64,000 nucleotides of DNA, from contig NC_135763.1 of NCBI RefSeq assembly GCF_052425735.1, positions 7,688,001 through 7,752,000 on the forward strand, given 5' to 3'. The stretch is from Oculina patagonica. Its lineage: Eukaryota. The position numbers and the translations under genes were made by a program. This document shows, in pieces, positions 1 through 64,000 of this stretch. The notes under the pieces are model-generated. The model was not told the origin of the DNA. It did not search any database and worked only from the letters and a program-made list of their open reading frames with translations. How positions within the stretch are numbered: the first letter of the stretch is position 1; each line of letters opens with the position of its first letter.

Positions 1-3000
1 TTGAAAGAGTATGATGGAGTTGTCGCAGATATTCCTGAAAATGTACTTCCCCTTATGAAGCCATTTACCAACCGGGTAGATGAAACGATCAAGCCTGGTT
101 TGACCATGTTGAACTGGACGTCCCTGAATGTCCACTCCTGTGAGTACCTAGTTAAAAATCCCCAAAAACCTAGTTAACTAGTTAAAAATCCCTGGTTAAA
201 AATCCCAATTTGTGTAAGGCAGATCAGTTGAGTATTTACATCCTTAGCCAAGGAGTTGAACACGTTACTACAACAAACAACAGCTAGGTGGTCAGAATGG
301 GCCTTGAACCTGCGACCTCCAGACTTCAAGTTTGGCACTCTAACCTCTCCGCCATGATGCCTCCATTATCTTGCAATTTTAAGAAAAGTCGCCATGTTAC
401 CTTTTTCTTACCTTGTTTGTTTATCAATCAGAAAAGCTATGATAATAACAGTTCCTTGATACATTTGCTTTATTTACTTTTGTATTTTACATGACAATGA
501 TTGCATTCCTCTTTGCAGATATCAACAGCATTCACAAATCAGTGAAAGGACTTGAAATACTTACAAAAGGGGTACATTTTAACTTTTCTTTTGCAAGGTG
601 CTTTCCTTTCACCTCAGTTTGGTAGTTTTCATTGCAAAAATTTGTGACTTGGATTTAATAAAGCCAACTACGTTGCTCCAAATTAACATGAAGTGTCACA
701 AATCCCATAGTACATCCCGACGTTTATGTTTTGTGTGGAACCCTAGGCTAGTGTGTGAAAAGCCTTGTTTTTTGTTCCCCCTCCCTTTGCACAAACTACA
801 AACATACAGTAGATTCAAATGGATGTTAACTGTACTGTGGAGATACTACCAGTGAACCATGATGGTTGTGACTGAACTCTGTGCTCTCTTAGGTAAAAGA
901 CATGCTTGACTGCCGAATTGAGGCTGTGTTGCAAGACATTGAATTAACACGGCTGTGTGATCTGCCAGAAGATGAAGCTGTCACTGTAGAAGAATTTGTA
1001 AACGTAACTGAACGAACGTGCCAAGAAGCTGCAGAATCTTTGTCAAAGTGAGTTTGCTTTGTGAATTCATTTAGTTCCTTTCTCTATCTGGCTGTTGGGC
1101 ATGCAAAGAGGTTTCATAAACTGATGGTTAGGGAATGTCATCCAGCTTCATTTGTTTTTTACGCCTGCAATGTAATGCCAGCAGCCTTTTCCAGTACAGT
1201 ATACCAAATAGGCTGTCTTAAGTTAGAATCGGTTGGGGAATAAGTTCGGGTGAAGGTTTGGCATAGTTGGTGCTAAAAGATTGGGTGGGGGATGGAGTTG
1301 GTGTTTGGACTAGTTAGTACTGTTAGCTTATGTATGTGTTGATTAGAACCTAACCATTGAGACATCCTGACCCATGCTTGTTGGAAACTTGCCTGAAAAA
1401 TTATTTAATCAATGAATAAATGAATTAAAACCTTTATGTACGCATCCGGGAGGTATTTAGCTTGAACAGAGAAATACAAGTACAGAGGTTTTAAGAGGGT
1501 CTCTCTCTGAAAATGTTGTGGCGGGCCCAAACAGGCAAAATATTTATTGCTCCTAACAAGGCCAGAAAATCATTTTGAATCAAACCAAATCTGTTTTAGT
1601 CCTAGCCTCAGGTAAAGTCTTTCAGTTGCCAGAGTTTCAAGCAAAGTTATTTTTGATGTGAATAAATTGAGTGGGTGGTTTTCAGAGAGACAGCCTCTTA
1701 AGAGTTATTTTTATTGGTACTCAGGTACAACCACTTGGTGGAGTCATCAGTGAACATCCTTCTTCAAACACTAAAAGACAATTTGAAGCCATCAGAATTA
1801 ACAGGTCTTGATAAGGAAAACTACCCGTGTCTGTACCCTGAATCAAAGCAGGCAAAGAACAACAAAGGAAACAGATGTTGGGAGTGCATGCCATGTTGCT
1901 ACTGGAGCTTGTTCATCTTTTTCAATCAGAGATGTATTGAGGCATTGGTGAAATCTAAAAGACAGTCACTGGATGCCATTAAACGTCGCATGCAAGCAGC
2001 TAGCAAACACATCAAGGAGAGCAGTGATACTGATGCTAAATCACCAGCTCTTTTTAAGGTGAGTGCATCTCTTGGTACATGAAAGCTAATTCTTCCTTAC
2101 CAATTCTAGCTTCCTCTCATCTCCTCTCCCTCCCTCCTTCCTTCCGCNNNNNNNNNNNNNNNNNNNNNNNNNNNNNNNNNNNNNNNNNNNNNNNNNNNNN
2201 NNNNNNNNNNNNNNNNNNNNNNNNNNNNNNNNNNNNNNNNNNNNNNNNNNNNNNNNNNNNNNNNNNNNNNNNNNNNNNNNNNNNNNNNNNNNACCAACAA
2301 CCCACCCTCCCTCCGTCCCTCCCTCCCTCCCTCCCTCCCTCCCTCCCTCCCCGCCCTCCTTCCCTCCCCCTTACCCGCTTTCTTCATTTTTGTCTTCCTG
2401 CCTCCATCCCTCTCCCTGCTCCCTCTTTCCCTTATTTCCCTATTTCGTTCATTAAGTCATCTGTATTTCTTCCAGGCTGATATCGTGTTAGAAATTCCAT
2501 CAATAGTAATGAAGCCAAGTTTGGATGACATTCAGCAGGCGTTGAACAAAACAGTCCAGATCATGCTTAAAACAACACAGGTAGGACATCGAAAGGGTCA
2601 AATGTAGGTTGTATTGTGGGCAAATATAAGGCAATATATGAAGTGTATGTCCATGACAATGATTCTACTGTGTCCATTTCCAGACGATGTTTTTGTTTGT
2701 TTCTTTGATGTTTTCATTTAATTGGCATTTTAAGAAATTATTTTTGTTACATAAGAAGCGTAAGTAAAGTTTCCAAATTGGAAACTGCTGTAGCAAGTCA
2801 CATGTGGATCTTAACTGTAAACGTTGAGAGTCCACAGTTGTAATGAAGTTAACAAACTTCTGCCTAGTACAAGGAATAATCTCCTTTCTTTTCTCAATCC
2901 TCAAGAATGTATATGAATGGGAACAACATGGAGTCATTCATCAGCCGCCAATCATTGTCGCAGAAGAAGGAAAAGTTCTCCCTCCTTTGGTACCCAAGTC

Positions 3001-6000
3001 TCTTTACAAGATTGTATCTGAGCACAAGGATGTCACCAAGGTATTTACATTTGTTTTTAGGAGGATGTCTAAGCTCTAAGATAAAAATTACAGTATCTTT
3101 TGAAATAATATGAACTATTAAAACAATGAAATTCTGAATGAATTGTGTGGTTATTTATAACTGCATGTGAACAGTTTAGATTTTAGGTAAATTACAGGTA
3201 TTGTTTTAACTGAAAAATATTGTTATATTTGAAGGTGGTTATTACTTTGAGTTCAGTTGTAAGTTCATTGAAAATGGATGCCACAAAAATTTTGGAGGAA
3301 ATGGACCAGTTCAAGGAACTATGGAATCAGGTAAATTCAATGTTAAATCTGGTCCACATAAGAGCAAACCGGCAAAAACCAAACACAGAATTAAATCTGG
3401 CCAATCACATCAGACATTCACAATGCAATGAATCAATCAGATTTTCAAGTGAAAACACTTGTCTGGTGATAAAATTGATGTGAAGGCACACATGCCACAA
3501 GCCAAGTCACTTATAGTTTTGGCTCTTATACTTAAAAAAACGTTTTCTTTGCTCTGAAAGTGGTTGTTTAGAACTTTATTGTAGGGCTCTACTTTTCAGT
3601 CGGTCAACTGTTAACCACTCTATTATACACATGGATTGAGTATATGAGGTTGTCCTTTATTGAGCGAGTCCATGGGATCGTTAAATTGCAGACTTCATAT
3701 TCATCCTCAGATTCAGATTTTCATTTTATTAATAGTTCGCTTCGATCACCACTTTTTGAACTTTCAGGATCCAAACACAAAAGTCAAGGAGTTCATGGAG
3801 TCCAAGCCATTGCTGTCAGACTTTGATGCTCAGATTAAGTATTATCAGCGCCTGGAAACTCAGATTGAGGAGTTACCTGGAAGTTACCACATTGGCCCTG
3901 TGGAATATCTCACTGACAGAATCAAAGAAGCTTTGGTCAGTGAAACTAAGGCCTGGAAACAGGCATTTGGCAAGGCATTGGCAGAGAAGGTAAGATCTGC
4001 AAGTGGATATGTGTGCTTGATATGTCAATTTTTTCAGTTAGACATTAAAATAGTTTAAAGCCCTGGCCAAACGATAATGCAAGTGGACGCAAGTTGTCCT
4101 AAGTTGAACTTGCGTTCAGACTTGATTGGCTGGCCAAACGGACTAGCAGGTTTACTCGCAAGTGCACACAAGTTGTCAAAAAGGCATTTCAATGCTACTG
4201 CACGCTCTACAATTCAGTACTTGAAGTAAACAGCAAGACTTGCGTTGACTTGCGTTGGGTTGCAGAAGGGCGAAAAACTTGTGTTGACTTGCGTGCAGAT
4301 TTGATCTTGGCCAAAGTCATCACAAGTCATCGCAAGTGCACGCAAGTCCTGGTAATGGAGAACTCAAGTGGACGAAAGATTTTGTCATTTAATGTTAAAA
4401 AGTGATAGTTATGGCATGTGCGACTCTACAGTTCCTGAGTGTATATAATTTTATCAACTGCTCAAAAAATCAGTTGTTTTTGTTGTATTTGGCAGGCAAG
4501 TGCAGACATGGAAGAAATCTTCCTGTTCATTGACAACCTCAACAAGCGACTTGCCCGTGGTATTAAGGATCTTGATGATGTGAGAAGCAGCATGGCTGCT
4601 CTCAGTGAGATAAGAGAGTCTGAAATAAGGTTTGTGACTTGAACTGTGTGATCGCAAGATACTATACTTAGAGACTTAACAGAAACGAGAACTGGAAATA
4701 TCAACAGGAGCTTTAAATTGGGAAATCATTCTAGTATCATAGTTTAAGAGAAGACAGTGGCGTCTTGTTGAAATCTGTTTCATTTGCTGTGAGGGAGACA
4801 TTAAAGTTATGAGCTCAAGAATTCCACGGCGAAAATGTTGAAATATGGAGGCCTGTGTTGTGTCTTCGACTAGTTTTTTTTAAGTGCATGGAAAGTCATC
4901 ACCAAGTAACATCCAATCCTTGACACTAAATGGATCTCTGTAGTGCCACACCGTCAGTATGTATCAGTATCACAAAGTCTCTCTTGAAGGGAATGGAAAT
5001 CAAAGGTCTGTCATTTACTTGAAAACCTGCTTAGAATTGCCTTTGAATATATATAGTGCCAACGTTTTTTCAAAATCAGCCGATAAATCGAAAGAGATTG
5101 CTGTTACCAGTTACCATTGGATGGTTGTCTCAAAGAAGACCAAAAAGCTGGGAAACTGGACAAGATACAGACATTTCTGGCATTCTGATTAACTGGCAAA
5201 GAGGAATGCCTCTGCACGTATTCCAGGATTTTCTACCAGAATTTGGACCATTTGATTTTCAATGAAAATTTCCATTTTTTGTCAAATGATAAGCACCCGA
5301 GATCACTGAGATGTGTTATCAGGCTTGTCAGATTTAAAAGAGTCATGTCTCACAGTGAGAGTTAATTCCTATAAACATGCTACAAATGTTACATTGTCTA
5401 AGATATGTTATTTTTTGCTACAGGATTGACATGACAATTGGTCCAATCGAGGAATCGTTTGCTATGATGAATCGCTATGGCCTTGTTTATTCAAGCAGTG
5501 ATGCTGAAAGAGTGGATGGTCTTACCTATGCTTGGCGTAAATTGCATGCGCAGGTATTTGAGGCCGTTTGCTGAGGCCTATAGAAAACCTTGGAAGTCAT
5601 GAAATTTTAGAATTTCATTTTCCAGGCTGGAAAGTCATGGAATATAGGTGTGGGTCATGGAAAGTCTTGGAAAGTGGTATTGACTGTACAAACAAAATTA
5701 GGCAGGTTATTTTTTGTGAAGAAAAGGGTAAAAACGTACTCGAACTCAAGATAATGTTTGAAAATTTCCAAGAAAAATGGTCAAAGAAAAAAGAAAAGGG
5801 TAAAAACGTACTCGAACTCAAGATAATGTTAAAAAGTCATGGAAAAGGTCATGAAAAGTCATGAAATTCCAAAAGCTTAAAAGAGTACAAACCCTGTCTC
5901 TTAGATACAAATGGCCTCAGTGTATAACTACATTAAACTCCAAGAGGTATATCATCTTTTTTGGTCAGAGTTTCATCTCCTAATAATAAATGAAGACATC

Positions 6001-7845
6001 TCTAATGCCTGAATACATGCCTGCAGGCTTTGCCAGAGAAGTTGCTAAAAAACACGACATGGCAGCTCTCTGTGCTTTATTGTTACAGTATTTGAGTGCA
6101 AGATTATGTAAATAATAATCGTATACTCATTGGGTGTTGCTTTTACAATAATTAACCAAAGTAGCGCTCCCATCAAGTGACTATTCCACTTGTTCTTTTG
6201 ACTTGAGAGAACTTTGAGCTCTTGTCTTAGTGTAGCAAGTAATGTGCATTGTTTTGTTACTAAAGTACGTAACGGATACGTTTCTTTCGCATCTGATAGG
6301 CTGGAACGGTTGCAAGCCACCTCCTTCAGATCCAACCTACATTCAAAGCTGATCTCTTGGATGGTGTAGAGAAGTTCAAAGATATGGTCACATTATTTGT
6401 TCAGGAATACAACGAAAAGTAAGAGCGTATTAAAACCGAAAGCTTGGTCTTGATTGAAAAAAAAAAGTTTATGTGTATCGGTAGCTCACAGAAGAACATT
6501 CTTGAGCTTGTTTAGAGAATGAATTTTGGACAAATCGGGGGAAAAATGAAATCGTGTTAAAGAACAAACGAATATACGTAATTCTAAACCAGATATCATT
6601 CTGTTCTTTTCAAAATATGTCATTTTCTTGGCGATTTTTTGCTCCTTTGATTTGGCGTATTACTCTAGTTACACTTTTTTTATTTGAAGTTATCGAGTAC
6701 TCAAATGAAGAATCTCCACACTTGCAGTTAAAATGGTACATCGAAATAAGTTCGTGTCGACGTAATGTTGCAGTTCTCGATAAAACAAAATGTCTACTAC
6801 TGGCGTTTTCCTAATTATGCATAGATATTGCAGAAAGTCATAAATCGTTAGAAATGGTCTGTTTTCCCCACTCCCTATCCATGAGATATCTTCTCTTGCT
6901 CTTGTATGGATCATAAACAAATGTAACAATACTCAATACAATTTTAAATTACTTTTCTTTCTGTACATCATAGAGGTCCCATGGTTGCAGGCATTCCTCC
7001 ACGAGAAGCTAGCGATCGCTTGGGAATTTTCCAAGCTCGATTTGACGAGCTGTGGAGAAAGTATGAAACGTACTCTGGTAAGAATTTAATTTTAGTAATG
7101 TGTGTCTTTTCAGTCAGTCAGTTTTAAGACCTCACACAATAAACTGACAGCAACTTTCACTTAACTCTTAAGATGACCTGCACTCAGGTAGGTTGGTGAA
7201 ACATCGGTTACCAAAAAGACTCCTTTTCAAGACTACTCTCACACTTAATATGACAAGACAGTCATCTTAACATGTGGTCGAAAGCCTGCTTGAAATTGTA
7301 ACAGTGCTTTGAGGAAACAATTGAGAAAGAGAAAGAAGATTTTTAAGTGATTTCATAAGCTCAAGTAACTTAGTAAGTTTTTGAAGATTGTGTTCGGCCA
7401 ATGTCAGTGTCAACAGTACTTTTTTATCCTTTAAAAATGTACCTCGCCCCACAATGTGTGCAGCTTGAAAATGGAGCGATAAGGTTATAATTATAGATAT
7501 TATTATAGTTATATCCACGGTTGTGATATGACTGTTGTGTTGTCATTTCAAGGTGGCGAGGAGCTGTTTGGTTTGACAGTCACCGAGTATCCAAACTTGC
7601 AGAGAATTCGTAAAGAACTGAGTCTTCTTCAGAAACTGTACAACTTGTACAACTCTGTCATCGATAATGTCAATGGCTACTACGACATTCTGTGGCAGGA
7701 GATTGACATTGAGAAGATCAATAATGAGCTGATGGAATACCAGAACAGGTTAATACTAGATTACTGGTTTTTGTATGTGAGGTCCAGTTAGCTCAGTTGG
7801 TAGAGCGCCGGACTACCGCACGGGAGGTCTCGAGTTTGAGCCCCA

Positions 7846-7879
<34 letters not shown>

Positions 7880-10800
7880 GGGAGAATATGCTGCCTTTGC
7901 AATAGCATCTGCAAATGGTTAGATATTCTAGTCTTCTCCGATAAGGACGCTAAACCGAAGGCCCCGTCTCCTGCATCTTCAGAGTTACAGTCGGCAGGGG
8001 ATGGAAAAGAACCCATGTACTTATCGTTAAGAGAAGGGTACGGAGTCCCCAGTGTTGTGGTCGGGTCTTTTCTCACTGTGCTATGTACTGTGAAATGCTC
8101 GCAAATACTACCTGTATAAGCTACTCTGCAAAATCCGTGGGTAAACAAAGTGATGGCGATGATGACTGCAGCTTTTGAGGCCTTAGGCCCACTCTCTGCG
8201 GTTTTCTTTCTGAGCTTACCAGACGTTTACGATTACGTTTCAGGATCCGAAAACTACCCAAAGCCCTGAAGGAGTGGCAAGCCTTTTTAGACCTCAAGAA
8301 GACAATTGATGATTTCAGTGAATGTTGCCCTCTTCTGGAAATGATGGCGCACAAAGCGATGAAGCAGCGACACTGGGAAAGAATTTCCACCATCACTGGT
8401 GTCACGCTGGATGTCGAATCTGAAACGTTTCAGCTGCGGCAGCTTATGAGTGCACCTCTGTTACCAAACAAGGAAGACATTGAGGTATGCCACGGTAGAC
8501 AGCAGTATCTGACAAACATGAATTTGGATTTACTATCAGCAAGGAGAATCTATAAGAATAGAAAGAACTCAAACAAATTTTTTTTGAAGAAATTATTGTG
8601 ATAGGGCGATAGCAACAGCAAACTCAGATTCAGACTCGTGTATTTCACAAGCCTGGTGAGCTAACTTTTAGGCGTCATTCATCAAGTGTGTGACAAACAT
8701 TGATACCTTCTCTCTTTTCCCCTCTCCTTTGTTTCTTTTTTTCTTTCATCTTTTGTCAAGGCTGAAAACAAGTCTTTATGATACCATAGCCTTAAGAGGT
8801 ATTAGACTCAAATAGAATAGCCATTCACAGCTTCTTAAAGGGAATGTGTCATGGCAGAGTTAGGTTTTGTTATTAAGTTTGGCCAGTTACTCGCTGTTAA
8901 ACCCAATGTGTCTCCAGGCATTATATTTTAAAGTTACAAGCAAACGAGATTAACTTTGAAAACTGTTCAGCCTAATAGTATTTCAAAAACCCATATCGCA
9001 ATCCGTTTCAATCTTTGTCACTTTTGGCCATCCGTACCTTCTTCTGCATTTGCTATGTTATTGAAATGTTCCTTCACTGTTTTTAGCAGTTATTTTTATA
9101 TTGCAATAAATTTGATGGCCTTTTTTCATAACTAAACTGGGTAGAATCCGTGACACAGTTCCTTTAACAGTTTTTATCATTGCAACAACAACTACTTTTG
9201 TTTATATAACAAGTGCAATTGTCCTAGGACGTTTGCATCGCTGCCGTCAAAGAACGTGACATTGACTTCAAGCTGAAGGGAGTCGTGTCTGAGTGGAGCA
9301 CGCAGGTGTTTTCTTTCTCCAACTTCAAGAATCGTGGCGAGCTGCTGCTCAAAGGAGCAGAGACTTCTGACATCGTGTCGTTGATGGAAGACAGTTTGAT
9401 GATACTTGGTTCTCTGCTAAGCAACAGGTACGTCCTTGGCGCTGACGGCTGTAAAAATATCAGAAAGAGCCATCTTAGTTAGAAAGTTAAGTAATAGTTT
9501 GTTAACTAGCGTCAAAAAAATACATCAAATTATTTAAGGAAGGAACTCACTTTTATGGGAAAATTGAAATAAACGGTTCGCTTATAAATTTTAGATGCAC
9601 CATAGAAAATAAAGTCCCTAAGCGTTAGCTCAAACTAGAGCCAGGTTCACTGCGAATGTAAGTAACTTTAAAAACCCACGTCAGTAGGCCTAATACTGTA
9701 TTCATATTCACGCCTCAAACAAGACTCCAGCTTGAGCTGAAAGCTTAGTAGCTTTATATTCTCTAATTTCGTGGTGTGGCGTTTTCACTGTATACACATG
9801 TAAGTTCACAGTTTAACATAGTTTTGTAAATGAGATTACTTAATTCCCAAAGATAATAAGGGTGTTACTTTGGTAATTTTCAAATTCTTATTTAGTCTAC
9901 TTTAGAAATACGACTTGCACCAAGTCGGTAACATTACCTTTACCTGAACAGGGACACATTTTAGTGCAATGGGAATGCATATGATGAGAAGGAATCTGTT
10001 GATTTGCAGGTACAATGCCCCATTCAAAGCGGAAATTCAAAAGTGGGTAGCAAAATTGACGGGGTCTACAGAGATCATCGAGAACTGGTTGGTTGTGCAG
10101 AACTTGTGGGTGTACTTAGAGGCGGTGTTTGTCGGTGGGGACATCGCCAAACAGTTACCACAGGTGTGTTATATGTCTTGAAATTTGTATACCGTATTTA
10201 TTCGAATGAGCCCCCCCCCCCCCCCCCCCCGAATAACCGCCGACCTTGAATAAGCACCACATTTGGGACAAAAAAGTTAATCAGCGCCGCCCTCGAATAA
10301 GCCCGCAGTCCCGATTCGGCGCTTATTTGATAAAATTCGTTTAACTACGAATGGCACTACAAAGCAACTCTAAGACAAGTATGAACATTTCTTTTTATCA
10401 AGAGCGATGTTTTGTAGTTGAAAGTGATTAATTTACCGCTCGTCCATTAGTTTTTCGATCCAACATTACAATACGTAGTTCTGTAAATGTTGTGAAGGCT
10501 GCAAACTTTGCCAGGAAAGCTAGCGCCACGAAAGCCATCGCCAAGTGACGAATACTGACAATCAAAAGACGCCATTTTCAACTGCTGTTTAAATAAGCGC
10601 CGCCCTCGAATAAGCGCCGCGCTTAAGGCTCGAAAAATTAAATAAGCGCCGCGGCGCTCGTTCGAGTTAATACGGTACTTGTATTTTTTCTTTACATCTG
10701 TGTTATTCTTCAGTCGATGTAAATCTAGTCCAACAAGTCATATTGTTTTCTTGTCCCTTTATTTGTGGCCTGCAGGAAGCAAAGCGTTTCAGTCAGATTG

Positions 10801-13800
10801 ACAAATCGTGGGTGAAGATTATGAGCCGAGCACACGAGAACTCCAATGTAGTGCAGTGCTGTATGGGTGACGACACGCTTGGACAGCTACTGCCACATAT
10901 CCTGGAACAGCTTGAGATTTGTCAGAAATCTCTCAGTGGGTAAGGAGGGAGAGCTCTGTTACTTACTGTAGGGAATTGCATGCAATCCTGCTAAATTTTG
11001 ACAGAAACCCATAAGGGTTGAAACGTGTAACGCGCGCGCACAGCGTTTGAATATTCATTTTGCTAAGTACCATATTTGGAAACACAAAGAATTCGTACGC
11101 GAATGCTTTATACGTAATGACACAGTGACACGCAACATAATTTTTGGTTTTGCGGCAAGTTGCTTGAATTTCGACCTAAACGCCGTTAATTTCGTACAGA
11201 AACTAAAGAAATACATTAAGTGTATCGAAGCGAAGTTCTCCAGACTACTTCAAGAAGATGAAACAGGAGAATTAAACCAAATTTAACTTTATTCAACCAA
11301 GCTTGTTCAAAAACAAGATTGCGCCATCGAGCGCGAGCTAGCGCGCGCTGTAAATTTAATCCAAATATAGTAATTTTGATTGGTTAAATGTTTCTCGTGA
11401 TTTTCCAAATATGGTACTTAGTGTAAACGAATGTGCAAACGCTTTGTACAATGCAAATCATAGGGAGTTACACATTTCAACCCTTATGGGTTTCTGATTT
11501 TGATGTAACAGTAGGAGGGGGAAGAGAAGGGAGGAGGCGAGAATTAACTGAGGCAGAGCGTTCTACGTTTATCAGAGAAGTCGCTAAACAACCTGAGACA
11601 TTGATAGGTCTCCACGCTTGGATCACACCATTTAGAGTATTCCTGACTGCGTTTGCTTGCGATTTGATTCCATGATACAGTCGAACCTCTTAAAGGACAG
11701 GGGAGAGTGTCCGTATTACAGAGGTAGAGTTTATATCAACTTTTCCGTAATAAAAGGGTGTGCGTATTATAGTGGTGTCCGTAAAGAGAGGTTCGACTGT
11801 GTAAAGCTCTTCAAGTCCTTCTTCGAAAATTTGCCTTAAGCATTCCCAGTGCAATCAAAGGCATGATAAGCTTTGTTTCAAACGAGTATGATGGTAGCAA
11901 CTCCTTAGATCGAATAAAAAAATTATGTCCTCTACAACCATGGCTTTGCAATTTAACTACATATTTAAACAACACACTGACGTTATATATTTCTTAACGA
12001 TACAAAGGTACCTGGAAAAGAAGCGTCTGGTGTTTCCACGCTTCTTCTTCGTGTCAGATCCCGCCTTGCTGGAAATCTTGGGTCAGGCCAGTGACTCGCA
12101 CACTATTCAGGCCCATTTGCTGGGTGTGTTTGACAACGTCAAGACGGTTACATTCCACGAGAAAGAGTATGACAAGATCCTAGCCATCAACTCACGCGAG
12201 GGAGAATCTGTTACCTTGGAAAATCCAGTTATGGCCCAGGTGCGTTTATCATGTCGAATACAAACTTGTCCAAAATGCCTTCCACACGGGGGAAAAACTG
12301 ATTCTAGCAACTGGTGTGAAACTAAGGCATTGAGGTCCGACACTGCAATACTCCTTTCTTTTATTTTGCGCCATATTCCAGTTTGGAGTAGTCTGGTGTA
12401 TTCAGCGAGAACTATAAAAGTAAATTAGAAAAAGCTGGTCTGAACGGACACTAGCATTCATTGGCGCCAGCTTTAAAGGCCTTACTGGGGGACCTTTCAC
12501 GGATGTGGACTACACCCAGGCAGTGAACTCTAACAGCTAGAGAATTGCAACAGCCTTCAGAAAAGATTGAAGGGGGCTATTCATATGGCATAGATATGAG
12601 AGTGGCGTACAGTGAGCTATGTACATGGAGGGACTATCTGCCTAGGTAGTATTGTATAATTATAAGTTTAAATTAAGTGTTAAATCTTCTTCATTCCAGG
12701 GAAACGTGGAGGTGTGGCTGAACACGCTTTTAAAAGAATCAAGAACTTCTTTACACTCCGTTATACGCACTGCCTCAATTGCTATCAGAGATCCCAGTTT
12801 CAAGCTTAAAGACTTCTTGGATACTTTTCCAGCACAGGTAAAACAGCTTTGTAAAGGTACTTGGTATATATGTTGTCACTGACCAACGCGTGGCCAGTGG
12901 TACGGTAAGCACACGAAATTTGTAAAGCTTTTCCTTGTTCCCCTTACTGAGGCAGCTACTTCCTTATCTTGTTGTGACCGCATGTGTTTAAAAGCTAAAC
13001 ATACATGTTCTTAAACACATTTCTTAATTTGAAATACCTTCAGTACACTTTTAATTGTTTTGTCTGCACTTGTAGAGGCCCTTTGATGATGTTTCTTGAT
13101 GGAAACACTTGTAATACTTGTAATCGCCTATTGATGGAAACACGTGTAAAACTTATACTAGTAATACGTGACTCGCAGGGCCTCGCGAAGCTCTGGGTTA
13201 TTGTTGCCTAGTAACGGACAAAATACAGCAGACAGAATACAAACAGAAACTGAACAACAACGAACTGCACGATTACAGAGACTTCGACAAAATACAGCAG
13301 ACAGAATACAAACAGAAACTGAACAACAACGAACTGCACGATTTCAGAGACTTCGACAAAATACCGCGGACAGAATACAAACAGAAACTGAACAACAACG
13401 AACTGCACGATTACAGAGACTTCGACAAAATACAGCAGACAGAATACAAACAGAAACTGTGTTATTTTAATCCGAAAAGAAAAACGATAAAAATAAAAAA
13501 GCTCAGGATTCGAACCCACAAAAAAAATTAAAAAAAAAAGAAAAAAAAAAAGAAAAAAAAAACCCTAGCCAGATTCGAATCCCCGCCCTCAGTCCCGAAG
13601 ATCTGATTTCAAGTTCGACGCTCACACCATTAGGCCACCAGCGCGCGGCCGTGTGACGTCATTTCCGCCACACACCAAGCTCACAAATAAATAATATATA
13701 GATATATATATGACCGTAAACTCCACACGAGATTTCATCCCGCCTGAGCCCTTTGAGGGACAAAATTATACACCCCGTTACGCTCGGCCTTCGGCCTCGC

Positions 13801-16800
13801 TTCGCGAGGAACTAGTTGATCTGGTTGTCGATTTTCATATTGTCCGATAAGAACATGTTTCAAACAGTTTGCAGTTTAAATGCCTGATAACTGTTGTTTA
13901 GTTCTTTTGAAAAGTTTCAACTAAGTTCACTGTAGCGATCATATGACTCGCACTAGATAGTGTAGCACTGAGTTACATTAGATGTATATTATTCCTTGAC
14001 TCTAGGTCGGTTTGCTTGGAATCCAAATGATATGGACAAGAGATGCCGAAGACTCTCTAACATACGCCAAATCCAACAAAAAGGTGAGATGTATTTTCTG
14101 TGCAAATACTGCTGTAGAAGCAACATTGACGGACGGAAATAAATGTGATTGTCTTTTTTTTGGCAACAGTTTGTAGTTATTAATGAATCATCTTCAAACA
14201 AGTGTTACACCATTTTTTTTATAGATCATGGATGAGAGAAACCAGTTTTTCCTGAACATGCTAAACGAGTTGATCGAGATAACCACACAGGAACTGACAA
14301 AAGTGGAGAGAGTCAAGTTTGAAACACTTGTTACTATTCACGTTCATCAAAGGGACATTTTTGATGAACTGGTAAGGCCAAGTTTTTTTTGTCTTCTCGC
14401 TATAACATATTAATCTTTTCGTACTGTGGTCTAGAATGAAATGAAAAGCGAATGAAAGAGAATAAAAAAAAACGCTAGTTAGTCTGCGAGGTCGTCGAGA
14501 AATTAAAGTTGATGAACATGTCGTTGTTGACAGTTTAACAGGGAAAAACGTTTAGAAATCAACAGAAAGGTATCGAAAACGTATCATAAACGTTTGCAAG
14601 GGTCCAAGATATGTTTCTTTTCACCAGAAAAGAGCACAGGTAGCTGAGCACTTCCAACAGAAATTAGATTGCACCGGCCATGGCATCAAATGTAGGCGAA
14701 GTTTATTGTTGCTTTACTCCAATTTTTTAAAAACACTAATATTCCAAATTCTAATTCGAACTGTGGATTCAGGGTCGACATGAAAATTACGTATTGTAAT
14801 CTGTTCCATCACATGTTTTATATAAATCTATTTTTCTTTATTGTTTCTTAATCTAGTCTTCCTAAAATCAACAACTTTATTCGATATTTCCATATCTAGT
14901 GTTTTCTAGTCTCCAGTAGTTTGCCACTTTGTTAAAAGGGAATATTTGGGCGTTTTATACGTGATATTCAGATTACGGGTATGGATCTCGGCTGTCTTGG
15001 AGAAAATCATAACAAGTCGTTTTAATGCTTTTCATTATCTCACTAGTGCCGCAAGAATATCAAGGTGCCGACAGATTTCGAATGGCTGAAGCAGTCACGA
15101 TTCTATTTCCGTGAAGAGACTGATGAATGTGTGGTGTCCATAACTGATGTTGACTTTTCTTATCAAAATGAATTCTTGGGCTGTACCGACAGACTTGTCA
15201 TCACGCCCTTGACTGACAGGTGAGCATGCTTTCACGTATTCCGTGGGACATTTAGTAGGCTTTCTCAATCGCTGCTGTAAGTTAGACCATTTGGTTCTGT
15301 TGGGCAGACAATTTTTGATCCTCTTTCAAGGCAGAAGAAGAAGTTTTGATTCTTTTGAGCAATCACTAGAGTGTGTGCAAGTGTGACGTACGGGAGGGCA
15401 CTAAATTACATTCGTTCATGAATGATTTAGAACGATTTTAAATCAATTGTCGTAAAAACGAAACCAGAGTAATCACTCTGGAGAATCACAAAAGACGCAA
15501 AACACCTACATGATCCAATCAAAACTAGAAGCAATTATACATGTAGCTGGCACGAAGGCGGGGGGGGGGGGGGGGGGGAAACGTGAGTGAGCGAGTCACG
15601 ATTGATTTTGGCTTTACTTCTGATTGGATGAGAAAGTGTCGCGAGATTTTAAAACCAATCACAAAGCGTTAGTAATGCAAAACCAAAGAAAATGTGATGA
15701 GTGCCAATTACTTTTGGCACTCACGTGAAAATCACTCTATCACGAGTCGCGCTCGCAATTATTTAGTGCTTTCCTGTGCGTGCTTCCTCTCACTGAATGC
15801 CATTTCTTTTACCACTTCCTTAGGTGTTACATCACTCTGGCCCAGGCTCTCGGGATGTCAATGGGCGGCGCCCCCGCTGGACCGGCTGGAACTGGAAAGA
15901 CAGAGACAACAAAGGTAAGGCTTTGCAACGTCATTTAAAAGTTAATACATGGTTCCCACGCGAAGGCCTAGGCATTCTGTTGAATAAAAACGCTACATCT
16001 TTGGTTTCATGGATGACAATGCTGTTACAACCGCAAAAATGTGCGAAAAGAGGCAACATTCCTTCGTGTCTCACTGAGGGGGAAACGTTTTTAAACTGTG
16101 ACAGTAATTTATAGTATGTAGATTTTTGGAATTTAACGTTTGGCAATGTTTCGTTTGATAGCTATCGTCCCGAACGCAGACTAACGTCTTCAGTCCCCCC
16201 GCCAGACTTTCACCATCCCTGCACTGCACCTGCACCTTTTTTTCCCTAATTTTCGTAAGCCTCTAACAGCGTTACCGTTCATGAAAATATCAACAAACCT
16301 CCGTACTTGATATGTTAATGCAGTCCAGGCCCCTTTGAACGAAATCGTTAGTATCTTCCTTTATATTGCTAATATTTTATGCCTTTTTTTCTACAATGCT
16401 TTTTATATATTGTATAGGAAAGCTATTGTCGGTATCATAATTTCAATGTAGATAATGTTCCTGTTGTTTGTCCACACAGGATATGGGCAAAGCTCTCGGT
16501 AAATTTGTTGTTGTCTTCAACTGCTCTGATCAGATGGACTACCGTGGACTGGGTCGAATTTACAAAGGTACATTAATTTTACAATTCCCTACGAGAGTTA
16601 TCGAAACATTATGCCAAAACTATCTTCAGAAAAATCACAATCTTTGTACCGATACACTAGTCAAAGATTGGGAGAAGTCGACACAGCCATGGTTGATACA
16701 TTGCGTTCAGTTCTTCATGTTTTTTGGTCTGGTTATTCCAATCAAATTTTGGGGAAAAGCAAGTAACCTTCAGTTACCCGCCAACACTGTAGCGCAACAA

Positions 16801-19800
16801 GTGGTCCATATCCATATTTATTTTTGTTTCGGGTTGCGTCCAATGTGATCCAGACACAGATTTCTCCCTACGGGGACCTCCAAAATACGAATACCTCCAT
16901 CCAGCCGAACCTCTTCAGACTCAAATGCCGATGTTCCTTTATTACGGACCGTTTAATTGGTCCCAAATAAACCAGAATTCGGAAATGTTATCTCTACCTC
17001 TACAATACTGACAGTCACCTCCGTCCCTTTGCTGTCCGTATTAAATAGCCATTTCCGAGTTACCCTTTGCCGCTGTTTCAAAACGATTCTACGTGCGAAA
17101 CCATTCATATGAAAATGAGTTTCACCTACAGGCCAGGTCCATTTTCATGCAAATCAAACTCATTTTTTCATTTGGATGGTTTCGCACGTAGATTCGTTTT
17201 GAAACAGAGGCAAAGGGTAACTCGGAAATGGCCTATTGATTGGACTGTTATATATTTTTACAATTTTTACATGCGTGTTTGTCACTTTGATTTATTTCTC
17301 ATTCCGTCAGGTCTGGCCCAGTCAGGAAGCTGGGGCTGTTTTGACGAGTTCAACCGTATTGAGCTGCCTGTGTTGTCAGTGGCTGCACAGCAGATTCACG
17401 TGGTGCTCACCTGCAAGAAAGAGCGAAAGAAAATGTTCATATTCACTGATGGTGACGAAGTCGATATGGACCCAGAGTTTGGAATCTTCTTGACAATGGT
17501 AAGCTTTTGAAACATACCCCAGTTGTTCAAAAAGGGTGGAAAACGCTATCCACCGGATAAATCACTATCCAGTGGATAGCGAGGTAGATTTACACAGGAT
17601 AGTGATTTATCCGTGGATAGCATTATTCACCCTCTGAACAACTGGGCCCTGGAGTTGTTCTACAGTTGTCTATTTCTTTTCATGCACTGCAATTCTAATG
17701 GACCGCCTATTAATCATTTACTTGTCGTTGACCCATTTAAAATTTGTCTACGTAAACAAGTACAGACAATAAAACGTAAACTTTAAAACCTGTAGATATG
17801 TAGACAACCAACGAATTCACCAATGGGTTTTCCTACTTTGATAACTTCAGTTTCAGTTGTGTTCAGAATACAAAACATCCTGGGCCCAGTTGTTCTTGTC
17901 CTGGGCCGGATAAATCACTATCCAGTGGATAACCATCATACAAAACCTACCTCGCTATCCACCGGATAGTGATTTATCCGGTGGATAGCTTTATCCACCC
18001 TTTGAACAACTGGCGCCTGGACTTATTAAAGATTTATTTAGCACCTAAACAGTTACGTATTCTTATTCTACGGCCAAATGTAGTTCACGCACTCGCTTTC
18101 ATGTCAGCATTATTTGCTCGTTTAGGAGATATGTTGTCCAAGTAACTCTTCTCAAGATCATCTTACGGTTGCTCTACGATGATCTACGAATCCCACCGAG
18201 TTCCATTAATTCTCTGCTTTCCAGATTCATGTTAACTTTCAACTGTGTTTCAACAGAACCCAGGTTATGCTGGACGACAAGAGTTGCCAGAAAACTTGAA
18301 GATCATGTTCCGTACAGTGGCCATGATGGTACCGGATCGCCAGATCATCATCCGAGTGAAACTTGCCGCTAGTGGCTTCATCAGAAACATCAACCTTTCC
18401 CAAAAGTTTTTCACGCTCTACAAACTGTGCGAGGAACAGCTTACCAAACAGGTCTGTCTTTTTTCTTTATAATATTGTTGTTTTGTTTCTAGCTTGTTTT
18501 TGTTTGTTAAGTGTTTATAGTGAAAGGCATCATACCCTTGCATCTAAAAGATTCAAAGCTATTAAGAGGGAACTGCCGTCAGATACAGTTGGAAATTAGT
18601 TTGAAAGGAGTACAATTACCACAGGTCTCTTTGGGGTAATAAAAACGTAGGCGTCGGTAATTTTCCGTGATGTAAGTCTAAATCCACCATTCGGGAAAAG
18701 ATGGCGACTGTACATTTTTCCACAATACCTTGCAAACCTGACACAGCCAATAGGGCACAAAGACAGCCACGTTTCGGCGAAATTCTTCTTTGTACTTACA
18801 GCATTGTTCAGGGTTTGATGGTTTGAGAGCTTTTCTGTGCGTTTTTGTGAACGTTTTTAACAATTTCGCGCGAAAGAAAGGAGGAAAATGTATCAGTCGC
18901 CATCTTTTTCGGTACGGTGGATTGTTACAAATGTGTGGCTTAAAATGATCATGTCTTGTTTAATCCCCCCTCGTTTGTAAACGTTAGACAAAATGACTGC
19001 GACCGGGACATGTAATAAAAAAAAATATAAGCAAGGAAGAGTTTAACTTTTTCTTCTTATTATCAGGTGCATTACGATTTTGGTCTTCGTAACATTCTGT
19101 CCGTGCTGAGGACTCTTGGAGCGGTGAAGAGAGCTAATCCAGAGGTAAAGTAACAATGAACCCTTTCTTCTCTCTTGACTTTAATATGTAGTGTTAAGTA
19201 TGAGCTATATTACACTTCTATATACGTTATTTCATTATCACTACATCCATCGCTAGAGCTCATAGGGAAGGGTAGGGTAGCTTCAAGACTTCCTCCCCTC
19301 TATAAGTTTTATAGATATGGTGTAGCCCCAAAAAATTGTAATAATAAGAATTTACAAAAAGTTCTGAAATCATAGTCAAGTTTACATCACTAAATTAACG
19401 GTTTTGAAATTCGCAATAACATGACTGAATAAGGTAGTTTCTAAACAAGATCTCAACTAGACAAGTACCTCGATTCTTTTGTCTCCCGTTTACAGGACAG
19501 TGAAGATCGTATTGTGATGAGAGTTCTTCGCGACATGAACTTGAGCAAGCTGGTCGACGAAGATGAACCGCTCTTCATGAGTTTGATTGACGACTTGTTC
19601 CCAGGTCTCACTCTGGACAAAGCTGGTTACCCGGATATCGAGCAAGCCATTGCTGACGCTGTTGAAGAAGCCAAGCTTGTCAATCATCCGCCGTGGACGC
19701 TAAAGTTGATTCAGGTGATATGTCTTATCCCTGTGGATTAAAGGGGCCTAGGTCACGCGATAATAGGTCACGCACTGCGAAGTCTCGCAAAGTTAGACAA

Positions 19801-22800
19801 TTTGAGCACTGATCAGCTATTATAGAACTAAAATATCATAATAACGGCTTAAATCTGTATTAGAACTCAAAAGAGACGCACAAAAAGCCACGAAGGGGCA
19901 TGGGTGGATAAAATTGGGGAAGATTAAAACAGATTACACTGACTGGGGTAAACTTGAAAAACGTCGGCCAAACTTTTCAAGTTTATTTCAGTCTGTATGA
20001 AGATGTCATTTTAACTGCGCGGAAAACATCCTTGTTTGTTAAGTGGTCGTGATATTGCCAGTAAAAGAATGTCGCTCTGCCAATTTTAAGTTTAGAGCTT
20101 ATATTTAAAGTTCTAACTAATCAGGATTATTAAAAAATCCCGGGAACTAGCCCCTTTAACCTTAGATCCTTTCACGATTGTCTTGTACAAGACATTTGTA
20201 CGGGGAACTTTCCAGTATTGTAGCAGCTCTCGTAAGCTTGTTATTCTACTGGTCCTCTAGTGTAGCAGTTGCCATTGTTTTTGGGGCTAGGGGCATTGTT
20301 TCCTGCTGTTTGTTCTATTCCGCTTTTTCATGGTAACAAATCTCCATGTAAGACCTTGCGAGGGCTACTTCCTGATCAGAAATTTCTGTCGCTAGGACAC
20401 TCGTTCATTTCTTGTTATGATGTTACCAAATTAAATGATCTGTCTGGGTCCTTGTCAACTGAAATAACTGATTGCTACAAAAAGCATTGTAAATTTGGAT
20501 AATCCGTTAAAACTCAGCAAAGTTGTGGAACTTCATAGGGCGTAAATTATTTCAAAGTGTGTTATGATGGAAGTCTGATAACTTTTCTTTGTTGTTCACC
20601 AGTTGTATGAAACCCAGCGTGTCCGACACGGAATGATGGCCCTGGGGCCTAGCGGTGCAGGCAAGACGAAGTGTATTAACATTCTAATGAAGGCCATGAC
20701 ACAATGCGGGGCGCCGCACAAGGAGTTCCGTATGAATCCCAAGGTAATTAGCTAACGTATCAGTGATATCTTAGGTTCGATGCCTGCCTTTCGTTGTCTA
20801 GTTGCCTCCAAGTTAAAGTAGTGCACGGGGCTTTTTTGGTAATAGACACCTGGGAGAACAAATAATGTTGCTGGTAAATCTTCGTGAAAGTGTTAAAAAC
20901 TTACCGATTCCTATCTCAATACAAATGTAACATAGAAGTTAATTATCCCATTCATCGTTCAGCAAACGATTTGCATGATGTTGCATAATTTTCTTTAGAA
21001 AAGCTCCTTGCGAAGAGTTTGAAGTCAAAATGCGACATCCAATGGCCAAACGTCTATCTGAAGTTTCAAACTTTAGACCAAAAATTGAAACCTTGAAAAC
21101 AGCTGGAGTAAACATGTGGCTATCATTCTTAGTCAACAATCCCTGATTTTTCTCTGTCTGAGATGAACAAGGCCATTTGGTATCTGTAGTGTCCCTGGTA
21201 TTCCCTATACGGATTCAAACGCTTTCTAGGAGTCAAACAGAAAAAAAAAAATAGTGACGCAAACTCGACTTCCTTCTGCATACCACTTTATAATCCTTAG
21301 TTAGTAACACTGTTTCTTGCACCAGGCCATTACAGCACCTCAGATGTTTGGTCGACTTGATGTTTCAACCAATGACTGGACTGACGGAATCTTTTCCACG
21401 TTGTGGAGACGAACTTTGAGAGCAAAGAAGGTGACTATGTATTTATTTTGTTTTCCATTACTACGTACAGAGATGAGTCTAAAAAGACTCGCGGCACTTT
21501 CCCAGCCAATAAGAAGAAAAACCAAAACTAATCGTGATTCGCTCACGCACGTTTTTTCGCACTTGGTGCCAGCTACGTGTATTTGCTTCAAGTTTTGATT
21601 GGTTCACTGGATTGACAGTGGCCTTTGTGATTGGCCAGAGTGATAACTTTGGTTTTTGTTTTACTACACTCAATTGAAAACTGCTCTGTTCACTTTTCCC
21701 AGGGAGAACACATCTGGATTGTTTTAGACGGCCCCGTGGACGCCATCTGGATCGAGAACCTCAACAGTGTATTGGACGACAACAAGACGCTAACACTGGC
21801 AAACGGCGATCGTATTCCAATGGCACCCAACTGTAAAGTTGTGTTTGAGCCTCACAACATTGACAACGCTTCACCCGCTACAGTGTCAAGGTAAAATTTC
21901 AATTTTACGTTTGGAGTAATTTGCACTAGAGAGCTAACTGTGTGAACCACTAAGAAGTATTGTGATTTGAATCAAATATAGCACTGTGAAATTCGTACTT
22001 ACGTTTCTCGTTGTATTATGACAAACCAAAAATTTTGTCTTCCTAGGGATCTAGCCGTATTGTTATGCAGTCGTTTGTGTCAATAACGTTTAATATATGT
22101 TTGTTGTTTTAAATGATTTGTTTTTTCTCCAAGAAATGGTATGGTGTACATGAGCTCATCTGCTCTGGACTGGCGGCCCATCTTAGAGGTACGCTTCGTT
22201 ATTGCTGTTTTAACATATATACCAATATGTGTAGAATAAATTTTGTTTTCCTCAAGAAGCTAGTTGAGGGTCTTGCAACCATTAAGAATTCGTCAAAAAG
22301 AACGAACTTACAAGAGACCAAAAACAAAAGTTATCGTACTTTATGTTTCTTCTTACCTTACGTCCCTTTCTAACGCAAACTAAACGAAGTTTTTTTTTTC
22401 ATTCCCAGGGATGGTTGAACACGCGCCCTCAACTGGAGAGAGACGTCCTTTTCCCGCTGTTTGAGAGCGTTTTTGACGAATTGAGGACATTTGTGATTCA
22501 GAATTGTTTTCCAAAGATGGAAGTAAGTGACTAACCGCACTTTTGCTACTTACCGTAAATCTGGAAGGTTTAATTTCAGCAAGGATAGCCTGAGTCAAGT
22601 TTCTTTTCGCCACTGACACTCGATAAACGCATGGAATTCTACCCCAAAAATTCCACACTGAGATGTAATCCCGCCGAAATCGTGTAATGTTTTGGATTGG
22701 TTGGCGCGAAAATTCAAAACTGAGTGACAATTAATCAGCGACGCTACATGCATTGAGCTACGTCATCAATATGATAGATTTCTTGTCCAATCTCAGACAT

Positions 22801-25800
22801 TTCTCTCACGTTGGAAAAAGTAAGCCTTGAAGAGGGTTTTCTCTTGACTCACGTTGCAACAACAATGATATAACTCTTGGAGGCAAGGATAAGAACGAAC
22901 GCATATTGCGTTAAAATAGTAAAATTATTCTTACTTGTTTTTATCTTGGCTCATTTAGGTCCTTGAGTGTAACAACATTGTGCAGGCCATGAATATTCTG
23001 GAAGGTTTGATTCCAGGCGAGGATGCTCCTAAACAAGCAGATGCAAGTCATTTGGAAAAACTTTTTGTGTTTTGTCTCATGTGGAGTGTTGGGGCTTTAT
23101 TAGAGCTTGAGGATCGTAAAAAGGTACTGCTGTTAGACTTAGTGTAGGAGGCCGTGGCCTTATTGTTTTTGTTATTTAGATCGGCATAGAATTAAATTTC
23201 TTTGCAAACGTTATTTGCAGATGGAAGGATTTCTTAGTGGAAAAGGCAGCCTCAATTTACCCCCGGTCGAAGGACAAGACACGATTTTCGAATACTTGGT
23301 GAACGAGCAAGGTGGATGGGAACACTGGTCAGAAAGGGTAAGTTGATAGAACTGGACATCCTGCATTTTATATATTTAGGTGGCTATTAACTTCCTATGT
23401 ATAGAGCAGTTTTCAATTGAGTGTCGTAAAACCAAAAGCAAAGTAATTACTCTTGCCAATCAAAAAATACACAGAAAATCCAGTGAGCCAATCAAAACTC
23501 GAAGCAAATACATGTCGCAGACACGAAGAGCGGGAGAACGTGCGTGAGTGAGTCATGATTGGTTTTGGTTTTATTTCCGATTGGCTGAGAAAGTGGCGCG
23601 AGATTTTTAAACCAGTCACTAAGTGTAGTAATGCAAAACCAAAGCAAACGTAAATTACTGAAGTGAAAACTGCTCTAAAGGTAAATAAACCGCCACAGCA
23701 AATTCGAAAAGCTGACGTTTCGATGTTAGCCCTGCGTCAAATTGGTTAAGTTAAGCCTGGTTCACACTAGTGACATACCGACATAACGGCAAGGTCACGC
23801 AAATGCAAAAATCACCTAAGTTGATGTTTTATGTCACCAGTGTGAGCAACATAACATAGCGACATAGCTGGAACATAATGACATAAGTATAACGACATAA
23901 GGAAAGATCTGAACTTTTCTTTATGTCGTTATGTCTATGTCGTTATGTCGTTATGTCGCTAGTGTGAACCAGGCCTTAGTTACGGCGATTTATATACCTT
24001 TATCAACTTCCAGTTTATAATCAACTAACTGTCTCACTTACCCACGAGCGTCGCACAACAATTTCTTTAGATACTAATAACTTTAATGGTGCCTTTCAGT
24101 TCCGTAGGCTTTTTCTCTGAGGTGTGATGTTAATGAATTTCTTCGATTTTAGGTTCCAGTGTACGAATATCCCAAGACAACCATTCCAGAGTATGCATCC
24201 ATTTTGGTTCCCAATGTTGACAACACAAGAACTGATTATCTCATCCACGCTTTGGCCAAACAGAGCAAGGTAGCTGCTTTGTTTGTTTGCTTGTTAGTTT
24301 TTTTTTTTTCCATTAATTGACTTCTCCCTGTTGCTTTCGCATCTGCGCATTTTGAAGAATAATATTAGACTAAGTACCATTAAATTTTATGGCGGAAAAA
24401 CTGTGTTCGAAAACGAAATTTGCTATTTTTTCTTTTCTTTTGATCAGACTTTTATTACTGGTTATTTTGATCTTGCCTATAAATGATTTTTAAATTATAC
24501 TATAGGCCAAATTACCTTAGCAAATTCAAGATTTTCTATTGTGTAAGGGTATACAAGTTTATCTTGATAGATTTTTCTTTGCTCGTTTATACGTCAGTCT
24601 CTGGTTGACAGTTATTGTTAAAATTAAAGCTTGCCTATTGGTTTCTGTATAAAAAACCTTGTTAAAGAAGAAAAAATTGGCAAGTTGTGTTGCTTACACC
24701 ACAACAATTACATATCAAATAAAATAATGCTCAAAGACATGTGTACCGCGTTTGTGATGGGTAGATAGAACCGCTGCTGAACCTTCTGTAAAGTTCAGTT
24801 TGCAGGTTTTCTTTACAAAGTGAAATTTCCTCTCTGAATACTGAAAACTATGTTTACCGTCGGATTTCTAGAGCAGCTTAATCAGCTTATGTCTCCAAGC
24901 ATTCCCACCCCAACCTAGACAGTACATCAGGTAAAGACCAGACCACAACACCAGGAACTTCGTGCATTCTCAATTGCTTTGTTTTGTTTTTAATCCATTA
25001 TCAGGGTTAATTTTTATCAATTGTCTCTTCGTTCGCAGGCTGTGTTGTTGATTGGTGAACAGGGCTCGGCTAAGACAGTCATGATGAAGGGTTACTGTAA
25101 TAAATATGACCCAGAACAACAGCTCTTCAAGTCGGTAAACTTCTCCTCTGCAACCACTCCCAACATGTTCCAGGTACGTCAACTCTTTGTAGCCTGTATT
25201 TATGCAAAGCGCATGCCAACGTACTAATGTTGGACTTGGTTTAAGTGAATGTAGTTTAGCGTTGCTAACTCAACCCTCGTAAAAATAGCACGCAAACGTA
25301 TCGCAGTACTCCTAGTCTCTATGACAAACGGAATTGACCTGCTCTCAGCATTGTGCTTGCTTTCGATCTGCGCCTATGCGTTTTTGTGCAGCAGAGGACC
25401 CACACCCTACTTTTTCTGCAGCACAGGACCCACACTAGAATATGTTTTGTTGCCTATTGTTATTTTTTTTATTATTTTCTATATGAAATAGCGTACTGTT
25501 GAGAGTTATGTAGACAAGAGAATGGGAACAACATACGGTCCACCTGCAGGCAAGAAAATGACTGTGTTCATCGATGACATCAACATGCCAATTATTAATG
25601 AGTGGGGAGATCAGGTTAGAACCTTACGCAAATATAGTCTTCATTAAATGTCATGCCACATTTTTTTTACCACACTGGTCTAGACTATCTCGATCTATTC
25701 TACCTACCTAATTGTGAAGGCGCGGTGGCGCTGGACTCTGGATTGAGTGGTCCTGGTTCGAGCCCTGGCCGGGGGCACAGCGTTGTGTTCGTGGGCAAGA

Positions 25801-28800
25801 CATTTTACTCTCATAGTGCCTCTTTCCACCCAGGTGTATAAATGGGTACTGGCGAATTAACTGCATGGGGTAACCCTGTGATGGACTAGCATCCCATCCA
25901 AGGGGGAGAAGAAAAACTCCAAGTCGCTTCATGCTACAGATACCGGTATAAGCTCCAGCCTGATAGGCCATCGGGCCCGAACGCAGACTTGACCATTTTT
26001 ATCCTGCCTATCTGCCCCAGAAACATTTGTAAGGTAGCATTTATGTCAGATCACGAACGAAATTGTCATACAAGTTACCTAATATTGTGTAATTGCGCCC
26101 AGAAATACTCGTAACGATAAAGTTTTTACTTTTTGTCAGATCACGAACGAAATTGTGAGACAAGTCATGGAAATGAAAGGATTCTACAGTCTTGACAAAC
26201 CGGGAGACTTCACCAACATTGTGGACATTCAATTTGTTGCAGCCATGATCCAACCCGGTGGAGGTCGCAACGACATACCAAGTCGACTCAAACGTCAGTT
26301 CACCATCTTAAACTGCACGCTTCCTGCAAATGCTTCCATCGACAAAATCTTCAGCTCCGTCGGTTGCGGCTACTTTAACACCGAGCGCGGTTTTTCTGAT
26401 GAGGTGCAGAAAATGGTAAACCCTTTGGTTTCGAGCACCAGGAAGTTGTGGCAGAAGACAAAGGTTAAGATGTTGCCGACACCAGCCAAGTTTCACTACA
26501 TTTTCAATTTGAGGGATCTTAGCAGAATCTGGCAGGTATGAAACAGAACGCTATGTGAATTTGCGCTTTACAAGAGCTGGCATTTAGTTTTGCAAGCTAG
26601 ACACATTGTCAATCACAATACACATGAATAGCGTAGCAAATTACCAATCAGATCTCTAAGCTTAAACGTGCCACCGATGGCATGTCTGGGAAAGTTGCGT
26701 AAGGCACACGATTGATTTGAAGCATGTTTCGCTGAACACGCTCTGTGTTTTGATTGGTAAAATCACACTGCACGAGTTTAGCGGCGAACAAATTACCGAG
26801 ACATTAAAAAGATCAAAATTGAAGTAGACAGATCACTAAAGTGATCTTGGAAAAATTATCTGTTAACTCGACTAAAACTCCAGTTGTACTCTTTACGTCT
26901 CGTTGTTGAAAACAACCCCCACAAAAACAAAACAAAATAATTAAAAGAAACCAAAAACAAAGCAAAACAAAAGAAAAAACAACAACAAGAAGTGTTGGAT
27001 TCAAAAATCGTTTTCTTTTTAGCTTTCGTGGTTTCGTTCTGAGCATCAGTTCTTTGTTTGAGAGGCACGTACTTTGCAAACACCCTTGTGTATTACATTT
27101 ACCATAAGTGACGTTCATTTGACATAAGTGACGTTCTTATAAAGAGTTGAAGTTTTTTAAGTGAGCGAGAAAAAAAATTTCAGGTAAGATTTCTTTGAAA
27201 TCTATCACCAGGGCATGTTGACTGTGACGTCTGAAGTGGCCACAACTCCCGCCATACTCCTGAATCTCTGGAAACACGAGTGCAATCGAGTTATTGCCGA
27301 TCGCTTCACGAACCAGCAAGACAAGGATTGGTTCGAGAAGACGCTAAGACAGCTTATCGAGGAAGATTTTGATGCGGACACAGCCAGCTTAATGGATGCG
27401 GAACCCTACTTTGTGGATTTCTTGAGAGATGCCCCAGAACCAACTGGTATGTCAGATGTATTAGCTGTGAAAAAGCAAAACAAAAAAACAATAGCTGTGA
27501 TAGTCCTAAGAGTAGACTCAGATTACTCAAAACCTGTATCACCCGATTTTGAATTTTCGCCCTAAAGTAAAAACCAGTCAGAGACTCTAAACCTGTATTA
27601 CCCGATTTTAAATTTTCACGCCAAAATTAAATCCGTTCCGAGTCACCACGCAGATCTTTGTTCAACTTCGTCATCAGTATAGAATTTTTACTTAAATTTC
27701 TGACGTTTCTCTAGATTGAGCGCGCAGAGAGACGTGTTTGTTTACTTAGAGTATCGCTAGAGTAAAGCCCTCATTATTTTGTAAGGGTAGCGTTGTTAAA
27801 ATAATTGTAAGTACATGGTCCTTTTATTCTAAAACATACATAGACTGTGACGTGTGTGTGTAACATAAGAACATGATTGAATGATTTAAAAGCCGCTTAA
27901 TATCCGTAAAGAAGAAACTGGTTGCCTTTTGTACAGGCTTTTTTGTGTTACTATTTGCATTTGTAGCATTTTGTCAACTAGAATATTCAACCCAAAGCAG
28001 CAAGTAACGATCACAAAGTCAGTTGTAAACAGGTTCATTGATTTGTTCACTTGTCCGCTTTTATTAGCACCACAATTTCTTTAGAGACTTCTCACAAGCT
28101 CGACACTCTATGCTGCTCTTTCAACAAAGTGTTTTCAATTTCAGTACCCTACAACGCTTTTTTTCTATCATTACTCTATTTAGTTTCGTGCCAAGCTCGA
28201 TATTGAGCCTTGCCCTCTAACCTACACTTAGTCCCTACAATTCTTCACCACTTCCTTCCTTAAATCTTATGTTATTTACCAAGACCTTAAACTGTTGTTT
28301 GCAGTTGTTAACTTTTCTTTGTGTCATTGGCATCTCTTCTTGTTCTTTTCGTTCACATTTTCTCTCCAGTAATCGTTGGAGAGGAAAGCAAAGATAACAA
28401 AGGCAAGAAGGATGGCAAAGCTGGAAAGCAGAAAGGACCCGTGAAAGGTTCTACTGCCGGGCCAAGGGGCCCAGGTAAATGTACCTGCCCTGGTCTTACT
28501 ATTCTATTTCTACTAATTCTTGTCTGTTTCTGACACAGCACAGGAACTGAACTGGTTTCACCATCTTGTGTCTTTAAATGTTCTGACAAATCTACTCTAA
28601 GAATATGTCCTCTTAAAAACCAGAAAAATTAACGTTCCAACATCTTGTGTTTTTAAATGCTCACTATCCTTCTCTAAGATTGTCTCCTGTCAAAAACCAG
28701 AAAAATTCACCTTTCAACATCTTGTGTTTTCAAATGTTCACTCTTTCCTATTCTAAGAATATCTCCTCTCAAAAACCATAAAAATTCACGTTCCAACATT

Positions 28801-31800
28801 TTGTGTTTTTAAATGTTCACTCTATCCTTCTCTAAGATTGTCTCCTCTCAAAAACCAGGAAAAACTACGTTACAATATCTTGTTTCTTTTAATGTTCCTT
28901 CTTTCCTACTCTAAGAATATCTCCTCTCAAAAACCAGAAAAATTTACTCCTACTCGTAGAATTATTAGAAGCTACTCTCAATCCTGTTTACTATATTATC
29001 TCTTTCTTAAAGGTTCACACAAGTCCTTTCTAAGATCAGAATATCTTAACTTTGATTCATCCCTCCCAACAAGAATTTTTTCCTGCCCAATCCTCCCTTT
29101 TCAATACCTCAATAAGCTTTCAAGCGTTAGAATCGTTAGCCTCTTGTGCTGCCATCAATTTTGCTCATAATGGTATCTCTCTCAGTCTTTAATTGTGCAC
29201 ACGGCACCATACACCAGCTGAGACGTTTGTTACCTGACTCCTGGCCGTGAGGGTTTATTGGGTCCTCTCAGCCATCTTTTCAGTTCTTCTCAACTTTCTA
29301 AATTCTTCTTTAATCTCTTGTTTTGTATGCTATTGTCTAATATTGTGCCCTTTTTACCCTCAGTAAGCTATCGTGCTTAAGCACTGCATCATCAAAGACT
29401 ATCTGATGTTCTCGCTTTTCGTCTGTTGGCGAAACTTGACGAGTTTTCTTTCTTTATTTCGTGTTACCGGCCAGGAGTGGCACTTAATCAAATTTTGCGT
29501 CCGCGGAAAAAAACAGATGGATAGTACTCGTCCGTGAATTTTTTTAAAAAACTAACGGGCCTACAGACAGAAAAACCCCACTAAAGTCACTGCATTGAGT
29601 GGGTTTCTTGTCTGGTTTTGTTTTGTTTGTTAAATTTCGGCTTTCCAAGGTTTTGTGCCTCTGAGAATTGAAGGGGGTGGGTCATAATCAAAATTGTACG
29701 GTACTTCACGTTGGTGTAAACTAGCTTAAGGAGCATCACTAAACCTGTTTGACTGGCTGCAGGTGATGAGCCCGAGGATGCAGACCTCGAGGCACCAAAG
29801 GTCTATGAACCTATCGTGTCACTAGATGGTCTCAAGGAGCGGCTGGGAACCTTCATGTTAAGCTACAATGAAATGGTCCGCGGAGGTCACATGGACCTTG
29901 TGTTTTTTAAGGTACAGATCTTATCATTATTTCGTGTCTTGCACGTTTCGAGCCTCGATTTTAACATAAAGATGGCTCTAACTTTTAGGTCTGTAGATGA
30001 AACCCTTGTGTGTGACCATTTAAATGAAAGCTATTGAGCAGTACGTTCATGTGATACTGTTAATTGTGCTCTGATAGACGGCTGTAACTTCTACTTGCGC
30101 CTTTCAAAAGCAGAAGATATGCGTGCGTTGATATGTGTGATATATGTTGAGCAGTTCTTTTACGTGATACTTATACCTAATCGTACCTTTTTGGTACGCT
30201 TCGGCGGCATATCAGGCGAGTTTGGTCGAGCCATGGTTCGTATTTTGGCGAGACGCAGTCGAGCCAAAATACCCATGGCGAGACCAAACGAGCCTGATAT
30301 GCCGCCGAAGCGTACCAAAAAGGTACTATTAGGTATTTACCGTACCCAAATTCAGCCAAAACTCCGGTGATATTATTCGCTCTGTTGAAGCCATGCTTGC
30401 CAGACACGTAGTGCAAAATGTGTTGACCTGCTTGTATTGATACTTTTTTGGTCTTCAACACTTTTATCAAGTCCTCTTCTCACATTTTTTTACTCGTTTG
30501 TTTGGAGTTTCATTCCCTAAATTTTCAAAATCCAAATTTAGCGAAAAATTTAGAAACTCCGACTCCATTGTTTCAGTGTGAATGTTTCAGTACTCGTCGG
30601 CAAACATCGCGCAATTGGCGAGCGCGCTCAAGTTTAGTTTTGGCGGGAAAGTTTTTCTCATTTTACGACCGGTAAGCACCAGTTAATTAAAAATACTCGT
30701 TTCTGTTTTATTGGTAAAACCTCTTTTCAATTCATCGTACGGAAACACTACTTTAATTTAAAGTGACCGTGATATGGTGGCATATCAGGTCAGTGACTTG
30801 ATATCGTAGGATATCAGGACAGTAGATCGCGCTTCTGATTGGCTACTTGCGAATTTGGGTACGGTAATGTTTATTATTCGGTAAAAGGTGGCTCTAACTT
30901 TTGCTTTCGCCTACCAGGGCAGTAGATTTCTGAGTTATGATAGCAGTTTTAATTTTCTCTTTCACCATGCATTACACACGTTTTACATCCCCAATGTTTA
31001 TCTTTCTAGGATGCCATGGTACATCTTGTCAAGATTTCTCGCATAATCCGCACTCCTCGAGGTAACGCTTTGTTAGTGGGCGTGGGAGGCTCAGGCAAAC
31101 AAAGCTTGACGCGACTGGCTTCATTCATTGCTGGATATAATATTTTCCAGATCACTTTGACAAGGTAAAATAAAAGAGATACTGAGATAAGTTATCATGT
31201 TTTCAAAACAAGACTGCTTACATCACGAGAATTGTAACTAGGCATTTTCAGTGAGGTTTGGTTGAAGTTTTATTTTGTACTTCAATGGTTATGTGGAGTA
31301 CAAAGACTTTTTTAAATTTGTTTTATTCACAAAACGAAACACTACGACGCCATAACTTATAACTTATTTGCTTTCCAGGTCCTACAACGTGTCTAACTTG
31401 ATGGAAGATCTCAAAGTACTGTACAGGACTGCTGGACATCAAGGAAAAGGAATCACGTTTATATTTACAGACAACGAGATCAAAGATGAAGGGTTCTTGG
31501 AGTACATGAACAATGTGATAGCTTCAGGAGAGGTGTGGCGAGTTTTTCAGACTATAACATTTCATTGTTACACTAGCCTATGTAACATCTCTGTTTAGCT
31601 GCCGCGAGATAAGTTGGACGAGTTATACTTAGTGTAACACCCCTTAGCCTGCGTCGCAGACGAACGAAACCCCGGTATTGTCAAATACCGAGATTTTGTG
31701 ACACGTTCAGCTGCAATGCAGGCCAACACCCCTAGGCGATGTGTAAAAAAATTGTTGCAGCCTTGCCGTTAGGCTCGATTTCCAGCCTTGCCGTAAGCGT

Positions 31801-34800
31801 TGCGAAAGAGAGAACTCCATTCTAGTTCGTGGAACTCTTTCAACGAGAACGTCCTGTGACTAGTTCACTTTTACATGAGGAAAAGCATCGCAAAACTACT
31901 GTCAGAACAAACTCGAAAGAAAAAAATTGCCTAGTATACACTGCTAATAGTTCTTGCACAATCACTATTTTTTGCTTTCAAAGAATCGAAAACCGCTGTA
32001 AAGTAAGAAAGATAATAATAACTATTTGATAGAACTGTTCTATTAAATAGCGTTAGTGAAATTGTAACATAAATGGAATTATGACCCGAGTTGATGACGT
32101 TTCGTAACATGCTTTATATTATCAACTTAAGGTGTCCAATCTGTTTGCCCGAGACGAGATTGATGAGATCACACAGGATCTGATAAGTGTCATGAAGGCT
32201 GAGTATCCAAAGAGACCGCCAACCAATGAGAATCTTTATGACTACTTCATCACCCGCGTCAAGAACAACCTGCATGTCGTGCTATGCTTTTCACCAGTAA
32301 GGATTCCATTTCCTTTATTTTCCCTTTTTTTGCATTACACTTAGAGACTGGTAGACCTTTGCCTGTAAGTTTGGTTTGTAAGGCAGTCTGTCTGACTGTT
32401 TTGTCTGATGTTTTGTTCCCCTAAAGAAGGCAGCATTGCCGAAACGTCGGGAATAGTTTTTTTGACTACAGCGTAGTATTTCATTTTTATCATTTATACA
32501 GTCTGTCTAACTGTCGGTCCGTCTGACTGGCTGACTGATTGTTTGATCGATCAATCAATTAGTTAGATTGATCGATTGACTGACTGACTGATTGATTGAT
32601 TGTTCGATTGATTGATTGATTGATTGAGTGACTTTTGGATTGACTGACTGACTGATCGATTGATTGATTGCGTGACTGTTGGATTGACTGACTGATTGAC
32701 TGATTTATTGATTGAATGACTTATTTATTGACTGCTTGCTTAATTGATTAATTTATTGCTTGATTGCTTGCTTGATTGGTCAGTTGCTTGCTTGCTTGAT
32801 AATTTAATTGATTGATTGTTTTCTAGGTGGGAGAAAAGTTCCGCAATCGTTCTCTGAAATTTCCCGGACTGTTCAGTGGTTGCACAATGGATTGGTTCAG
32901 CCGCTGGCCTAAAGATGCATTGATCGCGGTCGCCTCGCACTTTCTGTCCTCATTTGAAATTGTTTGTTCTCAAGAAACCAAAGTGGCTGTTGTCAATACC
33001 ATGGGTATTATACAGGTAAGCTGTGGTTGCGAGAGATCAACTGCCGAAAACTGTAACAGAAGCAGTTGTAAACGTTCGCCTAATTAATGGAATTAAGACG
33101 GAATCCGCCAGGACTACTACTCGTGAGATTTTACTTATAGTTCACACGGTTCTTGTGAACTTTGAAATTCTTTTTCTCAGGTTCTGATAAGAAATTGTTG
33201 TTGGTGTTATCACGGATAATTACTTACATGTTTAGCTTTTAAAAAGGGTAGCGAAACATAACGCAATAGGATTTTAAAAATTATTCTGGTACTCGATTTT
33301 TGTCCAACTGAAATTAATATTACTCATTTTCCTGATGGTTTCCGTCTTAAACGTTTATGACCCGGAACTAAATATTGGAAAGCAATTTTAGAAACTTTTT
33401 AAAGATACAGGATTAGAACTTAAAAACTTGAGTCTTGCATTTTCAAGCTTGTCCATTTCGTAATCAATTTCCTCACTTGCTACGAGCTTCCAGTAGATTT
33501 TTGACTACTTTTCTAAAAATCAAATCCCATTTTTAAACATTAAGATGGTTTCCGCACAATTTTCGAGCAATACAGGCAAATATAAAGTTACCAAAAAGAC
33601 CTCTTAGCATGGCAACAGTTTTAGTACAGCTAACAAAAACCTGCAAAAAATTTAGCACTCAAGCTGACCCCGCGAGAGAAAAATGGATTTGAAGTTGTCT
33701 TTTTTTCAGTTAAAACGGACGTCTTGCGCCAGTTCAAAACAAAATGGCGCGCGTTTAATACATTTTTTCGAGGTTTGACTTTAATTTTCTCGAGAATGCT
33801 TTAGAATTTAATTGCGGGGTCACTAAGACAAATGAATTTCGATGAGATCTTTTAAATAGTATACAAAATGTTGCCGTGCAATGAGTAGATTTTTGGTACT
33901 TAATTTTCGCACTCATTGCTCGAACTTTCAGCGGAATCCGTCTTAATATGGTTTTTATACGAGCGGGAGACGCGGTGGCCTTATGATTTGCGCGCTGGAT
34001 ATAGAGCAAGCAGTCTGGGTTCGAGCTGTGGCTAGGGACATAACGTTGTGTTCTTAGGCAACACGCTTTACTTTCATAGTGCCTCTCTCCACAGGTATAT
34101 AAATGGGTACTAGTGAATTTAATGTTAGGGGATAATCCTGCGATGGACTATCATCTCCCACCCAGGGAGGAGTAGAAATATTTCCAGTCACTAAATGCTA
34201 CAGAAACTGGGATAAGTTGGAAATATTTGGGCAATGTATTACCCCACGCAGATTACCTTACATCGTATGATATCCTATATAACTGATATCGTATGATATC
34301 CTTATAACTGATGTTTTTATTCTTTCTTTATTCAAGGACAACGTTGCAGAGACTTGCGTCCAGTACTTTGAGCGCTTTCGCCGCCAGACTCACGTGACCC
34401 CCAAGTCATATCTTTCTTTCATCAGTGGATACAAAGGAATCTACAGAATGCAACACGAGGCGATTGGTCTCCTGGCTAAGCGCATGAACACCGGTCTCGC
34501 CAAGCTAGTGGAAGCGAGCGAGTCAGTGGCGAAACTTTCTGAAGAGCTCGTTGTCAAGGAGAAGGAACTGGCTGTAGCCTCAAAGAAAGCAGACGTGGTA
34601 CTGCAGGAGGTGACTGTCAGTGCCCAGGCTGCAGAGAAGGTCAAGTCACAGGTTCAAAAGGTCAAGGACAAGGCACAGGCTATTGTTGATGAGATTGCGG
34701 TGAGTATATGATTGTTTTCTGTCACACTCGTCACGCCATTTTAAGCACATTCTGTCACGCGATGTCATTCTTTTTAGGCCTACTTACGCACTCAACCACG

Positions 34801-37371
34801 CTATGTATATGTTTAGAGCATTCTGTCACGCACGCCAAGTCACGCCATTTTACGCTATAAATGTCACGCAAGGCAGCGCGTTACTTCTGTCCCTCTAGGT
34901 CGCGCGTAACTCTTGTTGTCAGTTTTAAAATACGTTCTTCATTTTGCTCATTAATTTAATCTTTGTTCTCTTTTCATCACTGTGCTTCTTTTTAAATAGG
35001 AAGATAAAGCAGTTGCAGAGGAAAAGCTTGAAGCTGCCAAGCCAGCTCTAGAGGAGGCTGAGGCCGCTCTGCAGACCATCAAGCCAGCGCACATCGCCAC
35101 TGTTAGAAAACTGGCCAAGCCGCCTCATCTGATCATGCGCATTATGGACTGCGTGCTACTGCTGTTTAACCGGAAAATTGACCCCGTGACTGCAGATCCT
35201 GAAAAGCCTTGTTGTAAGCCGTCCTGGGGTGAATCTCTCAAATTGATGAGCGGTGGAGGCTTCTTAAACAATTTGCTTACATTCGCAAAGGTAAAACTTA
35301 GACGACTTCTTTTAAAACGGCCTTCACACAACATACTTAAGTTGGCAAACTAATGTTAGTGTATGTGAACGACACAACAACAGTTGGCAGACAAGTTGGC
35401 AACTGTTGGCTGGAATAGAGACAAATTACAGTTAGCCAACTAGTTTGCCGTAATGGCGTCGTTCACACACCAATTTGAGTTTGCCAACACGAGTTGGCCA
35501 TGAGCTTGTCGTGTGAAGGCCGCTTGAGGTTGCCAAGTACATTTCAAACAAACAAACAAATAAACAAAAACAAAACGCAACAAAAGATTATGCATGCTAA
35601 CAAAGTTGTTTCCACCTAGCAAAGTTAACAAAGTTTTTTCCACCTAGGATTCCATCAACGAAGAGACTGTCGAGCTGCTGATGCCGTATCTCGAGATGGA
35701 AGACTACACCATGGAAAATGCCAAGAAAGTTTGTGGTGACGTAGCAGGGCTCGCGTCTTGGACTAGAGCGATGGCCTTCTTCTACGGAATCAACAAAGAA
35801 GTTCTTCCTCTTAAGGTGACGTGAATACCTTCGTTCTGGACTGATCTTGAGCATGCCGTTAACGTTTGACAATACTCACCCAAACCCCACTCACCCCTCC
35901 CCCCACATTTTCAGAATTTGGTGTTTTCTCTACTGAATTATCTTTGGACGTCGATTCGCAGGCTATACTTTTTGCAACTCACTTTTTATCGACCCATAAC
36001 TCCAGTATCCAGTCAGTTTTTGAAAGACAAAATATCTTGGCATAATTTTCCACCCCCCCCCCCCCCCCCTGCGCTTTCTCTCCCCTATCTGAAAATGAAT
36101 ACTTTGGAAAACAAGAAAGGTGCTTTGGAACATTATGTTATGTGGTGGTTTCCCCGTAGACGTGCAAGGACATTATAATAACTACCTAAGTATGCAAACT
36201 ATTATGTCTGTTATGAGCATCGCACTGTATTGAACAAAACTTCAGTGTTCTTGTAAGCGAACACTTCACATATAATGTTGTGAATATATTTCAAATATAT
36301 ATGTGTATTTCGTAATTCTAGGCCAATCTGATCATCCAAGAAGCTCGCTTACAGAAAGCGACAAGTGAGCTGAATGACGCTCAGGCGCAGTTGGACGAGA
36401 AACAGCGTGAACTTGACGCGGTACAAGCTAAATACGATCAGGCTATGCGCGACAAACAAACGCTTGTTGATGACGCCGAGGCGTGTAGGCGGAAGATGGC
36501 CAACGCCACCGCACTGATCGATGGATTGGGAGGCGAGAAAACAAGATGGACTGAACAGAGCAAGAAGTTTGATCAACAGATTCAAAGGTGTGGTTCCTGT
36601 TTGAGCTGTTTTCTTTGGGTAGGGCATGTCTTTTCTTGGGTTGCTTAGTAACAGTGATGCTGTCACTGTCAGCAACTTTATCTAGCGTTCCTTTAACATT
36701 CAGAATCGTCAACTTCGTACATTGTCATTTAGTAACCGAAAACGAAAGTTAATCGTTCAAAACATATCTTGAAAATCAATAGACCCATGTTTTTTTTTTT
36801 TCAACTTTGGACATAGCATAGCTTGCGTAAATCCATCAACACCGCTAGAAAGAGCGCGTTTGATTCATTAGACTTGGCAAGTTTTAGAGTGATATTCTAA
36901 AAACTTAAGAAGATGTAGCTCCGTAAAGACGCCAAATATTTTACAAACATTTGTATGTTGAGGGGATTTTGCCCCCCCCCCCCCCCCCCCCCCCCACCGT
37001 ACAAACGTCTGTAAAATTTCTTGACTTTGCAGAGCTATATCTTCACTTGTTTCTGACATATCAATCTCAAACTTGGCAAGTTTACTAATTGTAAGGCGTC
37101 CTTTTCAGCAGTGTGAAAAAAAAAAAAAGAATTTTCGCTAACTGGTCTGTGCCAAAAGTTTAGAAAAACTGTGGAAGGGTCTATTGCATATTCTCGCTCG
37201 CCGTGTTCAGTGGATAGGGTGTGGTGGAAGGTCGTGAATTTGACACCCATCGGGGACTCAGAATTTTCATTTGTCCAATGCTCTTGACAAAGCGAATACG
37301 GTTACGTATTAACTGTTTATTCCTTATTGTTAAGGTTGTATTCTATTCTAATCGCAGGATTGCTTTACCCG

Positions 37372-37402
<31 letters not shown>

Positions 37403-40400
37403 GCTAGTAGGTGACGTGTTACTGGCGACTGGGTTCTTGTCTTATTCTGGTCCGTTTAACCAGGCGTTCAGAACTCTGTTGCTTGACAACTGGAAGAAAG
37501 AAATGAGAAAAATGAAGATTCCTTTCTCAGAGGTAATGCTTTAGGAAAACGAAAACAGAACAAGAGTTAACGGGTATCCACAACTTATCTAGTTAATATT
37601 TTTCTGCAATCTAACAATAGTCGAGTGCCTTGATTAGTAATGCTCCATCGCAAGATTATTTCCAACGAAAAACGCCCAAACTCAAAACAAGAACTTTAAT
37701 GATTTTTCACGACTATAATCGACGTTATTGTTCTTGTTGCGTAGTTGCATTTCTTTATTTGCCTTTGATTCGTATAATTGTCGGTTTAGAATACAGTAAA
37801 CACCCGCATATAAGAACCTATGATTTTGGATTCAGGCTGATCAAGTTCTTATTTACCGGGTGCTTAGTAAAAAATCGGCCTGAAAATGTTCTTAAAGTGT
37901 TCTTAAAATTCGTTTCAGAAATACTACACATTATACATTACAAGAGATTAAAATAAGATACAATGTTTTATTACTTACTCTTAAAAATTAGTTTCAAAGA
38001 AATGAATACTATTACTAATATAAGTATGCACACCATAGTACTTTAATTTGAGTTACTTTCTTATTCTGGCATCCTGCTTCTTTTATATAAGAACATATAT
38101 ATATATATATTTTTTTATCAGGCTGTATTGATTCTTATAATTATATATATTGTGCTCTATTGGCTAACTTTCAGCCTGATGTTCTTAATCCGCTTGTTCT
38201 TATATGTGGGTGTTAACTGTATCTGCATAAGTAATGATAGACCTAAACTAGTGTTACAATATTCTTTGTGTCTTTGCAGGATTTGAATCTAGTGAACATG
38301 CTTACAGATGCTGCTACGATTGGCGAGTGGGCCCTTCAGGGATTACCTAGCGATGAGCTGTCAGTTCAGAATGGTATAATCGTCACCAAGGCTGCACGGT
38401 ATCCTCTTCTTATTGACCCTCAGGTGAGATATTGTCTACCAGTTCTTAAGGTGAACTGCAACATCTGAAATAAAGGGAATGCGTCACGGGTTTTAGCCAA
38501 ATTTAGGCATGGTAAAGGACCATAAAATTCGGTGAAATTTAAAAATAACCTCTTAAAACAGTGAAGGAACATTCCAATAACACGGTAAATACAAAAGAAG
38601 GTACGAATGGCCAAAAGTGACGAAGACTGAAACGGATTGCGATTTGGGTTTTTGAAATATTGTTGGGCTGAACTGTTTTCAAAGTTTATCTCGTTTGCCT
38701 GTAATTTTTTATAACGCCTAGGAGAAAAATTTGGTTGCAATGAAGCTATGGTTTTGTCATTTAGATCCATAGAAGTAATTTCTTTGCAAACGTTTAGTTT
38801 CATAGTGAGTATTTGTAAAAACCTGATAACTCCAAATTAGGTTCGCCACAGAAATTCGGTTCAGTCTTGTTATGTTCATTTCCACTTTTCATTCGTTGTT
38901 TATGATAATGCTCTACAAAATTTGTTCTGTTTGAGCTTTAGTGTTGTTTGCTATAGAAAGAAACAAATCGTTTATTGTTGAAAGTGCTTAGCTTTTCCGC
39001 CAGAATTGACTTGATCTTTAAGGTAATGGCTTTACTCTTGTCGCGCCGTGCTACAGTTGCGTTTTCAAAAGCAAAATTTCAATTTAAAATGGCGTTATTT
39101 ACTCAATTGCTTAATATTACTCAGGGCCAAGGAAAAGCGTGGATTAGAAAGAAAGAAGGACCGAACGAACTGCAGGTGGGTTTCACAAATTATTTATGTT
39201 TTGAAATATTAATTGCCGTTACGGATTGCTGCACATTTACTGCTAAATCTTGACTTCTTGACATTTTGAAGCATGTTTCGTTTGCAGGACACTTGACTCC
39301 ACAACTTGACGTGATTGCAAAAGTACACATTTGCATTTCGCATCGGATGGGGCAACTTTTTTACGCCCACTTAAGACACTTTTTGTTTTAATTTTATCAA
39401 AGTGGGAAAAGGATAATGTTAAATTTAAAGTGCGCCGTGGTGATTTCGTAAATTTAACTAGATAACGTGTTACTCTTAACGAAGTGCATAACCGAAGGAA
39501 ATAGTAGAGGGTCTCAATGGGATTAACCGTTAGCCGTAAAACGGCCAAAAAATTAGCCGTTAGGCGTAAAAAATGGAAAATTTTAACCGTTAGCCGTAAA
39601 ATGTGTTAACCGTAAAAATCAGTCAGTGATTATCAATAACCCAAACTAGTTCACTTCATCGTCCCAAAAATGGTCCAAAGACCTAAAATACGTTTTTCAA
39701 TAATGGAAATTGATTTTTTACTATTAAAAACAATGATAAATAACTTTTAACTTCTGTTAACCGTAATGGAAATAAATTAACCGTTAACCGTAAAAGCCCC
39801 CACCCCATTGAGACCCTCATAGTAGGCTAACCGGTTACTGCTGACGGCCATCTTGAAGTGGGCGTAATAAAATTGCCCGGATCGGTGTGAAATGTGGCAG
39901 GTACCATCCCTTTTAAAACAGAGAATTTGGCAATTTAGTGAGATGTTTTGTGAATTTTTAATTCCAGGTCACAGCTCTCAACCACAAGTACTTCCGAACC
40001 CATTTAGAAGATTCGCTCTCGTTAGGAAGACCGCTGATCATTGAAGATGTTGGTGAAGAGCTTGATCCTGCGCTTGACAATGTACTGGAGAAAAACTTCA
40101 TCAAATCTGGAAAGACGTTTAAGGTGAGCATGCGCGTTTCATGATACTAATGTTGATTAACATAACGTTCGTAATTTGGCATAGTCCTTTAGTTTTCGTT
40201 TTTATAACTTATTTTAAGCTCTTTCTTTTAAAATGTGGCAAGAATTACAAAAATAGCCTCTTAGCCCATTGTGATCTTCTGCTTGGGTGCACCAAACTAT
40301 AGAAGGCCTTATTATAATACCTTATTACATGACACACTGTGTCGCCAAAATTTAACGATTTTGAAAAATCTGTATTAAGCGGCCCTTTGATTTAGCGAGT

Positions 40401-43400
40401 TTTCATAAACTTTGGAACATAAGTCGCTTAATTTTTAGCGATTTTTTGAAAAATCGCTAAATTAGCTAAATTAAAGTGTCGCCAACGATTTTTGTAGGTC
40501 AGTTTTTTTTCTTGTCGTTATTTAATAGTGTCTTATTTCTCATCTTATATTGACGCCACAAAAAGCCTCACAATTCGATTACCTACAATAATGACTGCAC
40601 TTTTTCTTTTGTCGTCAGGTCAAAGTAGGCGACAAGGAAGTTGACGTCATGGACGGTTTCCGTCTGTACGTCACCACCAAGCTTGGTAACCCGTCGTACA
40701 CTCCTGAAGTTAGTGCCAAGACCGCCATTATCGACTTCACGGTCACCATGAGTGGCCTGGAAGATCAGCTGCTTGGAAGAGTAATCTTAACTGAGAAACA
40801 GGTAAATGAAACGTTCAGAACTGTAACATTGGTTTCGATAGCTGATCTTTGTATAAATTTTTTCGATATTGTAGTTAGTGTAGACTGGGAGCTAACTGTT
40901 TCCTTTGTCGTTGTTTTTGGATTTATAAAGGGTTAACCGCTATCGGATAGAAATATAAATAGCGCTCAATAAATAGAGTATTATTATGGTTGTATTAATA
41001 TTATTTTATTTCTCCGAGTACTCCTTACCTTCGAGCGTCGAGACCCTGCTGGATGCTCCTAAATCTTATTATTATTAAGTTTCGATCGAGAATATTTATT
41101 TCGGTAGATACATTTGAAGACACATTTGTTGCTGTGGTTTTTGGTGTTGTTGTGGTTGTTGTTGCTGAACATTGTTGTTGTTAAGCTCCAAAAAGATAGT
41201 TCACTTACCGTCGTATTTTCAACTCTCTTCTCGGTGTTTAGAAATGTAATGAAACATTGTCTTTTCCAACACGAGAAAGAGTTTTTCATCACATTTTCAA
41301 ACACTCAGAAGAGAGTTGGAAAATCGACGCGCAGCGAAGTATTTTTTTGACGAACTTCGAGGTGTTTGGAAACTGATGAAACACTCTCTCGAGTGTTAAA
41401 TATTTCTTCTGTATTGAGACTAAAACTACGGAGAAATAAATTCGTAAAAATCTGTGTTAATAAAGATCACATATCCAAAGCACCGTCATGGTTTTGATTT
41501 TCTTTGTTTTAACTTGGTTGTTCGTTTAGGAACTAGAGGCCGAGCGCACGAAACTGATGGAAGAAGTGACCGCGAACAAACGCAAAATGCAGGACCTGGA
41601 AGACAATCTGCTGTATCGACTGACTAGTACCCAGGGCTCTCTCGTGGAAGATGAGTCGCTTATTCAGGTTCTTAGTACAACTAAATCTACTTCAGAGGAA
41701 GTCAGTGAAAAACTGTTGGTTGCCGCAGAGACTGAATTGAAGATCAACACCGCTCGGGAAGAGTACAGACCAGGTCAGTGGTTAGCTAAGAGTTCATTCT
41801 TTCGTTTGTTACACTACTTCTGTAGCCATAGTTGCCCCTCTTCGCCCAGGAGTATAAATAGACCATTTCCGAGTTACCCTTTGTCTCTGTTTCAAAATGA
41901 GTCTACGTGCGAAACCATTCAAATGAAAATGAGTTTGATTTGCATGAAAAAGGAGCTGTATGTGAAACTCATTTTCATATGAATGGTTTCGCACGTAGAC
42001 TCGTTTTGAAACAGAGGTAAAGGGTAACTCGAAAATGGCCTATTGTTATCCGTGGGGGAAACATGACAAAAGACTGGGGGAATAAGGTGCAATGGGCTAC
42101 CTACATCTAAGACGGAAATTGTAGAAGTGCTTCTGGTCGCTTTTTGCTACAACTGTTGAAGTTTAGCGCCGGCACAATCTCATACCCAGAGTCTTCGTTC
42201 CCCTTGACCAGCGATCGGGAAGCGAGCGACTCTGGAAAGATCTCGTGAACTTCCGGTTGAATTACACATGCATGGCTCAGTCGAACTCTTTGGTGTTAAA
42301 CTTCTGGTCATATTTTTAACCAATAAAAATCAGTCTTGCAACGGAACTTTCGGACGTCGCTCGTTGCGTTAAGCTTGCGCAGTAAGGAGCGAGGTACAAG
42401 ATTGGCACTGGTATTGATAAACTGTCGTCTTTGATACACAGAACTTAAACAAGCTTTTTTACCTTACTGTAGTGCTGTAACATGATCACTGACAAATTTC
42501 TTCTCTCCCTCTCCTCCCAGTGGCCACACGAGGCAGTATCCTGTATTTCCTGATTGTCGAGATGTCATACGTGAACGTTATGTACCAGACCTCTCTCAGG
42601 CAGTTCCTGGGTTTGTTTGACATCTCAATGGCACGTTCCCAGAAGTCTCCGATTCCCGCCAAACGAATCCAGAACATCATCGATTACTTGACGTTTGAAG
42701 TGTTTAGGTACACGACGCGTGGTTTGTACGAAGAACACAAGTTTCTCTTCACTTTGTTGCTGACTTTGAAGATTGATTTGCAAGAGAAAAAGATTCGCCA
42801 TGACGAATTTAAAGTTCTTATCAAAGGTATGGAAAAAATGTGATGTACTTTGTTCGTTCGTTGGTGCGTTCCTGCGGATTTCGGAAGGGATACGTAACCT
42901 CCGCTCTGAATATTGTCCCTGTATGTTTAATTATGATAATATATCATGATTGTGATAATAAACTTAGCTTTAAGGCACTTAACCATTAACGGATCGTTGA
43001 CTTCACCGAGTCAACGATTACCAAAGCGACTCTTTCCAGACACCAAATTAATTATGATAGCAAATTATGATTATGATAACAAATCTACACCTTTGAGGCT
43101 CTGTACCATTAACGGATTGTTGACTTCACCAAGTAAAACGATTACCAAACCCACTTTTCCCAGATCCCAAACCCATTTTTTTTTTGCTCAGTCAATGTTC
43201 GAAGTCTCGAAAAGTAAACTTTCGAAATTTGCTAAGGTGGTTAATTATCCTTTTTTAAGATTTTATTTTTACTTTATTTTTTTTTTACACGCCGACGCAG
43301 CGAAACAGTGTGTTTAAAACTGATATACTTTTGGTTTGTCTTGTTTTCTTTTTGTTTTTTCTTTTACTCTAAACAACAGCGACAGCTATACGTGCGTTGC

Positions 43401-46400
43401 AAGTTTCCATTCAGTCAAACGTCCCTCGGTATAAGCCATGCAACAAACTCATCCCCGTGTCCTGTTTAACGGGTTACTGACTGAATACTTGTTTATCCCG
43501 TATGACAGGTGGTGCCGCGCTTGATCTCAATGCCGTGGAACCCAAACCAAAGAAGTGGATCTTAGACATGACTTGGTTGAATCTTGTTGAGCTCAGCAAA
43601 CTGCCTCAATTCACTCAGCTTCTGGGACAGGTGATGTTGAGTTTGTTGTTGTTTGTGATACCTTATTATAGGAAATTAACGATACATATTATTAACGCGA
43701 ATTTCAAAAATTCGCGTTAATTTTATTGATGTTAACTTTTTTACTATAAGGATTTAACCAGAACTTTTCTTAAATTCGCGTTAATTTTATAACGCGTAAA
43801 TTTTGTTCGCGTTGCTAAAATGCTTCGTTATATTCCTATAATAAGGTAATGCTAATGATGGCGATGATGAAGTTGTTGTTGTCTGCGTTTGGTCTCACGA
43901 GAAAATCTTTGATATGTTAAAAAAAGCGGATCTGAGAAAGACGCCCAGCCTCTACTCTCTTTTCCTTGAGTAGACAAGGAAAGGTCCATTTTCGTCCCCC
44001 GCCCATATTCTAGCCAAGAAAAGGCCCTCATCTTCGCTTGCCCGCCCGCCCCTCCCACCCCACCCTGAGCTCCCTTTCTAGTGCCTCTAGATCTGCCACT
44101 GTAAAGGGCCATAGTCAATGTGTGTAGTTACGAATTGTTGTTCTTGTTGTTGATCTCAAACATCGATAACTTTGTTAACTGCTATTGAAGAGGGAGAAGT
44201 ATTCAGGCGGTTGACTGGTTTCCGGGTTTCTCATCCTCTTACAAGTTGTTCTTGGTAGTCCTAAGTTCATTTCCTCGGCCGCATTTTGAAAGTAGCCCAC
44301 CGTTTAGCCTTCTTTCATTTGGGATTTTTAACGATTTTTCGATATTTTGAAATAGTATTGGACAATGACCTAAAATTAAAAATGTTGACAGTTTTTATTT
44401 TGTCTTTGTATTGCTTATCGCAAGAAGTAAACTGTGTAACAATTTACGCGTTTTCCACAGGTTGCAAATATGGAATCTGGTAAAGCTTGGAAGACATGGT
44501 TTGACTCTGAAGCGCCAGAGGATACTCCAATACCAGATGGCTACCAGGGCTCTCTCGACACCTTCAGGAAGCTGCTGCTTATCAGGGCCTGGTGCCCAGA
44601 TCGTACTATCAACCAGGCTCGGCGTTACATCAGTGATTCTATCGGGAAAGAGGTAATGTAGTGATGTAGTACAATTTAGTGCTTTCCTATAAATACTCAA
44701 TACAAGCAAAACCATACCATACCATACCATACCAAAACCATGCCCAATAGATTTCATTTAAACGATAACTGAATTCATCCACAGTCATGCTAAAAGGTAG
44801 GGACTACGTTATACAGCATTATTAACAGAACCACATGGAATTTGCTACTCAATAACTTTCATTTGAATGGCCACACACTAGGGGCAGGGTTCACCCGCAG
44901 ATTTTAAACTTAGAGTACACTGTAATGAAACGTATGGCACTCGAAAGTTTTGTTGAATGGTTTTCATTTGAAGGATAGCTGTACTGGGCGACCCAAGGTT
45001 TGATCCTGGCAGAATAGGGTTCACCTCAATGTAACATTTAGTACTTTTATTTTGACAGTACGCCGAAGGTGTGATTCTTAACTTGGAAAGCATGTGGGAG
45101 GAGAGTGACATCAGAACACCAATGATTTGTTTCTTATCAATGGGTTCAGATCCTACAGCTTCCATCGAGGCCTTGGCAAAGAAACAAAGATTAGGTAAAC
45201 GATCTTGTCCTCGTAAGGGATATTCTAGTGGTAGTCTAATTCCTTAAAACTTTAGTTAATGAAGGCAGCGTTCCCTAAATGACATCTGCTTGAGCTCTAA
45301 CTAAACTATAAAAAGCAATTTGCAAACTTTTCAACCAACTCAAACCAATCGTTAGCCAAGCTTTTGTTTAGACAAGTGGTTAAGCGACTTAGTTGTACAG
45401 GGGATGCTGTGTTTAAAGCACGTATCTTTTTGGAGCCATGTTTATGAAACAAAATGTTTCAACTAGAGCAAACACAGCATAGTTTAGAATCATTATAGGT
45501 AAAAGGTTAACAAGTTACCTTTTTACAGCTCGTGGCAGAGGAGTTGATCCCAGGAATATCAAGAATAACTCTAGCTAATGGCAGTGTCTAGGACATAAGC
45601 CCGATTGCATGAGACAGGCTTTCTGACCACTCGGGTCATGTTGCCTCCACGCAGACAAGAGCTCACTGTCTCCAAGATGAAGCAAAGTGACCCTAATACG
45701 GAAGGGTCTCACAGTCATTCGTGTATGCCGTGCGTATTGTTTTCAAATAAACAGCTTATGAACTCATTCTACCAAAAAAGTAACCTAAGGATGGAATATT
45801 CCAGCGCTTTTCCTCCTAGTCAGTTTGAGAAGCTTTATTGAACAATTATTTCACTAAAATGACGCATTATGTAGGGGAAAACTTTCTTTAATAATGGTGA
45901 TTGTTTCGTATCTCGCACAGACTGCCGGGCCATTTCCATGGGTCAAGGACAAGAGGTGCATGCTCGACGTTTATTGGCGCAGTTCATGAACGAGGGAGGC
46001 TGGGTACTTCTACAGAACTGTCACTTGGGACTTAACTTCATGGACGAGTTGTTAGAGACGGTATGACTAGAATTGTTTTGTCTTTTCAATCCTAAACTTG
46101 AAATACTAATTCTCCTTTCACATTTCTATACATTTCTTTCAATGTTCGTTCTCAGAATTTTATAGTGCATCAATGAAACGTCTAGTAGATAATGTGGTGT
46201 TTGTTGTGATGTTTCTCGTCACCTTTCTGTTTGACAATGCAGTGATATTGTGGAGAGAAATTAGGTGCAGATTACGCTTGCGAATTAAAACAGAAGACTT
46301 CGGTCGGGGCACTTTTACACGGTAGTCATTTTTTTTTAAGCATAAGCCGTCGTTGTATTTTTATATACGTTTTTTCTTTTCTTTACAAACGAAAGCGCAC

Positions 46401-49400
46401 TAGCGTGTGAAATAATTCTAACCTAAAACTTTAAACGTGTGGAATTTTGGTCGGTGTAACGTAGAGCACAAATAAGCATTGTACTAAAACCGAAAAAAGT
46501 GAAGTTTTTTAAAATCAAATTGGGAAACATAAGCAATTGTAGCAATTCCCGGTTTCAGACCGTTATTCAGATTAAATCATGCAAACACTCGTCAACACTC
46601 AATTTTTTTTTTCATGTTAATCCACATTATTCTAGATGCAATCAGTTCAAGAGTTTGGCTCTATATAAAGGCAATTTCTTCTTGTGATCACATCTTAATT
46701 CTCATGACCTTTAAGCTCGGCTTCCTGGTAATATTGTAGGGAGAAGTTTCAAGCTTATCACGTAGTTTATATTTTTTTTTATTTTTCAGATCACGACAAC
46801 TGAGAATGTCAACGAAAAGTTCCGTCTGTGGATAACAACTGAAGTTCATCCTAAATTCCCAATCACTCTTCTCCAGTCCTCCATCAAGTTTACTAACGAA
46901 CCCCCGCAGGGAATCAAGGCGGGCCTGAAGAGAACGTATGCTGGAATCACACAGGTTTGACAGAATGAATGTTTTCAGTTTCAGTTACCTGAAGGGAAGT
47001 TAAAATTACGTGAATTCAATTGTTATTCTTGATCAAATGTACAATTTTTACTGGGGATGAAAGAGGAAAATATGTCTCTTTTTTTCACCCTTCATGTTAA
47101 ACAACAACAAAAAATCCGATATTATTTTAAGTGCCACATCCTTGTAGGAGAACCAATAGCATTTAACACTGCGGGACAAAATGTAGTTTCCTCATGCAGG
47201 AAGCGTTTTCTTGTGCGGTCCCCTCGGCCAACAAAAATGTTAATATTGAGATCGTTATCGGCTTGAGGGAAATGGTCAGGGAAAGTTAAATTCTTGAAGG
47301 TGTAACACCGCTGATTTGATACAATTGATGGCTGGAAGAAACATTTCAGGTCAATGTGTTCTCAGCGATGTTTTTTTGGAAGTGGAGGCTAGAGGCCGCT
47401 ACTATATCTGACATTTTGTATATATTTGGTGAGGGAAATTTTATTTTTATCAAGGAAAAGTCAGGGAATTTTAAAAATTTGATGTCTGTGGCAGCCATAA
47501 ACAGAGTTTTAATTCATAGCAATGCATTTTTTCGTAGGATCAACTCGATGTGACTAACATGCCTCAGTGGAAACCAATGCTTTACGCGACAGCATTCCTG
47601 CACACAATTGTTCAGGAGCGACGTAAGTTTGGCCCGCTGGGATGGAATATCCCGTACGAATTCAACTCCGCTGATTTGACGGCTTCTGTGCAGTTTATTC
47701 AAAATCATCTTGACGACATCGATCCAAAGGCGGTGAGTTGTGTTCTGTACTTAGCTAATTGATTTTATTATTCATTCAAAATACTTCTCCGTTTCTGATT
47801 GGCTTTCAATCCCCGGCTACTTCCACCTTACCGGCTACCGCCGACCAAATTTGGAAGAAGGTTCTATTATACGACGATTGACGTCCTACATCAAAAAATT
47901 AACCGATCGCAACCTCGTTCCCACGGCATTAATCATAAGTTTAAAAAAAAGAAAAAATAAGCAAGTCCCATAAATAGTTTACACAAGTGGACTAGTGCAG
48001 GGACTTTCCCTCGTGTGTTCCGAACTTTAAGAATGACACCTGACCTTTATATTGCTACAACACGGAGATTTCGCAGATTTTTGGTCTAAACTGTTCTGAA
48101 ATTGGTGGTGGGAAACTAAACCCGTGAAAAACATCGTTGAACATCTAAAAAAAGATATAACCTTAATTTGCGGATAGAAGTCAATCCACCGCTGTGAATA
48201 TCGATTTTTTGAAGACGCGCGGAAACAGTTTGAAAAATTAAGCCTTGATTTTAGAAGTTGCAGTCCATTTCCATCCGAGACAACCCGCAGCCAAAGACGC
48301 TCGTTAACAGTTTCAGTGCTCTAAAATAGCTTATTTGAATAAAAATGGGCCATTATTTTTAGGTTTCCTACGACACGAATATAAATTTTTATTTTGGTGA
48401 CAAAGCCTCTTTGATCTAACACATTTTTTCCTTTCCCCCTCCCTCTAGGGTGTGTCGTGGGTTACGGTACATTACATGCTTGGTGAGGTTCAGTACGGTG
48501 GCCGTGTTACAGACGACTTTGACAAACGCCTACTCAACACATTCGCCCGCGTGTGGTTTAGCCAGGAAATGTTTAAAGATACCTTTAAGTTCTATCAAGG
48601 TTATAATATTCCTCGCTGCGCGCAGATTGCAGACTTCAGAGCTCACATAGATGAGATGCCGTTGTCGGACTCTCCAGAGGTAAGTGGATATAGTCAGGAC
48701 AAAGCATACCATCTTTTGTTGGATCTTGACAAAGTGCGAGCCATTTTAACTAACAGTGCGGTTAGCCTTGATAGCACTTTGGTTAACCTTGATAGCACTC
48801 CATAAACTTAGCCTAAGTTAGCTAAGGTAGTGTTTGTTTATCCTGTTTAGTGGAGTTAGCGATTTCTAGGTTGCATGGCTCGTTTGATGACTTGCAAGGG
48901 AATAGCACTCGGTTAGCCAAAATGGCACTTCGGTTAGCTTAAGCTTAGCCTGAATTTCAGATCTCACCAGACCGCATTAGCGGTCGATTCTTTCAGAATC
49001 TCGGAAGCAGGCAACCAGAGAGGGAGGTCTGAAATTCAGGCTAGCTTGAGCTACAATTGTAGCTTAGAAAGCTTGCGGTTAGCCTTACTATGCGGATTAG
49101 GGATTCTCGCTCGCAGGGCTCACTGGCTAGCACTTTGTCCACACTCTGTTGTAAATGGCACAGGCCGCGCGACAAGTCCAGCATTTAATGCGTAAAATTT
49201 TGCGCCTTGAATTTTTGCAGCGATTTTTCTGCTATCGCGGTGCGTATGCACAGTTTGGGTGGATACAACCCGTACTAGTGTGACTGAATCACTTTACAGC
49301 TTAGTAAACAATTTGAATTACAGGGTTGACACAGGTCAAGAAATGGTCAGGGAAAAATAAAATTCTTCAAGGCCAGGGAAAAGTCAAGGAATGTTATTTT

Positions 49401-50953
49401 GAGTCAGGGAAAACTGACATATTACAGTAAAGAAAAGTCAGGAAAAATTGAAATTATATCACCACTAATGTAATGCTATTGAAGGCTGGAAGAAATATTT
49501 CAGGTCAATGGGATCTCAGCGATGTTTTTTTTTTCTTTTGGAAATGGAGGTTGGAGGCTACAACTATATCTGACATTTTACATTTTTTGGTCTGGGAAAT
49601 TTGTTTTTTATCAGGGACAAGTCATGGAATTTTAAAAACTGGTAGCTGTGGCAACCATGAATTTCTACATAATAATTTCTGCTGTCCTGGTTGTTTCTCT
49701 TAAGGTGTTTGGTCTACATTCGAACGCTGATATCACATATCAAACGAAAACCACTTCGGATGTGTTGGAGACCATTGTCAACATTCAGCCGAAGGACAGC
49801 TCCGGCGGATCAGGAGAAACCCGTGAATCGCTTGTGGCACGCCAAGCTACCGAGATGTTGGAAAAGTTACCCGCGGATTACGTTCCTTTCGAGGTTAGGA
49901 TACTGTTTTAGTTCATTAGCAAGTAGCAATACTCCTGGTCGCTTTACGATAAACGGCAAACATGAACCGTCTAGTGACTTAAATCAAAGAGAATTTAAAA
50001 TAAACATCTCAAAGCGATTATATCGTGAGACAAACGAATAAACGTTCAAAATAGTGTAATTGTAGTCAGGGGATGACATAGTTTGTTAAAGGTTTGTCGC
50101 TGACTGTGTTTTGATGTTATTTTTCAAGACGTTTCGGCTATCGCTTCATCAGGCCTTCATCAGTTAAAAAATCAAAGCTTTCACACTCGATTTAAAAAGG
50201 CAACACGTTAGCGCGCTTTAAAAATAACGTGTAAAAGTTTGAAAGTAAGGAACGTTTATTCCTATCTTACACCACGATGAACCAGGGCTCGAGACTAACT
50301 TTTTTGCTAACTAGCCAAGTGGCTAGTGTCACCTTTCATTCTACTAGCCAAAACTGATTTTCTACTAGCCAGAATTTTCAAGTAGAGTTTTTTTCTTTTA
50401 CCATGAGGTGGGAGGAAGGGAGGTGGGGGGAAGAAATATACTTTAACTTATAATATCTAGACATGCAGACACGACTTCATCAGGTATCCACCTTTATCCG
50501 GAGTATGTTTTTGTGTTTTTTTGTTTTTGTTTGCCTCGTTCTTTCGGCTTCCACCTGCACTAAATACCCACGGATGTCCATAACATGCGCGTCGTGTCCA
50601 ATTATACTACATTGTGTTGCTTCCAATCACATGTGCGTCACATACTGGAAGTCATCGAAAGAAATCCTTCTTAAAAATAGTCACCAAATGCAAATTTTTA
50701 GTCGCCAGATTGTAATATCAAATAGGGACTAGTTTAAAAGTGTTTAAAATCATTTGTAGGAATTTTATCCAAAAAAGGACTGAATACAAAGGACTGAAAA
50801 ACAAAATAGTCTTATCACAAGGTTTAAAACAAATACTAACTTTGTGGCAAACGTAAGGAACCGCGAGGAACGTCGAAGGATTTGTTTTATTTTACACAGG
50901 GCCCCCGTTGATACCAGTCCTGCGACTGAAGGGGTCACCCTGTTAAAATATCG

Positions 50954-50988
<35 letters not shown>

Positions 50989-51594
50989 ATCAACATGGCG
51001 GATAGCGATGTAAACATGAGACACAATCCATAGGCATACCTGACGTAGTCAATACTCAAGGGTTTGCAATGCATTTTAGGGCGATTTCTAACACGGCAAG
51101 TTTTCAGAAGTTTGAGAATCTAGTACGTCAAAGGAAAACGATGGATCGACTTCTATTCTCTATTTGAATGTTTTAGAAGCAAAGGTCAATACAGAGAGAT
51201 GTAATCGACATTCTGGCGACTAAACCCGAATTTTTAGTCGCCAAGGATGAAGTAGTCGCAATTTCAGGCCCTGCAGCCATCATCGCCGATCAACGTTACG
51301 GTGATTAAGTTATGCTTCAATGATTTTAGCAGAAACAATTTCCCGTTATTCGCCGCCTTCCTCATGAAAAAGGCTTCTGAAGATCTCTGAAAAAAGTTAC
51401 TCTAGCGGTTTGTTCGCTTTTCAATACCTTAGCATGTACACATTTTTTATTACGTCAGTAGTTTACTTCTTAGTTCTATTCTCTCAGAGACGACTTTGAT
51501 AAATGCAGTTTCTTTGCACTAATGCCTGAAATTTTCACTAGCCAAAATGGCTAGTGAAAAACCTACTAGCCAAAACTGCATTTTTACTTGCCTT

Positions 51595-51627
<33 letters not shown>

Positions 51628-54091
51628 ATGAACAATAGTCACATCTTTAATGACAATTTGAAAAGACTTTATTTTTTATTGAATAGCGTTTATAAATGCG
51701 TTAGCTGCATTAATCTTCTTACTCTTACTCGTTAATAGATGCGTTAATCTGCTTACTCTTTAAAACCCGACAGGTGAAAGCACGTCTGCAGAAAATGGGT
51801 GCATTAACGTCGATGAACATTTTTCTTCGTCAAGAGATTGACCGAATGCAGAGGGTAATATCAGCGGTCAGGACCACACTGGTGGACCTTAAACTGGCCA
51901 TAGACGGCACCATTATCATGAGTGAGAACTTGAAGGACGCTTTGGACAATATCTATGACGCTCGAGTACCCGCCTTGTGGAAAAAGGTATTCTTACTTTG
52001 TAACACCCAGATCGTGTTCAACGGGTACAAGCATTTAAACCGCTACCAGTTTTGGTGGACATGGTTGAAGTTTTCCAACAGAAAACTTTTCCAACCGTTG
52101 TTGGTTCTGGGATCAATCTTTTTGGGTTGATTAGGATTTTTCGTGTTCTATTGAGAATATCATTTTCGGTTGGTCAGATTGAAAGACTCGTAACTCGTTT
52201 CAACTAACAACGATTAGAAAAGTATTCTTAGTATTGAAAAAAACACTGCATTCAAATCAACCATATCAGTGATACTGGTCAACAAAAGTGCTTAACTAAA
52301 TGAACCGGGAACATTTTATCCCCACTAAAACACGCTGAAAACCAACCAACTCAACGAACTAAAAACCTTCGATCCCGACCTTAGATTGTCTTCGTACAGA
52401 TCATAACAGCACCAATCTTTGAATTTTTTATAAAATATATTTTTTTATATTTTCAGATTTCCTGGGACTCGACCACTCTGGGTTTCTGGTTTACGGAGCT
52501 GATCGAGCGGAACAATCAATTCTCGTCGTGGCTGTTTGATGGGAGGCCCAGTGCATTCTGGATGACTGGTTTCTTCAACCCTCAGGTTTGTGTTGCATGT
52601 AGACTTGCCCCAAGTCGCTCGTTTTTTCTTTGCATCTATAGTTACTTAAATAAAATTGCTTTGAAATCAAGCGCGTAAGACCACTTGAGTATAATCACCT
52701 TTGAAATCGCGCGCGAGGGATCGCGCGGGATTCATTTCTGTGAACGCGTACGCAAAGGAAAACAAATGACACTCCGCCACGATCCTCCGCCATTTTGTTT
52801 CTCATGCCCGCGCGCGCCCTCCGTTTCCGTATCCAGCGGTCTCCTGCGAATCTAACGAGCGACTTGGAGAAAGTCTATGTTGCATGGTGTTTGTTGCTCT
52901 TAAGTCAAATCTGATACATGGACATTCCAAATCACTTAAGGAACTTCTGGGAGTCTAAGTCCATGGTTTAAGCGCTAGGGTTTTTGGGATCGTTTGAAAG
53001 CTTCTATGAGCAAGTGTTGGTACACACAAGGGGACTAGTCCTGGGGAAAAAGTCCCATCGTGTGAACTACACATTTTCGTCAAAAAATCTAGTCGCAGCG
53101 ACCAAAACTTTGTCCCCGCGAGAGTCCCACAAATTCAAACCAATTTTAATTCGTGGGACTAGTCGCAGGGACTAGTGCCATGAAATTTTGCTTGTTCCCT
53201 CGTGTGTACTGTTGTGCGACTTGTCTCTGCGACCAAAACAAAAATCCATTAATCAAAAACCAAATCGGTCCGTCCCTGCGACTAGTCGCTTTGTGTGAAA
53301 CGCTACAGAGGACTTATTCCTGCGACTAGTTGCACGCTAATAGGCGTGACTAGTGCATTCTTGTGTGGTGTGCGTGTTTAGTGTTTGTTCCCTGCAACTA
53401 GTCCCCTCGTGTGTGCTGACCTTAAAAGTTTTAACTTCAATTAGCTTTACTTTAGAATTTAGTTGAATTTAGGACCGAGTAATTATTCATTTTGTTTGTC
53501 ACTTGTCTGTGACATGAAAAATTTGCACCGACTTGCATGCACACTTGATCCCGATCAAAGTGAACGCAGTAGACACAAGTTTCAACATTAATGCTGCTTT
53601 TTATGGAGTTACACGTTATGTCGTTGTTAATATTTGTTTTATCTTGTTTACTGCAGGGTTTTCTGACAGCCATGAGACAAGAGATTACGCGTGCGCACAA
53701 AGGCTGGGCCCTCGACAACGTAGCACTTGCCAATGACGTCACCAAGATGATGAAAGAGGATGTGTCGTCATCGCCGGCAGAAGGTGTCTATGTGCATGGC
53801 CTGTTCCTGGATGGCGCTGGATGGGATCGACGAAACTGCAGGCTCACGGAGCCTTCTCCAAAAGTTCTGTTTACTGCTCTTCCGGTGGTGCATATCTACG
53901 CCGTGAATACTGCTGCTGTGGTCAAAGACTCGAAAGACAACAAAGATGCACTCAAATTTTACGAGTGTCCTGTTTACAAGAAGCCGAGACGTACGGACTT
54001 GACGTACATTTTCTGCCTAAACCTCAAGACTTCACAACATCCTGATCACTGGATTCTACGTGGTGTCGCCTTGTTGTGTGACACAAAGTAG
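1..54091 (+). CDS. DNAH5: Axonemal outer-arm dynein heavy chain (DNAH5/DNAH8-like, gamma type); 5' part lies upstream of the window
   Basis: Manually spliced exons, all GT-AG and phase-consistent: <1-139, 519-571, 893-1047, 1725-2058, 2476-2580, 2906-3040, 3235-3330, 3768-3989, 4496-4629, 5424-5553, 6300-6418, 6974-7077, 7553-7748, 8244-8484, 9228-9427, 10010-10163, 10776-10939, 12008-12239, 12700-12837, 14006-14083, 14225-14371, 15047-15219, 15824-15914, 16480-16567, 17311-17498, 18257-18451, 19067-19144, 19496-19714, 20603-20743, 21326-21430, 21703-21890, 22134-22188, 22409-22522, 22959-23123, 23221-23337, 24153-24269, 25039-25173, 25492-25614, 26140-26535, 27212-27446, 29763-29911, 31010-31164, 31379-31532, 32132-32296, 32827-33015, 34337-34699, 35000-35290, 35648-35815, 36322-36587, 37403-37532, 38280-38423, 39125-39175, 39968-40123, 40619-40801, 41530-41773, 42521-42826, 43509-43630, 44461-44652, 45059-45194, 45921-46060, 46790-46954, 47538-47732, 48449-48679, 49705-49893, 51774-51986, 52457-52585, 53657-54091 (TAG). 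Motifs: [50 protein letters not shown]-terminal [14 protein letters not shown]. The product is colinear with human DNAH5 as recalled; DNAH5 versus DNAH8 cannot be resolved for an invertebrate. Confidence 0.96.
190..365 (-). mobile_element. Degenerate tRNA-derived SINE
   Basis: Reverse complement starts ggaggcatcatggcggagaggttagagtg...ggtcgcaggttcaaggccc (A/B boxes); related fragments at about 44195-44330 (+) and 45520-45650 (-). Confidence 0.65.
2111..2450. repeat. (CCCT)n low-complexity tract containing an assembly gap (N run 2148-2292)
   Basis: Seen directly. Confidence 0.95.
7162..7210 (+). ncRNA. Degenerate minimal type-I hammerhead-like motif (Penelope/retrozyme type)
   Basis: taact-CTTAAGA-tgacc...ggttg-gt-GAAAC-ATC-ggtta; core deviates from CTGANGA. 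Confidence 0.4.
7781..8165 (+). mobile_element. tRNA-derived SINE with Nin/Deu-like central domain
   Basis: Head TAGCTCAGTTGGTAGAGCG...GAGTTTGAGCCC; body ...GATAAGGACGCTAAACCGAAGGCCCCGTCT...AAGAACCCATGTACTTATCGTTAAGAGAAGGG; (GAT)n-like tail. Confidence 0.75.
8839..9163. mobile_element. Non-autonomous DNA transposon with TTAA TSD (Kolobok-like)
   Basis: ttaa|agggaatgtgtcatgg ... ccgtgacacagttcct|ttaa; a related partial copy in the opposite orientation starts near 38473. Confidence 0.7.
10190..10677. mobile_element. MITE, Tc1/mariner (Tc2/pogo-like), TA TSD
   Basis: TACCGTATTTATTCGAA ... TTCGAGTTAATACGGTA with repeated AATAAGCGCCGC subterminal motifs. Confidence 0.8.
11002..11496. mobile_element. 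MITE with about 29-bp TIRs and 7-bp TSD (P-element-like)
   Basis: attttga|CAGAAACCCATAAGGGTTGAAACGTGTAAC ... GTTACACATTTCAACCCTTATGGGTTTCTG|attttga. Confidence 0.85.
11678..11799. mobile_element. Short Tc1/mariner-type MITE
   Basis: ta|CAGTCGAACCTCT ... AGAGGTTCGACTG. Confidence 0.7.
13217..13459 (+). repeat. 69-bp tandem repeat (about 3.5 copies) encoding 23-aa STPR-like units
   Basis: Unit translates [23 protein letters not shown]; near-identical copies. Confidence 0.9.
13569..13646 (-). pseudogene. tRNA-Ser(TGA)-like sequence inside the Helitron-like element
   Basis: Reverse complement GCGCTGGTGGCCTAATGG...AACTTGAAATC...GGATTCGAATCTGG has an A box, a TGA anticodon-like loop, a long variable region and a B box; stems are imperfect. 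Confidence 0.45.
15428..15740. repeat. Dispersed repeat family (agagc.gttttcaattgagtgtcgtaaaacc...ccaatca); other copies at about 21470-21688, 23403-23677, 3365-3440 and 26600-26770
   Basis: Mutual similarity visible among copies in both orientations. Confidence 0.7.
15824..15914 (+). CDS. DNAH5: Dynein exon with AAA1 P-loop
   Basis: [30 protein letters not shown], bounded by tag| and |gtaagg. Confidence 0.97.
17044..17237. mobile_element. Palindromic (foldback) MITE
   Basis: AATAGCCATTTCCGAGTTACCCTTTG ... CAAAGGGTAACTCGGAAATGGCCTATT; same family as 41857-42044. Confidence 0.85.
17518..18021. mobile_element. Two copies of a palindromic MITE (17518-17650 and 17879-18021)
   Basis: CCAGTTGTTC...GGATAAATCACTATCC...GGATAGTGATTTATCC...GAACAACTGG in both copies. 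Confidence 0.8.
18680..18924. mobile_element. MITE with about 38-bp imperfect TIRs
   Basis: AATCCACC...AAAAGATGGCGACTGTACATTTT / AAAATGTATCAGTCGCCATCTTTT...GGTGGATT. Confidence 0.7.
19742..20155. mobile_element. Non-autonomous DNA transposon with TTAA TSD (Kolobok-like)
   Basis: ttaa|AGGGGCCTAGGTCACG ... CGGGAACTAGCCCCT|ttaa. Confidence 0.7.
20603..20743 (+). CDS. DNAH5: Dynein exon with AAA2 P-loop
   Basis: [33 protein letters not shown]. Confidence 0.96.
23754..23975. mobile_element. PIF/Harbinger-type MITE, TTA TSD
   Basis: tta|AGCCTGGTTCACACTAGTGACATA ... TATGTCGCTAGTGTGAACCAGGCC|tta. Confidence 0.8.
25039..25173 (+). CDS. DNAH5: Dynein exon with AAA3 P-loop
   Basis: [18 protein letters not shown]. 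Confidence 0.96.
25715..25995 (+). mobile_element. tRNA-derived CORE-type SINE
   Basis: B box GGTTCGAGCCC followed by GTGTTCGTGGGCAAGACATTTTACTCTCATAGTGCCTCT...GTATAAATGGGTAC; second copy at 33963-34260. Confidence 0.8.
28370..28474 (+). CDS. Candidate alternatively spliced cassette exon of the dynein gene (35 aa, Lys/Gly-rich)
   Basis: Long pyrimidine tract ending ctctccag|, 105 nt open frame (V)[34 protein letters not shown](G), donor CAG|gtaaat; phase 1-1, matching host intron 27447-29762. Confidence 0.7.
28555..28945. repeat. Minisatellite, about 78-bp unit, about 5 copies
   Basis: catcttgtgtttttaaatg...ctaaga...ctcctctcaaaaaccagaaaaatt recurs near 28562, 28641, 28718, 28797 and 28875. 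Confidence 0.9.
30173..30867. mobile_element. Non-autonomous element with a 164-bp terminal palindrome and a second 17-bp inverted repeat (Crypton-like architecture)
   Basis: Palindrome 30173-30336; TTACCGTACCCAAATTC (30337-30353) is inverted at 30851-30867. Confidence 0.65.
31010..31164 (+). CDS. DNAH5: Dynein exon with AAA4 P-loop
   Basis: [39 protein letters not shown]. Confidence 0.96.
31645..31725. mobile_element. Tiny MITE with 8-9 bp TSD
   Basis: acacccct|TAGCCTGC ... GCAGGCCA|acacccct. Confidence 0.6.
32416..32453 (+). ncRNA. Minimal type-I hammerhead ribozyme motif with a G5A core substitution
   Basis: ttccc-CTAAAGA-a-ggca gcat tgcc-GAAAC-GTC-gggaa: stems I and II are perfect, core is CTAAAGA instead of CTGAAGA. 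Confidence 0.6.
32500..32818. repeat. Compound tetranucleotide microsatellite (TGAT/TGAC/TTGC)n
   Basis: Seen directly. Confidence 0.95.
33097..33942. mobile_element. Two related TTAA-flanked MITEs (33097-33346 and 33544-33942), Kolobok-like
   Basis: ttaa|GACGGAATCCGC...GGTTTCCGTC|ttaa and ttaa|GATGGTTTCCGC...GCGGAATCCGTC|ttaa. Confidence 0.65.
33963..34260 (+). mobile_element. tRNA-derived CORE-type SINE (second copy)
   Basis: Colinear with 25715-25995. Confidence 0.75.
34337..36587 (+). CDS. DNAH5: Dynein stalk coiled coils and microtubule-binding domain (4 exons)
   Basis: VTPKSYLSF...[16 protein letters not shown]...[12 protein letters not shown]...[12 protein letters not shown]...[14 protein letters not shown]. 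Confidence 0.93.
35316..35525. mobile_element. Harbinger-like MITE
   Basis: CGGCCTTCACAC ... GTGTGAAGGCCG with internal GTTGGCA/TGCCAAC motifs. Confidence 0.7.
37794..38219. mobile_element. Tc1/mariner-type MITE, TA TSD
   Basis: ta|CAGTAAACACCCGCATATAAGAAC ... GTTCTTATATGTGGGTGTTAACTG|ta. Confidence 0.8.
39507..39818. mobile_element. MITE with 15-bp TIR and 6-bp TSD, nested in an older repeat
   Basis: atagta|GAGGGTCTCAATGGG ... CCCATTGAGACCCTC|atagta; internal TAACCGT/TAGCCGT motifs. Confidence 0.85.
41857..42044. mobile_element. Palindromic MITE (same family as 17044-17237)
   Basis: Long TIRs starting AATAGACCATTTCCGAGTTACCC. Confidence 0.85.
43661..43846. mobile_element. MITE, TA TSD
   Basis: ta|CCTTATTATAGGAA ... 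TTCCTATAATAAGG|ta. Confidence 0.75.
48946..49043. mobile_element. 98-bp MITE with TAG-starting TIRs and 3-bp TSD (Academ-like)
   Basis: gct|TAGCCTGAATTTCAGATCTC ... GAGGTCTGAAATTCAGGCTA|gct. Confidence 0.75.
49321..49659. mobile_element. hAT-like MITE; partial sister copy at about 47270-47500
   Basis: CAGGGTTGACACAG ... CTGTGGCAACCATG with GTCAGGGAA motifs; the two copies are colinear. Confidence 0.65.
50119..50172 (-). ncRNA. Minimal type-I hammerhead ribozyme motif with intact core (Penelope-like remnant)
   Basis: Reverse complement attttttaa-CTGATGA-a-ggc...gcc-GAAAC-GTC-ttgaaaaat; 9-bp stem I. Confidence 0.6.
50283..51627. mobile_element. 1.35-kb non-autonomous hAT-like DNA transposon with 6-bp TSD
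   Basis: atgaac|CAGGGCTCGAGACTAAC ... GTTAGTCTCGAGCCCTG|atgaac; subterminal ACTAGCCA motifs. Confidence 0.85.
53016..53423. mobile_element. Harbinger-like MITE with GACTAGTC motifs
   Basis: ACACACAAGGGGACTAGT ... ACTAGTCCCCTCGTGTGTG. Confidence 0.65.
53657..54091 (+). CDS. DNAH5: Terminal dynein exon
   Basis: [12 protein letters not shown]...[16 protein letters not shown]...[13 protein letters not shown]...[14 protein letters not shown]. Confidence 0.97.
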
Positions 54092-54502
54092 TGTTGTGTG
54101 ACAATCATTTCCATCTGATGTTTATAATGCGTGACAGACAACTATTGTGTTCATTTTTACAACATTTTTTAATTCGTGTCGAAAAAAAGGTTAATGTATC
54201 GTTGGTGCTTCTTAAGCTAAAAAGCAAATGTGTTTAACTGGTGCGTGGAATGGTTTATAAGTTATATTTTGTTAAATACCCGCAAAGTTTGTTAAACATT
54301 AAGTGTTTCTAGAATTTATTTTTGTGTAACAATGTAAAAAATTGGTTTATACTGGTTCGTAGTTATTCAGCGACTGATAATATAATGAATTAACCAGGTG
54401 TGCTCGGTAATAGCAAAACCTGTGTGCATTAGATTCTTAGAATTGGGCAGATGAACAAAGAGTGAATTAATTTATATTTATGGTAAAAGGAGTGTGAATG
54501 GA

Positions 54503-54508
54503 AATAAA
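54503..54508 (+). promoter_or_regulatory. Probable polyadenylation signal of the dynein gene
   Basis: AATAAA about 410 nt after the stop, followed by a GT-rich tract (tggtttcttgttgt). Confidence 0.5.
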
Positions 54509-54994
54509 CATAGCTGTATGAACATTTCAATGGTTTCTTGTTGTATCTCACAGACTGTCGGTATTACTTTTCATTGCAAGGGTCCGGAATTTGTCTACCT
54601 TTCGAAAACCAATTAAAAAGGGAGAGAGGTAGGGAGGGGCCATTGACTGATAACACTTAACTGATTGGTAGTTTAACGTGCAAAAACGTGGACTCACATT
54701 TTTCTAATTTTGAATGCAAGTTTGATACTGGAGTTCAAGACCGCAAAAAAAAATTAGTAAAAATTACATGAAAGCCCCTAAACCCCCAGCAAGCGATACT
54801 TCGAGAAAAAAGCTCGCGTCACCTTGGTTAAAAGGGTTGGCTGCAAAACAGTCAATATAAGGGCGAATTCGTTCGGCGAAACTCGTCTCCGGTAAAAGGG
54901 ACGAGCAGGGAAATTTAGGAAGTTAGCTTGTTATGTCTCGAACTTTCCGTGAAAATGAGGCAAACATCTTTTGAAAGACAGTCTGCATATTTAA

Positions 54995-55420
54995 TTAAGA
55001 TAAAAAGATAAGATAAAAAACTTTATTTAAGTGTCAAAACCTTAGCCTGGAAAATAATACCATACTAATATATATATAAGTCATATAAAAATGTTATTAC
55101 AATCTATGATATAGAAAAATGTTTAAATCTTAATTGTTAAAAAAAAAAAAGAAAATAATAATAATAATAATAATAATGACTTGACTCGAGAGGCACTATG
55201 TGCAGCATAGGATGCATCCCTTACAGCCGTTGTCGATTAAGCGAGTTATATCCGTTTTGCGAATACGGTTTGTAAAAGCCTGCAGTGTCTTGGCTGATCT
55301 GTCAGCCGTAGAAAGTTTGCCCCATAGTTTGGGTCCTACATAACACAAAGATTGCTTTCCATAAGTAACAGTGTTTTATCTAGGAGTAGAAAAATCTGAT
55401 TGTCTCAGGTTAATAGTAAA
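54995..55420 (-). mobile_element. 5'-truncated LINE (CR1/L2 group), ORF2 C-terminus and 3' UTR
   Basis: Minus strand reads NLRQSDFSTPR*NTVTYGKQSLCYVGPKLWGKLSTADRSAKTLQAFTNRIRKTDI...CKGCILCT*, then AATAAA and a (TATCT)n-like tail. Confidence 0.75.
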
Positions 55421-55709
55421 TGTATTCACGACCATTGTTCCCCAAAAACAGTGAGGGTCACAGCTACGTTTTAAGTCGCCGAAATGTTCCACAAAGAGGG
55501 GTAGAAGGTTTAGCAAATAATTCACTTTCGTCCCGATTCAAAGCAAAACAATTGAATAACAAGAGAATAATAGGCATTAAACACTACACAAAGAGCAGAA
55601 CCGGTTTGGAAAATTTAAATACCCCACTGATTGGGCTTCACATATGAACTGTTACTCCAAAACAGTTTAACTATGATCTATTGTATAAGATTAAAATCTC
55701 TTGGGCAGC

Positions 55710-56615
55710 ACATTAATTCGTGAAGTAGCTCTCGACATCCTAACTTCATTTCCAAGCTTGAAAAACGAAGATCGAGGGGACAATCACCTTCCATGGCGGC
55801 AAGGGGAACAGCAGAAATGCCCTTAATTAATAATTTACGTCATAGTTTACGTGAATTTCAAAACAATCTAAACATAACAACAACTGAGTTAACAGGCAGC
55901 TTGGGTACGTTTTCTGTAAACTATGAAGATTTTTACAAAAATCCATGAAGCAGTCGAGTGACACGCTCAGACATCTGCAACCAATGATAGACTTATCATT
56001 TTCAAGCTTAGAAATCGCGAATCGAGGGATCTTTCACCTTCCGTGGCGGGAAACAGAAAAACAAAAAATCCTTTCATTAGTAATGGGCGTTACCCGATGC
56101 AAATTTCAAAACAATGACGCACATTTCAAAACAATCGGCGATATTAAAAATAAAGGGAAAACCAGTAATACCCTTAATTAATTTGACGAATGTCATTGAT
56201 TGAAATTTCGAAACACTCGTGTAGAAGCAATAGCAAAGTAAACAGCCATTTTGCACGCAATCTTTTAATCAATGAAAACAATCTATACTGTGGAGGTATT
56301 ACAGCAATCCATGAAGCAGTTGACAGACACCCTCAGAGATCTGGAAAATCAGGCGCGGTGATAGACTTCATTTTCAAACTTGGAAATCGAGAATCGAGGG
56401 AACGTCCAACTTGCGTGGCGGCAAGGGGAACAGCAGAAATGTCCTTAATTAATAATTTACGTCATTATTTACGCGAATTTCAAAACAATCTAAACATAGC
56501 AACAGCAAAGTTTTACAGCAGGCAGCTTGGGGCGCGCTTTCTGTAAACTATAGAGGAATCACAGTATTCCATGCAGCAGTTCACACCCTTAACACCCTTA
56601 GATATCTGGAAACCA
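55710..56615. repeat. Degenerate local duplication upstream of the orphan ORF
   Basis: 55794-55925 matches about 56416-56551 (offset about 622); the CCATGAAGCAG...CTCAGA.ATCTG module recurs near 55943, 56309 and 56569. Confidence 0.8.
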
Positions 56616-56835
56616 TAAGGAAGAAAAAACTCACACAATGTCAGATCAGGACTGTTAATTTCTAGGCTTGAAAAGTCAAGGGAAAATAGGTTCAATGGAT
56701 GGAAAAGGAAAATTCCGTCACAGTACTACCCAATGTACGTTATTTCGGCTCCCTTTCAACAGTTTTCACCTATAAATTGCGATATACGTAGCAGTTTCGA
56801 TGTTTTCTGTTCATCATTGAATGCGATAACGAACT

Positions 56836-57180
56836 ATGGAGGCTCAACAGCAGTGCGCGAAGCAGATGAAGGACCAGCAGACTCAAACATGTGACGGATG
56901 GAATGAAGCTACAAAAACTGTCAGAGCAGACGAACAAAAGTCTGGAATGGATCCACAAGCTACTACTACAAGACTGAGTGACATCCAAACAAAACCGAGC
57001 AACTATCGGCTGTACATGAGCGATAGAGTGATGTGCGAAGGGGCGAAGAAACTGTCGCCAGAAGAGTTGGCCGCACTGGAGATCGACATCTTCAAGCCAC
57101 TGGATTTCTACGGGATATTATTAAACAGGTTCAAAGACAGCAGTAACGGAAGGATAATCAGTAACATCCAAGAGCTATAA
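56836..57180 (+). CDS. Intronless 114-aa protein of unknown function
   Basis: Good start context (actATGG), GC-richer codon-like composition against AT-rich flanks, TATAAAT at 56772, ordered-looking C-terminal motif KLSPEELAALEIDIFKPLDFYGILLNRF. Confidence 0.65.
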   Translation: MEAQQQCAKQMKDQQTQTCDGWNEATKTVRADEQKSGMDPQATTTRLSDIQTKPSNYRLYMSDRVMCEGAKKLSPEELAALEIDIFKPLDFYGILLNRFKDSSNGRIISNIQEL

Positions 57181-58105
57181 ATGCTTGTAAAATCTTCAGC
57201 GCCACAAAAAGTGTTAGATCCGGCTGTTATGTAATAATCGATTAATGCGTCGCACTCCAATGGCGCTATTGCAGTAACTTCAAAATGTAAATCGCTTATC
57301 CAAAGCAAAGCACTAAAAGGTGGATTTTTCGCTGCGCACCGATACAGTTAAAAAGATTGTTTTAACTATATTGTCGGTAAAAAGTATTAAAGAATTTTCT
57401 TTGGCACAACGGATTCTTTTTCTGTTAAGGTTTTTTAAATACCAAATCGGTTACCGTAATTTAGTTAAAAGCAATTTCTATTTGTATAACAATGTTTTAA
57501 TTGTCAGGGCCTTTCCACTTTTCTTTAATTACCTTATGGTTACCGTAAGCACAAAGTATGTTTGAACTCTCGTTGTTTTTTTTGTTGTTGTTGTTGTTGT
57601 TGGAACTCGCCCCTTCCTCCCCCGGGGACTTTGCTTTCAGACGACGTAAACGCCAATCTTATACACTTAGTTTTTTTTTTATGAATTATATCAAAGTGGA
57701 AAAAGGAATATTTTCAAGATAAAGTGCGCCGTGGTGGAGTCGAACCCGAGTCGTCCGGCTTAAGGTCGTTGCCCTGTATTGCATTGCGCATTCTTTCTGC
57801 GCAGAATTTTACGCGTAATTTGCGCGCGCACATAAACAAAATGGCAGTTTTTTTCTATGCGGCCAGATAACTAGATATCGTGTTACCTTCACAAATATAG
57901 AGAGCTAACCGTAAACAAGCTAACCAAAGTGCATAGTATATTAAACTAACCGGAACCGCAGTGTATAGAAGGCTAATCGGTTACTAGTTACCAGTCGATG
58001 ACCGTAAGTGGCGGCCATCTTTCAATCTGACGTTGTAATATGTAAGAAAAAAAATCGTTGTGTTGCTCGGAGATTGAGCCTTAAATTTCATGGAGTGATT
58101 TCTAA

Positions 58106-58540
58106 AGGCTGTTTCTCATATGATCGCCCCGACCGTTGCTATAGCATCAATCGTTTTGCATCTACTGAGACGATCGTAGGCGATGGAAGCGAGTGGAAGC
58201 GATCATGGGGTTCTCATATGATCGTCCCGATCGTCTGGTATGAGCAGAGACCTACGAAATACAATCATTTTAGCCATAGATCAAGCACAGTGACAACCTT
58301 CAATGTAAGAGCAAAACGTGTGGCCTCCTATCTTCCTGGTTATTGCAGTTTTACGGCAAAGAAGGGAAAGAGAAGCCAGAAGGATTAAACACGGGCGATC
58401 CAAGCGATCGTTATCGCCCCAATCGCCGTAGACGTCAGCAATCGTCTGTGTAAGCGAGCGTCTGTGTAAGACGCAAGAAAACGTTTTGAAGTGAGAGAGG
58501 CGATAGAAACGATCGGGGCGATTATATGAGAACCAGGCTA
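58106..58540. mobile_element. Harbinger-like MITE with GATCG motifs
   Basis: TTCTCATATGATCGCCCCGA ... TCGGGGCGATTATATGAGAA. Confidence 0.7.
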
Positions 58541-59558
58541 AACAAAGTACATTCTTAATCCTGTAACAGACGATCACTGGAGTTGTTGAATTTTGTCATT
58601 CAACTTGTTGAGCACGTATCCGATCTCTCAGAATAGGTACTTGGAAAAAGCTGTGTTCACATTAATGCCCACCGTGAATAGTACTCAGGCACCAAGCCTC
58701 TCTCGTCCATTCTTTGAAAACAAATACAAGTCTATACCAAAAAATAAGTTGGGGGAATCAAAATATTCGACAAGTTAGTTTCCAACGGTAACACAACTGC
58801 CCCCAGTCAGTTTGCAGACGGCCCGAAAGATTTGTGAGAGTCTTTGTTTAAATCTAAGTTTTCACAAAACAAGGTACATGCAATCAGATTCTTATTTATC
58901 ATTCTTCTCATTTGTTTAACGTATTATCGTTTATTATTCTTGTAGTACTGCTTTTCTCAAGTTTGTGAATGAACGCCTATTCAATGTGTGACATCGATGT
59001 GTGACGAAACCTTGTAAATATTATACACTTAATGACTGTTCCCGAGGGAAAAAGTTAATTTTGTTTCCCGAGAATCTAATCTTAATGTCTCGAGGAAAAC
59101 AAAATCAACTGGTTTCCTGAGGGATCAGTTATTTGTTATATAGCACAACGAAGATTTGGTTATATAGCCCAACATTTCACTGTTACACTCTGACATCATA
59201 GATTATGCAATGTTGCCCGCTCAGAGATTTTTGGCGGGAAACAGTTTGTTGGGGAAAAATTTCTAGCTATATAACAATACTTTTTATGTGGTCATGTTAA
59301 CTTTCCTGAATGACGTGACTCAAACGTTTTCTTTGGACGAGACCCTACCGTGTGGCTACAAAATGAAAAAATACGTACATGTGATATATACAGTCTTGTT
59401 CTAACGGTTAAGTTTGCGATAACATCCGAGTGTGTGACCATTCAAATGAAAGCTACTGTATTCTCATATGAAATGGCTATGCAGATTCAAGGCCTCGCTT
59501 AAATTATAAAAATCCATCACATTTTTACTTCGGCACTAGAACATTAGAAAGCAAAGTG

Positions 59559-61085
59559 TTAAACAAACAAGGCAGACTTCAGTCCATCTCGTAGCTCTTT
59601 GTTTCTCAAGATATAAATTATAGGGTTGAAAGAAGAGATTGAAATTACCATTGATAACGCCCACGGTTGCAAGGTAGAGTACGCCTTTGGAAAAGAAGCC
59701 TGGATCATCTTGTTCAACAATATTGGTGCCAGGGAGAGCAGAAGAACCAGGCTAACAACAAGCATGTTAAAGGCCACCTTTTTCTCCCACCGTAATATCA
59801 CTGTCAACTGTAATGGTACAACTGCTCCTCTGAGTTGGTTGTTATGACGACGGATGGCAAAGAACATTCTGACGTGATTGACAATGGGAAGAACAACGAA
59901 GATAATCGTGCTTGTGATGGCAAAAATTAATCCAAGCAAAGAAGTGAGGACAAACTGAGCAATACCACTCAGCAAAAACCAACCTATTCCAGTTATCGCT
60001 ATTATGTTAAGTGTCCCTGTGGAAATTCAAAGAAACATAAAGATTACTCCAAGGAATGCAAGAAAGTATCAGTTGATTAGTGTACGATCCAAAGGAAACT
60101 ATGAAATTGAGTCGGGCGAAAAATGTCACCTTGAGGGCGTCTGCATGTAAAAATCGAATTCGAGGAATTGTGATAAAATGAAATCAATGCAAGTTTTTAT
60201 CCTACTATATTGCTGTATTTTGCATAAATTCCATCCGCCGTTATTCAGTCCTCGGGCTCGATCGGGCGGTATTTCCATCTTTCCTAGATTTCACAAAATT
60301 TACAGACGCTGGAAGCTTTAAACAATATTTTTTGAAAATAATTCACCAAAAGGGCCTTTTCGACAAAATAAAAAAAGATTCGAATTTTCAGTCCTGTCCC
60401 AAGATTTTCGATATTTACAGACAGACACTCTACAGAAAGTTTTCAATCGGTTTCATTTGCACTTAATGACGAAAGATAAAATACGACATGGATAGACCGA
60501 CAAACAGACGGACGGATTTAAGGATGAATTAATGCGAGGAAATGAAATAAAGATAGGAGGGAAGCAGGCATGCAAGCAAACAGAAGAATGGCTTTCTAAA
60601 TGACTTTCCTAAAGTTTGCTGAACTTTGAATTACCTTTGTTGGTCACAACTGCGCGATACACCATTGGTCTGGACAAAGCAAAATGCCGATCAAAGCTGA
60701 TAACAGTTAAAAAGGCGAAGGACCATCCAGACGTTAACATTATGGAAGCGTAAAAAGCGGCAAACAGATCATCTTGGTGACTACATGATGAAGTACCACG
60801 ATAAATTATTAACCGCAGAGTTACGAAAATTGGCTGAGCTGTTAAACTTGTCAGACAATCAGTAGCGGCCAGACTGCACAGGAGGATGTTGCATGGTCTC
60901 TTTAAGGAAGGTGATTTGATGATCGTCACAATAATGGCCAGGTTACTGAGTATTGAAAAAACACAGCAGGGTACGTTTACTGCAGCCACCAGAGCATCGT
61001 TGATGTATGAAGCCGTATTGTTGCCCGGAATTCCAAACCACTCAGGCACACCACAGAAAATGCCGCTGCTTTCCTTTTGAGCCAT
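59559..61085 (-). CDS. Rhodopsin-class (class A) GPCR, melanocortin/adenosine-receptor-like orphan, about 302 aa
   Basis: Coding exons 61085-60635 and 60016-59559 with a phase-1 GT-AG intron; motifs SN (TM1), LAATD (TM2), DRH (TM3), EKK..P (TM6), NPIIY (TM7); probable 5'UTR intron 61333-61092. Confidence 0.9.
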
Positions 61086-61553
61086 TTTTCTCTGTGAAAA
61101 CAAAAATGCGTTTTTATGGTGTCTCCTAACCTGTAGGAATCGCAACGTTTCATATACCAAATGATTAGAAATATATTTAAAATTTAACACGTAAGGTTTA
61201 GTCTCTATAATTAGGACATAATTTATTACCAATCGGAGGTTACATCCAGAATCATAGTAGAAACATTTTTATTGGTATGCTGTACAAATTTGGCACATGT
61301 GAAGATACTAAAATATGGGGTGAAATAACTTACGCGCATGCCAAGAAGTGCAGGAATTAAGGTTTCCGTCGCTAGGAGCTGGAGGGGAGGTGGGTGGCAA
61401 ACAGAAGCCTCGACCACACTCTCGGTGCATGAACGCACCTGTCATGATATATGTGTTACGTCACTCGTAATCACGTGTTCTTTCAATAAACATGGCATGG
61501 TGTCAGATGTGGTAGATTCAAACACAGTTTGAACTACAAAAACCTAGCTCAAA

Positions 61554-62180
61554 ATGAGTGTATTCAAGCCGCCCTCAACGCTAAGTCTAGAGGGAAATGT
61601 TGCAGAAAACTGGCGTAAGTGGAAACAGCGATTTCAACTGTACATGGAAGCTTCAGGATCAATGAAGAAACCCGAGAAGCAACGTCTCGCCATATTTCTT
61701 CATCTCGTGGGAGAAGAAGCACTTGAGATTTACAACACATTTTCATTGTCGACCGCGGAGCAAAAGCTCGACGTCCTATTCCAGAAATTTGAGGACTATT
61801 GTAATCCGAGGCGGAATATCACATTTGAACGGCACAAATTCTTCACCTGTGTTCAGGAACCGACCGAAGGCATCGACCAGTATGTAACCGAGCTGCGCAC
61901 CAAAGCAAGCACGTGCGAATTTGGCGTACTGTGTGAAAGCTTAATTCGAGATAGAATCGTTTGTGGAATACTTTGCGACACTATGAGAGAAAAGTTATTG
62001 CAAGAAAACGATTTAAGTCTTCAGAAAGCCATTGATATGTGCAGAGCGTCGAGTTTTCCAAACGCCAAACGAAATCGATCACCGAAGAATCGAAGAGTGT
62101 AGATTATGTAGATAAGAAAGCTACGCCGAGTGGCAAATTCCCGCCAAAGGACAGAAAGGATAACTCAGAGACTCAAAGGA
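61554..62180 (+). pseudogene. Gypsy gag N-terminal part with a 1-nt frameshift near 62048
   Basis: ENWRKWKQRFQLY...FERHKFFTCVQ...IRDRIVCG...LSLQKAIDMCRA continues in another frame as VEFSKRQTKSI. Confidence 0.85.
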
Positions 62181-63600
62181 CAGTGCAGAATGCATTATGG
62201 CCAATCAATCGACAGCATGATAATAATTTTCCAGCGTAATTTCTCTTGAGAATAAGTCAAATGAGTTCACCTTTCAGTTCAGTATTGAAGCAGCAAATGT
62301 GATATTTGTGCTTTTCGTGCAAAGGTTTGTAACATGATACCTTTGTTTTTCTCTTAGACTGCTATGATGCGTTTAAGTCTAATTAAATTAACGCCACGGA
62401 TTCTACAAGAATCATACCGCATTGTCTCATTCAGCATTAAAATTACAAATTTTCAGAACAGTGCACGAGCAGAGCACAAACTATGAATTACAAAGCATAA
62501 AATGTCGAAATTGCGACTTTTCCCCCGAAATTGCCGCTAAAAATTGCGGCTTTTTCCCCGAAATTGTCGCTATTTTCGTGCGCCAGATCATGCTCTCGCC
62601 ACGGTCTGGTGAACACGTCACACGCAGAGAAGCCGAGAAGCACGTAGTGTGAAGATTTATTTCAAGAAATGTCGGAACCGTCACGAAAGCATGTTCAAAC
62701 AACTTAAGAGGCAGAGGTTTTACAAAATAAAACGGAGAACCGATGGAAAGGAAGTGACGGATGTAATATAATACTGTTGCTTTTCTCGCAGATCGCTGTG
62801 ATGCCTTTTAAGTTTAATTAAATTAACGCCACGGATTCTACAGGAATTCTACCGCATTGAAACGCACACCACGTTAGGCTTTAATACAAAATTTCTAAAC
62901 ACGTCCCTGTTATTTTAATTTTCGATAGCTTGAATTTCAGTTTGATATTGAAACAGCAATGAGATACTTTCGTTTTTGTCAAAAACATGTAACATTACAC
63001 TTTTGTTTTTGTCGAAAACGGATGTAACATGATGATATGGTAACGTGATTTATTTTCTTCAAACAAGGCGACATTGATTAACACAGATATTATCAATTGA
63101 TTATGAGATGCTAGATCACCTTTTCTAAGAAAACAGCGTTGCCATATCAAGAATTATTTCACATGAACTACTATGACGCCTTAGTGTTTAATTCAATTAA
63201 TTCGTGGTTTTAACTTGGCGCCACGGAGTCTACACGAATCCTTCTGCAGAAGAAACACGCAATGTTCGTGATGTAGACTGATCTGCGCATGCGTTTAGCA
63301 CAAAGTATTTTGTTCCAGAAAGAACTGTACCACAAGGAGAGCGTAGTGCTTTCTGAAACAAATATATACCTTGAGTTCTTCAATTGTAAGTATCGTAAAT
63401 ATACTCCCCGTTTTATCAAGGGCACAAGGTCAGGTTCTCTCCATCCCCTCCCCCCTTTACAAAAATAATTAATTAATTGATATTAATTAATTAATTGATG
63501 ATTAAAAGTTTACACCGCGTTAGCGGTTTAGTGGCTTAGTGGTTTAGGGGTTTAGCAGACGCCAACCCACCAAACCATCACAATAGTGCATTCTGCACTA
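62181..63600 (-). mobile_element. 1420-bp insertion in gag, Helentron/HINE-like non-autonomous element
   Basis: 13-bp inverted ends AGTGCAGAATGCA, terminal hairpin TAGTGCA-TTC-TGCACTA, GGTTTAG-like microsatellite, internal duplications, no TSD; removal restores the gag frame. Confidence 0.7.
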
Positions 63601-64000
63601 AAAATGACCAGTCGAAGACAAAAAATGGAATCCAAAAGGCATGCAAGCGATGTGGAACACTTCATGCACCGAGAAAATGTCCAACTTATGGAAAAATCTG
63701 TCTCAAATGCAAGAATCGAAACCACTTCGCATCTCAGTGTCTCACGAAGAATGTTCATTTAGTGGAAAGCAATCAAGCCGCTCAATTTATTGTTGAAGAC
63801 GAGCAGTTAGAAGAGTTATTCATCGGTCAAGTCCAGAAAGATGACCATGGGCAAGAATGGAAAGCATCTCTTCAAGTGAACAACAACATGGTAGAGTTTA
63901 AATTGGATACTGGAGCACAAGCAAATGTAATTCCATCGGATGTATTCAACTCGCTCAAAGGAACACCGCAGCTGAAGACAACTAAAGCAAAACTCACTGG
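63601..64000 (+). pseudogene. Gypsy gag zinc knuckles and aspartic protease (runs off the window)
   Basis: CKRCGTLHAPRKCPTYGKICLKCKNRNHFASQC ... VEFKLDTGAQANVIP. Confidence 0.9.

Follow-up and report, generated by a model that had tools for sequence, protein, structure and literature searches.

What is the purine-rich island of 105 nt that lies inside an intron of a dynein heavy-chain gene of the coral Oculina patagonica: an exon that the gene can include or leave out, a non-coding signal of splicing, a piece of some other transcript, or an accident of base composition? The stretch analysed here (the window) comprises 64,000 nt of contig NC_135763.1, and, judged by its sequence, the gene that hosts the island is an ordinary outer-arm axonemal dynein heavy chain of the DNAH5 type. 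It is collinear with P0153, a DNAH5-type heavy chain of 4624 residues, starting at residue 1147 and reaching the C-terminus at position 54088, with 55 collinear tblastn segments spanning residues 1147–4624 of this protein. The best PDB match of the two exons that flank the island is DNAH5; the upstream exon corresponds to residues 2802–2881 of the human protein (PDB 8j07 chain n0; E 2.5e-24) and the downstream exon to residues 2886–2931 (8j07), while in a mouse DNAH8-like chain (9fqr chain I3) the same two exons are matched by residues 2908–2986 and 2988–3036.

The position of the island within the motor follows from the domains on either side of it. Since Pfam assigns the upstream exon to AAA_lid_1 (PF17857) and the exon at 31010–31165 to AAA_8 (PF12780), i.e., to the start of AAA4, the insertion site is the AAA3–AAA4 connection. 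Furthermore, because the form lacking the island is collinear with both DNAH5 and the DNAH8-like chain, the cassette is an addition and not a constitutive exon of the family that had been missed. A preliminary description of this DNA had held that the flanking exons join seamlessly and that the exon is extra, and the two sets of matches, in which no residues are missing, bear this out.

The same description had presented the island as a purine-rich, stop-free segment of 105 nt in phase 1-1, provided with splice sites and located in the largest dynein intron, and each of these properties was confirmed from the sequence (Table 1). The host intron, 27447–29762, measures 2316 nt, and nowhere else in the window do neighboring dynein exons lie so far apart; the cassette, with 70–72% purines vs 43% for the intron as a whole, is its most purine-rich 105-nt stretch, and the 70 nt located 5′ of the cassette acceptor are 74% pyrimidine. 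The upstream exon ends in GATGCCCCAGAACCAACTG at 27446, followed by GTATGT (donor ACTG|GTATGT); the cassette acceptor at 28369/28370 reads TTTTCTCTCCAG|TAATCG and the cassette donor at 28474/28475 reads GGCCCAG|GTAAAT. Together with the G of the codon split at 27446, the cassette encodes 35 residues, after which the reading frame is resumed at GDEPED, and the junction peptides predicted for an inclusion product are ...DAPEPTV(I/L)VGEE... on the upstream and ...VGPRGPGDEPED... on the downstream side. The encoded peptide is basic and rich in Lys, Gly and Pro. The sequence of the insert is also of low complexity.

Table 1. Positions, within the window, of the cassette and of the elements that surround it
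Feature	Position	Strand	Description
Upstream constitutive exon	27209..27446	+	End of the AAA3 lid and first base of the split Gly codon
CU-rich conserved upstream flank	28260..28369	+	Holds the cassette's YAG acceptor and pyrimidine tract
Cassette exon (putative)	28370..28474	+	105 nt, phase 1-1, 35 codons, stop-free
Cassette donor and conserved downstream flank	28475..28511	+	Donor GTAAAT
Downstream acceptor region	29733..29762	+	Conserved, branch-site-like TCACTAAACCTGTTTGAC...CAG, short pyrimidine tract only
Downstream constitutive exon	29763..29912	+	Ends with VFFK; acidic stretch leading into AAA4

How exceptional such an arrangement is within the gene was gauged by a scan of ~37 kb of its intron sequence for AG..GT candidates 60–200 nt long and divisible by 3, with a YAG acceptor behind a tract of at least 80% pyrimidine and a donor that agrees with the consensus in at least 8 of its 9 positions. 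The cassette was the only candidate returned (n = 1), a result that is supportive only, the thresholds having been picked after the segment was seen.

The weight of the argument is carried by the comparison across species. The orthologous intron was taken from eight other coral genomes (L002–L009, one of which is a Tara coral metagenome scaffold), making nine species with the window. The relatives were located by protein searches, of which the one with the 73-residue open stretch yielded a single ORF from another genome (P0001, unspliced genomic) and the one with the upstream exon and its read-through into the intron yielded many genomic ORFs in related genomes. All eight genomes share a phase-1 intron placed after ...PEPT|G and 1.7–2.6 kb long, and synonymous divergence from the window in the flanking exons ranges from 0.47 to ~1.9. 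With synonymous sites saturated, neutral sequence should no longer align between the distant species, and this is true of the intron apart from one island that corresponds to positions 28260–28511 and is present in every species compared. When the comparison with the more distant species was extended over ~20 kb, the cassette was found to be the sole conserved island having no counterpart in DNAH5, the remaining islands being either ordinary exons (including three that tblastn had missed and that were checked) or repeats that are out of order and non-syntenic.

The conserved island is larger than the cassette itself. Its upstream flank (28260–28369) can be aligned in L002–L005 with 72–86% identity, unlike the remaining intron, and TTTTCTCTYCAG, located within this flank, is kept in the same four genomes; in L003–L005 the alignable sequence amounts to ~110 nt upstream and ~35 nt downstream of the cassette, the intron being otherwise unalignable, and in L002, the nearest relative, the downstream conservation extends to ~28634. 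In each of the nine species the block is bounded precisely by a pyrimidine tract with a YAG acceptor on one side and by a GTA donor on the other, the donor being GTAA in eight of them and GTATAA in L008. The acceptor of the downstream exon is likewise constant (YAG|GTGA, nine of nine) and is accompanied in most of the nine by a CTAAAC-like motif and by CTGTTT; this constitutive acceptor, at 29762, is preceded in most species by a branch-site-like TCACTAAAC and by no more than a short pyrimidine tract.

The lengths of the exon in the nine species are 105, 105, 102, 99, 99, 93, 87, 108 and 102 nt, each divisible by three, and the dynein phase is free of stops in every one of them. To arrive at these lengths, no fewer than six or seven independent insertions and deletions are needed, each of them a multiple of three: deletions of two, three and six codons in the Lys-rich middle, insertions of one, four and two codons, and the deletion of one codon near the start. 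Just outside the AG and GT edges, on the other hand, the indels include frame-breaking ones of 1 and 2 nt. An additional genomic ORF, the tenth (P0258), is an in-frame read-through having yet another length. What is retained in the peptide is V(I/L)VGEE at its hydrophobic/acidic start, NKDGKAxK in its Lys-rich middle and VGPRGP at its end; the net charge of the insert is +2 to +6 in eight of the nine species and 0 in L009. The basic, Lys/Gly/Pro-rich character originally claimed for a loop located beside an acidic stretch is thus maintained in eight species of nine, and of the two findings that together had been named in advance as refuting the proposal, one, a lack of conservation of frame or splice sites in related species, is the opposite of what was obtained, both being kept in nine of nine.

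A comparison of non-synonymous and synonymous changes, which had also been suggested at the outset, points to purifying selection in the dynein frame. When four phylogenetically independent pairs are pooled, pN/pS is 0.52 in this frame (one-sided Fisher p = 0.002), and the two remaining sense frames give 1.5 and 1.0; with a nucleotide alignment that is not guided by the peptide, the corresponding values are 0.57 (p = 0.011) vs 1.2 and 1.0. The constraint is looser than that acting on the neighboring exons, ω being 0.2–0.66 for the cassette and 0.02–0.13 for the flanking exons, a difference in keeping with a disordered loop. In none of the nine species does a stop interrupt the antisense frame whose third positions are those of the dynein frame, and its pN/pS is 0.60; this is the expected behavior of purine-rich sequence in which two frames share third positions. 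Given this latter value, the codon test alone leaves the strand unfixed; what determines it are the splice signals, together with the abrupt switch in the pattern of indels at the AG and at the GT.

Outside the corals sampled the insert disappears. Mammalian DNAH5 and DNAH8-like chains pass straight through the junction, and so do most of the distant dyneins found in metagenomes, none of which has an insert at this point. In L011, a more distant animal relative with 68% exon identity, the intron is 450 nt long and contains no candidate for the cassette; L010, the contig of which ends inside the intron, was left out of the comparison. By this distribution, the cassette would be an addition specific to a coral lineage, seen only in the coral group that was sampled.

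Is the cassette used? The RNA data consist of the assembled contigs of four runs, in which minor forms are dropped: X3 is from organism B, X4 from organism A, and X1 and X2 belong to one study of organism A and are recognized as RNA by the same spliced unitigs at 27209 that are present in X4. X3 and X4 each contribute a long contig with the junction 27446 → 29763, of the GT..AG type (depths 102 and 34, respectively), and these contigs are also spliced at 27209, at 27446 and onward at 29912; in neither run is the cassette covered by a contig. In X3 the dynein exons have a depth of ~100 and the cassette a depth of 0, from which it follows that inclusion in this run amounts to a few per cent at most. 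Skipping is the dominant mRNA form in X3 and X4.

The inclusion junctions, 27446 → 28370 or 28474 → 29763, were not found in the contigs of the four runs. Likewise, a search of a collection of 5.8 billion proteins with a profile of the nine-species cassette returned no inclusion protein and only the unspliced genomic ORFs P0001 and P0258, and a degenerate pattern for the junction between the cassette and the downstream exon had no match in JGI contigs. These latter blanks carry little weight, because no coral transcript form of the host gene turned up in either the protein or the JGI collections; indeed, the control pattern for the skip junction retrieved from the JGI contigs distant dyneins only, mostly contiguous across the junction and none having an insert. 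Of the alternatively spliced isoform put forward in the preliminary description, the skipping half is consequently documented by the junction in X3 and X4, whereas the inclusion half found no junction in the contigs of the four runs or in the protein and contig collections.

The RNA of X1 and X2 displays a different pattern. In X2 a genome-collinear, i.e., unspliced, contig covers 28300–28649 with a depth of 19, and in X1 another one covers 28481–28867 with a depth of 21 and has 23 unplaced letters at its low end; over the rest of the intron the depth is 0 in both runs. The depth of the block is ~20 in X1 and X2, where the dynein exons have 8–25, vs 0–2 in X3 and X4, where the exons have 34–144. 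Moreover, the X1 and X2 contigs overrun the 27446 donor by 24 nt, to 27470, and then stop or differ. The use of an alternative donor, the GT at 27467, 20 nt into the intron, could account for this overrun, but this GT is not conserved in the other species and its use would shift the frame. The collinear contigs over the block are not accounted for by a cassette exon; they could reflect a slowly spliced intermediate at a regulated exon, another overlapping RNA, or differences between haplotypes.

In two rival readings the block does not code for dynein. One of them is that of a conserved non-coding splicing element, a decoy or regulatory pseudo-exon that controls the removal of the intron and is never translated. 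Such an element would have both of its splice sites and ~100 nt of upstream flank conserved, would leave no inclusion junction to be seen, and, were the intron detained, could give rise to unspliced contigs within 28300–28867 with a depth (~20) like that of the dynein exons, as well as to the contigs that overrun the 27446 donor. Plain intron retention, however, is at odds with the zero depth of the remaining intron in X1 and X2, and a decoy needs neither a length divisible by three, nor indels confined to multiples of three in at least six events, nor a frame open in nine species, nor a pN/pS of ~0.5 that is specific to the dynein frame. We regard this reading as unlikely. In the other one the block belongs to a different transcript overlapping the intron, for instance a nested RNA or one read from the antisense strand, and its match to the dynein phase is a coincidence. 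The collinearity of the contigs over 28300–28649 and 28481–28867, with a depth that is unrelated to that of the dynein exons across the runs, agrees with this possibility, as does the antisense frame open in all species with its pN/pS of 0.60. Yet the intron holds no other conserved island that could serve as a partner exon, the signals at the edges are an acceptor and a donor of the sense strand and would not be splice sites on the minus strand, the frame-breaking indels of 1–2 nt begin right beyond the AG and the GT, and for both the length and the open frame of an unrelated exon to fit the phase of the intron a coincidence of about 1 in 9 is needed. The overlapping transcript is accordingly given a very small chance of being correct.

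A chance pseudo-exon, i.e., an open purine-rich stretch that happens to lie between an AG and a GT, would owe its open frame to the fact that purine-rich sequence is poor in stops, which makes open frames cheap; indeed, two or three sense frames are open in several of the species. This explanation is effectively refuted by the nine-species sequence comparison, splice sites and lengths divisible by three having been kept between species whose synonymous sites are saturated, and the block is the sole candidate of its kind in the 37 kb of intron.

Several further identities were rejected. Whether compared as DNA or as peptide, the block occurs once only in the 529-Mb genome, which speaks against a transposon fragment; no match to an Rfam RNA or to an intron-hosted snoRNA was found on either strand of 27400–29800 at E up to 1. 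A recursive-splicing exon would re-form a donor after the first splicing step, and junctions such as G|TAATC, G|TCATC, G|TTCTC and G|CTTTA re-form no conserved donor with a GT consensus; the size of the intron, only ~2.3 kb, also disfavors it. A minus-strand exon has no splice signals in that direction, in spite of the open antisense frame (pN/pS 0.60), and mutually exclusive use with the downstream exon was dismissed since the latter encodes a conserved part of the motor.

In the reading that we favor, 28370–28474 is probably a real, conserved and lineage-specific alternative coding cassette exon of the coral DNAH5-type dynein gene. From the sequences of the nine species, stony corals have very likely long maintained it as an optional coding exon, and we infer that certain cells or stages probably include and translate it. 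Taken together, the comparative case for the cassette is strong, but its inclusion is no more than probable and its function conjectural.

The main mRNA skips the cassette, with 27446 being spliced straight to 29763, and according to the mechanism that we propose, inclusion would place 29–36 extra residues after the AAA3 lid and ahead of the acidic stretch preceding AAA4, in the form of a basic, Lys/Gly/Pro-rich and probably disordered loop. That the cassette is skipped by default despite its strong pyrimidine tract suggests repression through the CU-rich region, and 28260–28369 is a candidate binding region through which a PTB-like repressor might impose this default, an identification that we hold with low confidence. 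With similarly low confidence, the loop may alter an electrostatic contact that the ring makes through its AAA3/AAA4 surface; one might speculate that its charge changes the docking of regulators at AAA3/AAA4 or makes it fold back on the adjoining acidic stretch. The tissue specificity of the insert and its function, whether in contacts with tubulin tails or regulators or in distinguishing sperm from epithelial cilia, are guesses.

A more ambitious extension of the cassette-exon reading, which we put forward as a doubtful but consequential one, is that a regulated isoform of the principal outer-arm motor, which tunes the beat in particular ciliated cells, has persisted in stony corals, possibly over hundreds of millions of years. 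If this were so, a basic, disordered loop of ~30–36 residues at the AAA3–AAA4 rim would, for instance in sperm flagella or larval cilia, alter the contact of the motor with acidic partners or regulators and hence the behavior of the beat, and the motor ring of a dynein would have its first known insert that arises by alternative splicing. Axonemal dynein heavy chains are usually viewed as one fixed protein per gene, and the tuning of the ciliary beat is usually credited to paralogues, light chains and phosphorylation; if the proposal is true, isoform switching would join these ways of tuning the beat and the AAA3/AAA4 rim would be indicated as a regulatory surface in outer-arm dynein. There is also a practical side, in that annotation guided by homology to vertebrate proteins cannot detect the cassette, which may therefore be missed by coral gene models and by sperm or larval proteomics.

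With which known systems can the cassette be compared? The mammalian chains used above, DNAH5 (8j07) and the DNAH8-like chain (9fqr), share with the host both the gene family and the site, but the insert is absent from them, and a search of the literature yielded no described counterpart of such an insert in the AAA ring of a dynein. As far as is known, the cassette would be an exon of a well-known kind, conserved, frame-preserving and alternative, at a place for which no example has been described.

Closer parallels for the exon itself are offered by another motor superfamily. Smooth-muscle myosin heavy chain has a 7-residue insert in loop 1 and non-muscle myosin IIB has the B1 and B2 inserts, all of them alternatively spliced surface loops. 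The myosin inserts and the cassette are alike in consisting of a short, frame-preserving optional exon that encodes a flexible loop in the motor domain, the default isoform being the one without the insert; in the myosins, however, inclusion, tissue specificity and kinetic effects have been demonstrated, whereas the coral cassette is known from the comparison of genomes and from the skip junction. As regards the nature of the loop, the parallel is with the K-loop of the kinesin-3 KIF1A, which is Lys-rich, constitutive and located on the microtubule-binding face. Both are Lys-rich flexible inserts on a microtubule motor and could attract acidic partners such as the tubulin tails; unlike the K-loop, the cassette insert would be optional and would be found on the AAA3/AAA4 rim, far from the tip of the stalk. 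Finally, regulators are known to dock on dynein rings at the AAA3/AAA4 surface, namely Lis1 on cytoplasmic dynein and LC3 on the outer-arm Dyh4 of Tetrahymena (bioRxiv 10.1101/2020.11.30.404319). The region of the ring to which Lis1 and LC3 dock is also that of the cassette, but these regulators are separate proteins bound to other heavy chains.

Over 28300–28867, RNA contigs of X1 and X2, two runs from one study, are collinear with the genome across the block that contains the cassette (the candidate optional exon at 28370–28474 on the forward strand) and across the tandem repeat behind it. The depth of these contigs in this interval is ~20, similar to that over the dynein exons, and is zero in the remainder of the intron. 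X1 and X2 contigs also continue for 24 nt (27447–27470) beyond the donor at 27446, the end of the upstream constitutive exon, and either end or diverge exactly at 27470; the X1 contig over the interval carries 23 unplaced letters to the left of 28481. Possible sources of this pattern are a haplotype difference, an intermediate that is detained, or another RNA overlapping the intron.

Unusually strong conservation also marks the acceptor of the downstream constitutive exon (29733–29762), both in the window and at the same place in the orthologous region of eight other coral genomes; this region contains the branch-site-like TCACTAAAC followed by CTGTTTGAC...CAG, and its pyrimidine tract is only short. 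It may influence whether the cassette is skipped or included.

Of three further conserved islands, all missed by tblastn with vertebrate DNAH5, two are dynein exons by translation and the third is a probable exon (see table). They provide a control for the cassette, indicating that where an island is conserved in these introns, it is an exon; the peptides translated from the first two correspond to DNAH5 about 2392–2437.

Features in the dynein introns and elsewhere in the window
Feature	Position	Strand	Description
Run of 145 N	about 2150–2290		assembly gap or mask
Conserved island	22132–22220		ordinary dynein exon, by translation
Conserved island	22394–22543		ordinary dynein exon, by translation
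Tandem repeat	28555–28944		unit 79 nt, 5 copies, 81% matches
Short element	29548–29645		same intron as cassette; summed RNA depth 576–1534
Conserved island	39107–39200		probable exon, judged from residue gap in DNAH5 match
Long open frames	61548–62099, 63540–63998	+	downstream of dynein gene

The last exon of the dynein gene ends at 54088, and one of the long open frames lying beyond it contains a zinc-knuckle-like CxxC...HxxxxC stretch, a motif suggestive of a retroelement gag-like remnant. The run of N is bordered by a Pro/Ser/Leu-rich simple repeat.

The very high summed depth of the short element, seen in all four RNA runs, is made up of many different contigs, each with 3–6 mismatches and with differing flanks; the element, for which no Rfam match was obtained, looks like a member of a multi-copy, transcribed repeat family.

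Directly downstream of the conserved flank of the cassette lies the tandem repeat, an array found at no other locus of the genome. Against five copies in the window, only one repeat unit is present in L002, the nearest relative, at L002:10374–10453.
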